A stretch of 63,210 nt of DNA, the filler included, from Aduncisulcus paluster (lineage: Eukaryota), in the NCBI GenBank assembly GCA_024181965.1. It is 4 parts of 4 records of this genome, joined end to end, with 100 filler letters (N's around TTAATTAATTAA, not from the genome) between each part and the next. Parts side by side here need not be neighbours in the genome. Positions count along the whole stretch, not along the records: positions 26,066 to 52,858 come from BQXS01010803.1; 3 more parts are not named here. The stretch is one strand, 5' to 3'. Below are positions 1 through 63,210 of this stretch, one piece after another. Under the pieces are notes generated by a model, which was not told the DNA's origin, made no database searches, and was given only the letters and a program-made list of their open reading frames with translations. Every line of letters starts with the position of its first letter. Positions within the stretch are counted from its first letter, which is position 1. Position numbers and translations under genes: made by a program.

Positions 1-356
1 CAAGCAAAACTATCATTTTCATCTTCTGATGACTTTGTTGAGGTAAAAGGTTTTGCAAGATCTGGTTGGCGTTCAGATGTAACTCTTTTAATGGTTGATA
101 TTGAATGTGATTTACCAATATTTGGGATTTGATCGGGGGTTGTTAACATAAATGAACCGGAGGAGGGAGATTGTGCTGAACGTTGAGATCTTTGCATTAA
201 TAGAGAAGATTGCCTTTCAATTTCTTCCTTTTCTTCATCTGCAGAAAATTTAAATTGACATACGATTGAATGAAACTTTTCATCGCCTTCAATATCGTTC
301 TCATCATAATCAAGATAAGTACGACGTTTGTACCCCTTTGATGGGGTTTTATGCAT
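1..356 (-). CDS. Hypothetical protein, N-terminal part (runs off the window start)
   Basis: Hand translation from ATG 356: MHKTPSKGYKRRTYLDYDENDIEGDEKFHSIVCQFKF..., open to base 1 and preceded by AT-rich intergenic DNA. Absent from the ORF track. Confidence 0.65.
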   Translation of the reverse strand, partial: MHKTPSKGYKRRTYLDYDENDIEGDEKFHSIVCQFKFSADEEKEEIERQSSLLMQRSQRSAQSPSSGSFMLTTPDQIPNIGKSHSISTIKRVTSERQPDLAKPFTSTKSSEDENDSFA

Positions 357-678
357 TACTATATGAAGAGAAAAAAAAATATAAATGAGGCAATTAACCT
401 CAAGATTCCAAAATGGCATCTTCCAGCTAATTTCATTCCCGCGCTTTATTATTCAGAATGGCCACATCAGAAAAAGGTGAAAATATATTAGTTAATGCCA
501 ACAAATTAAGAAAATTAAAATTATACTTGATTATTGAATGAAATAAGCCAGTGAAGGAAATGAAAAAATCACACTTTACTAAAAATGAATATAATTGTAT
601 TTTCCTCAGTTTTGATTGGATCAATGAATAAAAGTGAAGAATTTATGTCGATCTAAACACCTAAAGAACTTTTGGCAA

Positions 679-2130
679 TCAATCTTTGGAAACTATTTCA
701 CCTTCTAACAACGCGGCAATACCAAGGAGAACGACCAAAATAAAGAATATAAATGAATTGGTCCTTCTTTTCCCTTGCCAAATGAGAATTAAACTCCCTA
801 ATAGTACAAGACAAATGAAATTCAGTCCAAGCCATCCGCTCTTACATTTATCGGGCTCACAAATTGAATATTCATCAAGAACACGAGCGCAAAAACGACA
901 TAAACGCTCACAAAACAGAACAACGACAGCATTATCACCGACAATTTCACACAGTTTGGCCACAAACCTACTCTCAGCTCTCAACAAACCTTCAGCGACA
1001 ATGATGAGTAAAAGACCTGAGCATACGGCAACCAACACGCCGGGAACAGTCAAAATGCATGGTTTTGTGTAAGTAAGGGCATCATCAGCAACATCTTCAC
1101 CGGGGAGAGCTCCAACCTCGACTCCAGGAATTGACCAAAGAATGATGGAAGCAATAACACACATAATGATAGGAATAGAAAATTGAGAAACAAAATGAGA
1201 AACAGATTTCCACAGATTCTCAGGAAGGACATGTTCACTCCGTTCTTTTGAGAAGTTTCCTTCAACTCTTCTAATAAAAGTTGTTTTCTTTGCAAAGAAC
1301 AATCCTGCTCCACAACCAATCATCCCAATGGTCATATGAGTCAAAATACTCAGGAATCCAGCATCTGGAAGAACTCGAGACATGTCCATTCCAACATCCG
1401 TGAAGTTTGTGAGTGTCACATGGAGGATGAGAGGGATCACACTGACAATGCAGATGAGCATGGGGGAAGATATAAGAGTGACAAGGAGTTGGGCAGAGAG
1501 GACACCAACAGAAATACCAGTGAAATGACTATACACGGGTAAGGAATCAGAAATAGATGTAATATCACCCAAGTCATCAGAAGAAATCGTAAAACTACCG
1601 GTTAAGATGTATGGATCAAATACAACACTCCAAACAAGAAGCATTAGATATTTTAAACTGCCAATAACACGAGCTTTGGTCATTTTACGATGCATACTAT
1701 CAGCCACTTCTTGAAGCTCACGTTGTTGCTTGGCAATGAGTTTTTGTTGTTCTTTCTTGCTAATTTTCTTTGAACTTGAGGTATCTGAGCGAACTGGTGC
1801 AGTTGCATTGATAATTTGTTCTTCAAGGAAGCTATCCTCTTCATCTGGGGAATAATATGTAAATGGCATGGTAAAAGAAACCACAAATGTATATAAATAT
1901 ATTCCAATGAAATAAATCGTGGCTCTAAGTGGATGAGGAAGTGATGTAACATCACTTGTAGGATTTGTATAATCGGGCTCCCTAAAAAACAAATATAACC
2001 AAGGATTTTCGTCGCATATATGATCATCAATTGTTGAAGCAAATAAAAAGAAGATAAGAAGGAATCCTTTGGCGATAGAAAGAGATCTCATCTTAAACTT
2101 CCCAGATAGGTCTTGAGTCATGATTCCCAT
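679..2130 (-). CDS. Multi-pass membrane protein, divergent HGSNAT/DUF1624-type acyltransferase-like
   Basis: 483 aa with about 10 hydrophobic segments. RSLSIAKGFLLIFFLF, PDAGFLSILTHMTIGMIGCGAG and VGDNAVVVLF occur in the order of the HGSNAT motifs RxxSxDxxRG, DPEGxLgti...GxxAG and GxNxIxxY (recalled). Confidence 0.5.
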   Translation of the reverse strand: MGIMTQDLSGKFKMRSLSIAKGFLLIFFLFASTIDDHICDENPWLYLFFREPDYTNPTSDVTSLPHPLRATIYFIGIYLYTFVVSFTMPFTYYSPDEEDSFLEEQIINATAPVRSDTSSSKKISKKEQQKLIAKQQRELQEVADSMHRKMTKARVIGSLKYLMLLVWSVVFDPYILTGSFTISSDDLGDITSISDSLPVYSHFTGISVGVLSAQLLVTLISSPMLICIVSVIPLILHVTLTNFTDVGMDMSRVLPDAGFLSILTHMTIGMIGCGAGLFFAKKTTFIRRVEGNFSKERSEHVLPENLWKSVSHFVSQFSIPIIMCVIASIILWSIPGVEVGALPGEDVADDALTYTKPCILTVPGVLVAVCSGLLLIIVAEGLLRAESRFVAKLCEIVGDNAVVVLFCERLCRFCARVLDEYSICEPDKCKSGWLGLNFICLVLLGSLILIWQGKRRTNSFIFFILVVLLGIAALLEGEIVSKD

Positions 2131-3087
2131 TTTGAATTTGCTTTATAAATATAAAAATATTTATCAATATTGATCAATATTTTTGTGGAAAGGTTCAAAA
2201 TAACTGTTTCTAATGAATTCATGGCTATCGGATTAATTTCTCCGGGTTCTCAGGGATTAGAACGTCCAATTAAAATGTTTATCGATTTATTTTAAAATAT
2301 TCTTCTTAAAATCTGATAAAAGGATCAAAAACGGAGATACCATCATCTCTCTATTCGTTTACAATATTGCCAAATCAGTATAGGTGATCGCACTATATTT
2401 TCATTTCAATATTATGAACACATTTGATAATTATTTTTTCTTGTCCACTGCCAAGAAAACTGGCTTTTTCATTCTCAGGTTAGATAGAACTGATGACAAA
2501 CTAATTTTGAATTTACAATAATTATTATGAAACATCTTTTAATTGTTTTACTATTTTTAGAAAAATATTTGGTAAATTCACCCAAGAGCAATATGACACC
2601 TCTAAACCTCAGTATCTGCTAGAAAACAAACGACATTGATCATTAAAAATGATGATTGAATAAGGAGAAATTAATAACGACAAATTATGGACATGATCAA
2701 ACAAAAGGTCTTCACTGAAGACGTTTGGCAAACGGTGATTTCAAATCCTCTATGTTAGACATCTTTCCATTATTCTCATTTTGAAAGCTTGAGGTTTGCA
2801 AAATAACATATTAATGTTGATCAATAGATTCTCAATAAATATCGTTTGGTGATATTAATATGCATAGGTTGTTTTGGTCAACACACAAAGCTTGGCTTAG
2901 CAGTGTTTTGAGAGCAAATTAGAAGATTAAAGAAAATTATCTTTCTTTCGACAATCGATAATACGAGAATAGTATTCTGTACATTAACAATAATGTTCTA
3001 TTTCGTATGGTCAATATACATCGATATCGCATTTTTTTATCGAATTCATGAATGTACCAAAAAACTTAGTTAAATATTTATCATTAT

Positions 3088-4659
3088 TTAATAATCGTTA
3101 TCCCATTCTTGATCTTGTAACAGCTTCTTCTCCTTTTTCTTCTTCGAATCTTTGATCCAAAGGAGAGCCACAATAATCCAAAACACAATAAAAACAAGAA
3201 TAGACACACTGATGGCGATGATTTTCCCAATGGCAATTGGAGGAACGTACAGCGAATTGTCTTCGAGTAATGCTAGACTTGTTGTATCCGATTGCAGAAT
3301 ACAAGATATTACCACATCGTCGTCAAAGAGCATCTTATTAGGTGAGGAAATAACATTGATCGATGATGATACACCGAGCTGACCAAGATCATTCTCTCCA
3401 CATGCATATGTAGGCCCGGCAGGGATCTGAACCATTGTCGAATACGACCCAGTAAATATTAAAGTATGTCGAGAAACATAAACAGTATTATGATTCGAAG
3501 TCTCTGTCGATTCATTATTTGTTGTCAATGTATGATCAAATGCTTCAATTTCATGATTGGAGGGGTCAGAAATTGCACTCGACGAAACGGTGGTGAGAAT
3601 ATCGTTATTTGGAATAACCAGCTCAATCCAGGGTCTATCTTGTTCAAGACCAGGATTAAGACATAACTGACCCCAATCATTCCCACCGGTGCCATATATT
3701 CTATTATTAGAAAGAGCAAGAATAGTGTGACCTCGACCAACCTGAACACATCTTACGATAACATCGTCCGAGGTGATATCATCAATTGACATCTTAGTGG
3801 CTTCTTGCCAGATAATGCCTCTATTTATAGGATCAAATTGCGCCGATTTGTTATTGCCCCAACCGTATAGAACTCCTTTTTCGGAGATCACAACAACAAA
3901 ATCATCTCCACAATGGGCAGAAACGATCAACGCGCTTTCTGGAATAGGTACTAACGTTGGAGCCTCAATAATATGATCATATGTATGTGACCCTGAAGAT
4001 ATTCCACACAAAACGAGCTTAGAATTCTCAGTGTTCTCGTCATCCTCATTTAAACCCCAACAAAACACTTCTCCGCTATCGGCGACAATAACATTAGAAA
4101 ATGGCAACGATGAAATTGTTTTTATCTTATTTGAAGTCAAAGAATCAACGATTGATGGAAATGCTTGATATGTGGGTACATCTCCATCAATTTCTGCGAG
4201 CGAGTATCCCAATTGATAAAACGAATTGTCTCCCCATGTATATATGTTACCAAGAACAGTTAAAGCGACAACATGAGCTGTTCCAACACTAATGCGTACA
4301 ACTCCCTCTAAATTGAAATATACTGGAGGAATCTCTGTTGGTTGGGTTTGATTTATCACAGAATTGATCCCTAATTGACCTCTAGAATTGTCACCCCAAC
4401 TCCATACACCACCTACACTATCCAATGCAACGAAGAAAGTGCCAGCTCTATCTCCTTCAATCTGAACAAAATCGTAGAGACAATCAGAACAAGAAACCAA
4501 AGAAGGTTTTTGAAACGAAATTGTATTGTTGTTACCATATTGATAATTGGAATTGTCACCGAATGCCCAATAGGAAGCGGCTTCTTGCTTGCATTGAGAA
4601 AAACTGACTAAATTAATAATAAAAACAAAAATTAACATAAACAAATGTTTTTGAGGCAT
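3088..4659 (-). CDS. RCC1/BLIP-II repeat beta-propeller protein with signal peptide and C-terminal TM helix
   Basis: Repeats VWSWGDNSRGQLG, IYTWGDNSFYQLG, LYGWGNNKSAQ, IYGTGGNDWGQL, TYACGENDLGQLG; hydrophobic N-terminus; TM IIAISVSILVFIVFWIIVALLWI followed by a basic tail. Confidence 0.88.
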   Translation of the reverse strand: MPQKHLFMLIFVFIINLVSFSQCKQEAASYWAFGDNSNYQYGNNNTISFQKPSLVSCSDCLYDFVQIEGDRAGTFFVALDSVGGVWSWGDNSRGQLGINSVINQTQPTEIPPVYFNLEGVVRISVGTAHVVALTVLGNIYTWGDNSFYQLGYSLAEIDGDVPTYQAFPSIVDSLTSNKIKTISSLPFSNVIVADSGEVFCWGLNEDDENTENSKLVLCGISSGSHTYDHIIEAPTLVPIPESALIVSAHCGDDFVVVISEKGVLYGWGNNKSAQFDPINRGIIWQEATKMSIDDITSDDVIVRCVQVGRGHTILALSNNRIYGTGGNDWGQLCLNPGLEQDRPWIELVIPNNDILTTVSSSAISDPSNHEIEAFDHTLTTNNESTETSNHNTVYVSRHTLIFTGSYSTMVQIPAGPTYACGENDLGQLGVSSSINVISSPNKMLFDDDVVISCILQSDTTSLALLEDNSLYVPPIAIGKIIAISVSILVFIVFWIIVALLWIKDSKKKKEKKLLQDQEWDNDY

Positions 4660-4892
4660 CGAGGATAATAAAATAAATGTATTATATTACGGGTAGAAGC
4701 AAAAATAACAAAAATAGTCGTCACGGCTTTAATACATATATAAAATAAATTTAAATTGGAAATTCTTTTTAAAACTAATGATAATTGGAAGCAAAGTTTA
4801 AAGTTGCTTATATTTTATTTTGGAATAAGAATAAAATCGTTTTTCACTTTTGTCATCAAGATTAACAATACTGAAGTCTATATAAAAATCAT

Positions 4893-7800
4893 ATGAGTAG
4901 TATTCTAACAGGAGATATTCAAAGACAGATAAAATCATTAAATGATGGGAAAACTGAATCTGCAGTGAGAGAAATGCAAAAGAGGATTGGAAAATATTTA
5001 AAAGAGGAAAATATTCAACATATTAATGAATTAAATCAGATAATTACAACATTTTGTAAGGATAAAGACTATTTAACCCGTATATGTGGGATTCGTGCTT
5101 ATTGTGCTCTCGTCGTTGCTGCTTCTCGCCCTCAATATTTTGCTTTACTTGACAAATATATGTTTGATGTGTTGTCTTGTGTCAGTTCAATGGCAAGAGA
5201 TAAGAACAAGCATGTTCGGATAGCCGCTGCCGAGCTTCTCCTAAATATTCTTACAAATGCAAGACCTCTTGTGATGAATAATATTATTATGATTTTCGAT
5301 GGTGTTAATGTGATTAGTGAAGAACGTGCAACTAATCCTCTTTTGATTACCAAGATATTCCATGAGATTCTTCTTGCCCATTCAGATCCAAGAACATTCC
5401 CATTGGATGCTATAATACGTATCATTCAGGAAGGATCAGCAGCTTCTTCGAATGTAATTCGTCTCAATGCCCTTCAGGTTGTGTCTGCTCTTTTTTCTCA
5501 TTCCTTTGTCAATCTACGAAGTTCCGTTCTTATTGAGCTTGTTCCCTGTCTCTTGAGGCTTGTTGATGACGACAATGAAGAAGTTGTGAAGAATTCAAGA
5601 CATCATTTGGATGTTTTACGTGGAAACATTCCCCTTCTTTCTTCTCTCCTTCGCAAAGAAATGTTGGTCATTTTGTTGAGTGTATGTGGAAACAACGAAA
5701 GAAAGCAGGGAATTATGGATTCTGATCACACTGGCATAAAATCTCGGCGAATATACGAAGTTGTTGAATTTACAAAATCAATGAAACGAGAGAAAGAAAT
5801 GGAAAGAGTCGCGGATGAAGTTTTGGAAGAATGTTTTTTGTGGATTGCAGAGATTGTGAAAACTGAAAGCAATTTAGTGAAACTCCTTGTCGAGAAAAGA
5901 CACCGAGAACGTCAAGCACGAAGGCTAAAGAGAGAGAAAATGAGGAAGATTAAGCAACGTCGTCTAGCCAAAACGCATCACATGGCGACAGATAGCACAA
6001 TTCAATCTCACAAATCAACATCTAGGAAACTAGACGATATACATTCAATATCCCACCTTCTTGCTGATAATTCAAAGGAAGAGGGAGATGATGATGGAAG
6101 GACCTTGATTGATGGATCACACATTCATACATTGGCCCATTTTCCACAGTTGCTTGGACTAGTTATCAACTCTGACCGAGAAGACATGCCAAAAGGGGTG
6201 GCACGACTTTTGGCCGCTCTTCACTATGATCTTTATATCCTCATGACGCTCAGTGCACAGGGAAAAATATTCACGGATGATGATGCAAAAGATAACAAGA
6301 AAAAAAGCAGCTCTGAAGGAATGTGCGGCAGTAGTTCATTTGCTCTGCAGGTAATTGATGTTTGTTTGGAATGTAAGCAGTTGAATCTGGCTTTCACTTG
6401 GCTTATTGCAGTAATTAGGACTTTTACTAAGGATTTCCAACAATTATTCCTCTCGTCTACGCCCAATTTGTCCCGTTCTGGCCATAAATTGGCATCAGAA
6501 GGCAGAAAAGATCATGAAGAATATGCAGATATTGATGAAAGTGAACATGAAGCTGAACATGAAACTCCTTCTTCCGAAAAGAAATTATTACATGACCCTA
6601 TGACTCCTGTTGAGAAAGAAAAAGATTCTGCAATCATAGATGGAAAGGCTACTGTGTCTCCATGTATTTCAAATGGTGTCTCTGATGCTTCACAGCTCTC
6701 GATTCATGATCAGGATATTATTGATGTTCATGGTGAAGAATCGTCCAGGTTGAGTCTGCTTGTTCAAGCTATATCTGAGGGAATTCTGAGTGGAAACAAT
6801 GAAGTCTGTGCTGGTTCCGGGGCTGTCATGAAGTTATTGTGCCAGTGTCGATGGTGGGATCTGGTCCGTGCTATTGTACACTCAGTTCTTACCCATGGGG
6901 TTGTTATCTGCATTGGGGAGGCACAGAGGGAGAGGATGAGAGAAGGTGAACACAAGGCCAAGAAGTACGGAGCTGGTAATCATATCTCACCGCGTGATGA
7001 TGAATCGCCGTCTCTTTTTGATGCGATTGAGGAAGGCATTCTTGTGATGTTACGACGCATGTGTGAGAGTGCATCGAGCATTGTTGTCATGGGTATAGTA
7101 GCACATGAAATGAAAGATATTGTCGAAAATACTCTCCGTGAAATTCGAATCGATTCTGAAATATTACAAGAAGATGGATTAGTATTGCGAGAAGATGTGT
7201 TTGATTATCTTGATGAAATCACTCGAGTCCATCCCATGTTTGAAGGAATTCATAAACATTCGACCCTGTCCTCCTCATCTGGGGTTGAGCATGATCATGG
7301 ATTACTTAGATCCCAACATAATTTGCCTTCTCTTTCAAGTGGTTCGCCCATTATTCACGATAGACTTAAGGCAATCACTTCTTTCTCAAATGGGATTGGT
7401 TTATTCTTTATTTCGAGTCCTGAGACAATCGACGCCAGAAAATACCTTGTCCATCGTGAAAAAGAGAAGATGTCCCAGGTGAGTGACAGTCAACTTTCTC
7501 AAAAAAGAAAGGAAAGCTCAGGAGATCATGCCACTCATGAAGAAGAAATTTCCTCATCAAATAATACACATTCAAACCATCATGGTCGGACATTGAGTTC
7601 GGAGGAAATTGGAGCTTTGGAATTTCCCTCTTGTCCATTGACATTTTCAGTTATTTTCAAGAGTTGTTCTCTTTCTCCCGCAGCTCTTCTTGGAATCTCA
7701 GTCTATTGTGAACACTATGATATGTGTGCCTCACTCTCAACCTGGCTTGCAACGCATGAATATTCCGCAAGGGAAATTGTATATCTGGATAGACTTGCAC

Positions 7801-8201
7801 AGCTTCTCGAAACCCCCATTTTTACTCATGTTCGTTTAAAGCTGCTGGACCCACTGAAATATTGCGATTTGTATAAATGTTTGTATACTTTGCTGGTTAT
7901 TTTGCCTCCTGTGAGAGGATTTAAATGGCTTGAAAGGCGTCTTCGCTCCGTCAGTACTCTCATCCAAACAGATATCATGAAAAAAGAATGGAAGAAGTCT
8001 CCATGTTTGTCACCAGAGATCCAGGAATTGTTTGACTTCTTTGTCAATAATAGTCTCACAATTGGTGCATGTTTCAGTGCGATGGGTCTCCATCATCGAT
8101 TTGAAATGGAAGAAAGCGAGGGGGATAGTTCAGACACTTCTTCTGTGTCTGGTTCTTCCCTTTCTTCTTCATCAATTGATCCCATGGATCAGCCCAAATG
8201 A
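4893..8201 (+). CDS. VAC14: Vac14 scaffold of the PIKfyve/Fab1-Fig4 complex
   Basis: N-terminal HEAT repeats (DKNKHVRIAAAELLLNI). C-terminal LDRLAQLLETPIFTHVRLKLLDP...LYTLLVILPP...LERRLRSV matches the Vac14 Fig4-binding domain. Confidence 0.88.
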   Translation: MSSILTGDIQRQIKSLNDGKTESAVREMQKRIGKYLKEENIQHINELNQIITTFCKDKDYLTRICGIRAYCALVVAASRPQYFALLDKYMFDVLSCVSSMARDKNKHVRIAAAELLLNILTNARPLVMNNIIMIFDGVNVISEERATNPLLITKIFHEILLAHSDPRTFPLDAIIRIIQEGSAASSNVIRLNALQVVSALFSHSFVNLRSSVLIELVPCLLRLVDDDNEEVVKNSRHHLDVLRGNIPLLSSLLRKEMLVILLSVCGNNERKQGIMDSDHTGIKSRRIYEVVEFTKSMKREKEMERVADEVLEECFLWIAEIVKTESNLVKLLVEKRHRERQARRLKREKMRKIKQRRLAKTHHMATDSTIQSHKSTSRKLDDIHSISHLLADNSKEEGDDDGRTLIDGSHIHTLAHFPQLLGLVINSDREDMPKGVARLLAALHYDLYILMTLSAQGKIFTDDDAKDNKKKSSSEGMCGSSSFALQVIDVCLECKQLNLAFTWLIAVIRTFTKDFQQLFLSSTPNLSRSGHKLASEGRKDHEEYADIDESEHEAEHETPSSEKKLLHDPMTPVEKEKDSAIIDGKATVSPCISNGVSDASQLSIHDQDIIDVHGEESSRLSLLVQAISEGILSGNNEVCAGSGAVMKLLCQCRWWDLVRAIVHSVLTHGVVICIGEAQRERMREGEHKAKKYGAGNHISPRDDESPSLFDAIEEGILVMLRRMCESASSIVVMGIVAHEMKDIVENTLREIRIDSEILQEDGLVLREDVFDYLDEITRVHPMFEGIHKHSTLSSSSGVEHDHGLLRSQHNLPSLSSGSPIIHDRLKAITSFSNGIGLFFISSPETIDARKYLVHREKEKMSQVSDSQLSQKRKESSGDHATHEEEISSSNNTHSNHHGRTLSSEEIGALEFPSCPLTFSVIFKSCSLSPAALLGISVYCEHYDMCASLSTWLATHEYSAREIVYLDRLAQLLETPIFTHVRLKLLDPLKYCDLYKCLYTLLVILPPVRGFKWLERRLRSVSTLIQTDIMKKEWKKSPCLSPEIQELFDFFVNNSLTIGACFSAMGLHHRFEMEESEGDSSDTSSVSGSSLSSSSIDPMDQPK

Positions 8202-8212
8202 ATGTTTACTTC

Positions 8213-8945
8213 CTATAATTTCAAATAACTAAATTCATACATTTGATTCGTGAACGTGACGAGCTTTGTTCGATGTTCTCGTCGACTTCTTTCTTCTCTG
8301 CATGCCCTCCTTCCTCCTTCACGATCAAGCAAGGCCGTGAACACACGATTGAGCTCTCCTTCCAACCGTTCCAAGAGAATAAGATATGTTCTTGTATGTG
8401 TGATTGATGTTAGTTCCATGTTGGACAGGAGAAGTAAGAGGTATGAGGTTCCCTTGGTTGGAATATGTGGAAGAGTCCTGTTTGGAATTGGGAGAGTATC
8501 TTTACGTCCACCTGTCCATATATTATAACTTGCATGGACAACTGATCACCGAATTTGGCAACTCTAATGATTCATTTTTGATTGTATGATCTATCTCTCC
8601 GCTCCAACAAGGTTATCCCATTAGTTTAAACAATTTGACAATGTTTTTCCTTCTTTTGATTGTCCTCTTCCTCTTTTCTATTTGGTATCTTCCATTCCTA
8701 TCCTCCATGCTTCTTGATCGTATTCTTCAAACGAACAACGTAATGATCTCTGTTCAAACATCACTTCAACACCTGCACCTGTGCGTTCAATCAGATCATA
8801 CACAGATTGTCTCAAGGATCTTTGATGTCATGAAATGTACAGACCGTTTCTAATCGACCAACGATGAAACTTTGAAAGATGTCTTGTTAAGTTGGCCCCC
8901 ATCCAATTCATGATTAATATCAAAAGTGGTGGAGGATGGCTCCAT
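8213..8945 (-). pseudogene. Decayed coding-like sequence with several in-frame stops
   Basis: From ATG 8945 it reads MEPSSTTFDINHELDGANLTRHLSKFHRWSIRNGLYIS*HQRSLRQSVYDLIERTGAG..., broken by TGA/TAG/TAA. GC is higher than in neighbouring intergenic DNA. Confidence 0.3.
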
Positions 8946-10345
8946 TAATCCAGGAATCTCCAACTCTCCATGACAAAGTACTGGTAATTAATGGACCTTT
9001 AATAGCTCATCGAAGTTTCAAGAATTACCTAATCAAAAATAGTTTCTAATATTACAGTGAAGCATTCAATAATTAATTATTTTACTCTTTAATTTGTTTT
9101 AAATTTGTTGGGAGGTATGGCTTCAATTCACCCACCGTACAACAGAAAAATATTTCTTCAATTTTTGTATTGGGCTTAATAATGCCTATTAGGTGGGTTG
9201 TGCAACAATAAGTTGTTACTAATTCTCAAAGTTTGTTTCTCAGAAGAACAAAATGATCCCAAAACTGATCTCTTCAAACTCTCATCAAATAGTTCCTCTT
9301 CTATCATGAGAAGTATATTCTCATTATTAACTTAACATAAGAGGCATTTTTGTACCTTTTGATAATAAAAAACAATGTACGTCGTACATCATTGGATGAT
9401 GCCTCTCTTGACGAGGGACCGTGATAACAATAGGGGCATAGCTATATACACTTCCTCACAGTGGCTTGGTTGTATGAAGATCTAGCCATTCTCTCCTTCA
9501 AGCAGACTACTTGAGCTACTTCTCCGAGAATTATTCTCGGGTCACTCGAGAATACCCGGAATAAGACCTATATTGCACTATATTAATGTCGAACGCAAAA
9601 CAATCGGAAGCTAGATGTTAAAAACGTCGTAAATTATTTTGGAAAACACTACATAATGCGTCACGCATCATACACATGGTGTGTATGATAATCATACTAT
9701 GATTTTGAGTCCGAATCAAATAAATCTTCTCAGTTTGTCTCTGAAAATATAATTTTACGTTATTTTATGTTCATCATTTCACCTTAAAAAGAGATTGAAT
9801 TTGTTCAATATGTTTGTCGGAAGTTCTCTGTCTCTATCCATATTTGGTTATAAATGGAATTTAATGATCAAATATTCGGGTATTTGATAACAATATGTAC
9901 ATATTTCCAGACATTTAAATATTGTCTTCTTCATTTATAGCCTTTCAATGAAATACAATTCAGCTGGATCAGGATCCAGCATGTGATTCCTGTAATTGCG
10001 GGTATAAATTGGAATAATCTAATATATATGAACAACATTTAATGATCAAAATAATTTATATTACCTTCTATTTGGATTGTATTAAAACACTGAGATTATC
10101 GTGTTAAATTGCAATATCTTATTATTATGCTTTCCGATGTAAATCCAGATATAAATCTCATTATTTCCCACCATAATAATGGCGAATTCTTTGTTAGTAG
10201 GTACCTATATAGACTGAGTGATTGCGACTCACTGTTGAGTTATGACGACTCGCTCTATCTTATTCTGGCGTTATGCCCTGTAGTATCTCCATTTTGTTTG
10301 CGAAACAATTGTTTATTGTAAATTATATATATCATATTATATCCG

Positions 10346-10806
10346 ATGTATACCCCAATGTTCCACCATGAAGTTCATGAGTACCCCTCTGTTCACCAAG
10401 CTGTGTATCCTCCGTGTAACATCCCTGCCCGTCCACACCGTGGCATGATGAAAGGAATCATGAAAAGCATGGAGAAAGATCTCAAAGCCGATATTCAACG
10501 AGATGTTCTCCGCACAATGAAACGTGAAATGAAACGTGAAATGAAACGTGAAATGAGATGTGAGAAGAGTTCTTACATGTATCATCCATTCCAACCTACT
10601 TCTATGATGTTCTCAGCCCCTCACATTGGACCTGAGTGTTCCAATGCTATGTTCCAAAGAAGACGTGCGAAGCATGGTAGGAGAATGTATGGAAGAATGA
10701 GCATGCCTGTCCATCCCATGCGTTCGATGTCTCCTTCTATCAAGTCTTTTCATCATCATCGTGGCAGACGTGGTCCTCATGTTCGCCATGGACACAGTCA
10801 TGGCCC
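10346..10806 (+). CDS. His/Met/Arg-rich N-terminal gene fragment, cut by a gap; may be the 5' part of 10907-12629
   Basis: ATG follows an AT-rich leader; open until the N run; contains an MKRE repeat. Confidence 0.6.
10517..10556 (+). repeat. 12-nt coding tandem repeat ATGAAACGTGAA x3.3 (MKRE)
   Basis: Seen directly. Confidence 0.9.
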
Positions 10807-10906
10807 NNNNNNNNNNNNNNNNNNNNNNNNNNNNNNNNNNNNNNNNNNNNTTAATTAATTAANNNNNNNNNNNNNNNNNNNNNNNNNNNNNNNNNNNNNN
10901 NNNNNN
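10807..10906. other. Artificial 100-nt gap spacer N44-TTAATTAATTAA-N44
   Basis: Palindromic six-frame stop linker inside Ns; identical at three sites. Confidence 0.97.
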
Positions 10907-12629
10907 TCTCAAGATGATGCTTGATATGATTCAGCTCAATGGATATGCTTGGTCATGCATGTGTGACATTGAATGGTTTTCGCCACAATATGACATCTTT
11001 GGATTGTTCACTCCCATTCTGTTGGCAAAGATAACCAATGACATCCCTGGAGAGTTGTACATTGAGTATGACTTCAATATGTGTGGATGCTTAGATTATA
11101 CACTGAGAAGTATTGTGTGCAGGAATTTGAGGATTTCTTCCCTTTCCAATGATGTCATGCTCCAAACTGAGAATCAGAAGTACCTCATGTCGTGTGTCTT
11201 GCAACAGGCGTGTCTCGACCTTTCAGAGATTCAGGTGCATTCATTGAGTATGGTCGATCACATTCCAATGTTGGACAGAGTTGCACCTGTATGCACCAAT
11301 CTTGAGGATGTTCAGTTAAGCAAGTTCGTTGCATCTCCATCCGACATTGTCCGTTTGTTCACAACGTTGTCCAAGCTTCCAAATGTTACATCCCTCAATG
11401 TATATATGAGTATCATTGCCGATGGGAAGGAACCTTGGGAGGGCATGTGGTCCCAGTGTGGATTGTTTGGGGGCAAGGATCAAGTCAAGGAGGAGGAGGA
11501 GAAGGAGAAGGGTGTTGGCATGACACATGGACTCAGTCAACACGTGCTATCTCTATCTCTGGCTGCTGAAGGAGATCTTCCCGACTGCGATGAACACTCT
11601 CATCTCTGGGATTACAAAAGGATCATGGCATCTTCATGCAAATGTGAGCATGAATATATACCTCTCCCAGCATCTTGGACAATTCCTCCCTTAACTAACC
11701 TCAAGAAATTGTCGATCAGAAGAATCAACTTCAATTCGACACCAGCTATTGTGAACTTCTTTGTCGCATTGAGGGAGGTGCTGAAAGGTGCAACATCACT
11801 CAAGGAGTTTAATTTCAACAGGATTTTTGATCACACCCCAAATGATATCATCAAAGAGATCGCCCCTCTCTTATCGTCATGTGTGTTCGATGTATTGTCG
11901 CCAACAGTGGAGGAATTTGGCAGTTCATGGATGATACTCACGCCTTCTATTGTTGATTCTATGTACAATTGGGCGGTTAGAAATGATGTTCATCTCTCTT
12001 GTGTGAGCTTCCCTCAATGTAGAACTCTTACTCCTATCTGTGTTTCTCCATCCAATTCATCAAATCATCCTTCATGTCCAATTTCAGCTGAAGATCGCCG
12101 GTATGTGATTGAGAAACTCCTTCGCTTCCTCATTATTACATCTCTTCCTCCAATTGGTTCAAATTCAACTGATTCAGTCGACAATCCAGATGATGTTTTC
12201 TCACTTGATTTGTATGGATGTAAGTATTTGGATATGATCGCACATGATGAGGAATTAAGTGCTCTTTTCTGCAAATTGTTGGAACAAATTATGCCAAGAA
12301 CGAAAAACTTGTATTTTGGAGCAAGTTACTTTTCTATCGAGTTCGCGAACTTGGTCGCTCGGTTTCTACCAAGAGCTTGCCGACTTGAATATTTAGACAT
12401 GGGTTTTAATTCACGCTTCGAGGTTAGTGATACAGGTTTGCCAATTGACAAATCGATATTTCTTAGAGCTACAACCGAGATGATTAAAGCGTTGGAGCCT
12501 GTTATCAAATCCAATCCAGACTTCCATTGTTCATTTCCTACAATTACAGAGGATCAAGCAAAAGAATTGATTGAAAAATACCCTTATTCAAAGAAGTTGC
12601 TCTCCAGAATTGCTCACATTGAACTATAA
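10907..12629 (+). CDS. Leucine-rich-repeat (RNI-like) protein, 5' end lost in the gap
   Basis: 571 aa ORF with LRR-like units LPNVTSLNV, LTNLKKLSI, SLKEFNF, RLEYLDMGFN. Confidence 0.6.
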
Positions 12630-13053
12630 ACTGGATACAAGAAAATCTAATGTCTGTGGTAACATTATTAAATGTATTGTTATGGCCCATATGGACCATA
12701 TTAATGGACCCCATATTAAAACTTTTAATTAAAAAGTAAATATGGGGTAAATAATACGACAGCAGCATGAGGCCATGTATTCTGTACAAATCAGTCCTCT
12801 AACATGATCAATCCTTATTCTAGAGTATAGAATTCAATACAATGATAAGTTTACTAGACATTTTAGAAACAAATTCTTGCTAAATTTATCGATTATTTGC
12901 GGTGCTAAAAAGTTCATTTCAATGCTGACAAGGCAATTCCAGCACCCACCCTCTGTGGCACAGAGTCTGTGCATTCGCAATGAGTGGTGGCTGTGGGTTG
13001 ATTTGAACGTAAACGAGCATTAAAATAAATGATGGATCGTTTGTGGGGACATT

Positions 13054-13299
13054 TTGATAGTAACAAGCTGGATGGACCATCAAAAACATTCCCTTTCTCA
13101 TGATTCTGGTGTTAATGTGGCAACAATGGATCTGAATGTAATTGCAAAGAGCAATGGGATTATGGACACAGTAATTGTGCACAGATTACTTGCGTTTGGA
13201 GGCTATAGTCAGGGCAACAATAGCATAAATGAATCATATCCAAGGAAAATGCATATCCATTCGAAGATATAATGTGGTGATTTCTGGGCATATTCATTT
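13054..13299 (+). pseudogene. Kelch-repeat-like gene fragment with in-frame TAA
   Basis: RLLAFGGYSQG is followed, past TAA 13270-13272 in the same frame, by CGDFWAYSF, matching the kelch FGG...D-x-W-x-Y pattern. Confidence 0.35.
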
Positions 13300-13380
13300 T
13301 GTTGTTGTTTTGAATCAATTATTTCTAGTAAGTTTTCAAAATTAATATAAACTTATTTATATAAACATATTAAAATAAAC

Positions 13381-16251
13381 TTAAGGCAAGTAAATGAAAC
13401 CATCATGTTCATAATAAAAAGCAAGGATATATTCTTGCTCGTTGAAAAATTCTTTCATCTTTTCCTCAGGATTTGGACAATATTTTTCATGTTCTTCACC
13501 ATCAACTTCACGATTATCATGATAATGACCCGAAGAGAGTTCTTGGGAGGAAGATTCTTCTTGAAGGATCTTGGCAGGCTTTACAATTTGAGTTGGAGAA
13601 GTGGCTTCTTGAGGATGTTCCATACTATGTTCCATGCTATGTTCCATACTATGTTCCATCTCTGCAATAGGAGGATGTGGCACAACTTTGACTGTATCCT
13701 CAATCTCTCTGGCCTCAATGACTCCAGTTTCCTTTCTTCGAACTTCCTTTCTGGAAATATTCATAGAAGAATCTTCAACAGATATTTTGGGACGATCGAT
13801 CACAACTTCTTCAAGTTCATTCTTTTGAGGAGGGAATATGGTCTTATGATCTATTTTTGGCAATATATCATGAGAAGATTCCTGAAGTTTGACAGGTTTT
13901 CTTTCTTCATTTTCCCCCACAGTAACAACTAATGGTTTCTTGGGTAAAAACTGGTCTAAGGTGGATGTCGAAGTTGAACCTGATTTATCTCCTAATGTTG
14001 GTCTTTTTGGCCGTTTTGGTCTCATAATTCTATCCATTAGAGTGGTTGATAACGAAGGAGAGCGAAGTTTTTCCTTTGGAGGTTCAACGCTGACAACTTT
14101 TGATGTCAGATCTTCTCCACTCTTGATCTTGGGAATATTAATAAATGCTTTAGTCATGTTTGATTCTTTATAAGCACGTTTGTCGTGAACTATTAAGCCT
14201 TTTCCAGCCATATCTTCCTTTATATTCCTCGCAATGTCCAGGACAAGTTGAGTTTCTTCCTCTTTCACTCTGCTTTCAATTTTTATCTGCTCCCATTCAT
14301 GATCTTCTTTGGATTCAAGAATAGACTCAACTGGTGGAGGTAAGGGTATGTTTTCAGGTGGTTTCTCTGGTGATATTCTGGAAGAAAGTGATTTAATAGC
14401 GGGTTGATCAACATCAACAAAACCATCAACATTCTCAAGTGACCTATTTTTAGAATTATCCAAATCATCGGCAGACGACGAAGATTCAAGGAGATCTGCA
14501 GAATCCTGTTCAAACTCCCCACTAATGTTCCGTTGGGCATGTGAAGACTTCACGAGCTGTTCTGTTTTGGCAGAAATGGCAGAAATTGAGGGTAATCCAT
14601 CCACAAACGGGGTTGTAGCAGCTTTGGAAGTTGTTCTAGTATGAGGAAAAACACTAGAAGAGGACGAAGGGACAAAATGTTGTGGAACAGGAGTGAATTG
14701 AGGAGTGAATTTGGAGAGAGGGGAAGGATGAGAAGGAGATAAAGCAATATTATCAAGACAAATTGGGCCAAACGCACCCCATCCAAAGTCAATGGAAGTC
14801 AATGAGCCACACTGACACATCTTATTCAGAGCATTTTGAATGGCTGAGCAATCAGGTTCATCTTTTTCAATGCATGAATCCGAAGGTTCATACACCTTTC
14901 TTTTGTGAATATGCCCCCGATGACGTGAATGACCACTAAAATGTGCAAACCCTTCAAATTCTTCCTCTTCTTCTTCGTCCTCTTCCTCATTTAAGAGTGG
15001 ACTCGAGTATTTCCCATCTCCATGATTAAACAACACACTGACTCCGAGTCGAGAACAACCACCCCTGGTTACAATCTGAAACAGGCGAAGAATTTCAGAG
15101 CGATCAAGCCACACACACAATACATCGAGTGTATGAAGTTTTGGAAGAAATGAAATGGCTTCAAGGAAGGGAAGAAAACCTCCAGACAAAGAATTCTCCA
15201 AGGATTGTCTTTTCCGCAGAGAAGAAGAAGAAGGCGTATGATTTGGATTGGCACTTTGTATTTGCGTAATTTTTGAATCCTCAAGCAAATGTAATGATTC
15301 GGGTTGTAATCTCTTGACGGGAGATGAGAAAGATGGAGAGAATCTTGGTGGTGGAAAGAGTTTGGGAGAAGAGAGTTTATGAGTTTCAGCAGAGGGTTTT
15401 ATATTTTTTGCCATTAAACGTCGCCAAGGTCGTGATTTATGCATAAGTAGTCGAACTAAGCGGAAAAGTAAGGAATGACGGTCGATACCGATTGTTGTTG
15501 CCGGAGTTCCGATTTCTTTTGGTTCTTGGAAGTGCTGATCCTGCATTTCAATCGTTTTAATGCATGAATAAACAAGAGAATTGTCAACGATAGCAATATT
15601 ATTAACATGAGGCAGAGGAGAAGAAAAAAGGGAGGGTTTCTCTGATGTAGAGAATGACTCATCTGTCGAATAAACTTTTTTTGAGATTTCTTTGTGTGTT
15701 GAGGCCGAATAAATGTTTCCGACAAACAATTTTTCAATAGAGTGACATCGATAAATTGAATGGGACAAGTCTCGAAGACCATCGGGTCCCATATCAATAT
15801 TTCTTATATCTAAATATTCTAAATGACAATTTCTCCTTTTAAGCATTGAAGATAAGATTCGAACTCCACTGTCCTTCAATGGATTTCCAGCGAGAGATAA
15901 CACACGAATGGGGGAAGATATTGCATAGTTTACAATCGAAACCATTCCAGTTGCAGTCAATTCACAATGATCCAAATAAAGAGTCGAAATAGGAATGACA
16001 TATTCACGATTATCTTCCAATTCACCAAAGAAGGCACCTAATAAACAAGTTATCTGATCGTCATCAATAACATTGCAATGGCTAACATTAATATGTCCAG
16101 TTCTAGTCGAATCTTCATTTCCATTACGGATATCCTTCTCCATTTGAACAAAGGAAGGTTTAGAAAGTAAATTTAAAATAATTTGAACTGTTTCTATTTC
16201 CATCTCATCGCATAATGCAATATATCGTTCTCGAGATGTTGCCAATTCCAT
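13381..16251 (-). CDS. RNI-type LRR protein with a long disordered C-terminal half
   Basis: ISTLYLDHCELTATG, IRVLSLAGNPLKDSGVRIL, LEYLDIRNIDMGPDGLRDL. First ATG is at 16251 (the track start at 16278 is non-ATG). Confidence 0.8.
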   Translation of the reverse strand: MELATSRERYIALCDEMEIETVQIILNLLSKPSFVQMEKDIRNGNEDSTRTGHINVSHCNVIDDDQITCLLGAFFGELEDNREYVIPISTLYLDHCELTATGMVSIVNYAISSPIRVLSLAGNPLKDSGVRILSSMLKRRNCHLEYLDIRNIDMGPDGLRDLSHSIYRCHSIEKLFVGNIYSASTHKEISKKVYSTDESFSTSEKPSLFSSPLPHVNNIAIVDNSLVYSCIKTIEMQDQHFQEPKEIGTPATTIGIDRHSLLFRLVRLLMHKSRPWRRLMAKNIKPSAETHKLSSPKLFPPPRFSPSFSSPVKRLQPESLHLLEDSKITQIQSANPNHTPSSSSLRKRQSLENSLSGGFLPFLEAISFLPKLHTLDVLCVWLDRSEILRLFQIVTRGGCSRLGVSVLFNHGDGKYSSPLLNEEEDEEEEEEFEGFAHFSGHSRHRGHIHKRKVYEPSDSCIEKDEPDCSAIQNALNKMCQCGSLTSIDFGWGAFGPICLDNIALSPSHPSPLSKFTPQFTPVPQHFVPSSSSSVFPHTRTTSKAATTPFVDGLPSISAISAKTEQLVKSSHAQRNISGEFEQDSADLLESSSSADDLDNSKNRSLENVDGFVDVDQPAIKSLSSRISPEKPPENIPLPPPVESILESKEDHEWEQIKIESRVKEEETQLVLDIARNIKEDMAGKGLIVHDKRAYKESNMTKAFINIPKIKSGEDLTSKVVSVEPPKEKLRSPSLSTTLMDRIMRPKRPKRPTLGDKSGSTSTSTLDQFLPKKPLVVTVGENEERKPVKLQESSHDILPKIDHKTIFPPQKNELEEVVIDRPKISVEDSSMNISRKEVRRKETGVIEAREIEDTVKVVPHPPIAEMEHSMEHSMEHSMEHPQEATSPTQIVKPAKILQEESSSQELSSGHYHDNREVDGEEHEKYCPNPEEKMKEFFNEQEYILAFYYEHDGFIYLP
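13615..13659 (-). repeat. 12-nt coding tandem repeat (MEHS x~4)
   Basis: atgttccat(a/g)ct repeated on the + strand. Confidence 0.9.
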
Positions 16252-17434
16252 AATATCACCTGATATTGCACAAAACAAAAACTTTATGTCTACTAAATCA
16301 TTAAAATATATTATAACAAAAAATAATTAAATTATTACCAAATTTATAAGCAAATATTATATCAATGGATTATTTACTCCATGAAAGCACATATCCTTTC
16401 AAATTCACCTAACTGGGGATATCACATCAAGTATCTTCATAAAACCATTTTATATAGTCAATAAGCATCCTTTTAATCCTTTAAGTGTCTCAAAAACCTG
16501 GATTTAAAAGAATGGTGGGTATTATTCTCGAAGGAAGTGCAGTGGAAAGTAGACTTTCATAGTGAGGGTAGTGACGTTAGGATTGATGATGGCACGAGGT
16601 ATTCTTCTTGGCTCGGGAGAAGTGGGATACAACAACAGTGAAAATGAAGGGAGAGGAGCAGAAGGAAATGGGGTCCAACGCTTTGCCAACAACTCGAGAA
16701 AGTGGGAATTGTTAAGTAGTGTTACATTCATAGCATATATAGTTACTAGTATTGGCCAATAAATAAGGGTTGACACTCGAATTCAGAAGATTAGTTCAGA
16801 TTCAATATGTTTATGTATAAGTTAAGGGGTTATTATTTCTCTTTTTCTTTCACCCTTTCATTTTTTTCTTTCCTTTCTTGTGGTTCAAGCCCATTATCAT
16901 CAAACATTCTGGGCAAAATCCACAAAAAGACTAATGCTGGAGAGGGAGTCTAATATTGGCCCCAGAAGTTGAAATCAAATTAAGTTTTATTTTGTTATAT
17001 TGTTAAATTAATTATTATAATAGAAGAATAATGGAGATAATTAAGAAATTAGCTTATTGCGTGTATTTGAGCTTACATGATAATAATTTTAAAATAATTT
17101 CATTTATATAGTATAATTAAATATAAAACAACTAATTATATTATTCTCACTATGAATTCTTGAACCCTTTGTTATCGTCACGATAATGACGGCTTTTGAC
17201 TGAATTTATCATTCAACTTTCTGGTAATCAATTTTAATTGTGAATTAAATTACATTTTTGGTATTTTTGGTAACTGTTATCCCGTATGTTGATCTTTTTC
17301 ACGATCCACTATTTATCTCGAAGGTTTCCCATTAATTTTCAAATATTACATTAATTTCCGCCTATAAATTATTCATTCATTAATCTTTGCCTACTTTAGT
17401 ATTTATTTTTTAATTCCCCCAATTTATTTAGCCA

Positions 17435-20400
17435 ATGACTTCTCCCACCATTTTTTCCCTTTCAGAGCTTGAGAATCTGAATGATAAAATCAAAGAAACT
17501 TCTTCTCAAACAACTCTAACAGCCCTTTTCAAAGAGACCCTCCCCAGTATTCGAGAGATATTCTCTAGTTTCCATACACCCTCCGATATCGAGTCTAATC
17601 ACGATATTTTTTCGGTTCTCTTTGAAATTATATCTGCGTTTGTAAACCATGATGACAGCACAGGGAAACAGTTGTATCTCAGTTCTCCAAACATCGATGA
17701 ACTCTTGATCTATCTCCTTGAACCCATGATAAAGGCTGAGCGTGTCCTCACAGAAGTATTTGGACATGGAACATCTGCAACTTTAGAAGAAATGTCTGGA
17801 CACCTCGAAGTAGTGGAAATCAACGCAACTGATGGTACAATATACTCAGAACCAGAGCATCCAACCCCACTGCCATCCCACAGCACTGTCCATGCCAAAG
17901 GAACAGGCCATGTTGAACAAGGAGAACATGCTGAACAAGGAGAACATGTTGAACAAGGAGAAAAGGCAGAAAAGACAGAGCTACATACCCATCCCCTCAC
18001 TCGCTGTTTGTTAAGGATTCTGCATGTATCCTTGGAACAATTATCTCACATCAACCCCAGTTATCCCCCTCTGATATACCCGATTATATCCAGAATCCTG
18101 ACCGTGGCACAGTCTCACTCATACAATCGACTCGATGACGCCGTACTCAAGCAGATCCTTTGTATATGCAAACCCATTTCTTTCTCAAATTCTAATTATA
18201 TCAAAAGATCATTATTGGAACTTCTTGCACCTCATTCCTTGTCCCTGATCTTGAAATATCGTTCTGACATTGAGGTGTTTGGCTTTTGGATGGATATTCT
18301 CATGAATCTCACTCTCGATGAGACAAACATCAATCCAGATCCACTCCGATCCTCAAAAGTGTGGCACTTATTCCGTCCTATTCTGGGAATTCTTAGGGAT
18401 GAGTACAAGGGCGATGTGTATGATACGTCTGGACAGATTGATGCTTGTCTGGGGTTCTTTGCCAACCTATGTTCGTGTCCTTGTATTTTAGAGGTTGAGG
18501 ACACTCTTAGAGATGGGAATGGACAGAGTGCATCATCAGGTACTGTCCCCCATGTTCAGACAAATTACCCTGAAGAAGTGTATGAGGGTGTTAAGGATAT
18601 GCTCGATGGTTGGATATACACATTACACCACATGAAACATTCGTGGGGTATTCAATTTGTTAAAGATCTCCTCGATGATTGGTTCTTACCTGTGCAAAAG
18701 AAAAGATACAAACGTTCCATCCGTAGATGGTCTAAATTGGTGTCTACTTTCTCATCTTTTCCAAAATTAGTACCTAGAATATCCCCTAAATACGATAATG
18801 AAATGGAATGGTGCAAAAGAAGGGGAAGGTTGACATCAGATGTTTCCCTCTATTTCTCGAATTGTTATCCAAATGATGTAACAACATGGGAAAAACTGAT
18901 TGAACAAATTCAATCCTGCTCAACTGCAATAGAAAAGTCCAGATTATACAAGAAAAATAAGTTTTCGATGTTATCAGTGTTGAAATTTAGTACTTCTGAT
19001 CGTTCTGAAGAAAGAAGAAAAGGAATGGAAACCGACGATCTTGTTCCAAAAATAGAACAAGGAGAAGGTGGCAAGATTCAACAACATCAACACCATACCT
19101 CCTCTCAGAGTTCTAAAAATAGAATATTCTATATTAGGCAACATTCGAAAGAGATTGAGCTATGTTTCCATTGTCTCGTGGAGTTTTTTGTTCACTTCAA
19201 TGTTCGTCTCAAACGAGTTGTATTTCTTCCTTTCGCAGATATGAAAGATATCATGTCTAATTTTATTGATACATTGAGTGAAATTCATGGAATCCTTCAT
19301 GAAAATGCCGAAAAGGGTCTCATTCCTCAAGCTAAATTTGGAAATCGGATCAGAGTAGAAGAAACAGATATAAATGGTTCATATTGTGCCTTGTGTTCTT
19401 GCTATGCCCTCAAAATGCTGAATGATTATGATCCTGGTTCTTGTACCAACAGTGCCAATACAATGGTCACAGGTTCAAGTCCTTGTCAGATCAATAATGC
19501 TGAAGGAGAACTGCTACAGAATACTATTAATTTCTTTGAGAAAATATCTCCTATTTTGGGACAAATTCTCAAAGAAGGAAGCTCTCGTGACATTCGAATT
19601 CTTCCTTCCTCCTCTTCCTCCTCTTCTTTCGCCTCTTTCTCCTCTAATTCTTTTTCTTCACAACTTCTTAACACTTTACGATTAAGCTCTGTGAAGGATG
19701 TAGCAAGAAACTTAATTAAAACTCTCAAAACAATTTCTATTTTTATCTTGAGAAATAACCAGAATAATTCATGTTCTCTTCGGACATCAAATGCTTGCTT
19801 TGAGCTTCAAATTTCTATTATTAGACTTATTAAGCCATATCTGAGAAACTGGCTGTCTATTTATAGAAGAGATTCAAAGATTACTGGTGCAATCATGTTC
19901 CTTCTTGCAAATCTTACATCTTTGTCAGCATTTACTTCTTCTTCTTTCTCAAAATCTATTTATATGAAAGAAATTGAGGAAAGTATTGTTCATGATGATA
20001 TCATTCCTGAAATAGAACATCTTGAGAAACAATTGCTTATTGAGATTTGGCCCATTGTTCCTTTTATTATGGAGTTTATTTCTTCTGAATACACAATTAT
20101 TCCTTCAAAATCCATCATTACAATGGCTGATCATGAATATGTCTTGCAATTCTTTTCTAATATCTGCACTCTCGACCGTGATAAAGTGTTTATTTTTAAG
20201 TTATATGAATATTTTTCTGTTAATTCAGAAGAAGGAAAGAAGGAAGATAAAAAGGAAGAAAAGGGGGGTGATTTATACATTTTACATTATCTTTTTATGG
20301 GGATGTATTCTGATTTTATCCGCACCACAACTGATGTTTCTGATAGCCATGAGAAAGATAAAATATCAACATCACTTATTATTATTTGTCCGTCCATTCC

Positions 20401-23400
20401 AAATGGAAACTCAACAATAGAAACTCTTATTCAGAATGGACGCTCCTCGGATTCACCAAACAAATATTCCAAATTGAAACTTATCCGAAAGATCATATTC
20501 GGGATATCCCATTGGGTTAAATTAGTCAGTTTAATCGTATCTGGACTTGAATCTCAAACAACAAAAGCTCAATCTGATCATCCAATTCCAATCCCTATTC
20601 TAGTCCAAAATATATGTTTATCTTTCTCAAAACATTTTCAATGGTGCGAATATATCGCCAATGAGTTTTCACTTTCTATATATAGGTATAACGATTGGAT
20701 TTCTGAGAAACAACGAAGACTTCAGAAGCATGATAGTCTTCATTCGGTTTCAGGTCGAAAAAAAATGATTCCAAATGAAAATGAAATCTTATCATCTATT
20801 TTTGGACATTGTGAGAACATTATTCACAACTATTTTTGGGACTATGTGAGAATATTCTCCCCAAAACTACGATATTGGATAAATTTGGGGTCTAAAATTG
20901 TTTCTACTTGTCATGATGGAATGTTGACCAGTGATTTGTTTTCAAAACATAGAGATCAACTTGTAGATGTTTTTGATGAGTTTTGTTCCTCAAAAATGGG
21001 TGAGAGAGAAGAAAATGATAAGCTAATAATAGATCATGCTATGGAACTGTTTCTTTGTTTAGAATGTCTCAGATTGTTTTGTTGTCATACTTCATCCCAC
21101 GTTCTAAAAATAGAAAACGAGAAAGATGAATTGACGCCAAAAGAAGGAATAGAGAAAAAGGAAGGAGAGGGAGAAGGAGAAGGAGAAGAGGAAGAGGAAG
21201 AGGAAGAGGAAGAGGAAGAGAGAGAAGAGAAAAGAGAAGGTGGTCAACAAAGTGAAGAAAGGAGCAAACATGATCGTTCTCAAGTTGTTATTTATCTGCC
21301 TATTGCTGACATGACCATTCTCTTTAACAAATTCTCGAAATATTTTCTTCCAATCTCAAAAGCTTTAAAAACATTATCTTCTTGCCCGAATGTGAAGGGA
21401 AAGAGCAGAGAAGGCGAAAAAGGAGAAGAAGAATATGCTCAAACAAAAAATGATTCCAAATGAAAATGAAATCTTATCATCTATTTTTGGACATTGTGAG
21501 AACATTATTCACAACTATTTTTGGGACTATGTGAGAATATTCTCCCCAAAACTACGATATTGGATAAATTTGGGGTCTAAAATTGTTTCTACTTGTCATG
21601 ATGGAATGTTGACCAGTGATTTGTTTTCAAAACATAGAGATCAACTTGTAGATGTTTTTGATGAGTTTTGTTCCTCAAAAATGGGTGAGAGAGAAGAAAA
21701 TGATAAGCTAATAATAGATCATGCTATGGAACTGTTTCTTTGTTTAGAATGTCTCAGATTGTTTTGTTGTCATACTTCATCCCACGTTCTAAAAATAGAA
21801 AACGAGAAAGATGAATTGACGCCAAAAGAAGGAATAGAGAAAAAGGAAGGAGAGGGAGAAGGAGAAGGAGAAGAGGAAGAGGAAGAGGAAGAGGAAGAGG
21901 AAGAGAGAGAAGAGAAAAGAGAAGGTGGTCAACAAAGTGAAGAAAGGAGCAAACATGATCGTTCTCAAGTTGTTATTTATCTGCCTATTGCTGACATGAC
22001 CATTCTCTTTAACAAATTCTCGAAATATTTTCTTCCAATCTCAAAAGCTTTAAAAACATTATCTTCTTGCCCGAATGTGAAGGGAAAGAGCAGAGAAGGC
22101 GAAAAAGGAGAAGAAGAATATGCTCAAACAAATTTAAGAATGATTCCAAATCATCAAATGCGAAAGGCTATCACTGAATGCATCTGTCAACTGTGTTCTA
22201 ATTATAGCCATGTTGTTTCTCATGAACCAGATCCCTGTTGGAGAGATGATGAACTTATCAGTAAGAATATTTTGCCTATTTTTAGAGATATTCTCAAGAA
22301 TAATAAGAAATCGTTACCTTCTTCCCCTCCATTTTCGTGCTCTTCTTTGACGATCTATCACATTATTAACACTTTAATTAACATTTCAACCTCTACGGAC
22401 TCCTCAAAATGTTCCCTGACAATGAAATTATCTATTTTTAGCTTCCTCAAACCGTATATCAAACCATTAATCACTCAATATCCTCAAAATATAGATCCAA
22501 TTATCCTAATTTTAGCCAATCTGACATCTGAGACCGGGAAGAAAAACAAACTTAAGATTTTGTCTGATATTATCGTCCACGCATGGCCCATTGTGAAGGA
22601 TTCATTAGTCGCTACAATATGGAAGAACTTTAGAAAGAATTCTTTTGATAACAATTCTCTCTCTTCTCAAGCTTCATCAACAAACCTTTGGAATAATTGT
22701 TGCAACAATGGAGAGTCTATTTTTAGATGTTCTTATTCAACACCTTTCTCACTTAATTCTAAAAATAGAATTGTTGATCATGACAACAATAGTTGGTACA
22801 TTGTCAATCCATTCAGGAATAGCCACCGTCATTCTCAATTCAGTATTATCTTACTATTGTCCAACTTTTGTAAGCACCACGAATATGCTCTTGAGGTGTT
22901 TAAGATTGTCAAGAAAATGTATTGGGAATGGTTCAATATAATTCGGTCAATGATGGTCAACTTTCTTCCCTCTCCTGTTCAAACGATTCAAGATCCTCCA
23001 TATTCAACTGAATCATCAGTTACAAGAGCTACAAGTGATATTGTCAAGACAAAACAGCATCATGAGTATGATTCTTATTCTGCTTACATCCAATACAATC
23101 TCGCTAAATATCAGCAATCGCAAGCTAGTGTATTCCTTGTTCGTTTGTTATCCATTCTTTCGGATATTTCTCTGATATCACACAAATTTACTTGCATCAG
23201 AACAGATATTGCAACTGTTTGGGCATATTCTCATGGTGCTAAAAATATCGATTTCCTGAGATACTCAAGAAACATAGTGGCTGTAAACTCTAGATTTCTC
23301 AAACTTGGAGCTTTGACTTCTCTTCTCAAATGTTATAAGAGTTTGACCCGTGTTGATAACCCACTCGATTCCAAAAGAATTTCTATAATATTCTCATCAA

Positions 23401-25965
23401 ATCGGGATTTATTTGGCTCTTTGTTATATTCTTCAATAGATAAACGGCATGTAGCCAAGAATTTGATTGTTTTTGTTTACATGACATTTGTATGTTTGAA
23501 TCTCATTGTAAAATACCCCGTTTTCTATGATTCCCGTGATGCCCATAAGGAAGATTGGAACGAAGAACCAGAAGAACCATTGAAATTTATATTTGCAAGT
23601 GACAATGTAATGCAAACCATCGTGAATGAATTCTTTTTACCAATGACACAGCTTAGACATCCATTTTATTCCGGGGTTGGGCCAGAAAATACATATTTGT
23701 TGGATAAACCTTATTTTTCTTTGTTTACTACCATTGCTGAACGAATGGATTCCAAAAGAAATGCGTTCTTTCTTCTATTTCAACCAACTTTGAGGAAAGT
23801 TTTGAAAGATGTATGCAAAACAAAAGGAAAACTCCAGAAAATCTATATTTCTTCTTCTTATTCTTCCTCTTCTTCTTCTTCCTTAATTGAGGATTATCGG
23901 ACTGGGAAAAGGATACAAAAAGCTTCAAAATTTGGAGTTAAGAATCAATTTGTTGATCTTCTATTTGAGAATACTTCTCTCGGAGCTCTTAGAACTTTGA
24001 GAGCTTTGTCGACTCCACCCATAAATGAGAGGATAAAGTTTGAGATTCTCACTTTAATTGATCCATTTTATGAGAATTGGCTTGAAATATTTCATTCTGA
24101 TCCAAGATATACCCTTGAATGGATTCGTTTGATTCTGAATGTTATCAGTATTTCCAAGACAAGAAGAAGTGAAGCCAGCCATCAAAAAAATGGGAGTAAC
24201 TATCAGGCTTTACAAGGAGTTGATGTGTCAAGAAATAGTTTTCCTTCAAATGATAACGATATTATCCAGAATAGTCACCTTTCTTCTTCTTCATTAATAG
24301 ATAAGCCCAATGATGATAAGAATGGTGATTCAAATGTACATACCCTGAATTTTGTCCTTTGCAAGACTCACAATGATAATAACGATTCCGATATTATCTT
24401 ATTCAGATCAATGGTTCCGGTTTCTATTTTTAGAAATTATTGCCAATTGGCGAAGATATTGCCAACAATTAATGAGTTTTTGGCCGAATATAATGGAAAG
24501 TCTGACAGTGGCAGTATTAAGAGTCAGAAAATGGTGAAAACTACTCCAAAGAATATTTTGGTAGCCAAGGGAAAAGAAGAATCTAAATCAAAACCGATAA
24601 TACATAAACCAAAAGATCCAGAATTAGTCTTAGGGAAGTATTTTGATAGGGTGAAATCAGAATCATGGAAATTCTTTCATGTCTTGCTCCCACTCATCCA
24701 AAAATACAGACAGTTCAACGATTATCGATCATCTTCTAAAAATAGATCAAATATAAATTCCTCTTCTTCTTTCTCAAAATCTATGTTTAGCGATTCCTCT
24801 TCCTCTTCCTCTTGTACCATTTTCAATGAACAATATCATCGATTAATGCTCTTTTTTGCCCAATTGGTTGAGGATTATCCTGAAGAATTTTTAAAGAATG
24901 ATATATTTCATCTAATTGAAGATTTATTGGAGGATTGGTTGGAAGAAATCAATCGTGAGAAAGTATTTGAAGAGGAAAGTTGGAAAGACGTGCAAGAAAA
25001 GATGGTACATATGTTAGACATGTCAGGAACCAATTCTCATGAAATTAGAGAAATGAAACAACAAATTCCAGCTTCTTCTTCTTCCTCTTCCTCCTCTTCT
25101 TCCTCTTCTTCCTCCTCTTCGAATTCTATGAGAACTTGGTGTCACTTTTTGGCTGTTTTATCCACTGTTCCTGATCTTGTCCCTCAAATATCCCCCAAAT
25201 ATGATAATATCATGGAATATTGTAGAACTAGGATCCAAACTCAAGAAGATAATGTTACATTTGATGATTATGTTGAGTACATGGGAAATTGTCATCCGGA
25301 ATCTATCAAAAAGTGGAAGATTATGAATGTTTTGAAAGCTGAATTCCTTGAACCTGATAATATAACATCAATAAGTGAACATTGGGGAGTTAATGAAAAG
25401 AAAAAGGAAGAGGAAGAAGAAGAGAAAGAAAAGAAGAAACAAAAATATGGTATTTATTCAATTATAAGGTTTTTAAATGGCGATAAGATATTTTCTCCGA
25501 TTTCTTCCAGTCTTAAAGTCATATTCTATTCGATTTCTAAGCTTGTGAATGTTTTCAGTAATGTAAAAGATGAAATTTATGATTTATTTAGTTCCCTTGA
25601 CAGCGATTATATTGAAATAACATTAAGAAAACAAGAAAAAGAAGAAGAAAAAGAAGAGGAGGAAGAAGAAGAGGAAGAGGAAGAGGAAGAGGAAGAGGAA
25701 GAAAGAAAAGAGAGAGAGGAAGAAAAGCAAACGAGTGAAAATTCTACTACTTCCAAGAATAATTCGAATAATATTTGGAATATCCAGCAAAAAGTAATTC
25801 TCTCAGCCATTTTGATTGATAAACTTTGTACATCTTTTTCAGTCATTTTGTTGAAATCCTTAGATGTTGTGAATTACATTGATCAAAGAACAAAGAAAGA
25901 ATCACAAAACTTGGGAATAGAAGAAAAGATCATCAAATGCGAAAGGCTATCACTGAATGCATCTG
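17435..25965 (+). CDS. Giant helical (ARM/HEAT-like) repeat protein of a lineage-specific family; interrupted by a 685-bp duplication, 3' end lost at the gap
   Basis: ORFs 17435-21463 and 21435-25965 become one frame if one 685-bp copy is removed. Shares W..L.S..S.vP.LVP.ISPKYD..M.wC and the N-terminal block with 52959-61137. Confidence 0.75.
17909..17962 (+). repeat. 18-nt coding tandem repeat x3 (H[VA]EQGE)
   Basis: catg(t/c)tgaacaaggagaa x3. Confidence 0.9.
20760..22132 (+). repeat. Tandem duplication, unit 685 bp, frame-breaking
   Basis: ATGATTCCAAATGAAAATG at 20765 and 21450; both copies end gctcaaac (21444, 22129); the translations are identical. Confidence 0.93.
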
Positions 25966-26065
25966 NNNNNNNNNNNNNNNNNNNNNNNNNNNNNNNNNNN
26001 NNNNNNNNNTTAATTAATTAANNNNNNNNNNNNNNNNNNNNNNNNNNNNNNNNNNNNNNNNNNNN
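25966..26065. other. Artificial 100-nt gap spacer
   Basis: N44-TTAATTAATTAA-N44. Confidence 0.97.
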
Positions 26066-28169
26066 GATGTGAGCACGTATCCCGGAGATCAGCAAGCTCG
26101 GATGCCAGGGAAGCATTCTTCTGTTCGATTTCGTGCAACTGATTTGTCGACTTGGTATGGGCAGATTGGAGCTGTGACTTGGCTTCTTCAGCATCGAGGA
26201 CCTTCTCAGAGAGACGAGCATTCTCTTCTTCAAGCCGAGAACACTCGGTATTCAGGTGTGCCTTTTCAGACTCTAAGGAAGCAATCAACTTCTCTGCTTC
26301 TTCATTGCGCTTCACATGGTCATCAAGCTCGGTGGCTGACATCTCCTTCATGGCAGCAACAGAGGAACGCAACTCACTCTTAACTTCTTCGGCCTCCTTC
26401 ATGTCGTCACACAATTGACGGTATTTCCGTTCAAGCTCATCAAAACGTTCAGTGGTGGTACTGAGACTCTGCTTCATGTCAGTGATCATATCGACCAGAC
26501 GCGTATTCTCAGAACGCAAGGATTCAAGTTCGGGTATAATCTTAAGGCTTTCTAATCTTTTGACTTCTTCAATCAGAAGTTCAACATTAGATTGTTCCAA
26601 AGAATATTTAGCCTTATATTCGGCTATTTCTTCCTTCAATTTAATATTATCCAAAGCCATTTCGTGACATTCTTCTTGAGAATCTTTCTTATCCCGATCT
26701 GAAGATACAAGATCTTGTCTAACTCTTTCAAATTGTTTTAATAATTTCGAATATTTCTCGGCATGCTGTTGTTTTTCCTCCTTTAAAGAAACGAGGTTAG
26801 GAACAAAGGAATCGCCCTGAAGATCCTTTGCAGCTTGGAGAGCTTCCGACAGATCTGATATTCTATTTTTAAGTTTGACAATTTCTTTTGCATTATTGCT
26901 ATGAAGTTCTTTGTGTTTTTCATTATCATATCTGAGTTTCTCATTTTCTAATCTTAATGATTTTATCCTATCATCTTTTTGAAGACATTTGGTTCGTAGA
27001 TTTGACATCGAGTTTCGTAGTTCTCCATTGATTAATGAAGTAAATGAATTGAATTGGGATACTAAGGATGCAATAATTTGAGCTTCTTCGTCTTTTGAGC
27101 ATTTCTTCTCTCGAAGGGCAGTACAAATGGTACTAACATCTTTAACAAATGCTTTTTTCTTTGTTGATATCGCATCCATCATTTGTTTTGATTTGTTTGG
27201 CAGTTCACCGCGCTCAATTAACTGGGCAATGAACTTTCTCATTTGAAGATCAATAACACTAGATATTGATTTGTATGAGGATTTCCCTGCCTTGTAATCA
27301 ATAAGTTTTTGAATATTTTTTGTTCGGGCTCTTTCTAATACCTTTTCTTGAGCAGAAAATGTTGGGAGAATGTATTTTTGGAGAAGAGAAGAAACAAATC
27401 GGGGAAGGGAGTATTCACCGTCAGTATGGCGATATTTATGAATATATAACGACGAAGATATTGGATATTCTTGAGTGGATGGAGAAGATGATTGAGAAAT
27501 TTTGGTGGGGGAAACAATTTGAGAAGGGGAATCAATAATATCAAGAAATACAGAACTATTCGAAAATAATTCAGTTTCAATCTCCTTAAATCTATCTTGT
27601 TTGCATTGATGATGAACTGTTTCAATGGTTTTAATCGGAATTTTATCTTTCCCAAGACGAACATCATTGCTTCTCTTACAGCCATCCAATGATCTAGAGA
27701 TTGACAATAAAACTGTAACAACTGACAATTGTTTCATTTTTGATCCACATTTTGGGTCAACAGTTGGAGTTTGCACAAATTTGGAAGACATGGAAAAATA
27801 AGGTTTTCTCATCGAATAGTGAGAAAAATTATCGTCCAAAATGATCATTATTTCCTGTTTTTTAATTGATTTGGGACTTATATGTGAGGGATTGCTATGC
27901 ATAAATGAAATAGATGCAAGAGATTCAAATTCAAGGGAAGAAATTGCTTTATAAACTGTGGATTTAACTAATTCCCGGGTTTTATGCCAATCATCAGGAG
28001 TAATTGGAGAATGAATATCTTTTTTTGTTATATTATGCAATAGAAAATCATAAGAGACATAGAATACAGAAAAATCCAATTGCATGCAAAAACATGCAAT
28101 GCTGGTTCCTATTGTTGATTTGAATGATGCTACTGGCCCACTGAGCAGTAAAATATTAACTTTGGCCAT
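26066..28169 (-). CDS. PSTK: L-seryl-tRNA(Sec) kinase-like domain fused to a long coiled coil; 3' end in the gap
   Basis: ATG 28169. LLSGPVASFKST (Walker A-like), VSYD, IILDDNFSHYSMR (PSTK DDNFxxxSMR signature), lid CKRSNDVR...IPIKTI and C-terminal DLQMRKFI, then about 300 aa of heptad-rich sequence. Confidence 0.72.
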
Positions 28170-28351
28170 TCTTACACTCAAGAAAACCTCGTATACAAAT
28201 AAGGTTTGATTTAACAAACGAAAAAGCATTAATATTCTCGTTTAATAAATGTAAATGAGAAAATAAGAAGTGATTATTTTCTTAAATGAAAATGGATTGC
28301 ATACTTTATTGAAATTTTATCGATTATTGTTTTGAATCCACTTTGGGGCCC

Positions 28352-29239
28352 ATGTCAGATATCCATTCTATTTTACAGACAGTCCGTGAATACATAGATG
28401 ATGATGACTATGTAGAAACCAAAAAACAACTACATATGATATATACTCAGATTAAAGAGATCTTTGGATCTTCCGACTCCTTTGAAACGCTTCCCAAGGA
28501 AACAAAGGATAAAATATTGAAAAATAATGAAGAATTAGGGAAGATTCTTGAGATTTTGCGTGAAAAGGTTGTTTCTGAAGAATCATCTTCTGAACATCAT
28601 ACAGTAGAGCAAATTATCGATAAATTGCGAGGTAGAATTGCTGATTTCATTGAAAAAAGGAGCTACCATATAACTTTTATTGAGCCTGACTTTGATAGAA
28701 TGAGATACCCCCCTTCTTCGTCCGAACTTTGTATCCGTGCCAGAGGCCAGTTGCAAACCCGCATCAGACGTGCTGCTGAGGAGTACCATTCTGAATTATC
28801 AGCCAAGGGTATCTCTATTGTTGATGTGGTTCATATTGCTTGTGCGCTCGAATATTTTATGAATGCACGGTTTTCTGATCTTAGAGGATACATAGATTTT
28901 TATAAAATTCTTATTTCTTCACTTGAAAACAATCCTGCGGTGATTTACTCTCTCTGCTCAATCGATCCCTCTCAATTTTTGACCGAGATTGTGGATAAGC
29001 CAATTGAGTTTTTTATGACTGAGGCTCAAATTGAAACAAGAAGAAAAAATATTAAACATTATAGTGAACTTTTGCACGAAGAAAAGAGATTTGTTGGACA
29101 ACATACCGATAGAGCTTGTAAGAGGTGCAAGAAGAAGTGTGTTTTCCAATATCAGATGCAGTTTAGATCTGGAGATGAAGCAATGACTCAATGCTTCGAA
29201 TGCACTGCTTGTGGCCATGAATGGAGAGAGAATGATTAG
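28352..29239 (+). CDS. TFIIS: Transcription elongation factor TFIIS
   Basis: C-terminal Zn ribbon CKRCKK...QMQFRSGDEAMTQCFECTACGHEW with the acidic DE hairpin; central domain ACALEYFM...Y...ISSL. Confidence 0.85.
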   Translation: MSDIHSILQTVREYIDDDDYVETKKQLHMIYTQIKEIFGSSDSFETLPKETKDKILKNNEELGKILEILREKVVSEESSSEHHTVEQIIDKLRGRIADFIEKRSYHITFIEPDFDRMRYPPSSSELCIRARGQLQTRIRRAAEEYHSELSAKGISIVDVVHIACALEYFMNARFSDLRGYIDFYKILISSLENNPAVIYSLCSIDPSQFLTEIVDKPIEFFMTEAQIETRRKNIKHYSELLHEEKRFVGQHTDRACKRCKKKCVFQYQMQFRSGDEAMTQCFECTACGHEWREND

Positions 29240-29470
29240 TTTTTGAAGTTTTTGGAATTCAGATGTTTTTTTTTTTTTTTCAGATCGAGGAGATTTAGTT
29301 TGCTTTTTGTCTTGAAATAATAAACTTAGATTCAGTTTTGATAGTAAAATCTCATCCCTCACTTTGTCAGTGCTGTAGATCTAGTCCGAGTCGAAAAAAA
29401 CCTTCATCAGAGAGAATTTTGCCCATACAAAAAAAAAGAAACATTAATCTTTGTTTATTCACGAATTATT

Positions 29471-31015
29471 ATGATAAGACGTTGTGTTATCCCTATTATT
29501 ATTATGTTATTCTTGTTTTTCAGCAAGGCCCAAGGAAATGCCTCACCTGGGAATGAAAATGCAGGAATTCGCATCACTCTTTCTCATGAAACTGCTAATG
29601 CATATTTAAATTCTTTTATGGATAATATTATTAAGCAAATTACGTCAAATCAAGTGCCAGATGAAGACTTTCAAGTGAACCTTGGGATTGCTGTGTATGA
29701 TGTGTCTTTCAGCAGCATTGAAATTGAAAGTCTTAAGTTGCCTGTTGATTTTAATGTGGCTGCAAACAATACTATTATTGTTCGATCTTCTGGTGGTGAA
29801 TGTGTAGTTTCTTGTAATTTTGCTCTAAAAGATCAGATATATCCGTATTCTTATTTAGCAGGATCTGTTCGGATGGATTTAGAAGATCCACAATTAGTTC
29901 TAACGGCAAACATAAATATATCGGATGATACTCATCTTCCACTTGTTACCAATCCTTCGACCTCTCTTGAACTCTCTGATATCATTTTTGATTTTAGTGG
30001 AGATGATTCTGAATCATTGTCAACAATTTTTAATCTTCTTATGCCCACCCTTATGAATTTGTTTGGATCTTTGCTTTCTGGTTGGATAGATGGTAATATC
30101 GTCGAGATGCTTGATTATTATATGAGCATAACAAGTTTTTATGATCAATTTGGTGATAAAACCGTAGGTGTTTTACCATTGGTTCAAAATATGTATTTCT
30201 ACGGAGCATATGATTTTTCCTCGCCAAGTTTTGTCAATTGGAGTCAGAATGGGTATTATTCCAAGGAAGGCAGCGATGGTACCATTTGGTGTTATGATGA
30301 GCCTGTTAATACCGATCTTCCAGAGGTAGAAACAGATGCTGGCGTGCAAATTTCTATCGCTCGTTCTGTCATTGATTCATTTACGTATTCCATGTGGAAG
30401 TCTGGTTCTCTGGACTTCAAGGATATATCCAAACCCCCATCATCGTGGCCAAATCAAACTTCTTTCAATACGAGTGGATCTATTTTCCAGACCTTTGCAC
30501 CTGAACTATATGACGCTTATCCTGACTCTGACCTTCGCATCACTTCCACTCTTCAAGGTCACCCTTTGTGCACAATTGGATCGACAATGGTTAGTTTTCC
30601 ATTTGATTATTCTTTTTCGATTGATGTTCTCCAGGATGGTCAGTGGCTTGAAAACGTTTCTGTTGGGACGGTTTCATTACTGATGGAGGCTGCTATTTAT
30701 GGAACTGATGCTGGTGCTTCTCTCAGTTGGACATTGGGATCTGTCACGTCGATGGCCGTGTCGGTGAATGGAACAGAAGTTGAAGATATCGATTCCACAT
30801 GGGTCAAGCTTGCTTCTCTCTTTGGAATGCTTGGTCTTTCAGATTATATCTCAGATTTAATGACAGGATGTCGTTATGCGGTCGGTCCAGTTGGCACTTT
30901 CCTATATCTTACTGTTGATAATCAAGGCGTTGTCTACGATCCTGAATTCATCACATTTAGTGGTGATTTTGCAACTTTGGACACCACTTTTATGTGGTGT
31001 CGACATTTTAAATGA
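29471..31015 (+). CDS. Secreted BPI/LBP-family (TULIP) lipid-binding protein
   Basis: Signal peptide; NAGIRITLS...ITSNQVPD resembles the BPI N-terminus; FAPELYDAYPDSDLRI resembles the BPI2 motif; two-domain length. Confidence 0.8.
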   Translation: MIRRCVIPIIIMLFLFFSKAQGNASPGNENAGIRITLSHETANAYLNSFMDNIIKQITSNQVPDEDFQVNLGIAVYDVSFSSIEIESLKLPVDFNVAANNTIIVRSSGGECVVSCNFALKDQIYPYSYLAGSVRMDLEDPQLVLTANINISDDTHLPLVTNPSTSLELSDIIFDFSGDDSESLSTIFNLLMPTLMNLFGSLLSGWIDGNIVEMLDYYMSITSFYDQFGDKTVGVLPLVQNMYFYGAYDFSSPSFVNWSQNGYYSKEGSDGTIWCYDEPVNTDLPEVETDAGVQISIARSVIDSFTYSMWKSGSLDFKDISKPPSSWPNQTSFNTSGSIFQTFAPELYDAYPDSDLRITSTLQGHPLCTIGSTMVSFPFDYSFSIDVLQDGQWLENVSVGTVSLLMEAAIYGTDAGASLSWTLGSVTSMAVSVNGTEVEDIDSTWVKLASLFGMLGLSDYISDLMTGCRYAVGPVGTFLYLTVDNQGVVYDPEFITFSGDFATLDTTFMWCRHFK

Positions 31016-31516
31016 TTTTTATTGGTTTTATTAGATCTAACGAATATACACTTTTATTTATTAATTTTCGACAAATACTATCTTTTATTGCTTATCTTCC
31101 TGATATCATATCAGTGATATATTGTTTGTTTTTTTGTTTATTTAATAATATGTTTTTTTGAAGGTATTAATAATGTTAATGTCTCTGACTTTCATGCCAT
31201 TCGATCGCTATCGATATTAACGACTAGATATTGATCAATCAGTTGTTAGCAAATTATAGGACTTCCGTTTAAGAAGACAGTAATTCGTAATCTATTATTC
31301 TTATAATAGGTATTTTCTTAACTGATCTTCTTGGAAAGTTGACTATGTCCAATCAATGGACATGAAAGAAAAATATACGATTGTTCTCACTTCCAGGCGT
31401 ACAGATAATGTCACATTACATTGTGGTGTCACACCAGGTGTGCGAATATTTACTCGTGCTGTGCTGTTCCGATAAATTTATTCTCTGTTTTGTTGAAGTA
31501 AATTCCAATCAGAAGT

Positions 31517-32581
31517 TCAATAGCGATCATCAGAAAAAGGAAGGTCACGAATATTAATTCTGTTCCTCCGATTGATTGAATTTTGTTTGACTTCTCGGGC
31601 GGTTTGTGTTGCATCAAGCTCATGGGCTGTTTCAGAACCAACAATACACACAGTGAATATGACATCGTCTGTCCAACGAATCTCGAAGACAGAATGGAGT
31701 GGGAAAGAACTGCTAAGGGAAGGTCTGGGTGTAGGAAGCCGGGATTCATCATCAAGCAAAGTATCAGACGATGCTCGGATGGACATACTATGATGAGTGG
31801 GGTATATTCTGGCTCTGGGGGTGGCATAGCCTATTCTCGGAGTATTGCGAACAATGAATGATTTTTTACGTGGATCAGTGGAATCTGAAGGTAATCTGGG
31901 TGTGAATGGAGCATGAGGAGGAGTTGGCATTGGAGACATCTCCTCCAACTTTGAATCTTCTTCTTTTCCATCAATAATTTCATTGTGAGTAGGTTTATCT
32001 TCATCAGGAATAGTCCACCAACGTTGGGTAAAAGCATCATCCAACTCAATTAAACAAATTGATCCATTTGCGAATCCAACACACAACCGCAGGCCAGAAG
32101 GGGAAAATGAAACACAGGTAGGCGAAGATTTGAAATATTTCATTGGTTTTAGCATCTCCAAATTTGTTAAATCGAGTAAATAAACGCCCCCTCCGAAATA
32201 TCCATTTGGAGAGGCACCACTAATGGCTATGAATCTTCCAGATGGATGAATCGACATATCATAGTGCCAAACAAAACATTTAGCTATTGAATTGGCTAAT
32301 TTCCTCCTGAATTCAGAAATAAAAGTTGTCTTACCTGGTTGAATAACTTTTCCAGAATGAGGCATAACGCTACGTAAATATATATCATGAACAAAAGAAA
32401 CTTTTTTAATAAATGGAAGTGGAATGGTCAATATGCTCTTTCCAGTATCACTTTCCGAAATTGTTAATATTATCAATGTATCAGGACATAGAATGGCTTC
32501 TCTTTTTATCATACAATGAGATGAGGGCAAATTCAATCTCTTCTGAACATTTTGAATTTCAGGAATTTTAAGTCCCTCCAT
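31517..32581 (-). CDS. WD40-repeat-containing protein
   Basis: DMSIHPSGRFIAISG...VYLLDL and PTCVSFSPSGLRLCVGFANGSICLIEL; too few blades visible for a full propeller. Confidence 0.65.
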   Translation of the reverse strand: MEGLKIPEIQNVQKRLNLPSSHCMIKREAILCPDTLIILTISESDTGKSILTIPLPFIKKVSFVHDIYLRSVMPHSGKVIQPGKTTFISEFRRKLANSIAKCFVWHYDMSIHPSGRFIAISGASPNGYFGGGVYLLDLTNLEMLKPMKYFKSSPTCVSFSPSGLRLCVGFANGSICLIELDDAFTQRWWTIPDEDKPTHNEIIDGKEEDSKLEEMSPMPTPPHAPFTPRLPSDSTDPRKKSFIVRNTPRIGYATPRARIYPTHHSMSIRASSDTLLDDESRLPTPRPSLSSSFPLHSVFEIRWTDDVIFTVCIVGSETAHELDATQTAREVKQNSINRRNRINIRDLPFSDDRY

Positions 32582-32923
32582 CTATCAGCCAAAACACTAT
32601 TGTATTCTCTAGTTCTTTGTCCAAGTATAAAATCACACAAAAAGAGCTTTATTCAGGAGTTACGTATAACATAAAAATGCGGAGTCCTATTAAATAATTA
32701 GAATCATGGAAATTCCAAGTTCTAGAATCATTTTGTTGTCATAAGAGAATGGCTTATATTTTGTTGGGGGAAAACCTAATTATATTAGTTAAGTTCAGCT
32801 TAGATTATAAAAATGCATCCATATTAAAAATAAAAAATCGAATCAATATTGATTTGATTGGCACGTTTTTTCTCCCTCGTTTCTGAAGGTATGGGACGAA
32901 TGAATCACTGTGCCAAAGGACCA

Positions 32924-35900
32924 ATGCCTTCAAAGTTTATTGAAAGCATCCACTTTTGCAAAAAAAAGTTTCACTTGTTCCGGTGGGATTTTTTCCTTTT
33001 GTGTATTCTATACTCTATTTCTGTGGTGCCTTGCCTGAAAAAATTTGTTAAAGCATACAATGATGTTCAAACCATGGATGAGCTTAACGTACCTATGGAT
33101 GATTTGGAGCCTGAAGAGATTGAAGTTCTTGATGAGATGAGAGGTGAAGTCTACAAATCATTTTATCTTTCTCTTTTGTATCTGTTCATTCCTGTCATTA
33201 TTCATATCGTTATTATCCTTCTTAGATTTTGGTCAAACAGATATTCCGCAAAGACTGGTTGGACTCTTTCTACTTCAAAAAGAGCAAGCCATGTCATAAT
33301 ATATCCTAAAAAGGATTGTGGTAGCCCAGCTATTTGTAAAATTAAGGAGTCCCCTCGCCATAGTAGGTATATTGAGTATCAAGCGGGGAAATATCTTTTG
33401 AATTCTGATGATTCCTTTGTATCTCTTCCATATCCTGTCACAATCTCATATTCTGAAGTTAAGGAGGTTTGTGTAAATGGAGGTCTGTCCAAAGAAGATG
33501 TTGAATCTAAACAAGATCTCTTTGGAATGAACGAAGTTGATATTAGTGTTCCTAAGTTTGGAGAAGTAATTAAAGAGCATTTTATGGCTCCTTTCTTTGT
33601 TTTCCAGATCTTTACCTCTGTTTTATGGTTATTGGATGATGCTAAGTTGTTCTCCTTGTTCTCCTTGTTTATGCAGTTGGTAATGGAATGTGTGAGTGCT
33701 TTCCAGTCTCTGCAGAATCGTAAAGATATTGTCAACATGGCTCCAAGGACATCCCTTGTTTACTGTCTCCGTGATGGTAGATGGGCCAAAATCAAGAGTT
33801 CTCTCCTTGTTCCTGGTGATATCATCAGCTTGGCCCCCGTTGAGGGCCATAAAGAGAAAGAGACCAAGGGAAGAAGAAGAGCGTAAGTTAGCTATGGCTG
33901 AAGCTGAGAAGAAGCGTGCATCTGAAGAGAAGCTCTCTAAACTCATGAGCACTATCACCATGCTCTTCCCTCCTCTTGCTAGTTCTTTGAACTCTAACCC
34001 AACCTCCTCTGTTTCTCATTCTATTCCTGTTCTTTCCTCAATCGTTCCTTGCGATTGTGTCTGTATCAATGGGAGCTGTGTCGTCAATGAGAGTATGTTA
34101 ACTGGTGAAGCTACTCCTCAGGTCAAAGCCAGTATCTCTGTTGTTGACGGAGAGAAGGGAAAGGGAGAGGAAGAAGAAGAGGGAGGAATTGAGATTGATA
34201 AACAGAAAGGAATCTGTCTGTTCGCCGGTACAACTCTCCTCCAGACAACTCACTCAAACAAACCTATTCCCACTCCAAACAAGGGTTGTTTGTGTGTCTG
34301 TGTGAGAAGTGGTGGTGGAACTAGTCAAGGATCTCTATTCAGAATGATTGCTTTCGATACCGAGAAAGCCACTGTGAATACCACAGAGTCTCTTGTATTC
34401 ATGGTATCTCTCTTGATTGTGGCTACTATCGCTGCTTACCATGTCATTGTCCGTGGTCTTGAACATAAGGTTGCCACAGTTCCTCGTCTTGTTCTGGATG
34501 CTGTTCTCATTGTTGTTAGTGTTGTTCCTCCTGAATTGCCTACTGTTCTTTCTCTGTCCATCAACAATGCCCTCAGAAGTCTGAAGAAGGCATTTGTTTT
34601 CTGCACACAACCTTTCCGTATCCCCATGGCTGGTTCTCTCTCGGTCGCTTGCTTTGATAAGACAGGAACGTTGACTGAAGATAAAGTTATTGTCACCAGT
34701 GTGTGGTGTAGCGATGATGATACTTATGCCAAATCGACATCTGACAAGAAGACCCCCAAGAAAACTGATAAGAAGAAGAAGATCAAGATGTCTTCTTCCT
34801 CCCCAGAGTGTTCTTCTCCTTCGGATTCGTCCAAACCTCTCTACTTCTCCCATGAACCAGCTCGTATCAATGCCGAGTGTATGGATGTCATTGGTGGATG
34901 TCACAGTGTTGTCGTTGTCGAGGAAGAGGACTCTGTGTCTGGCAAGATCAAGAAAGTCCCATCGGGAGATAGTCTTGAAGTTGTTTCTCTCAAGTCAACT
35001 GGCTTCTCTCTCACAGCTAGCAGTACAGTTAGCAAGACTATTTGTGTCTGGGGTGTTAAGAACAAGGATATCATGAGACGTATCAACATTATGAAACGGT
35101 TCCCATTCTCCTCTGCACTGAAGAGGATGAGCTGTGTCATTGGTGTCACAAAGGGACGTGGTGGCGTGGAACAGAAGAAGATCGTTGTCAAGGGTGCCCC
35201 TGATGTCATTTCTCCTCTTCTTGCCTCTGTGCCGGCCTCTTATGAAACACAATACAAGAAACTCACGAAACAAGGCTTCCGTGTTCTCACTCTTGCTTGG
35301 AAACCCCTTGACTCCTCAGTGAATGCCTCTGGCATTAGTCGGAAAGATGCTGAGTCCGATCTCATTTTCTGTGGATTCCTTGTCATCACGTCCCCAATCA
35401 AACCTCAGAGTCGAGGAACTATCACAAACCTTCAAAATAGTGGCCATCGGTGTATGATGATCACTGGAGACGCTCTCTTGNNNNNNNNNNNNNNNNNNNN
35501 GTGTCACAAAGGGACGTGGTGGCGTGGAACAGAAGAAGATCGTTGTCAAGGGTGCCCCTGATGTCATTTCTCCTCTTCTTGCCTCTGTGCCGGCCTCTTA
35601 TGAAACACAATACAAGAAACTCACGAAACAAGGCTTCCGTGTTCTCACTCTTGCTTGGAAACCCCTTGACTCCTCAGTGAATGCCTCTGGAATTAGTCGG
35701 AAAGATGCTGAGTCCGATCTCATTTTCTGTGGATTCCTTGTCATCACGTCCCCAATCAAACCTCAGAGTCGAGGAACTATCACAAACCTTCAAAATAGTG
35801 GCCATCGGTGTATGATGATCACTGGAGACGCTCTCTTGACGAGTATCAGCGTTGCCAAGGATGTCAATATGGTTGGAAAAGATCAAAAACTGTGGAAAAT

Positions 35901-37299
35901 TGTCGGTGAATGTAAGAAGGAAGAATCTGAAGAGCTTCCTTCATTCGTTGAGCTTCTTGATGAAGAGACTGGTGAGACAAAGAAGAGCTCTGATCCTCTG
36001 GCCGATGGTCTGGTGTGTATCAGCGAGGGAAAAGCTCTACAACCTTTCCTCCTCCCTGCTCGGTTATACTCCCCATTGACTTTGTCTTTGGTCTCATGTC
36101 TCTCTATCGCTTCCAGAGCTACCCCGGACGATAAGGCCGCCATTGTCCGTGCTTTGAGACGTTGTGGAGAAGGTGTTTTCTGTTGTGGAGATGGCACAAA
36201 CGATGTTGGTGCTCTCAAGAATGCAGATGTCGGTATTGCGTTGTTTGAAAGCGCTGACTATCGTCTCCAAAAGAAGCTTGAAAATGCCAAGAAGAGGTAC
36301 CGTGCTCAACAACTTAATCCACAAGCCATGTACAGGAAAGCTGGTGAACTTGCCAAGCAACGCAAGACTTCCCTTGACTTTGAGTTGAAGACTTTGTATC
36401 AGCAACACAAGAAAGCCATCTACAAGGAATGTGGTATTGCCTGTCCTGATGATCTCCCTATGAACCCAAGGAGTGAGTTCTCTGCTCTTCTGGAAGAAGA
36501 GGAAGAAGGTATGCTTGTGAAGGTCGGAGATGCTTCAATTGCTGCTCCATTCACTGCCAAAAGTGGTCGTATCGAGGATGCTTTGAAGGTTGTCCGTCAA
36601 GGAAGATGCACATTGGTAAGTACTATCCAGATGTACAAGGTTCTTGCACTCACATCCGTATCCTCTGCCTATTCTTTGTCTGTTCTGTTCCTTGATGGTG
36701 TTCGTAGCCATGAATACCAACTTATTGTGAGTTCTCTCGCCTCAACTGCTCTGTTCTATGCCGTCTCTGATGCTAAACCCCTGGATACTCTCGCTTCCAC
36801 TCCTCCTCCCCACTCTGTGCTGAACTTGGGTGTTGTCTTCAGTATAATCGGTCAGGCCATCATGGAGATGGTTGTGCTGATATTCAGTGGTCATTTGTGT
36901 AAAGAATACTCTGGAGTAACTGTCCGCAAGACTGTTCCTTTCAAACACGAATTTGAAGAGTCACTCACAAATACTGTTTTGTTTATTGTCCAATTTTGCC
37001 TCGATGTCGCATGCATTACTGTCAATTATCAAGGAAAGCCACACACTCAGAGCATTTTCCAGAATAAGAAATTACTTTTCAGTGTTGTTGGAAGCGTTGG
37101 AGCTGTATTCGTTTTGGCTAGTCAGATGTTCCCTGAAATCAACACTATGCTCAAGCTTAAGGCCATGTCAAACGATCTTAGATGGAAGGTCCTTGGACTT
37201 TGTATAGCTCACTTTGTTATATGTTGGGTTTGGGATCGTCTTTGTCTTTTCCTGTTTAGAGGAAGATCTGTTCAAAGAAAAAGAGAAAAATCTGAATAA
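32924..37299 (+). CDS. ATP13A1: P5A-type ATPase (Spf1/ATP13A1); +1 frame break near 33868 and a gap-associated duplication
   Basis: PFFVFQIF, NESMLTGE, VVPPELP (P5 signature), CFDKTGTLT, KGAPD, MITGD, GDGTNDVGALK, GDASIAAPFT, RQGRCTLV. Start is ATG 32891 or 32924. Confidence 0.93.
35143..35838 (+). repeat. 338-bp direct repeat flanking a 20-N gap (35481-35500); unmerged contig overlap
   Basis: 35143-35480 equals 35501-35838 apart from C35333/A35691. Confidence 0.92.
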
Positions 37300-37664
37300 T
37301 TCAAATTCTTTCAATAAATATTGCCGATTTTAAACATTAATATTCATTTATCTTTCTTAATCAAGAAATTAAAATTTTCAAAACTATATCTCGAAATATA
37401 AGCCATATGAATAGGTTTTAATGGAATATTTTTATTACTTGGATATTTTTCTTGGTCTATTTGGCATTATCATCCCATGGATATTCAAGGATTTCGGAAT
37501 AGTTCTTCCATTTTGTATCTCGATGGAAATGGATATTATACAAAAATAAAATCGAATTGACAAATTAAAAGCCTCTATACTCTCTAAATTTTGCAACTAT
37601 AAAGTTGAAAAATATAAGAAATTTTCTCTGCATAATTTCGGGCTATTTGACTCAGAAATCAACA

Positions 37665-38465
37665 ATGTCCAGCCCCTCTATCAGATATAGAACCGATGAA
37701 TCCATGAAGGATACTATTGCTTCATCCCCATCTCGTATGAGACTTCATGCTTTATCCACAAAACTCTCTTCTCTTCAAAGTGGTTTAGAGGAGGAAAAAA
37801 TGCAGCGTAGAGATGCAATTGAGACCAAACTTAAAGTTCTTGACGAGAAATTATCTCGTTCTCAATTATCTGAGGCTGCAAAGCTGAAATTGTTGAAAGA
37901 TCAAATCGGAAAACTTCAAGAAGCGCTTGCCACTGAACGTGTGTCGAGAGAAATCCTTGATGAACGTAAGAAGAAGGAGCTTGGTCTTGTTGAATCTTCA
38001 ATTACTCTTGATTTGAATGTCGAAAGGCAACAACGTAAAGATGGTGAGGCTAAGTTGATGAAGAGCATTGAAGAGCGTGTATTTGCTGTCAGACTTGAGC
38101 TTGTTAAGGAGAAAAAGGCTAGAGAGGAAGCTGAAGAAAGACAGACCCGTGAAGTTAGCGAAGAAGTGGGTCGTATTGCTGATGCTCTTGAACAAGAGAG
38201 AAGAACCAGGAAAGAAAAGTATAGCGCTCTCGTCCGCAAACTTCAAGATGAAATTTCCAAGTTACAAGAGGTTGTCGGTCAGGAGAAAAAGATTAGAGAA
38301 GAAAGTGAGACTACTTTGTTTAGAATGTTAGAGGATGTGTCAGCAAACATTCAAGTTGAAATTGACAAGGAAAAAGAAGATAGAGAAGGCACAGAAGAGA
38401 CCATTTTGAAGCTTCTTGAAGAGACTGTTGTTGGTGTCGAACATGGTCTTGAATCAAACCCTTAA
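37665..38465 (+). CDS. SF-assemblin/beta-giardin family striated-fibre protein
   Basis: 266 aa: short Ser/Pro head, then coiled coil LEEEKMQRR...E..ERxxRE ending EDREGTEETILKLLEETV. Confidence 0.8.
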   Translation: MSSPSIRYRTDESMKDTIASSPSRMRLHALSTKLSSLQSGLEEEKMQRRDAIETKLKVLDEKLSRSQLSEAAKLKLLKDQIGKLQEALATERVSREILDERKKKELGLVESSITLDLNVERQQRKDGEAKLMKSIEERVFAVRLELVKEKKAREEAEERQTREVSEEVGRIADALEQERRTRKEKYSALVRKLQDEISKLQEVVGQEKKIREESETTLFRMLEDVSANIQVEIDKEKEDREGTEETILKLLEETVVGVEHGLESNP

Positions 38466-38597
38466 TGTAATTCTGTACACTAATAAAATCTCAGAGATGT
38501 TATTATTATTGATTTTGTTTGTGCTTTTGTATCCTATTTACTCATTGTATCTGAAAAAACAGAAACAAAATTGATTTCCCTTTTTTCTCGGCAGACA

Positions 38598-41500
38598 ATG
38601 TATTTAATTCCAGATAAAGGATCAAAAAAGAAGAAAAGGATCCAGAGCTTTAGAGATCTGCAAAAGTACTTCTCCGCTGCCGACAAGGAAGAAAAATTTC
38701 AAATGTCAATAGATTTATTGCCACCAAGCCATACATCAATAATATGGGGAATGATTGATTCTTGCGATGAAGTAAGATTGTTATGTACAAAAGTAATCAC
38801 TGATTTTGTTGTTATTTTGTGTGAGCTTGAGTCTGAGAAAGATGACTCTCTCAAAAAGCTAAATGAAGCTACCCCTTTTATTTTAACCCAAATTACTCAA
38901 CGTTTTTCGGCTGATAAGGCTCCAAGAAACTTTGGAAGTTCAGACCACTTAGCATTAGCCACCTCTCTTGGTTTCAAGGATTCTACGCCTGTTCCTTCTG
39001 TTCATAATCCATTAGAACGTTCGGATGAGGTAAAAGAAGCTATTATATATCTGCTAACAATTATTGTTGATTGTTTAACACCCTCATGTCTTTCTATTTT
39101 TTCAGACGAGATTAGTAATATCTTGATCTGTGGCACTCTCGATGAATGCCCAAAAATTAAACAAAAATCAATTGAACTTGTTAGAATTTGGTCAGATAAA
39201 CTGCCAGAAGATGCTGGATTGCGGTCCGAGAGGCTTATAGGTGCTCTTCTGATTGGTGGGATCAATAAGGGAAAACTCCGGATTAGATGTCTTGCAATTC
39301 AAGCTGCTGTTTCAGTTGTGAGTGGAAGAGGTAAGAATGAGACTGTTACACGTCACTTGGTAGAAAGGCTCATCGTTCTTAATCGTGATCCGAAAATTGG
39401 AGTCAGACTCTGTTTGGCTGAACAAATTGGGACATTGCTGACAAAACACGTTGATAGACATACTTTAGGACCTGTATTCACTTCATGTTTGTTGTCCTTA
39501 CTCTCTGATCCCTCTGAAGAGGTTGCTCGTGTTGCATTGAATTCACTTGAACAAGGAGGTGAACAATTACTTCAAGACGATAAGAAACGGTACAAACAAC
39601 TCATTAATTTCCAAGATTCTCTGTCGGCACCCATTACTCCCTATAAACAGGCCTACCTCCCTTTCTGCAGCCATCCAATTGTTACAAGACCCTCTTTAGG
39701 ATCCAGATTGCTCGTTAAGAATTGTTTATCGAGAATAATTGGTGTGGTTGTCACGGAGCTCACTGATCCTATCCTTTCCGTTCGTATTCGGGCACTTCGT
39801 CTTCTTGGACACATCATTGCTCATTCCGAACGTGAAATTGCCCGTTATTCCTCATCAATTATTGAAGGTCTTTCTGGAGCCTTTGAAGGTGTAGACTTTC
39901 AAGGAATTAGTCAAAACAGCCGTTTCTCTACTTCTTCTTCTGTTCCAAGTTCCTCTGGATCTGGCAGTGAGACATCTATGGCTGGAGCAAGATACATACG
40001 TGATGGTGGTAAGTTATTTACTTCCGTCGATTCAATGGTTAACTCTGCTACTGGATCGGGATCTTTGCAATCCTCCACCACCCCATCTCGTCCTCACGTT
40101 GAACTTTCTCGCTACGGTCTTGATAAGTACCATCGTGAACGTCAGATGAAGTTAGAAGAAGAGAAAAGAATGCTTCGTCTCTCTTCATCTCCGTGTGCCC
40201 CCTGTGTTGGAGTCTGTGGTGGGGTCATTAACGATGACGATCAGCGAGTCGGGAAAGAAGAGAAAGAGCTTATGTTTGAAATGAGAAAGACCAGTGCTCT
40301 TCTGTTCCTCTCGTTGCCCCTGTCCATTTCTCTAAACCACCTTTCCCACCTCTCTTGTGGAAGGTCATGTATGGCTAGCTCTGTTTCAGTCAGTGAGGAG
40401 AGGAAAGGATGTGCGTTCTTTATGCTTTCTGTGCTATACGATGTGTGGGCCTGTGTGTATGAATGTGGAGGGAAAAGGAGAGATTCTGCCAAGGAGGAAG
40501 ATGGAGGGAAATTGGAAGATGATGAGGATAAAAAGGAGAAAGGAGAGAAGAAGGGAAGAAGAAGAAAAGGAGAAAACTGGAGATTCTACTGTACATGAAG
40601 AAATTGCCTTCTGGGCCAGTTGTGTGTATGACTTATTAGGAATGCAAATCCGACTCCATCTTAAGCGTGAAGTTAAGATCCACGAAGATTTCAAATCTTT
40701 ATCTTCGTTCGTGTCAACCCTATCCACAGTTGACAAGACTCGAACATTCTTTGCTGAATTTGTTCTCTCCGCAGTTGGACTCCTCAAGGTTGTCCAAGAA
40801 ATGGAGGTGAAAAAACAAAGGGAGATTCTTGAAGAAGAGAAGAGGGAGAAAGAGAAAAGGGAGCATAGAGCAATGGTTGATAAACGAGAGGCTGAGAGGG
40901 GAAGTTCTTCTTCCACGGTTAAAGTATCGCCATCTCAACTGGACAATTCTTCCTCTTCCTCCTCTTCTTCCATTCGCCAATTCCCATCTCCCCTCTCACC
41001 AACTCAATCTATTGGCAAACTTCTAACGTTGTTATGTCTTCTTCTTGCTGCCCCTCTTTCGCTTTCCTCTGCTTCTTTCTCTGCTCTGTGTGGACTCGAT
41101 GGTTTGTGTAATATTGGAGTAACTCTTCTGGAAGAGGACTCATCCTCTGTTTTGACTCATATCTTCCCTCTTGTGAGTCATACACTGATCAAACATAGCA
41201 AGGATGAGTGGACACAGATTGAGTCTCCTTCCTTGTCTGCCCTGTGCATTCTTCTCCTCGGATATTCTCCTGTACAATTCCACACTTTTATCGGGAAAGA
41301 CATGTCTGTGCGTCCATATATCTATTCAGAAGCCCTGAAATGTCAGAGACGTCACTCCACCGGACTCTTGCAACCAGCAGTTGCTCGCATCTTTACTTGT
41401 GATTCCCTCTCTACGAAACCATATTTGAATGCTATGAAAGGTATTCTAAAGTCTATAATGAATGGAATGAAGATTGGATGTGATCAAGGTGTCAGAGCTA

Positions 41501-42862
41501 AATTATCATCTTTGCTCCTCAAGGTCATTCAATTCTCATGTGAATGTATTAATCTCGAGGCGTGTGTGCGTGTTAACTCGGCTTCCTTGCCCATATTGCG
41601 TGTGCTTATGAATGGTATTCCTCCCTTGTGTGCTTGGAGGGCTGGTAAGCTCTGTGGACGTGTTCGAAGCAATCTTTTGGATACAATATATGTGTGTTTC
41701 GGTGTTCAACGTCTGTGGGATGAACATGAAAAGGATGATAGGAGTGAATATATACCCGTTGATATTGGATATTGTTCCGATGTTATTGGGGTTTTACGAG
41801 GAGGAATGGATGATGAGGAAGATAAGGTTAGAACCAGTGTTATTCGTCTTAGTGGGCAAATATTCTCCATGTTCAATGGCGTGAACATGAAACATTTGGT
41901 GGAACTTCAGAAACAGCAAGATCAATTGGAGCTTCCTAAAATGGATACTTCTCATGAAGAAAAAGATGAAGAAGAAGTTGATGTAATTGAAGAGAAAGAC
42001 GAGGATGAAGATGTTATTGATTTCCGCAAGTCTATTTCTCCCTCTGCTTTCTCCTCATTGTTGTCTTCACTCTTCTTGGGTGTATCAAATCGTCTTGCTG
42101 ATAGTACCTCTTCAAATGCTTCTCTCGCTGCTAATGTTCTTTGTTCTTTCCCTCTTCTTCTTGCGTGTCCAAGTGATTTGTGTTCTGTTAGTTCCATTTT
42201 ATCACTCCACATTGACGATGAAAGGGAATCCGTTCGTTTGGCATGTCGTGACACTCTTGTATCTTTCATTACATTGCTTGGGCATCCCTTGAATAGCGTT
42301 GATTATGAGAGCATTCTCACACATCTTCCTCACGGATGTGTTCCAACATGCATGCTTCTTGATGATTATTGGATTCCGCAAGTCTATTTCTCCCTCTGCT
42401 TTCTCCTCATTGTTGTCTTCACTCTTCTTGGGTGTATCAAATCGTCTTGCTGATAGTACCTCTTCAAATGCTTCTCTCGCTGCTAATGTTCTTTGTTCTT
42501 TCCCTCTTCTTCTTGCGTGTCCAAGTGATTTGTGTTCTGTTAGTTCCATTTTATCACTCCACATTGACGATGAAAGGGAATCCGTTCGTTTGGCATGTCG
42601 TGACACTCTTGTATCTTTCATTACATTGCTTGGGCATCCCTTGAATAGCGTTGATTATGAGAGCATTCTCACACATCTTCCTCACGGATGTGTTCCAACA
42701 TGCATGCTTCTTGATGATTATTGGATTCCTGTTATGGATGCCAAGAGGAAAGAATTGTTTGCTGAATGTATCAAAGAGTATGAAAAACGAAAGGTCAAGG
42801 CAAGAAACACAAAGGCTATTGAGACAATTGATGCTGTTATTGCTCGTTATTCCTCGAAATAG
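38598..42862 (+). CDS. DNAAF5: Dynein axonemal assembly factor 5 (HEATR2); +1 frame break near 40553 and a 352-bp duplication
   Basis: HEAT repeats. ERSDEVK, RPSLGSRLLVKNCLSRII...ELTD...VRIRALRLL and WRAGKLCGRVR match recalled DNAAF5 motifs, which lie on both sides of the frame break. Confidence 0.8.
42022..42729 (+). repeat. Tandem duplication, unit 352 bp, frame-breaking
   Basis: ttccgcaagtctatttc at 42022 and 42374; both copies end ggattcc. Confidence 0.93.
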
Positions 42863-43342
42863 ATTGGCTATTCTAAGACTAATAATAAGTCACTAGTTAG
42901 ATTTATTTAAAAATTAACTGAAATGGTATAACATTGACTACATTTTCAGTGGAATAATGAGCTGCATATGCAGACCAAAGAATGGAAACCAATTCCAGCT
43001 TGGTGGCCAACAATTTTCGATACATGAGAAAGATATGTATTTTCGTCTCAAATGGGAAGATTATCGACAGGAATAAATATTATATTTCATCAGTATATTG
43101 TGTGAATTCTAAATGCCAACAATGTCTTGCTGCAATTTAGAATGAATGAAAGAGGAGTGGAATCAAGTGAAAAGGCATATTATGATAAATAATCTATCGT
43201 ATATATCCCAATGATGGTAACATCTATGGTTTTAGTCGTGATTTTTATCACTGAGAAATCAAGAGTCACCATATTCAATATCACAATTTTTCTGAAAATA
43301 AAAAAGAGAGGTGAAAACTAACACCCAAATGGCACAAAATAA

Positions 43343-45346
43343 TTACAATTTCTTCGAATCGCTCTCTTCTCCCACACTTGGTTCATCGATCAATGGATCC
43401 TCTTCCTGATTCGCACAGGCACATCCAGTCATGCCCTGAAGAGCACCAAATACAACGCCAACAAATTCTGACATGTGCATGAACGATGATTCAAGGTAGT
43501 TTAGTTCCTCAGGAAGGGTAGATATTTGTTCTTTATGGACCTCAGAGGGATTGAGAGTACCTCCAGATGGAACAAAGGACTCCACAACTTCCTCATCGGC
43601 ATCAAATAGTTGCATTCCTTCGTTGACAACACATTGAAGGTAACAATTCGTGTTGAGGGTTACACTCGAACTTGAGGAGCTTTCGACTTCTTCGTCGTAA
43701 TAGGAATAAGATATCTCATCATCAAGAGAGAAGGCACTCTGTTTGGATTCTAATGATTCTTTTTTATCTCCTTCTTCTTTCTCTTCCTCACTGATATCAT
43801 CTTTCGCATGAAAGGCATCCCAATGTTCATCAATAGTCTGATCTGAGGGTTGGACATCCTGAGATTCACTTTTTCCAGCGTCTCTAGCCTCTTCTTTGCT
43901 ATATTTGGATATTGAATCAGAAGTCGTCGCGGTGGGGTCTGTTTTTGAACGGCTTGCTTCCTCAACAGTGCTCATATCGCCAGTAAACTTCACTTTGCTT
44001 CATGGATNNNNNNNNNNNNNNNNNNNNTCTCCTTCTTCTTTCTCTTCCTCACTGATATCATCTTTCGCATGAAAGGCATCCCAATGTTCATCAATAGTCT
44101 GATCTGAGGGTTGGACATCCTGAGATTCACTTTTTCCAGCGTCTCTAGCCTCTTCTTTGCTATATTTGGATATTGAATCAGAAGTCGTCGCGGTGGGGTC
44201 TGTTTTTGAACGGCTTGATTCCTCAACAGTGCTCATATCGCCAGTAAACTTCACTTTGCTTCCTTCTAAAATACTCTGGACAGATAATGGGTATGCTTTG
44301 GATCCTCTCTTCCTTTTTCTATGCATTCTGTGTTTCGTCAAAAGATCGGATGATGGATGAGTTGAAATGCCCTCAGAAGTCCGTTTGGCTGCTTCAAACT
44401 TGATTGTATCATGGGGAGGAACAATAAAACAATTCTGATTCTTTTTCTTGTATGGAAAGAATTCAATGAGATAAGTATGGATCTTAAGACCGGCATCATG
44501 AAGGATATTTTGGGCCGAATTCATGGAGTGGAAACATATTGTACCTGTGCTCCAGGCCATATGAGCGTTGTGCCAACTCCAAGATTTTATCATTCCATAT
44601 TTATGCTCAAGCAACATGCGGATTCTAAATGAGGTAACAACGCCCGAGGAGGATTGTAGATCGGTCCTATTCACATGAATTGCACGATCATCATCAGTTG
44701 GAATCTGTGAAGTCGGAGGAATGCGAGAAATAACCAGGAAGAGGGAGCGAATTGTTTGAGTCTCTGAGGGATCTTTAGAGGGTAATTTTGGAAGGTTGGT
44801 ATAGACAAAAAAACAATCAAGCATGGAAAATAACAAGGAATACCAATTGATAGTGAATTGTATTCGAATTCTAACCTTTGGTTTTCGCCCAGATTTGTGT
44901 TCAGTTGATACAATTGTAAAATTATCTTTTCCAATGGAATCAGAAAGAATTTGTTTGACATAATCGATTATACTACCGATATATACAGCACTTCTCTCAA
45001 ATAAATTACACTCTTTTGATTCGGGATATGGAGCAACACTTAAAATCATATTATATTTGGGTGTTTTAAAATGTTGCAAGAATTGATCCCTTGAATAAAA
45101 CAACATGAACTGAGTATCATCACATGGCAATTTTTCAACGTATTCTTTCATTGATAGATCAGATGTTCCAATAATATGATTCTCAAGTTTTTCAATGTTC
45201 ACAATGGATGGATTACTAGAAATAATAACCGTTTTATCCGACAATAATGCATCTGTTTTGCGAATGGAAGTGATCCATCCTTGTGGGGAATTGAAAATGG
45301 TAATTATATATTCAAAGGCTAAAACTTGTTCTTTACGTAAATTCAT
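43343..45346 (-). CDS. Hypothetical protein with possible degenerate RRM and acidic C-terminus; split by a 20-N gap
   Basis: ORFs 44000-45346 and 43343-43993 overlap through the duplicated flank. LFLVISRIP...IRMLLEHKYGMI...TGTICFHSMNSAQNIL is RRM-like; HRKRKR is a possible NLS. Confidence 0.6.
43767..44262 (+). repeat. 235-bp direct repeat flanking a 20-N gap (44008-44027)
   Basis: 43767-44001 equals 44028-44262 apart from C43957/A44218. Confidence 0.92.
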
Positions 45347-45671
45347 TAAAAATAAGGCAATATTTTATATTATAACTTGATCCTGTCGGGAGAAAAATCG
45401 ATTCGATGCATGTCGTAAAAAAATATGATAAATTGCTGAAATAAGCTAATCATAATAAACAATCCCATTGATATCCTCAATATTTTCATATTGAAAATGA
45501 TTTCTAGGCCATTAACTGGAAAGAAATCCCGTGGGTACTTATATTTCAATATTAAAATAATAAAAATGATTGAAATATTAAGGGCTCTATGCACATCGAT
45601 GTTTTTATTGTGTAAACTCTATAAATTTATTAGTCAAAGAAAAGTTTGTAAAATTTTCTGTCTTTGAAGGA

Positions 45672-47039
45672 ATGGACCCATATTTCGAGCAACGATCTGC
45701 TGCTAGAGCCTTTAAAGCAAGATGTTTAAGGGAATATAATCGTCTAAAAGCTCTCCAATCTGCTAATTTGAAAAGACGCAAACAACAATTACGAGATTTG
45801 TTGGTTGCAGAGGAAGAAATGTATAGACAAGAGTTTATTGCACTTCAACCAACCATTGAAGATAAAGTTAGTGGAATGAAACAAAAATTATCTGAAATTA
45901 GGGAGAGAAAGAAGGATGAACATCAAAAATATGCGAAGCAACAAAGAGAGAGGGCTTGGAGAACTGGATGTGATGAAGTGCGTGAATATGATACTCGTCT
46001 CGAGAATAGGCTTGTTAAAGATGCGATCCAACTTCAAATTGAGGAGAAAAAAATGCTTGCTGAGTATCAGAAGAGAGAAGATGACTATTTTGTTCAACAA
46101 GATGCCCAGGATGTTGCCAAAAAGCTTAAACGTGAGAAAGATGAAAAGGCCCGTAGGACAACTATGAACCAAACATTCCGTCTTGGACTTGATTCTCAAA
46201 TGGCTGTTCGAGATTCTACACTTCAGAGAGAAAGAAAACAGCGTCTTGAAGATAACAAAGCTTTTACAAGACGTGCCGAAGATCGTATTAAACAAGAAAA
46301 AGATGAATATTTAGCCCAGCGTGCCCACGATCGTGAACATGCTGCCCTTCTCACTGAGTTCACAGCGATTAAATCAAAGCGTGATCAACGTATGAGAGAT
46401 GAAGAAAGACGTCAAGATGAGGAATTTGCCGCCCAATGTGCTGCTGATGCCAAGGCTGCCTACGATGCTGACCAAGACCGCAGATCACAGCACGCCAGAT
46501 ATATGTGTGATTATATGGAATATCAAAAACAACTCAAAGATCAAGAAAAACAACAGGAAAAAGAAGTGGAGAAGTATTTCCTCCAGGATCAAGCCAGGCT
46601 TACAGCTGCTGCTGAGGCCAAAGATAGGGCTGCTGAAGAAAAGAGGAGAGTTCTTGCCAAGCAATGTTATTCGACTTGTGATGAACTCATTGCCTCACGT
46701 CAAAAGGCCATGGATGATATCGAAAATGATATAAGAGAAGAAGGCATAAGGGCTCATAGAGATCGTCAGAGGTATTTCGATGACGAAGCCCGCAAGGAAA
46801 AGGCTAAACGTTTGGCTGCCAAGGAGGATCAGAAATTGTTGTTGGCTCAGGCTGCTGCCAAACGACAAGCAATTGCTGACGAAAAACAAAAGTTAAAAGA
46901 TGAGGAGAAAGCCATGCTTGAAGCCCAAGCTGCCGAAACACGGCGTATTAAGAGTGAGGTCGCCGCCACTGAACAACAGTTACGTGGTCGTGGTGGATCT
47001 AGACAATTTAAGAGGACAATGGCTGAATGGTATTATTAA
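45672..47039 (+). CDS. CFAP53: Cilia- and flagella-associated protein 53 (TPH domain coiled coil)
   Basis: LRDLLVAEEEMYRQE...T.E.K...M...QRERAWRTGCDEVR pattern; 455 aa coiled coil ending FKRTMAEWYY. Confidence 0.75.
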   Translation: MDPYFEQRSAARAFKARCLREYNRLKALQSANLKRRKQQLRDLLVAEEEMYRQEFIALQPTIEDKVSGMKQKLSEIRERKKDEHQKYAKQQRERAWRTGCDEVREYDTRLENRLVKDAIQLQIEEKKMLAEYQKREDDYFVQQDAQDVAKKLKREKDEKARRTTMNQTFRLGLDSQMAVRDSTLQRERKQRLEDNKAFTRRAEDRIKQEKDEYLAQRAHDREHAALLTEFTAIKSKRDQRMRDEERRQDEEFAAQCAADAKAAYDADQDRRSQHARYMCDYMEYQKQLKDQEKQQEKEVEKYFLQDQARLTAAAEAKDRAAEEKRRVLAKQCYSTCDELIASRQKAMDDIENDIREEGIRAHRDRQRYFDDEARKEKAKRLAAKEDQKLLLAQAAAKRQAIADEKQKLKDEEKAMLEAQAAETRRIKSEVAATEQQLRGRGGSRQFKRTMAEWYY

Positions 47040-47185
47040 GAAGATTTCACAATTCAAAATAAATTAATTAATAATAATTCTTGCTGCGGTTTAATTTTTC
47101 TTGCTCATACTCGACTCTCATTTCATTTTGCAGTGGATTTGTTTTTGTTTTTTCGATATTGCATACACCCCATATATATTACGAA

Positions 47186-48100
47186 ATGATTACCCAAGAA
47201 TTAGGATTTATTGTAAGTTGCGGTGCATTTAATCCCATTACGAATGCCCATTTAGCTATGTTAGACCTTTCAAGAGATTGTGTGGAGTATGATATTGGCA
47301 TCCCCGTTGTACAAGGTATTATATCCCCGGTTAATGATTCATATAAAAAGTCCACACTTATAAAAGCCAAACATAGAATCAAAATGTGTGAATTGGCAGT
47401 TTCATCAACCGAAAGATCTTGGATCAATGTGGATATATGGGAGTCAACTCAGGCCGAATATGTTCGTTCTATTAGAGTATTGGAGCGTATACGAACGGCA
47501 GCGGCACAACAATTATCTGACAATCATAAACATTACTATAAATTGTGGTGTGATGCCAAACGAGCTGATTATGATGATACCAAAGAGATCCCCGATATTG
47601 ATGGAATTAGATTCGTCCCATCTGTTTTTTTATGTTGTGGAACTGATATGTTTGCTAGTATGGCCAAACCAGGAGTATGGATTCCCCATCAACTCAAAGC
47701 ATTATTATCATCTTTTTCTCTCTTAGTTTTACAACGTCCTGGCACTGGGAAGGCGTTTTTATCTGCGAGACTTGACCTTGCAAAGCAAGATTATCCTATC
47801 GATAATGTGTTTGGTGTTGTTCCAGGTGTATCCTTCCACATCTCATCAACAGAAGTCCGCAAACGAAGTATGCAACGGAGAAGTTTGAGGTCAATTGTTC
47901 CAAAATCAGTCGAAGAATATATTTACAAAAATGAATTATACTCAAATGGTGATTCTGAAAAAGAACACGTTGAGGAGCATGTTTTTGAAAAAAAGGAAAA
48001 GTCTAGACATGAATGCAAAATATTACTCAATGTTTTTCATTCACTATCTGTATCTGTGAAAGATGGTGATGAATCTTCTATTTCACATCTATTCAAGTGA
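47186..48100 (+). CDS. NMNAT: Nicotinamide/nicotinate mononucleotide adenylyltransferase
   Basis: CGAFNPITNAH, SPVNDSYKK, HRIKMCELAV, WESTQ, CGTD, ISSTEVR, VEEYIYKNELY. Confidence 0.95.
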   Translation: MITQELGFIVSCGAFNPITNAHLAMLDLSRDCVEYDIGIPVVQGIISPVNDSYKKSTLIKAKHRIKMCELAVSSTERSWINVDIWESTQAEYVRSIRVLERIRTAAAQQLSDNHKHYYKLWCDAKRADYDDTKEIPDIDGIRFVPSVFLCCGTDMFASMAKPGVWIPHQLKALLSSFSLLVLQRPGTGKAFLSARLDLAKQDYPIDNVFGVVPGVSFHISSTEVRKRSMQRRSLRSIVPKSVEEYIYKNELYSNGDSEKEHVEEHVFEKKEKSRHECKILLNVFHSLSVSVKDGDESSISHLFK

Positions 48101-48503
48101 TTCCACTCATATAGAACATCATTTTATCATATTTACATTTTATATATCCCATATGTTTTTTAGTACTCGTCGTATCAAGGATTTTCTGATCGGATATTGT
48201 TTTGTCGCTCATCGAGGTTCAGCCATATATTAATATTCGATAAGGTGAATAAAAGGAGTAAAATTGTAGTTTTTTGTGAATTCATTCCCATTGAGGTTGT
48301 GATTCACTCAAATATGTCTAATTCCTGATGCCTTTTAAGAATTAAAATAATATCAAACAAATTGATTACATAGTATAAAGAATAGGCAATTACAAAGGTT
48401 AAAATTTCTATTTTTCTCTTGATTGGCATCTAAAAGAAAATCTACTCACAATCTATTTTTGGATGATTGAAAAAAACTGATATATATCGTCTTGTGCGTT
48501 GAT

Positions 48504-49003
48504 ATGGTTTCAAGGGCATCTGAATACAGACAGAAATCTATTGCCGAGCTTAAGGTAGTCTTGTCTACTCTTAAAGAGGACCTCCTCAAGCACCGCGTGG
48601 CCTCCATTTCATCTGCCAACCCCCAGGGCCTCACTAAGCTGTATGTATAAAGAAATATTAGTAGATTATTTATGAATAGTGAATTATATATTAGTCTAAC
48701 ATTTGTTTATATGATTTTACCCGTTATTTTCTATTTTGTAATTTTACTTTTTGTATTGAATACTGTAGTCGTGAGCTTCGTAAGAACGTTGCTTGTGTTA
48801 TGACAATCATGACCCAGAAGGCTCGTTCTGCTGCTTTTGAAGAGCACAAGGGAAAGAAGTTCCTTCCCAAGGATCTCCGTGACCGTCGTACTCGTGCCAT
48901 GCGTAGAGCTCTCAAGAAATCCGAGAAAAATAAGGTTTCTCGCCGTGTTGCCCGTAAATCTTCCAAGTACCCCATGAAATGCTTTGCTGTCAAGGCTGAA
49001 TAA
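48504..49003 (+). CDS. RPL35: 60S ribosomal protein L35 (uL29), two exons: 48504-48640 and 48769-49003
   Basis: Splicing gives 123 aa MVSRASEYRQKSIAEL...KLRELRKNVACVMT...PKDLRDRRTRAMRRAL...YPMKCFAVKAE. Confidence 0.95.
48641..48768 (+). other. Spliceosomal intron, 128 nt, GTATGT...TAG
   Basis: Very AT-rich; removal restores RPL35; CTAAC at 48696-48700. Confidence 0.92.
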
Positions 49004-49037
49004 ATTTCTTGATTGTGATATCCTTTTTTGTTTCATA

Positions 49038-51836
49038 ATGTCTTTTAATATTGAAGAATCTGGTGTTTTTTCAAATGATTTCTTTTTAGTATGCGATTCT
49101 TTCCTTCCTAAATCAGATGATTCGTCGTCAATAACTTATTATTTTTATCCTCCAATCCAAACAAAAAAAGACACATCAGAGGATGAAAAAAGAAACTTAG
49201 AATCAATATTTGGTGGTCAACTCCTAGGGCTTATGAATATGAGTGCATTAAACTTTGGAGATGAAAAACTAGTTATTTCATTAGAAAATCATGTGATTTA
49301 CTGTATTAAACGTTATAATTTGGTATTTGTATGTAAATTATAATATATTTTATTCAAGTATCTTCCTTTGACTTGTTAATTTTAATGTATATCGTTTTTG
49401 TTGTATTAGTTTGTTGGTCAATCGAGAACATCTCCTGTTTTTAAAGGATATTCTTTTTTATCGCTTTTGTCAACCTTGATTTATTTCCATTTGGGTCCAA
49501 TATGTGGTCTTTCATCGGAAGAATATGATCTACTCATTCCTCGTCCTTCCAAGCCAAAATCGTATTATTGTGATCGGGAAGAAGAATATGTTATGAAGGA
49601 AGCTCAAAAAATTAGACAATTAATTGAAATTATTCTTAATCTTTATGGATGTGTTCTTTTTGAAACCCACTACCAATTTCATCCTTCATTTTCAAAGCAA
49701 GAAATGGAAGATTTAATTAAAAAAAGTGAAGAAGAACTCATTGGTGAAAACAATGATATTCATCCCAGTGTTTCGTCGCCAGAGGCAATTGATCCCGCAT
49801 CCACAGCTTCTCCTTCATCAAGATGGGAAAAATCAACCCCTTCAGTGGTATTATCTGGACGTCAGAAATTTGAAGAGCGAATGAAACGTCGAAAACGAAT
49901 TGCAGCCACAGTCGCTGCCCATATGAGAGCAAAAGAAACTGAGAAACAAAAGGGGACCTTATTCTCAAACCCTTCAGATCCTCTTCTTCCTCTCATTTCA
50001 ACTTATTCGCATTCATTTACTCCTTTACTTCCACTTTTACCGATTCAACCGACATTTTCATCGGTTTTTATGGAAGCTAATCGATTTTTATTCTCTTTCT
50101 CTTCATCTTGCAATCTTTTTGCATCTGTTTTATCTGTTGGGGGCAGTGTTGTGTGCTCTCACTCATCGATTGAATTGGCGCATTGTATTCTATTATTAGA
50201 AAATAGTCTTTTGAGAAAGAGGAATTCGATGACATCTGAAGAAGATCATACCAAGAAATATGAAAATGGTTGTGAACACACAATTCGAAAATGTTTTATC
50301 CCACCATTGACATATGAATATCCAGATCCGAGCGCTATTAAACAGGAAAGAAGAGCACGAGGAATGAATACAACCTCTGATCATGTCGATGCCGTCCCTC
50401 TGTATGATGATGGTAGTTCAGTTACATCTTGGGAGGAATCGTATCCTCCACGTGCTCCACTTCCATTGTGTCCCTCAGCTAGCGTGGTATATCTCCATTC
50501 TGTCCGTCATGAGTCTTCACTCGTGCTCTCATTTATTTCATCATCTCGAGACCCTTGTCCAATACCTTTCAAACCCCTCTCCTTGCTCTCATCATCGATA
50601 TCCCAAGCTTTGTACTATTCTCTCCTTATCAATACACCCCAGTGTGCTGAAATACTCAAGTTGAAAGGAATGGCGCGACCAGAGTCAAAAGTTGATATTC
50701 TTCCCGATTGTGGGTTTCCGAGTATAAAGACTCAGCGTGTTACAACAGCTGAAGATATCAAAGCTGAATTTAAATCTTCAATTGAATCTGAGCAATCTGA
50801 AGATCTCCCTATTCTCTCTCTTCCTCTTCTTTCCTCCCTTGCTAATCCTTTGTACTACACTCCAAGGTCTGGAATGTGTGCTGCCAGAGTTGAACGTGGG
50901 TGGATGATGTATGATCTTTATGAAAAGGGCTGCTTGGACTGTCTGGATAGCCATCATGGTGCGTGTGCTCTCAATTCCGTCGAAGAGTCATATATGCCCA
51001 AAGAATGTCTGACTCCTTCCTTACTGCCGTCATCGACTACAACCTCTTCTGCTGTCATGCAAAGCACTGCCAAGGCTTTGGACCCTACGACGAGTCAAGG
51101 TGCTTGCGTGACCATTTTCCACTCAACATCAGCAAGAATCAAGGAAGCAAGCGTATCTTCCCTTCCAAGCCTAATTCTTGAACCACACATCCAGCATAAT
51201 ACCCACGCACACCGTCTGCTTGCTCCAATGATTCAGACATTGAGTCAAAGTCCAACATCTATCGCTATTACTGTGGCTTTCTCTCCCGGTTCACCTAAGG
51301 CTGGTCATCGTGGGAAAAAATCATTGAAGAAATTTGTTGATAAACTCAAGGATAATGGTGGATTCTTGAGTGCAGAAAAAGAGGATTGTAACCCCATTTT
51401 TGAGGTCTCTAAGGATGATCCTTTCATTGAAACTGTTTCTTGTCACGATAAAAGTGACAGAAAATTCCTTCAGCCAATTGTAGAATTTGAATTGAATCGA
51501 AAGGATATTCCGACTCGTGGGAATAATCCTAACCACAATCCTTCTTTTGCACTTGATTGTTCGTTATGCTCACTTCAACATTCCCTGGCATCTGAAATTG
51601 GAATTAGGATCATGGAAAACGTGTTCGGAACACGGTCACTCTTTGGGGAAGGAATATATGACGAGGTGATTATTAGCACTCCCGACATCACTCACATGCT
51701 GCGAGTGTTTGATACTTCAACAGCATGTGTTTCTATCGGAACAAAGTCATACGTTCTTAATGCTGAGAGTCTAAGAGCTTGTCTCCGTGCTGGAGTATGG
51801 CTTTGGAAAGATCTCTGTCAAGAGGACATTATATAA
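49038..51836 (+). CDS. HPS4: HPS4/CCZ1/INTU-family longin protein, closest to HPS4; exons 49038-49328 and 49410-51836
   Basis: FFLVCD...YYFYPP...GGQLLG (longin 1), YFHLGPI, and FMEANRFL...ASVLSVGGSVVCSHSSIELAHCILL (longin 2) match recalled HPS4 motifs. Confidence 0.62.
49329..49409 (+). other. Spliceosomal intron, 81 nt, phase 0, GTATGT...TAG
   Basis: AT-rich with an in-frame stop; removal joins two same-frame ORFs. Confidence 0.85.
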
Positions 51837-52153
51837 GATCTATTAATCAAAAGTGTTATGAGCTTGAACTGCTGAGGGAAATATTGATTCTTTGAATTTA
51901 TTGTATTCTAAGAATACTATTCTTGATAAGTATGAACAATTGTTTCTACAGATTCACCAATTATATCACAAGCAAATCAACGATATACCATATTTTAATC
52001 TGAGCAAAAATATTGAGCGAGAGGATTGAAGATATTCAAATTGCCATGAAGGATGAGTTTCTACCAGCAGAACGAATGATACGGAATATGAAACAGGTGA
52101 CTTTCTTACGTAACATGTTGAATAAATTTAAGTGATCTCATCTTCTTCGATTC

Positions 52154-52858
52154 TTATTGACCATGAAAGTTCCTCTTATCGGGTAGACCATACATACCGT
52201 GATGTTCAGGATATTCTGCAGCAACAAAATGCTCTCTAATGACGGTCTCTTTAACAATCACTTTAGTTCCTGGTGGAAGATGGGGAGGGATATGGAAATC
52301 TTGACCTTGATGAGGACTGTGACCTGGGTGAGCACCACCATGATCTTGATAATGTCTATGGCCTTGACGAGAACCACTACCACGACCTGAATGATGATAA
52401 GGACTGTGACCTGAGTGAGGATGATCTCTCTTTTTCTTGTGTTCTTTCTTTTTCTCCCATTCCCTCATCTCCCATTCCTTTCTCTCCCTCTCCTTTCTCT
52501 CCCTCTCTCTTCTTTCTGCATCCTTTTTTTCTCTTCTACGCTCCGCTTCTTTTTCTCTCTTACGTTCAGCCGCTTCTCTATCCCTTTCTTCCTGTTCTTT
52601 CTTCTCTTTTTCCTCTTTCTTTTTCTTGTCCATTTTTCGTTTTAATTCCTTCATTTCTTTCATTTCTTTCATTTCTTTTTCAAAATCCTTTTCTTTTGCT
52701 TTTCTTTCTTTCTCTTGTTTAATAGCCTCGATTTTTTCATCTTCTTCTTTCCTTTTCCTGTCTTTTTCTTTCTTTTTTCTACATTTTTCGATTTTTTCAA
52801 AAATTTCTTCTTCTTGCACATCACATGAATTTTCATTTTCATCTTCGCGAGACTCATG
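52154..52858 (-). CDS. Lys/Glu/Arg-rich charged helix plus His/Gly/Pro tail; 3' gene fragment emerging from the gap
   Basis: Open from the gap edge to TAA 52154; same strand as the repeat gene entering the gap from the other side. Confidence 0.65.
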   Translation of the reverse strand, partial: HESREDENENSCDVQEEEIFEKIEKCRKKKEKDRKRKEEDEKIEAIKQEKERKAKEKDFEKEMKEMKEMKELKRKMDKKKKEEKEKKEQEERDREAAERKREKEAERRREKKDAERRERERKERERKEWEMREWEKKKEHKKKRDHPHSGHSPYHHSGRGSGSRQGHRHYQDHGGAHPGHSPHQGQDFHIPPHLPPGTKVIVKETVIREHFVAAEYPEHHGMYGLPDKRNFHGQ

Positions 52859-52958
52859 NNNNNNNNNNNNNNNNNNNNNNNNNNNNNNNNNNNNNNNNNN
52901 NNTTAATTAATTAANNNNNNNNNNNNNNNNNNNNNNNNNNNNNNNNNNNNNNNNNNNN
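52859..52958. other. Artificial 100-nt gap spacer
   Basis: N44-TTAATTAATTAA-N44. Confidence 0.97.
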
Positions 52959-55900
52959 AAACAGCATATTTCATAAAATCAGGATACAAACCTCCATTAT
53001 CCTTACACCATGACATGTTATCATCGTATTTAGGAGATAAATGAGGAACAAGAGATGGAATTGAGGAAAAGATAGAAATCAAAGTTGACCAAAATCTCAT
53101 TCCCCGATTATGTTTCTCCTTCTTAAAGGCATTAAACCAACCATCAAGAAGATATTTAATGTTTTCATACACTTCACGAGCATGTAAGAAATTACAACAC
53201 AAATTGGAAAAGAAATCTAAAACATGAAAACATGTTCCTTTCAAAATTCCATCTCCAACGCATTCTTTCTTCACAATGGCGAGAATTGGGAAGAAGAATG
53301 GCCATATTTCAGAACATATGGTTTGATTTGGTGATTTTTCTCCCGATAACTGGGTGAGTTTTGCCAATATGATAATCCATTTTTCAAAATACTCAACATC
53401 TCGATATATTCTCAACCAAGCTTCAAGATATGGTTTGATGAGGGCGAAAATGGATGATCGAGTGGAGGAGGATCCTGAAATGGATATATTTTTGAGTGCA
53501 ATCAAAACATATTTTGGGATATTCCCTTCCAACTCCCTCTTACTTCCTCTTTCAAGAAGACGTTGAAGAGCAGGAGAGATTCGAGGAAAGAAGGAATCGA
53601 GTTCATTAACTTTAAATGAAAAATAGACACAAATACAACAATATTCATCATCAACATCTTCCTTTAATATTGTTGAAACTTTAGATAAATAATCAATAAA
53701 CGTGTAAATAAGGTCAGTAAAATCAGGAATGGGAAGATAGATGGATGGGTCGGAAATTACATGTTTCGCAAATAAAGCTAAACATTTACAACAAAGAACT
53801 ATTTCTTTTTTGTTTTCTCTAATTTTCCGCCTGGATTGATACTTACGGAAAACAGAGACAATATATTTTTTATGTTCGTGGTATAATTTAGAGGTGGATT
53901 CTGAATACGGGGTATTTTTAATGGAAGAAATTAAATTTTCTAATTTCTTTAAGTGGGGATAAAAACAATTCATAATATATTTTGAATAATCATCACTCCT
54001 ACCACCATTCTCCTTACACCATTCCATTTTGGAAGTGAATTTGGAAATCAAACAATCTATAAGAGATGGGTTGCTGGAGAGCATGGAAATGAGTTCTGAC
54101 CAATATTGGATTCCTCGATCATCATTCTTCCTCTTTATAACTTCAAACCATTCATCAAGAAGATCTTCAATGTTATTATATATTTCACGGACATGTGATG
54201 GATCACTGCACAAATTAGAGAAGAATTTTAAGACACGGATATATTTTTGCTCAATAATCTTATCCCCAACAATGGATCTTTTTACAACATCAAGAATTGG
54301 GTGGAAGAATAACCATGATTCGGAACAAATGATTTTGTTTGGAGAATCATCTTCTAATGACCAAGTCAGATCTGATAATATACTTATCCACTCTTCATAA
54401 TAGATAATTTTCTGATATAATTTCAACCAGTCTCTGATATAGGGTTTGATAAGGGTGAAAATAGATGATAGAGTGGAAGAAGATTGGGATATGGAAAGAT
54501 TTTTAAGAGTCATCAAGAACCTCTTTGGGAGATCTCCCTGTAACTTCTCCTTACAACCTCTCTCTAAAATACGTTGGAGAGTTGGAACAATCTTAGGAAG
54601 GAATAAACCAAGTTCATCAACTTGAAAAGTATAAGCAATACAAATATTACAATACTTTTCGTCAATAGATGATTCCAATACTTCCTCAACATGCGATAAA
54701 TGAACAATGAAAGTATCGATCATATCATTTAAATCAGAAATCGGAAGATATATTTCATTTCCAGAACTCATATGCATCACAATCAAGTCTAAACACTCAC
54801 AACATGATACAAACTCTGTCTTATGTTCTTCAATTTCACTCTTGGATTGATAAGCAAGGAAAACTGAAAGGAGTAATTCTCGATTTTCTTGGTAGAGTTT
54901 TGAAATTGAATCTGAGTCTCGTGATTTTAGGATGAGACGAAGCAATTTTCCCATAGATTTTGGATAATGATCACAATTTTTCCGATATTTTGTGTAATTA
55001 TCATTGACCTTTTCATTATCCTTACACCATTCCATAGCGGCATCAAATTTAGGTGATATACGAGGCACAAGAGATGGAACAGTGGAAAAAATAGAAATCA
55101 ATTCTACCCAATATTTAATTCCCCATTTGTGTGTCTTATCCTTTATCACTTCAAACCAACCCTCAAGAAGATGATTAATGTTATTAAATGCCTCAATCGT
55201 ATGAGAGAGATCACAGCACAAATTGGAGAAGAGTCTTATTATTAACACATTAGATCCCATTAACATAGTTTCTTTAATATAATATTTCTTGACCATGTTA
55301 AAAATTGGTTCTGAAAATGCCCATATCTCAGAGCAAATAGTTTTGTTCGGTGATTTATCTTCCGCTAACCAAGAAATATTTGTCAATATAACAAACCAAC
55401 TTTCATAGTACTGGCTATCATGATATACTGTCAACCAATCTTTGAAATACGGTTTTAGCAAAGAGAAAATAGATGAGCGGGTTGAATACACCTCAGAACT
55501 TGAGATATTTCGCAGAGAAATCAATAAACACTTTGCAGATTCTCCTTCTAATTTCTGCTTGCATCCTCTTTCAAGGATGCGTTGAAATGTTGGTGCGATT
55601 TTGGGAAGGAAGGAATCATTCTTATCCATACTATACTGATTTATAAATGTATTGAAAACACAAATTGTACAATACTCTTCATCAACATCAATTTCTAAAA
55701 CTTCCTCAACTCTTGACATATGCTCAAGAAAGGTATCAATAAGATCATGAAGACACGAAATAGAAAGAAATACTTTTAATCCAGAGATTTTATGTCTAAC
55801 AAACCACATTAAACACTTACAACATAACACAAGTTCTGAGTTATGTTCTTTAATATCACTCCTGGATTGATATGAATGAAAGAGAGAGAGAATGTATTCT

Positions 55901-58900
55901 CGATATTCGTGGTACAATACAGATATTGACTCTGAATCAGGGCATTTCTTAATGAGGCTGATCAATTCCTCCAATTTTTGAACGTGAGGGTGACAATTGT
56001 TATGATACTTTGAATAATCTGATCTCAGGCCTCCATTATCCTTGCACCATATCATTTCCTCATTATATTTAGGATATAAATGGGGAACAAGAGATGGAAC
56101 AGTGGATAACATGGAGATCAAGTTCGACCAGAATTTGATTCCCCAATTGTATTTCTTCTTCTTGACCGATTCAAACCAACCATCGAGAAAATCACTAATC
56201 TTGGCATACATAAATATTGCATGCGATGGATCACAGCAAAAATTAGCAAAGAGTATAGTCGAATAACACAAAAATGTTTGGCTTTGGCAAGAGTTTTCCC
56301 ACCAAACTCCCTCTTTATGATATTTAGAATTATGTGAAAGAATGGCCAAATGTCGGAACAAATTGTGTCGATTGGTGTTTTTGATTCTTGAGAAAAAGAA
56401 ATTCTTGACAACATTATAATCCATTCTTCACAATATTCAATATCTTGATATTGTCGAAACCAATCTCCAATATGTGGTTTAATAAGCGAAAATATTGAAA
56501 GCAAAGTCGAGGAAGAATTTGAACTGGAGAAATTTTTAAGTGAAGATAATAAATGAAAAGGAATATCACCATTCAATGGCTCCCTCCGTCCTCTTTCAAG
56601 AATATTTTGGAAAGTAGGTTTCACCTTGAGAAACAATGAATCCAAAATCATAATAATCTTGGGAAGATCGTTTTCATATTCATCTCTCACCTTGAACAAA
56701 TAATCAACACAAATTGCACAATATTCTTCATCAACATCTCTTTCTAGAACTTCCTCAACTCTTGATAAATGAGTGATGAAAGTATCAATGAGATCATTAA
56801 GGTCAGAAATGGGGAGAAATATTTTTGTTCCGGAAATGGAATGTTTTACAAACCATCTTAAACACTGACAACACAATATGATCTCCTTTCTATGATATTC
56901 AATTTCACCTCTGGATTGATCTGAAAGAAACAAGGAAAGAATTGACTCTCGTTGTTCGCGATACATTTTAGAAGTCGATTCTGAATCCGAGCATTTCTTG
57001 ATCAAATCTATCAAATCCATCCATTGTTTTTGAATGAACAAATTATCATCAATCATTTTTGAAATTTGACCATTTTGGTGATATCTTGTATAATAACTCC
57101 TCAAAGCCCCATTATCTTTACACCATGCCATAGCACTATCATATTTTGGAGATATTTGAAACACAAGAGATGGAACGGTTGAAAGAATTGAAATGAAGTT
57201 AGACCAATATCTAATCCCCCATTTATGCTTTTTCTTCCTAAAAGCTTCAAACCAACCTTCAAGAAGATGATTAATATTATTATGCACTTCAATGGCATGC
57301 GAGGGATCACAGCAAAAGTTGGCAAAGAGCAGTAAAACAAACCGATAATCACCTTCAAGGATTGCCCTCCCAATAATTTTTCCCTTTATAATTTCAACAA
57401 TTGGATGAAATAATGGCCAAAGTTCAGAACAAATGGGTTCGACGGGAGCATGAAGTTCTGGTGACCAAGTAAGTTTCGACAAGATAATTATCAAAACTTC
57501 ATTAATATTATCTCCATATATTCTCATCCAATCCTTTATATATGGTTTGATGAGGGTGAAGATGGATGATCGAGTGGAAGATTTGGAATTGGAAATATTG
57601 CTGAGAGTATGTAACATATACAAAGGAACATCTCCATCAATCTTTTTCTTACTTCCTCTTTCAAGAATACCTTGGAAAGTTGGAGCTATTTTGGAAAGGA
57701 CAGAATCATATTTATCTTTAATCTTTGATGTATAACTGAGACAAATAACACAATACTCTTCATCGACAGCTCCTTGCAAAACTTCCTCAACGGTTGAAAA
57801 ATATCCAATAAAAGTTTCAAATATATCAATAAGATCAGAAATAGGAAGATAAATATTTCCTAGTTGGAAATTTCCAACAGATTTTGGATCATGGAAATTA
57901 GAAAAACGGAAAAGAGTATTATTCTTGGAAAATTTATGAGTTATCAACCACATTAAACTATTAAAACATATAGAAATATCCATAATATTTTCTTCGATCT
58001 TATTTTTGGATTGGGATGCAAGAAATACAGAGAGAATAGCATTTCTATGTTGGTGGTAAAGTCTCGAAGTTTCCATGATATCAATTTTGGAGTCTGAATC
58101 AATCGCATTCTTGATGGTATCAATTAATCTGCCGAGATCAATATCATCAATTTCGGGATTTGGATCAATTAGAGGGGATAATTGTGAAGAAGATGATGGG
58201 GAAATGAGAGAAACTCTTTTTGGGGGTTGAGCAAGACTCTGACAGTTCTTTTCAAATTGAATGAATGATTCTTTCCACCCACCATTTTCTTTGCACCATC
58301 TCATATCTTCATCATATCTAGGTGACAACTTAGGAACAAGAGATGGAACTAAGGATAACGTGGAGATTAACATTGCCCAGTATTTGATCACCCAAATGGC
58401 TTTCTTTCGTTTAACAAAAGTGATAATATCATCAAGATAATCTTTAATACTTTGATATACTTGGATGGCATGATCTTGATTAATACAACACAGATTTGAG
58501 AAAAAGAAAAGAACAGTTGGATAATCTTTAATCTTTTCTTCATTATATTGATTTTTGAAAATATCGAGAATAAAATCAAATAAACTCCATGTTTTTTCAC
58601 ATAAAAATTGATTTGGTCGCTTAATATCTCCCTCCAAAGTGAGATTAGCCAGAATTTTAATCCATAACTCAAACAGATTTGGATAATTCTCCAACCAATC
58701 TCGAATAAATGGCTTTATCTGATCTAAAATGAAGGATTTTGTGGGAATAGATTTAGATAAAGTTGCTAAATTTATGAAAATTTCAAGAATATCAATTGCA
58801 ATACTCATATCCATCTTTTCTTTTCTTCCTCTTTCAAAAATAGAATGAAAAAATGGATAAAGCTTCATAATAAAATAATTTATCTTTGAATTACTTGCTT

Positions 58901-61137
58901 TGTATGTATATGTTTTGCATATTCCTAAATATTCTTCATCAATACAAGATTCCTTCACTATTCCTTGAATACGAGACAAATGACTGTGAAAAGTTTCAAT
59001 TATATCATCATATATGTAGAAAACAGCCTTCTTTCCATCTGTGGAATGGTACGAAACCTCACGTAAACATTGGAAGCATTTGTGAAATATTTTGGAATGT
59101 TCAATAATCTCTTGTTCAGATCGAAACGATAAAAAAATTGAAAGAATATCATTCTTATGGCCCAAATAGAATCTCGAAATTTCTTTTGGCCCTGAACAAC
59201 ATTGAATATTCTCCAATATACCTGCAAATATTCTCTCCACAATGGGATATATTTTTGGGACCAATTTTTGATAGAGCGATTTAACTTTAGATTCGGCTAT
59301 TGAAACAATTCGAAATAAAATATGAGAAACATTGTCAATGTTTTCGAAAATATCCTCAGATCCTTCTTCAGATCCTTCCCCAGATTCTTCCTCAGATTCT
59401 TCCTCAGATTCATAATCAGGATCCGATGATTTTAATGATTGTACTTCCTCCTCCTCTTCGATCTCAACTTCTTCGATTATTCTAAGGCAGGATTCCACTT
59501 TGATCATAGATGAGAGAAATGAGTTTATCATTTTTTCGAGAGAAGAACTTTCAAGAAAGATACTCTGATTGTCATTTGAGTCATGTCGAGAAAAGAGGTA
59601 AAGACACTTGAACAACTCCAAAAATAGGTCTTGACGGGTTTCAATTTCTTGTGGAGTTTTGTATTTTTCAAATAGATTAGAAATCATAGAAAATTTTTGT
59701 TCAAAGAGAATTGACACTTCGGAATCTGAAGATGTTTTTAAAATAGCCTTTTGCAATGAATCAAGATCACAAATTGAGAGAGAATCACATGATGCGACAC
59801 TTATCTTCTTTAATGGCAATTCTTCTTCTAATCCAGAATGTTCTTCTGAATGAGGTGGAGATTCTGGATTAAATCTTCTCTTTCCTATATCTTCCTGTGT
59901 TTCTGTAGAATACTTTTGGAATGGCTTCAACACTTTAAATATGCTCCCAGGATTACTATCATCTTTCTCAAGTCGAACACTATGGATAGGGAGTGGATTC
60001 CACCCTTCCCCAATCTTTGGAAGGATGGATTTGAGAGGTTGAACTTTCTTCCAAGCTTCATGAACTGACATCCGTTCATCAATATTCAATTTGGTTAACC
60101 CTTCAAAGACTTCACATAAACAGAAATAAATAGATTTATATTTTCCATCTTCGATGGTTTTGAGAGATCGAAACAGAGGACAACTGGAGAGTTTAGGACC
60201 CAAGCCTTTTGAAATAATCTGAATGAGGTCCTTTGCAAACTCTGATGTTGGTTTCCTTTTATCGGGGGATATAGTCATATGGGTAAAAGGATCACTTGAC
60301 TTAAAAATAGAATACATGGTTAATCCCAGAGAATATGCATCACTACTTTGGCTCCAATCTCCCTGAAGGGCTTCAACAGAATTGTATAATAGTCTTTCAT
60401 TCATTTTGCAGCGAAATGTTAATTTATCTTGATCAGAAGATGAAATAGGGGGTTTGATATGATCTGTTGTTGTAAAGGTTAAATGAGACTTGATAGAATT
60501 TTGGATTTGAAAGAAACCCACTTTTCCAAGAACAACAGTACATTTCTTGGAAATTGAATCGTAATGAATGAAAAAATTATCTGGGGTAATGGCATTATGG
60601 ACAAATCCAGGCTGAGTTGTAATAATATTTTGGAGACATTCCAATGCATAAAGAAGTTAACTTTAGTGGGTTTAAGGTCGAAGAATCAAGGAATATCGAA
60701 TAATCAGAACTAACTGACTCGGAACCCTCTTCAGAACAAGAGTTCGAATCAGATTCTTCTCTGTCTGTAGCTTTTAAGGACGAACTCGGAACATATTTTC
60801 TATCATTGCACCAACTCTTTGCAAAGTATTTTACAGTGCTACCTTGACAGAATTCCCTACAAAATCCAACTCCATCAGCCACTCCAAAATCTACGAGACA
60901 AAGAGGACGAGGAATGCAACAAGAACGCTCATACAATTTTTGCTGAAATTTTAATACTTTTTGGCAATCTTTTAGGATCTGATTATTCCCTATATGAATG
61001 ATTCTCTCACAAACACAAGGAAAGGAAATTTTTGGGAGTGACAGCATAATAAGCTCATTTTCATCATGACATGAAACTTTATATATTGATTTTATATCAG
61101 AAAATGATAGAATAGTGGTGTTAATATCCTTTTTCAT
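52959..61137 (-). CDS. Pseudokinase fused to six or more ~340-390 aa helical repeats; frame breaks near 60640 and 56255 (possible pseudogene)
   Basis: Kinase subdomains REFCQGS, FVHNAITPDNFFI, VLGKVGF, YNSVEAL, SDAYSLGLTM, ERMSVHEA; repeat motif W..LIS..S.vPSLv..lspky...M.WCK.NG six times. Confidence 0.78.
59353..59411 (-). repeat. 12-nt coding repeat (ESEE/GSEE x5)
   Basis: tcctcagattct-like units on the + strand. Confidence 0.8.
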
Positions 61138-61478
61138 TGAGATATTATAATTTAGGGTTACAAGTTAAAATAGGAAGATAATTCAGATAAAGTTAATTAA
61201 TATATTTTTAAAAACGAATAAAAATCGCAAAAAATATATTTAAGCAAAATTTACATAGATCAAAATCCAGAAATATCAAGAAAAATAATGAGGTGACATC
61301 GAGACTTGAACTTTTGGAAGCTCATTTTTTTCAACTTCAAAAATTCTCGGAATCGTGTCTTGAAATAGTCAAATATGTTATAAAACGTGATAAAATGTGA
61401 TAAAACAATCAATTATAAAATAATTTATTTGAACTTTTATGAAAAACATAAAATCACTGATTCTGTACACTGGCAGAA

Positions 61479-63210
61479 TCAAACTCCAGAATAATCAGAA
61501 TAGGAATCATAATCAGAATAACTATAATCATATCCATCTGAATCTTTATCTGGAACGGTGTGACTCTCTCCACCCTCCTCTTTGTGTTCAAAGGTGACGG
61601 TAGATGAATTTTCTCCCGGTTGCTTCTCTCTTTCTTCCTCAGATTCGTCAGATTCTTCCTCTTCCTCTTCCTCCTCTTCGAGATCTTCGATGGCACTCTC
61701 ACATTCCATCAATAAAGCAGACAATGAGTATGGATCGGTGAATCCACAGGAATAATTGAAGATTGTCTTACTAATAATGAAAACTGAGCTATTGGAACTC
61801 GAAGATGGAGGCGACGACTGTGAGTTCGACCGTCCAGAAAGCTGTAAACAACGCTCTAGATCTTCAAGGGCGGCTGTCCATTGTTCCCCAAACATCTTGG
61901 CTCTTGCGAGTCCCTGGTAAGCTTCGGATGTGACACAAAACCAATTGGCAGAATTGAAAAAATTAATACTCTCCGAAATAAGATCTTTATGCCGCTTAAT
62001 ATTGAGAGAATCATCGTGTTGAAGAAAAGTGTGTGAAAACTCAAGACATACGCGTCCGAGAAGGAGATAAATCTTGGCTTTGCAAACTGATGGCAGTGAA
62101 CATGGCATTAGAGCCACAATTTGTTTCGTGAGACAATGAGCTACATAGGCATACCAAGAACGTGTGCAAGGAACGTAAGGACATGAAACTTTGTCCCATT
62201 GGTATTTAGAAGCTCCATGATGGGGTGCCCTTCTGCCTGTTGTTGAATGGACCATTCCAATGCTCTGAGAGGCTATAGCTGATGCAATGGCAGATGGAGT
62301 GTGAGTTGAAGCATAAGAAGGAGTAAATGATGATTGTGCTTTGTGAGAATTCGTAAGATTATTGAGAGAGGCAGAAGCAAGAGCAGAAAGGGATATAGAT
62401 AACGATTCAGGGAAGAACGGGGCAGTAAATGGCGATTCTTTCTGTTTTACGGCCTCGTCAAGACCAATTTCACTCGCAATGCTTAACAATATCTCACACA
62501 GACATACGTGGCCCCATATGCACCCTGGCTGAGCTCTTACAACAGACTCACCATAGTTCAGAGCACTCACGAGTCTACCCTCCCTGGCACACACTGCACT
62601 CATCTGTAACATTAGGATAGTATCACATGGTCGCAGCTTCAATGACGATATGAGGGAAGAGTGTGTCGTTGTTCCAATTGAAGCAGACAGGTTAGGAGCT
62701 GCTGAGAAAGAATGAAGGAGAGAATGGTGCAATGAGCACATATGCTGGGAAGTAAAACAGCACGATAGCATCGACAATGGCAGATCAGAAGCACTCATAG
62801 ATCCTCCAAACACTCCAGAGGAGCTAGATCCACCATACGAGGATGACACAGAGCCTGTTCCTGAAGCCGAGTAAGTGGCATCGGCCAGGCTAATGTCCTT
62901 CGCTTTCTCGGCCAATGAGGCAGCTGTCTGTGGTGATCCTCCACAGAGCATGACCATTGCACTGAGGGTATGAGTCAGCGGATGTGAAGGATATGTGTTG
63001 CGCAATGATCCAGAAATAGAATGAAGGTGAGTATTTGACGAGAGAAGTGAGAAAGAAAGAGCAAGGGAATGTTGAATTGATATAGAATGTGAAGTGAAGG
63101 TCTGAAGAGCTTCAGAGGCGATTGAAGAAGCTGTCAACGGATCACACATGGTGTGTAGACGTGTGTTAATGGCCTTTAAAAAGAATCTCTCGCTATTTCT
63201 GAATGGGATT
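61479..63210 (-). CDS. TPR-like helical repeat protein, C-terminal part (5' end beyond the window)
   Basis: Frame is open upstream of 63149 to the window end. TPR-like ALNYGESVVRAQP...GHVCLCEI and AYQGLARAKMFGEQWTAALEDLERCLQL; acidic tail. Confidence 0.65.
   Translation of the reverse strand, partial: IPFRNSERFFLKAINTRLHTMCDPLTASSIASEALQTFTSHSISIQHSLALSFSLLSSNTHLHSISGSLRNTYPSHPLTHTLSAMVMLCGGSPQTAASLAEKAKDISLADATYSASGTGSVSSSYGGSSSSGVFGGSMSASDLPLSMLSCCFTSQHMCSLHHSLLHSFSAAPNLSASIGTTTHSSLISSLKLRPCDTILMLQMSAVCAREGRLVSALNYGESVVRAQPGCIWGHVCLCEILLSIASEIGLDEAVKQKESPFTAPFFPESLSISLSALASASLNNLTNSHKAQSSFTPSYASTHTPSAIASAIASQSIGMVHSTTGRRAPHHGASKYQWDKVSCPYVPCTRSWYAYVAHCLTKQIVALMPCSLPSVCKAKIYLLLGRVCLEFSHTFLQHDDSLNIKRHKDLISESINFFNSANWFCVTSEAYQGLARAKMFGEQWTAALEDLERCLQLSGRSNSQSSPPSSSSNSSVFIISKTIFNYSCGFTDPYSLSALLMECESAIEDLEEEEEEEEESDESEEEREKQPGENSSTVTFEHKEEGGESHTVPDKDSDGYDYSYSDYDSYSDYSGV

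Follow-up and report, generated by a model that had tools for sequence, protein, structure and literature searches.

Two unrelated genes on a single 26.8-kb scaffold of the draft Aduncisulcus paluster genome each appear to be interrupted by a +1 frame break at the same 15-mer. Both breaks are best explained as two-base (AA) consensus losses of a short-read draft, with no recoding signal involved, and we put the probability of this reading at about 85%. The sequence analysed here (the window, 63,210 bases) consists of four assembly records joined by N44-TTAATTAATTAA-N44 linkers (10807-10906, 25966-26065 and 52859-52958). These linkers put a stop in all six frames, and adjacency across them does not represent physical linkage. 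The two sites lie 6.7 kb apart on the same record (26066-52858; 26,793 nt). The coordinates of individual features are collected in Table 1.

Table 1 Features of the window discussed in the text, in window positions.
Feature	Position	Strand	Remarks
Site 1 15-mer	33866-33880	+	Break in the P5A-type ATPase, from frame 2 to frame 0
Site 2 15-mer	40551-40565	+	Passage from frame 0 to frame 1 behind the DNAAF5-like ORF
ATPase gene	33071-37299	+	One 1290-codon ORF with AA behind 33869 and with the gap and one duplicate (35143-35500) dropped
DNAAF5-like gene	38598-42862	+	One 1304-codon ORF if AA is placed behind 40554 and the 352-nt duplicate is reduced to a single copy
Proposed 100-nt intron, rejected	33883-33982	+	Coding; P0082 translates 33893-33982 and X2 contig 6 is unspliced
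46-nt pseudo-intron of P0081	33809-33854	+	Bridges the frame error; takes out a conserved stretch beginning VPGDIISL
20-N gap with direct duplicate	35143-35838	+	Gap 35481-35500; copies 35143-35480 and 35501-35838
Second 20-N gap with direct duplicates	43767-44262		Gap 44008-44027; copies from 43767 and 44028, at least 235 nt
352-nt tandem duplicate, second copy	42378-42729	+	352 = 3 x 117 + 1, also breaks the frame

A 15-mer shared by two frame breaks

Exact copies of AAGGGAAGAAGAAGA were found at sites 1 and 2 and nowhere else in the window, with a third place (52740-52754, - strand) differing from it by one mismatch. At site 1, a frame-2 ORF (32858-33886, stop to stop) ends at TAA 33884-33886 and is overlapped by a frame-0 ORF (33696-35561). 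At site 2, a frame-0 ORF (38487-40598) ends at TGA 40596-40598 and is overlapped by a frame-1 ORF (40336-42453). In both cases the upstream ORF reads the AAG that opens the 15-mer as one codon (33866 and 40551), and both breaks require a +1 move in identical codon phase. The two exact copies and the geometry of the ORFs thus confirm the central observation of the initial annotation, that an identical 15-mer stands in the same phase at two +1 frame breaks. Within the window, 2 of the 2 exact copies sit at such breaks. The shorter GGGAAGAAG occurs at three more places (49576, 53288 and 22326), each within an ORF that stays open.

Dinucleotide shuffles of the window yield an expectation of 0.03 matches for the 15-mer, a figure that understates the chance of a shared 15-mer. 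A total of 78 purine-only or pyrimidine-only tracts of at least 15 nt are present in the window, and 26 of these have a 15-mer in common with another tract, which makes sharing of purine 15-mers a common event here. Expressed per pair, 42 of 3003 tract pairs have a common 15-mer, with assembly duplicates accounting for some of them. For one 15-mer to fall at a pair of +1 breaks with matching phase, a chance of approximately 1% per pair has to be multiplied by 1/3 for the phase. Such a coincidence is unlikely by chance and therefore calls for a shared cause linked to the sequence context.

The Pfam E1-E2_ATPase profile (1.5e-15) is divided between the two ORFs at site 1, with the frame-2 ORF matching profile positions 2-33 and the frame-0 ORF positions 35-180. 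Further matches to Cation_ATPase, Hydrolase and Cation_ATPase_C were obtained, and the best foreign matches in a protein search carry the names ATP13A1, Spf1 or ER transmembrane helix translocase. Judged by these similarities, the gene is a P5A-type P-type ATPase (ATP13A1/Spf1) that is truly broken at site 1. At site 2, both TPR_DNAAF5 (1.9e-20) and HEAT_DAAF5 (7.7e-11) match upstream of the break, and by its Pfam domains the upstream ORF qualifies as DNAAF5 (HEATR2). The downstream 705-aa ORF gave no family match, even at E ≤ 10. The earlier statement that both genes otherwise keep their motifs consequently holds for the ATPase, where the profile runs across the break, and fails for the DNAAF5-like gene, where all family matches lie upstream of it. 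Atlas look-alikes of the downstream ORF, selected by language-model features, are HEAT/ARM/TPR-like solenoids, which provides a lead only.

A reading frame restored by two bases and a probable second case

Contigs from two public sequencing runs were placed on positions 32800-42500 (9.7 kb) of the window. The first run (X1) is probably DNA and possibly the source of the assembly, while the second (X2) derives from the same sample and is guessed to be RNA. Over this region, X1 provided 5 records, eight low-complexity pieces of 18-26 nt. X2 cover is absent in the bin 32800-33123, and contigs of this run drop rare variants. The depth of the X2 contigs ranges from 127 to approximately 5000, compared with 1251-1380 for the X1 records; this hints at X2 being RNA, contig depth being a poor measure.

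Three X2 contigs (depth 2852.4/5484.1) carry AA inserted behind 33869, between G33869 and G33870, and this is the sole X2 indel row in 32800-42500. Two more X2 contigs finish behind 33869 with a 10-letter loose end, AAGAAGAAGA, which fits the AA form and not the G of the window. All five X2 records listed at 33869 therefore fit AAGG+AA+GAAG..., and none of the five fits the window's GGG. The AA present in these contigs restores the ORF: once it is inserted, not a single stop interrupts the frame between Met 33071 and 35480. As the AA form makes the ATPase one uninterrupted ORF, recourse to a frameshift or an intron is unnecessary. The corrected junction reads ~KETKEEEEERK, one Glu more than the shifted peptide given previously (KETK-EEEERK). 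We infer that the DNA itself carries the AA form.

A longer-length protein search with the ATPase yielded the public proteins P0081 and P0082. The latter comes from EukProt (Aduncisulcus paluster strain NY0171) and is named in the style of a transcript ORF; before the genome paper, the data for this species were transcriptome only (PMC9933649). P0082 agrees with the C-terminal 1015 residues of the corrected ATPase ORF at every position (1015/1015). It starts at ATG 33893, 24 nt past site 1, so that the site itself falls outside this protein. A near-length search with the read-through ATPase piece gave 74 matches (best identity 44%), none of them from Aduncisulcus paluster.

For site 2, no listed X2 contig bridges the break. 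X2 contig 12 (237 nt) approaches it from downstream, with 235 letters fitting 40555-40789 and the last 2 letters mismatching the GG at 40553-40554. Had contig 12 carried the window's GGG, or GG, its fit would have reached 40554 at the least, while AA at this position would produce the pattern observed. On the basis of these two unfitted end letters, and by analogy, site 2 probably suffered the same AA loss as site 1. In the frame-1 ORF, 306 nt free of stops precede the first Met, and contig 12 covers what would otherwise be the intergenic stretch (40555-40789). Together with the 1304-codon corrected ORF, these observations suggest that a single gene is interrupted at site 2. Should the 592-residue part 40600-42377 represent the C-terminal half of DNAAF5, it has diverged strongly.

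A 300-residue query (40567-41466), aimed at finding a junction-spanning transcript fragment at site 2, was searched against 1.84 billion representatives at E ≤ 0.001 and returned a single match, the gene's own public model P0203. A protein search with the DNAAF5 read-through returned 2 matches, both of them public models (P0202 and P0203).

A probable consensus error and its alternatives

In the consensus-error reading, a true lysine/glutamate-rich coding run AAGG(AAG)4... would have been written as AAGGG(AAG)3..., and the AA lost in the process would shift the downstream reading frame by +1. The same true low-complexity 17-mer would be present at both sites, and the same mis-call would leave the same 15-mer in the same phase, the two sites being alike because the real 17-mer is identical at both. 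The cell would then read the ATPase straight through, as ~KETKEEEEERK, with no frameshift and no intron. One possibility for the assembler step is that allelic (AAG)n length variation was voted column by column in the consensus. An error of this kind was among the options originally considered, and the AA seen in X2 at site 1 supports it in kind; the detail has changed, with G(AAG)3 standing for (AAG)4 and not simply GGG for GG. GG(AAG)4 is found intact on the - strand at 23882 and 25085, within a + strand ORF that stays open through both places. Since the run is intact elsewhere without a frame break, the error cannot be deterministic for this context. A 2-nt loss is not the commonest type of short-read consensus error, which counts against this reading.

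Small-indel consensus errors at low-complexity or microsatellite runs of drafts are a target of read-based polishers such as POLCA (PMC7347232). The present case resembles such draft errors in that a 2-nt difference between assembly and read contigs, located in an (AAG)n run, breaks an otherwise intact ORF, and in that other scaffold artefacts occur alongside. It is unlike them in that the same error has occurred twice, in the same 17-nt context, on one 26.8-kb scaffold.

Programmed +1 ribosomal frameshifting on GGA AGA AGA AGA, which the initial annotation had put forward, would account for the same 15-mer standing in the same phase at two +1 breaks. However, the X2 form of site 1 needs no shift (X2 being RNA by guess, and site 2 being unbridged), and the out-of-frame arrangement is accordingly not the one that these presumed messages retain at site 1. 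In Euplotes, the frameshift motif is AAA followed by a stop codon. The 0-frame stops here read GCG TAA and ACA TGA, not AAA-stop, and follow the beginning of the motif by 6 and 15 codons; no slow-to-decode 0-frame codon was found at the shift site. Indeed, 111 of the 345 Arg codons (11 ORF segments, 6971 codons) are AGA, the most used of them and hence not a hungry codon. The two sites do share with the Euplotes system, in which +1 frameshifting takes place at internal stop codons (PMC10235951, PMC4759687), a +1 move that continues a conserved ORF with a 0-frame stop shortly downstream. They differ from it in the codons preceding the stops (GCG and ACA), in the host, a fornicate metamonad, and in the unbroken frame of the X2 contigs. 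Similarly, the run of three AGA codons read in the 0 frame is reminiscent of hungry-codon shifting in E. coli, where tandem AGA_AGA or AGG_AGG cause +1 shifts with sparse tRNAs (PMC5009743). That case, as described there, needs a sparse tRNA for a rare codon, whereas AGA is the commonest Arg codon here. With an intact frame in X2, an abundant AGA codon and no AAA-stop, programmed frameshifting is extremely unlikely. The third proposal, a 100-nt GT-AG intron (33883-33982) that would restore the ATPase frame, has in its favour a length of 3n+1 and GT...AG ends, with GTAAGT starting at 33883 and TAG finishing at 33982. However, P0082 translates the stretch from ATG 33893, with its first 30 codons falling inside it, and a protein that begins inside the proposed intron and reads through it refutes the intron. 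In addition, X2 contig 6 (648 nt) spans 33894-34541 with 0 gaps, across the proposed 3' splice site at 33982/33983; no splice joints are listed in the X2 contigs over 32800-42500; and, by simple arithmetic, taking out 100 nt from the AA form would itself break the frame. The candidate is thus ruled out as a spliceosomal intron by both P0082 and the unspliced contig, leaving it with practically no probability.

A real GGG allele would require one haplotype to carry a frameshifted null copy of both genes, with X2 showing the intact AA allele. The mismatch between the gap duplicates (35333, C vs A) hints at allelic variation in the culture, and a minor GGG form in X2 is possible given that its contigs drop rare variants. 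Nevertheless, two independent mutations are unlikely to have removed the same 2 nt from an identical 17-nt context in two unrelated genes, and GGG fits 0 of the 5 X2 records at 33869; we consider this explanation unlikely. Alternatively, the DNA could have GGG, with AA being added in RNA by insertional editing or polymerase stuttering at AAGG^GAAG, repairing both messages. The DNA-built assembly and X2 (guessed RNA) do differ at site 1 by exactly AA, but the assembly departs from X2 and P0082 by gross artefacts too (the gap duplicate and the 352-nt duplicate), so that error by itself would lead one to expect a DNA-versus-RNA difference. An AAG repeat that slips would also be expected to gain 3 nt, not 2, and we know of no nuclear AA-insertion editing in metamonads. 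An RNA-level insertion is in our estimation very unlikely indeed. More broadly, it is very unlikely that the genome truly reads AAGGGAAGAAGAAGA at both sites and that the cell rescues two unrelated genes, be it by AA insertion into the transcript at AAGG^GAAG or, in messages retaining GGG, by a +1 ribosomal shift. If it did, this would constitute a sequence-programmed recoding signal in a free-living fornicate. With the AA loss as the preferred explanation, no recoding signal is needed and the breaks carry no biological weight; their value is as a caution concerning this draft and the gene models built on it. A frame break in a purine-rich run of the Aduncisulcus paluster draft should not be taken as recoding.

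Assembly artefacts and public gene models

The Aduncisulcus paluster genome is an Illumina-only assembly made with MaSuRCA 3.3.3, with an N50 of 4.6 kb, a BUSCO score of 40.4% and Braker2 gene models (PMC9933649). Both 20-N gaps in record 26066-52858 (2/2) are flanked by direct duplicates. The duplicates at the first gap (~338 nt) differ by 1 mismatch, 35333 C vs A, among ~336-338 positions. To judge from this arrangement, the duplicates are unmerged contig ends, a scaffolding artefact. In the case of the ATPase gap, P0082 holds the flanking stretch once only, which marks the duplicate as an artefact. A 352-nt tandem duplication without N spans 42014-42729 (42014 with 42366). X2 contig 13 skips the duplicate, its loose end behind 42377 corresponding to the letters at 42730-42759, while the public model P0203 translates it twice. 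A further tandem duplication, of 685 nt (20760-21744, 3n+1, no N), lies on the neighbouring record, breaks a long ORF in its turn and falls at the overlap of ORFs 17432-21463 and 21396-26021.

Public models on record 26066-52858 absorb such assembly errors in three ways: by pseudo-intron, by gene fusion and by gene split. P0081 (33071-38465) passes from ...KIKSSLL straight to RKRPREEEE... via its 46-nt pseudo-intron, bridges the N gap by a pseudo-intron as well, and repeats part of the ATPase encoded by the gap duplicate. The same model fuses the ATPase to the next gene, an SF-assemblin/beta-giardin-like coiled-coil protein (37662-38462; PF06705, 4.5e-08). The DNAAF5-like gene is publicly annotated as two genes, P0202 and P0203. 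A figure of 11,743 introns has been given for the draft (PMC9933649). Intron counts, gene counts and absence calls from this draft may be distorted.

Elsewhere in the window, six copies of a ~1 kb unit (169-nt core, 63-100% identity, spacing 1008-1173 nt) are found at 52903-60656 on the - strand. They sit in very long - strand ORFs, 52903-56427 and 56118-60656, which overlap in different frames. Reading of the same-strand ORF overlaps 56118-56427 and 60595-60656 (- strand) revealed no purine motif. The ~1 kb units may belong to a large repeat protein, and the ORF overlaps may represent further frame errors or introns.

Follow-up and report, generated by a model that had tools for sequence, protein, structure and literature searches.

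The DNAAF5 gene of Aduncisulcus paluster is interrupted in the draft genome by a frame break at a short GAA tract, and we consider it likely that the break arose during assembly and that the gene itself is intact, expressed and ∼1,304 codons long. At this position the true sequence is probably AAG and then an uninterrupted series of GAA codons, which would make the gene one ORF with long lineage-specific inserts. Both the frame break itself and a motif that recurs at another frame break are truly present in the deposited sequence. The window, by which we mean the whole stretch of 63,210 nt that was analysed, is composed of four separate contigs (1-10806, 10907-25965, 26066-52858 and 52959-63210). 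They are connected by spacers of the form N44-TTAATTAATTAA-N44 at positions 10807-10906, 25966-26065 and 52859-52958. As these spacers are artificial joins, ORFs that seem to cross them are not real neighbours.

The break lies at the 15-mer AAGGGAAGAAGAAGA on the plus strand (40551-40565), where GGG (40553-40555) runs into a GAA tract (40555-40566). In the upstream frame positions 40551-40598 read AAG GGA AGA AGA AGA AAA GGA GAA AAC TGG AGA TTC TAC TGT ACA TGA. The TGA that ends this frame (40596-40598, plus strand) follows 31 nt beyond the 15-mer. An earlier note on this DNA had described the codons AAG GGA AGA AGA AGA AAA from 40551 and an upstream stop at 40598, about 30 nt past the motif, and had read EEEEKEKTGDS in the +1 frame from the motif onwards; the sequence is as it described. 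Its statement that the two ORFs overlap from 40357 needs to be corrected in one respect. The ORFs do overlap, by 263 nt, and the +1 frame is open from 40336 to 42453; position 40357 is its first GTG. A codon-usage log-odds profile, trained on the other ORFs of the window, places the crossover between the two frames at ∼40555. The crossover is sharp at the motif, which is also where the earlier note had put the frame switch.

The 5' part of the gene begins on the plus strand with the ATG at 38598 and ends with the Lys codon that precedes the break (38598-40553). For the upstream ORF (ORF1, 38487-40598) we observed a match to Pfam TPR_DNAAF5 with an E value of 1.9e-20 (73.7 bits, cut-off 27) and a match to HEAT_DAAF5 with an E value of 7.7e-11 (42.5 bits, cut-off 31.9). 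The latter spans only positions 6-73 of the 194 profile positions, and a low-complexity insert comes after it. When 1.84 billion representative proteins were scanned with the upstream DNAAF5 protein, 108 matches with E ≤ 0.001 were obtained, including the protein itself. From these matches 20 orthologues were chosen for full length (814-881 aa) and aligned, and the resulting DNAAF5 profile has 847 columns. Using hhalign, residues 46-468 of ORF1 were aligned to profile columns 25-389 (E 1.6e-28), and residues 362-515 of the ORF in the +1 frame (ORF2) were aligned to columns 578-713 (E 1.1e-5, probability 82%). The ORF2 match contains the W..G......R block that is invariant in the orthologues (W651, G654 and R661 in their alignment) and reads WRAGKLCGR here. 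The WRAG that the earlier note had assigned to the +1 frame is thus present, as residues 434-437 of ORF2 (41635-41646, plus strand). A Pfam search of ORF2 returned nothing meaningful even at an E value of 10.

Neither ORF alone covers the whole DNAAF5 profile, and judging by the alignments the two are collinear halves of one DNAAF5; the Pfam matches of ORF1 and the profile alignments of both halves bear out the name that the earlier note had given to the gene. Profile columns 390-577 had no match in ORF1 or ORF2, and hence the break falls inside a lineage-specific K/E/D-rich insert that is absent from the orthologues. The alignment to orthologues, proposed in the earlier note as a way to bound the shift, was carried out; with the break inside this insert it gave no narrowing beyond the overlap of the two ORFs. 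In the public record the 5' part is annotated alone, as a protein of 666 aa that ends at 40595, and an identical protein is found in the representative library. The +1-frame part is annotated from the M at 40633 as hypothetical protein ADUPG1_007745, which is 98% identical to ORF2 and was the sole match when proteins of near ORF2 length were searched. With ORF2 as the query we detected no protein bridging the break among longer proteins (1235-3525 aa), a weak result since the collection seems to be without proteins from the two public runs described below (X1 and X2). With ORF2 residues 40-200 we found none among shorter proteins (30-386 aa) of a collection that again seems to be without X1 or X2 proteins. 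Upstream, DNAAF5 is adjoined by an SF-assemblin/beta-giardin gene (37569-38465, Pfam E 9.6e-8).

The continuation of DNAAF5 in the +1 frame (40555-42373, plus strand) ends with the first copy of an exact tandem duplication of 2 x 352 nt (42022-42725, plus strand). Positions 42022-42377 are repeated from 42374, and 332 common 25-mers occur at a distance of 352. As 352 is of the form 3n+1, the duplication shifts the frame of DNAAF5 a second time. The annotated ADUPG1_007745 protein reads through the duplication and repeats a peptide. With one copy removed, ORF2 is in frame with the ORF 42293-42862, which supplies the C-terminal end and the stop (42726-42862, plus strand). Counting from the ATG at 38598 to the last codon, with two nt added at the motif and one copy of the duplication, we arrive by arithmetic at 3,912 nt and thus 1,304 codons.

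The draft was assembled with MaSuRCA 3.3.3 from Illumina reads only, and 69.9 Gbp of reads yielded an assembly of 29.4 Mb with an N50 of 4.6 kb and a BUSCO value of 40.4% (PMC9933649). The RNA-seq data were obtained from the same culture as the genome, and a transcriptome assembly was released with the draft (PMC9933649). Across the 63-kb window we detected four exact tandem duplications (685, 352, 358 and 261 nt); two of them flank gaps of 20 Ns and one (352 nt) lies inside DNAAF5. The 358-nt duplication (35143-35838) has exact copies on both sides of the gap at 35481-35500, and the same holds for the 261-nt duplication (43767-44262) and the gap at 44008-44027. Both look like false gaps that duplicate a part of a P-type ATPase gene and a part of a minus-strand gene, respectively. 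The 685-nt duplication (20760-22132, with 20760-21447 repeated from 21445) gives rise to an apparent pair of ORFs (17432-21463 and 21396-26021) for a very large protein without a Pfam match. On the minus strand we observed two further frame changes (56118-56427 and 60595-60656) in a very large frame (52903-61164), again without a Pfam match. The change at 56118-56427 looks like a -1 or +2 type near ATATTTATGTATGCC, and the GGGAAGAAG motif is absent from both places. No Pfam match was obtained for the ORF 42293-42862 or for large ORFs on the other contigs.

The same 15-mer AAGGGAAGAAGAAGA occurs at 33866-33880 on the plus strand, at the break between the ORFs 32858-33886 and 33696-35561 of the P-type ATPase gene; the earlier note was right that the motif is common to a second frame break. 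The codon-usage crossover at this twin site is found at ∼33865, and the downstream ATPase ORF matches Pfam E1-E2_ATPase with an E value of 1.4e-15. The 12-mer AAGGGAAGAAGA has two exact copies in the window, both at codon-usage crossovers. Allowing for at most one mismatch we counted six matches compared to 1.0 expected, and six were reached in none of 100 shuffles. Other GAA/TTC tracts of four units (15221, 23870, 24281 and 25073) sit within single long ORFs, and hence tract length alone is no explanation of the error. The P-type cation ATPase (E1-E2_ATPase, Cation_ATPase and Cation_ATPase_C) is spread over three ORFs (32858-37299); its gene is broken twice, at the twin 15-mer (33866) and at the duplicated gap (35481).

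We used a script to count the stops that remain if two nt are added or one nt is removed at the motif. For the ATPase (32858-35480) there were no stops in 875 and 874 codons, respectively, compared to 40 in the window form. For DNAAF5 (38598-42373) there were none in 1,259 and 1,258 codons, compared to 55 in the window form.

Two public runs of one sample, X1 and X2, both kept as contigs, were compared with the window over positions 32800-41900 (9,101 nt). X1 is a DNA-like run, possibly the source of the assembly, and contains 0.98 of the sampled words. X2 contains 0.95 of them. None of the runs listed is recorded as RNA, and the RNA label of X2 is a guess supported by uneven depth. Over this region X1 provided four short spurious pieces only and no usable cover at either motif. 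The results for X2 rest on the 8 contigs listed of 611 records, where contigs in the window form would give no entry. Among the contigs listed, the X2 depth was 127.2 over the intergenic positions 37268-37690, 2813-4993 in the ATPase and SF-assemblin genes, and 668.5, 864.5 and 529 along DNAAF5. With depth low between genes and high within genes, X2 looks RNA-like. As both halves of DNAAF5 are similarly covered at this RNA-like depth, a dead gene is unlikely, and the judgement of the earlier note that true pseudogenisation is improbable holds up. The SF-assemblin gene shows a depth of 3360-4993 and thus several times that of DNAAF5 (529-864.5), and one X2 contig (38341-40305) spans the 3' end of the SF-assemblin gene and continues into DNAAF5. 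A poly-Ser run of TCT/TCC codons in DNAAF5 (40945-40974) was skipped as a repeat in the comparison, and the reads seem to be cut there.

Over the 9,101 nt there were no substituted letters between the window and the X2 contigs listed. The sole indel listed is AA inserted behind 33869, carried by three contigs with a depth of 2852.4 of 5484.1. Two further X2 contigs stop at 33869 with loose ends AAGAAGAAGA that equal the same longer form, and presumably these two contigs make up the remaining depth (5484.1 minus 2852.4). At the twin site X2 reads AAG GAA GAA GAA GAA GAG, which is in frame and two bases longer than the window. With a depth of 2852.4 the longer form comes close to the flanking contig (2813), which leaves at most a minor share for the shorter form. 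Of the X2 contigs at the twin site, those on the left extend 10 letters beyond 33869. For the break in DNAAF5 no bridging contig was found among the X2 contigs listed. The alignment of contig 11 of X2 (237 nt) covers 40555-40789, beginning at the third G, and leaves two letters at the left end unmatched. The letter beside 40555 in this contig is not a G, since a G would have aligned, and the insertion at the corresponding position of the twin site is likewise two letters long. From the twin site together with this contig end we infer that the DNAAF5 site carries the same difference of two bases. Reads that lack the third G, which the earlier note had named as evidence against its claim, are nearly what was found: at the twin site the X2 contigs have GGAAG compared to GGG in the window, and at the DNAAF5 site a contig ceases to follow the window at the third G.

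An assembly artefact should be visible as a disagreement with read-derived contigs, and these contradict the assembly at 33869 and partly at 40555, where a contig ends with a mismatch. We attribute the error tentatively to a consensus step and would expect the DNA reads to carry the in-frame form as well. The proposed mechanism assumes two forms: L is the longer in-frame form seen in X2, and S would be a form with one GAA unit fewer. The window form equals L minus AA and also S plus one G. Suppose that L is stacked with two S rows, with a 3-base gap at columns 4-6 in one row and at columns 5-7 in the other; at the left end of the tract neither placement of the gap would be better than the other. 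When we computed the column-majority consensus of these three rows with a script, it was exactly the window form at both sites. An identical context would produce an identical error at both sites, which would account for the 15-mer arising twice. The contigs that end 10 letters beyond 33869 suggest the existence of the S form, as they end at the point where L and S diverge, and this fits the L/S consensus model. Super-read assemblers give a minor length variant as much weight as the main form, and such a weighting of minor variants fits the model too. A literature search on consensus indel errors of MaSuRCA found, at the level of search results, no documentation of such consensus behaviour. 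Two errors at one identical 15-mer would be a coincidence, and a biological signal would account for it too.

The biological signal that the earlier note had in mind was one read by the ribosome. In this case the mRNA would carry the frame break and a programmed +1 shift would take place at AAG-GGA-AGA. The identical 15-mer at two frame breaks, in genes that are expected to be needed, the similar RNA-like X2 depth of the two DNAAF5 halves and a 0-frame stop within 31 nt are all features that such a shift would show. However, at the twin site the frame is intact in the X2 contigs and a ribosomal shift is therefore unneeded there, and at the DNAAF5 site the X2 contig leaves the window sequence at the third G. 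We also counted 9,115 codons of the window ORFs, taken up to or beyond the two breaks, and found that Gly is most often encoded by GGA (189 of 423) and Arg by AGA (168 of 472), so there is no hungry codon at the site. The site is also without a stop codon, and from its sequence the Lys-tRNA on AAG would be unable to re-pair on AGG. Among the same 9,115 codons an in-frame AGA-AGA-AGA did not occur at all, as would be expected if RRR were EEE read out of frame. A literature search returned no paper with both Aduncisulcus and frameshift. The recoding signal is unsupported, and we regard frameshifting as hardly credible. The frame would also be restored by a short spliceosomal intron, 3n+1 bases long and located within 40336-40598, and 11,743 introns were predicted in this species (PMC9933649). 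No true joint was present among the X2 contigs listed over 32800-41900, where the sole joint entry, from 34186 to 36491, is spurious and due to low complexity; X2 depth is present across the ORF overlap and the codon-usage crossover is sharp at the motif. We consider the chance of an intron negligible, and the earlier note, which had seen none, is in agreement with the contigs. Two candidates were examined: GTATGA...AG at 40457-40600 has a length of 144 nt, a multiple of three, and is thus in the wrong phase, and GTCATG...TAG with 15 nt was rejected by eye for its length or phase.

The DNA could also truly read AAGGGAAGAAGAAGA, with two bases added in the RNA at the motif by insertional editing or polymerase stuttering and with an mRNA that is in frame. 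This would agree with a window derived from DNA reads and an in-frame form derived from an RNA-like run. Among the X2 contigs listed, both differences in 9.1 kb fall at the same 15-mer, and the depth of the longer form at the twin site nearly equals that of its flank (2852.4 compared to 2813), as full editing would give. We nevertheless judge this to be very unlikely. We know of no insertional editing of nuclear mRNA, and slippage on a 3-base repeat would not add two bases. In addition the assembly has many other artefacts, a simple consensus error reproduces the window form, and the RNA label of X2 is itself a guess. Less remote, and still unlikely in our view, is a real frameshift allele, be it a pseudogene, a split gene or, in a polyploid cell, the coexistence of a broken and an intact allele. 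The break is present in the deposited sequence, two separate proteins are annotated in the record, and the contigs break at the site, which indicates more than one version in the reads. On the other hand mutation is improbable as the source of an identical change at an identical 15-mer in two unrelated genes, neither ORF alone covers the DNAAF5 profile, and the cell bears flagella (PMC9933649). The in-frame form also reaches about the full flanking depth at the twin site, and for the same reason a model with two alleles in equal dosage was rejected.

If the break is an artefact as we favour, it holds nothing new biologically and its value is practical. The 666-aa protein and ADUPG1_007745 would be public gene models for two halves of one DNAAF5, and the upstream P-type ATPase is likewise split. 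Gene counts, protein lengths and gene losses taken from the A. paluster draft would be distorted by such breaks. It also calls for caution in general, as a motif that is common to several frame breaks in one assembly can reflect a deterministic consensus error and not necessarily a recoding signal. If the genomic reads had the window form, RNA-level repair or recoding in a protist would be indicated and the interest would be high. Were RNA insertion true, it would amount to site-specific insertional editing of nuclear mRNA, in essential genes, in a free-living relative of Giardia.

Several known systems can be compared with the break. Insertional RNA editing is found in Physarum mitochondria, and the paramyxovirus P gene is subject to stuttering. 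Extra RNA bases at defined sites would match these systems if the DNA has the window form; however, they are organellar or viral, whereas here the difference between DNA and RNA is hypothetical. The +1 sites of yeast Ty1, ABP140, EST3 and of antizyme need a P-site tRNA that re-pairs or a slow A-site codon (a rare AGG or a stop). They resemble the present case in the +1 direction, with a short heptamer-like signal as the model, and differ from it in that GGA and AGA are the commonest codons here and AAG is unable to re-pair in the +1 frame. Euplotes shows +1 frameshifting at AAA-TAA/TAG in many genes. What is alike is an apparent +1 shift in a protist that needs a common short motif, but here there is no stop at the site (it follows 31 nt on) and at the twin site the transcript-like contigs are without the break. 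Indel errors at short tandem repeats in short-read drafts differ from our case in that the identical 15-mer resulted at two sites here and that the consensus step is a proposed one. What is alike is that the break lies in a trinucleotide tract and splits a gene into adjacent ORFs, which are annotated as two genes, that read-derived contigs disagree with the assembly at the tract, and that exact tandem duplications and false gaps occur on the same contig.

Follow-up and report, generated by a model that had tools for sequence, protein, structure and literature searches.

Two described groups of proteins resemble the locus reported here. Giardia has 198 Neks, most of them inactive (71%), of which 133 consist of an N-terminal kinase followed by ankyrin arrays, and the members that have been localised sit on cytoskeletal structures (PMC3218828). 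ULK4, a pseudokinase, and STK36, an active kinase, carry C-terminal armadillo repeats and have centrosomal and tubulin-associated partners (bioRxiv 10.1101/2020.06.18.159293). The locus under study lies in a 63,210-nt window (the whole stretch of DNA that was analysed) from the genome of Aduncisulcus paluster, and joins a degenerate kinase domain to a long array of helical repeat units. A. paluster is a free-living, bacterivorous flagellate of the Fornicata.

The likeness to the Giardia Neks and Protein 21.1 has several components. Both groups belong to the Fornicata and represent a massive lineage-specific expansion of one kinase family, in both an N-terminal kinase is followed by a variable alpha-helical repeat array, and both include dead-kinase and kinase-less members, some with cryptic kinase remnants (PMC3218828). 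The repeats themselves differ, with 340-aa predicted armadillo super-repeats in A. paluster and 33-aa ankyrin repeats (TALM-type) in Giardia; no ankyrin Pfam match was found in the window frames or units scanned. With ULK4 and STK36 the A. paluster family shares the order of parts, an N-terminal kinase or pseudokinase and then C-terminal armadillo repeats for interaction. Conversely, ULK4 and STK36/Fused are single-copy and widely conserved, with neither tandem 340-aa super-repeats nor a lineage-specific expansion. Neither a Nek chain nor a ULK-family chain occurred among the best 60 of the 175 PDB matches of the family kinase profile, and no Giardia protein was returned by the kinase-region search or by the unit-profile search (names checked for 20 of its 96 clusters). 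Because the PDB profile search did not group the family kinase with Nek or ULK, these analogies are architectural and not phylogenetic.

Layout of the locus and its repeat units

The kinase-like domain, a partial repeat unit and six complete tandem units form one minus-strand gene running from 61137 to 52959. Its features are as follows, in the direction of the gene:

52959..61137, minus strand: whole locus, pseudokinase and array of predicted armadillo domains; first Met at 61137, 3' end cut by the contig end
60643..61137, minus strand: pseudokinase N-lobe in the first reading frame, with Gly-rich loop, beta3 Lys and alphaC Glu all replaced (BLASTP, family HMM, alignment)
60641..60646, minus strand: frame break 1, within helix alphaE of the kinase, shorter than in paralogs by about 8 nt (sequence, alignment)
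59982..60644, minus strand: pseudokinase C-lobe and family-specific tail, with HNAITPDN, KVG, SDAYSLG and LPKIGEGW (family HMM, BLASTP)
59478..59771, minus strand: unit R0, incomplete (profile positions 21-117), with an acidic insert rich in Ser and Glu after it (BLASTP, unit profile)
59353-59424: 12-nt tandem repeat coding for the acidic insert
58290..59318, minus strand: unit R1, 343 aa, more diverged than any other unit (unit alignment)
57117..58289, minus strand: unit R2, 391 aa, with two insertions (unit alignment)
56041..57116, minus strand: unit R3, split by frame break 2 (unit alignment)
56251..56255, minus strand: frame break 2, just before the FANFC motif, about 5 nt extra relative to the other units (sequence, unit alignment)
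55021..56040, minus strand: unit R4, 340 aa, within the two-unit model (unit alignment)
54013..55020, minus strand: unit R5, 336 aa, chosen for structure prediction, a predicted armadillo-repeat domain (AlphaFold2, Foldseek, VIA-align)
53002..54012, minus strand: unit R6, 337 aa (unit alignment)
52959..53001, minus strand: first 14 residues past the sixth WCK, a conserved linker between units, truncated at the contig end
52859..52958, no strand: artificial joint between contigs, N44-TTAATTAATTAA-N44, outside the gene (sequence)

The locus is entered in GenBank as ADUPG1_007752 (GKT34393.1, "hypothetical protein, partial"). The deposited protein (P0070) agrees with the window in every letter over three blocks, and the gene model as deposited is doubtful. 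An ORF adjoining the locus has an identical counterpart among NCBI proteins, and the contig that holds both spans 52959-63210 (10,252 b). Three long minus-strand frames occur in 52959-61137 (60595-61137, 56118-60656 and 52959-56427), with no in-frame stop in the approximately 2,729 codons of the locus, and no signal peptide-like or membrane segment is evident by eye in the translation. The array is incomplete because 52959 is the end of a contig, beyond which lies the artificial linker; a contig of run X1 (record 1) extends 430 b past this position. The window itself consists of several contigs with artificial linkers between them; like the two frame breaks, the partial unit R0 and the contig end, this did not figure in the initial annotation.

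The six diverged repeats of about 1 kb with WCK motifs that were claimed in the initial annotation are present. The W codons start at 58298, 57125, 56049, 55029, 54021 and 53010, which is 3-6 nt from the positions first given, and are spaced 1173, 1076, 1020, 1008 and 1011 nt apart. The complete units (336-391 aa) have pairwise identities of 34-53%, with R5 matching the other five at E-values from 2e-55 to 4e-108 and the partial R0 at 2e-8 (BLASTP), a likeness far beyond chance. The motifs first proposed hold to different degrees: F[SA]N[LF]C is kept in all six units, while the remainder are partial, with P.[FL]Q.[IL][LF]ERG in five of six and W[GV]I and [LI]PI[SP]D[LF] in four of six each. 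Every unit further contains CxxC motifs that are conserved, and a pair of small beta-hairpins. Of 42 columns conserved across the family, the window units retain 33-41, which falls inside the spread of 150 other units (median 39; 5th percentile, 26), and pairwise dN/dS between them is 0.23-0.43, never above 1, with no overall excess of replacement changes.

Mis-joining of paralogous copies during assembly could in principle have produced part of the unit number or order, or the fusion of kinase and array. The assembly is very fragmented (PMC9933649), depth spikes occur in two bins, and X1 contigs join different units (53321 to 57642, 53662 to 56851, and 57574 back to 53630), but the sides of these joints are very short (20-33 letters) and may be shared words only. 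The units differ from each other at 35-49% of nucleotides and thus can be told apart by 150-nt reads, X1 contigs of 3,203 and 1,469 nt are collinear with the window without a differing letter, and three paralogues on other contigs (P0019, P0024 and P0049) share the kinase, half unit, acidic insert and full units. We regard mis-joining as improbable, and the fusion of a pseudokinase to a long array of helical units of about 1 kb, as first proposed, is confirmed in the translation and the unit alignment.

An AlphaFold2 model of one unit, R5 (pLDDT 94, pTM 0.89), gave the helical units an armadillo fold. The top Foldseek matches were designed ARM proteins and importin-alpha (TMq up to 0.66), and the model aligned with p120 catenin (Z 22.0, rmsd 3.1, 290 aligned), Kap60/importin-alpha (Z 21.7), plakophilin (Z 21.2) and beta-catenin (Z 19.4), with Vac8 also matching; across known ARM proteins the rmsd was about 3 A over 280-290 residues, covering nearly the whole unit. 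We predict with high confidence that the unit forms a canonical armadillo-repeat domain, and in the model about seven ARM repeats make up each super-repeat domain of about 340 aa. Although the predicted fold matches that of importin-alpha, beta-catenin, p120 catenin, plakophilin and Vac8, sequence identity to such canonical armadillo proteins is 7-12%, and the window array departs from them in repeating whole ARM domains in tandem, six or more times. The Pfam Arm/HEAT families gave no match at E<=10 for R2, R4 and R5 (three of the six units) and none at E<=0.01 in the long frames of the gene. The initial impression that the repeat belongs to no named family thus stands for sequence, where none matches, but not for the predicted fold, which is a named one. 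A two-unit model that includes R4 had a pTM of 0.62, and the arrangement of successive units relative to each other is uncertain.

Decay of the kinase domain

BLASTP, the family HMM and the PDB profile all relate the domain, over its whole length, to genuine kinase domains. Against the kinase of paralog P0008, the N-lobe has an E-value of 1e-16 and the C-lobe 3e-66 (BLASTP), with family kinase HMM iE values of 3e-33 and 4e-75, respectively, and the family kinase profile in turn matches PDB kinases (e.g., HRI at 4.5e-10). Against Pfam PF00069 Pkinase, the C-lobe reaches an E-value of 0.048 (13.5 bits, under the gathering cut-off of 31.7) and the N-lobe has no match; paralogues P0129, P0056, P0114 and P0126 pass the cut-off.

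Aligned with 22 paralogous kinase domains, the window departs from the family motif at every catalytic site. The Gly-rich loop reads SCHDENEL (family G.GGFGEV), the beta3 Lys site VCER (family VLKK), the alphaC Glu site QKVLKF (family RKEFK), the catalytic loop HNAITPDN (family HRDIKP[ED]N) and the DFG site KVG (family D[LH]G). The catalytic loop (HRD Asp to Ala, Lys to Thr) and the KVG had been noted initially and can be read directly from the translation; SCHDENEL and VCER stand where a Gly-rich loop and VAIK had been reported absent. The key changes are K to E at beta3, D to A in HRD and D to K in DFG, and the Gly-rich loop, the alphaC Glu and the catalytic-loop Lys are likewise gone. With the beta3 Lys, catalytic Asp and DFG Asp all lost, the domain is by its sequence a pseudokinase, in agreement with the original call.

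Among 80 domain rows, the window alone lacks all three of these residues. A catalogue of active and dead kinases, which had been suggested at the outset, shows all three retained in 71 of the 80 rows, and most paralogous kinases look active by this measure; at least one residue is missing in nine rows, the window's included (two of the nine come from fragments of a single protein, P0149, and could be artefacts of alignment), versus 71% of the Giardia Neks (PMC3218828). The window also retains the fewest family-conserved kinase columns of the 73 near-full-length domains (69 of 117), the others having a median of 111 and a minimum of 74.

Frame breaks and the state of the gene

Both frame breaks (near 60642-60645 and 56251-56255) change the register by 1-2 nt, and homology reaches the break in both frames, passing at break 1 from the first frame to the second. 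The breaks resemble an 8-nt loss and a 5-nt gain, unlike homopolymer slips. We consider the locus to be probably a divergent and recently pseudogenised member of a large A. paluster-specific family of kinase-armadillo proteins. The window copy would have lost catalysis long ago and then served as a non-catalytic scaffold, a phase we infer because the armadillo units kept family-typical constraint. The two frameshifts would have come after, so that from the first Met a 180-aa N-lobe fragment would be all that is now translatable.

The same preserved units and absent stops, together with dN/dS below 0.45, fit equally well an intact gene for a bona fide pseudokinase scaffold of >2,700 aa, in which the breaks are assembly or consensus errors. 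The draft is Illumina-only, with 25,863 contigs, an N50 of 4.6 kb and a BUSCO of 40% (PMC9933649), and the breaks could be short-read assembly errors in a repeat-rich family. In the bin of break 2, summed DNA word depth is 24,876 against about 1,240 in neighbouring bins (about 20 times), and words shared among paralogues could have misled the assembler there. Other dead-kinase members exist as well, one of which (P0091) is also in the EukProt source. Set against this, multi-nucleotide indels of about -8 and +5 nt are atypical of Illumina errors, and X1 contigs from another assembler have no inserted or deleted letters relative to the window. Break 1 is bridged without a gap by a contig of X2, another run on the same sample (record 16, 60546-60865), and break 2 by an X1 contig (record 3, 56084-57552), but none of the X2 contigs listed crosses break 2; since the assembly may itself derive from run X1, that run is not independent of it. 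An intact gene is rather unlikely, and recent pseudogenisation remains our preferred account.

A lineage-restricted family and its proposed role

The family joins a family-specific Ser/Thr kinase to tandem armadillo domains of about 340 aa, and sequence and HMM searches returned A. paluster almost exclusively, in keeping with the lineage-specific expansion first suspected. Searches with three units gave 67 matches, 66 in A. paluster and one in EukProt NY0171, which is the same strain (PMC9933649), and the kinase region gave 95, of which 94 were from A. paluster/NY0171. Out of 1.84 billion, the unit profile picked out 96 representative clusters (E<=1e-3); 17 of the 20 representatives looked up were from A. 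paluster and the other three match a 22-residue motif only. In the searches so far, every convincing family match is from A. paluster. The family is not low-copy: among 230 stored database proteins, 141 have units, 113 the family kinase and 33 both, a count that leaves out the window's own model P0070. The draft proteome to which these at least 141 unit carriers belong comprises 15,316 proteins (PMC9933649). Pfam does not name the family, and no description was found in the literature searched. A few members join the kinase to LRRs (P0056). The family probably adds to the fragmentation and faulty gene models of the draft.

Deposited proteins have 0 to 5 near-complete units. The best identity between units has a median of 73%, and is lower in the window (42% for R1 and 56-61% for R2-R6). 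The best match lies within the same protein for 3 of the 111 units of multi-unit proteins, and therefore the arrays are old and have spread by duplication of entire genes instead of rapid reshuffling inside one gene.

In the initial annotation, the architecture was likened to innate-immune receptors. The family would then be a diversified intracellular recognition and signalling system, in which the arrays sense prey, symbiont or viral molecules, active kinases provide the output, and dead-kinase copies such as the window act as decoys or adaptors. The size of the expansion in this lineage alone, the variable unit number, the fairly divergent units, the moderately relaxed dN/dS and the kinase-LRR members are consistent with such a system, which would enlarge a receptor repertoire by a route that uses neither NLRs nor LRRs, with a possible echo in the Giardia Nek-ankyrin expansion. 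The domain content argues otherwise. In the gene's three frames Pfam found neither an NTPase nor any other domain, signalling domains included, an NLR/STAND-type NACHT or NB-ARC NTPase was found neither there nor in 11 partner-rich paralogues, and the catalogue of partner domains in these 11 holds no death-fold, TIR or other immune-type domain. The apparent lack of a signal peptide-like or membrane segment, the absence of any pairwise dN/dS above 1 and the old, whole-gene mode of array copying point in the same direction, and the nearest analogues are cytoskeletal or ciliary kinase scaffolds. We find a sensor role very improbable.

By analogy, a scaffold or cytoskeletal role can be inferred for the family. 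Armadillo arrays would be protein-binding platforms that position the kinase on, or anchor it to, particular partners or structures, and the targets would most plausibly be cytoskeletal or flagellar, after the model of the Giardia Nek-ankyrin proteins and ULK4/STK36. Fornicate cells are built around elaborate microtubular cytoskeletons. As a free-living relative of Giardia, A. paluster presents an independent expansion with a different kinase clade and a different solenoid, which suggests that coupling a kinase to a helical array that can expand is a recurrent solution in fornicates. Within the family, active kinases, dead kinases and kinase-less scaffolds mark successive stages of a path, on which the window locus stands: its active site is erased and, among 73 kinase domains, its own has decayed furthest, whereas its armadillo units remain conserved.

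Anatomy of the locus and its deposited model

The gene lies on the last piece of the window (52959-63210, 10,252 b), where three long frames follow one another on the minus strand:

60595-61137, minus strand, first long frame
56118-60656, minus strand, second long frame
52959-56427, minus strand, third long frame

The HNAITPDN and KVG motifs reported by the initial annotation are present in the translation of the second frame, and its WCK motifs are found with codon starts at 58298, 57125, 56049, 55029, 54021 and 53010. Cutting after each WCK gives six complete units (R1 to R6) of 343, 391, 359, 340, 336 and 337 aa, which are 34-53% identical pairwise in an alignment of the six. With R5 matching the other units at E 2e-55 to 4e-108 (BLASTP), the tandem repeats claimed there are borne out. 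Tandem Repeats Finder did not find the array at the DNA level and reported only a 12-nt repeat in an acidic insert, because the units are too diverged (51-66% nucleotide identity). This insert follows a partial unit, R0 (profile positions 21-117), located between the kinase-like domain and R1. At its 3' end the array stops at 52959 solely because the contig ends there; the first 14 residues of the linker that leads to the following unit can still be read, and a contig from X1, one of two sequencing runs (X1 and X2) of the same sample, extends 430 b past this point.

The frames are separated by two breaks. The first lies near 60641-60646, within kinase helix alphaE, where the first two frames overlap, homology to paralogues moves from one to the other and the window is ~8 nt short. 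The second frame gives way to the third at ~56251-56255 in R3, directly before the FANFC motif, with a surplus of ~5 nt relative to the other units. The deposited model of the locus (ADUPG1_007752, GKT34393.1, 'hypothetical protein, partial', 2,080 aa) begins, when mapped onto the window, at an internal Met at 60404 within the kinase C-lobe and has three exons:

60404-59223, minus strand, first exon of ADUPG1_007752
58442-56625, minus strand, second exon of ADUPG1_007752
56199-52960, minus strand, third exon of ADUPG1_007752

The intervening 'introns' (780 and 425 nt) are both open and unit-homologous, and they excise the greater part of R1 and, in R3, the stretch with the second break. Records 14 and 11 of X2, a run for which an RNA origin is only a guess, traverse one end of each 'intron' with no joint, and the two are therefore taken to be false introns that gene prediction placed in a broken repeat gene. 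Introns are also ruled out as the cause of the frame breaks, as homology reaches each break in both frames, the deposited 'introns' excise conserved unit sequence and the X2 contigs continue through one end of each.

The draft genome of A. paluster strain NY0171 is an Illumina-only MaSuRCA assembly of 29.4 Mb in 25,863 contigs (N50 4.6 kb), with 15,316 BRAKER2 proteins and a BUSCO value of 40% (PMC9933649). The window chains separate contigs by artificial joints, so that gene neighbourhood across the joints is meaningless; the linkers give stops in all six frames. Joints, gaps and the adjoining gene are as follows:

10807-10906, 25966-26065 and 52859-52958, artificial joints, N44-TTAATTAATTAA-N44
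35481-35500 and 44008-44027, N20 gaps
61479-63149, minus strand, upstream neighbour, a 556-aa protein with a weak TPR match only

The ORF adjoining the locus (61482-63149) matches an NCBI protein exactly. Genes on other contigs encode Vac14 (4893-8201, plus strand), a DNAAF5-like HEAT protein (38571-40598, plus strand) and a P-type ATPase (33696-37299, plus strand), the last divided by an N20 gap.

Armadillo-like units and a divergent kinase

The AlphaFold2 model of R5, built from an alignment of 30 family sequences, consists of 16 helices and two small hairpins (pLDDT 94, pTM 0.89). Its best PDB matches in Foldseek are designed armadillo proteins, importin-alpha (TMq 0.66), p120 catenin and beta-catenin, so that this check, suggested along with the initial annotation, returned an armadillo domain. 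A VIA-align comparison with 48,161 representative chains gave matches spanning R5 residues 12-336, well above the usual level of the tool for helical repeats.

Matches of the R5 model in VIA-align
p120 catenin: Z 22.0, rmsd 3.1, 290 aligned
Kap60/importin-alpha: Z 21.7, rmsd 2.9, 285 aligned
plakophilin 1: Z 21.2
Vac8: Z 20.5
beta-catenin: Z 19.4
several axonemal ARM proteins: also matched

Based on these structural matches, each ~1-kb repeat is predicted to be a whole armadillo-repeat (ARM) domain and the gene a tandem array of such domains. Sequence profiles and cluster searches were less informative: Pfam gave no match at E<=0.01 in any of the three frames of the locus and chance-level matches alone at E<=10 on three of the six units, and the clusters that the ESM Atlas returned for R5 were all generic HEAT/ARM-like or unnamed, with low recognition. 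A two-unit model of R4 and R5 (pLDDT 90.8, pTM 0.62) matched solely generic long solenoids (TM 0.2-0.34), and successive units may either join in a single continuous superhelix or be arranged like beads on a string. Over 156 units, five Cys/His positions are conserved (C73 90%, C76 92%, H83 76%, C124 67% and C127 76%; R5 numbering, about 54640-54804 of the window), and the resulting CxxC...CxxC pattern could be a candidate zinc site, unusual for an armadillo domain.

The domain preceding the array is recognised poorly by the Pfam Pkinase model (E 0.048, 13.5 bits against a cut-off of 31.7) and clearly by its own family. The N-lobe and C-lobe pieces match the kinase of P0008, a stored database protein, at E 1e-16 and 3e-66, and a profile of 21 family kinase domains matches them at iE 3e-33 and 4e-75, respectively. 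Judged by sequence, the family kinase is a divergent ePK, with PDB profile matches to HRI (4.5e-10), CDPK1, RIPK1, NDR, Aurora, CK1 and IRAK4. An alignment with 22 paralogous kinase domains shows what the window copy has lost.

Kinase motifs in the family and in the window
Gly-rich loop: family G.GGFGEV; window SCHDENEL
beta3 Lys: family VLKK; window VCER
alphaC Glu: family RKEFK; window QKVLKF
Catalytic loop: family HRDIKP[ED]N; window HNAITPDN
DFG: family D[LH]G; window KVG

The earlier call of a dead kinase was thus right: the Lys and both Asp are gone, and the Gly-rich loop and alphaC Glu are replaced. At least one of the three residues is missing in 9 of the 80 domain rows covering these columns, two of which are pieces of a single stored protein (P0149) and may be alignment artefacts, and the window row alone lacks all three. 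Of 117 kinase columns conserved in the family, 69 are kept by the window, the smallest number among 73 near-full-length domains (others: median 111, minimum 74); 24 of 56 are retained ahead of the HRD position and 45 of 61 from it onwards. The dead kinase of the window is nevertheless an outlier, since most kinases of the family, ADUPG1_009422 among them, look active.

A family expanded in one lineage

All named relatives of the kinase-ARM gene belong to Aduncisulcus paluster, a free-living fornicate. With three units as query, 67 proteins were recovered, 66 from A. paluster and one from the EukProt set of strain NY0171, in agreement with the proposal of an expanded, lineage-specific family. 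The repeat-profile search also suggested at that stage, run with a five-unit profile over 1.84 billion representatives, found 96 clusters that reach E<=1e-3 and 69 that reach E<=1e-30. Of 20 cluster representatives checked, 17 were from A. paluster and the other three were metagenome proteins (P0131, P0137 and P0141) sharing a 22-residue motif alone. Each of these matches only profile positions 312-336, 9-11 times; P0131 and P0137 carry an unrelated ~24-aa tandem repeat of the NP.LTPALIEKYE.KL.W type in 9-11 copies, and P0141 has the same match pattern. Their likeness to the final 22 unit-profile positions is judged to be motif resemblance and not homology. The kinase region of P0096, another stored protein, gave 95 matches, 94 of them from A. 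paluster/NY0171; the remaining mite protein (E 8e-10) was dismissed as an ordinary kinase match.

Among 230 stored database proteins, excluding the window's own model (P0070), units occur in 141, the family kinase in 113 and both in 33; the kinase precedes the units in 28 of these and follows them in 5. The number of near-complete units per deposited model ranges from 0 to 5, many of the models being partial, and the six complete units of the window form the longest array among the retrieved family members. Some paralogues, for instance P0019, P0024 and P0049, share the exact layout of the window, in which the kinase is followed by a half unit, an acidic insert and full units. Further partners occur occasionally in paralogues (LRR, TAF6-like HEAT, RRM and C2HC zinc fingers), although fusion of gene models may account for some of these. 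Among 111 units in multi-unit proteins, just 3 are closest to another unit of their own protein; the arrays are therefore old, and the family has grown mainly by copying of whole genes or blocks.

A second, far more diverged relative of the units is located on another contig of the window (17435-25965, plus strand), where it is ended by the contig end. It has long frames at 17435-21463 and 21435-25965 in different registers, with unit-profile stretches down to iE 1e-18 and 25-29% identity in BLASTP (E down to 6e-64). Separately, the models of two stored proteins (P0058 and P0216) also bear reverse-transcriptase or chromo/integrase-type Pfam domains; family members may adjoin retroelements, or the gene models may be fused with them.

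State of this copy and possible role of the family

Forty-two columns are conserved in at least 80% of 150 other units, and the ARM units of the window retain 33-41 of them (family median 39, 5th percentile 26); pairwise dN/dS among the window's units is 0.23-0.43 at a dS of ~1 or more, and there are no in-frame stops in ~2,729 codons. Together these values argue that the array was under purifying selection until recently; with the kinase active site erased, this is consistent with long service as a non-catalytic scaffold.

Both frame breaks resemble multi-nucleotide indels. X1 contigs, made with another assembler from a run that may be the very source of the assembly, show no letters inserted or deleted, and record 3 spans the second break; record 16 of X2 spans the first without a gap. 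These observations lead us to favour, with some reserve, a gene that is truly broken, and hence a young pseudogene. That the gene is intact in the cell seems less likely. As caveats on the breaks, the bin of the second one has a summed word depth ~20 times that of its neighbours, and no X2 contig crosses it among those listed. X1 cover is absent from ~58035 to 61400, which a filter may explain and on which no weight is placed. The short-sided joints that link different units in X1 contigs probably reflect shared words. The summed X1 DNA word depth is 24,876 at 56061-56342, the bin holding the second break, and 17,486 at 57471-57752 (~14 times its neighbours), compared with ~1,240 nearby; such bins probably reflect short stretches near-identical in many paralogues.

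The initial annotation had likened the architecture to innate-immune receptors, an improbable reading for which nothing in the present analysis provides support. Scans of the gene and 11 of its paralogues revealed no NTPase or other immune-type domain, no pairwise dN/dS among the window's units exceeds 1, and the arrays look old rather than rapidly reshuffled.

ARM domains are peptide- and protein-binding surfaces. Combined with two documented analogues, this suggests that the ARM arrays of the family would be platforms for protein binding, positioning the kinase on partners or structures, and that dead-kinase members would act as scaffolds or regulators. A study of Giardia (PMC3218828) describes 198 Neks, most of them inactive; in 133 of the 198, the kinase is N-terminal and 1-26 ankyrin repeats come after it. 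The expansion is related to the kinase-less Protein 21.1 family, and the Neks that were localised are on cytoskeletal structures. In ULK4 and STK36, as described in a preprint (bioRxiv 10.1101/2020.06.18.159293), armadillo repeats lie C-terminal to a pseudokinase or kinase, and the partners of both proteins are centrosomal and tubulin-associated. Unlike those of the Giardia Neks, the window repeats are not ankyrin, and the family kinase does not group with Nek or ULK, with no chain of either among the best 60 of 175 PDB matches of its profile. Membership in the Nek-ankyrin or ULK4/STK36 families is thus unsupported, and the comparison would be to proteins that may work alike.

The combination of a kinase or pseudokinase with an alpha-solenoid is an already known kind of protein. 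No account of the kinase-ARM family was found in the Aduncisulcus protein-kinase literature, judged by title and supplements aside, and the A. paluster genome announcement is silent on it (PMC9933649). What is new is the predicted use of whole ARM domains as tandem super-repeats, the very large expansion of a divergent kinase clade, so far seen in this lineage only, in a free-living relative of Giardia, and a locus in which the kinase has decayed and the scaffold has been preserved.
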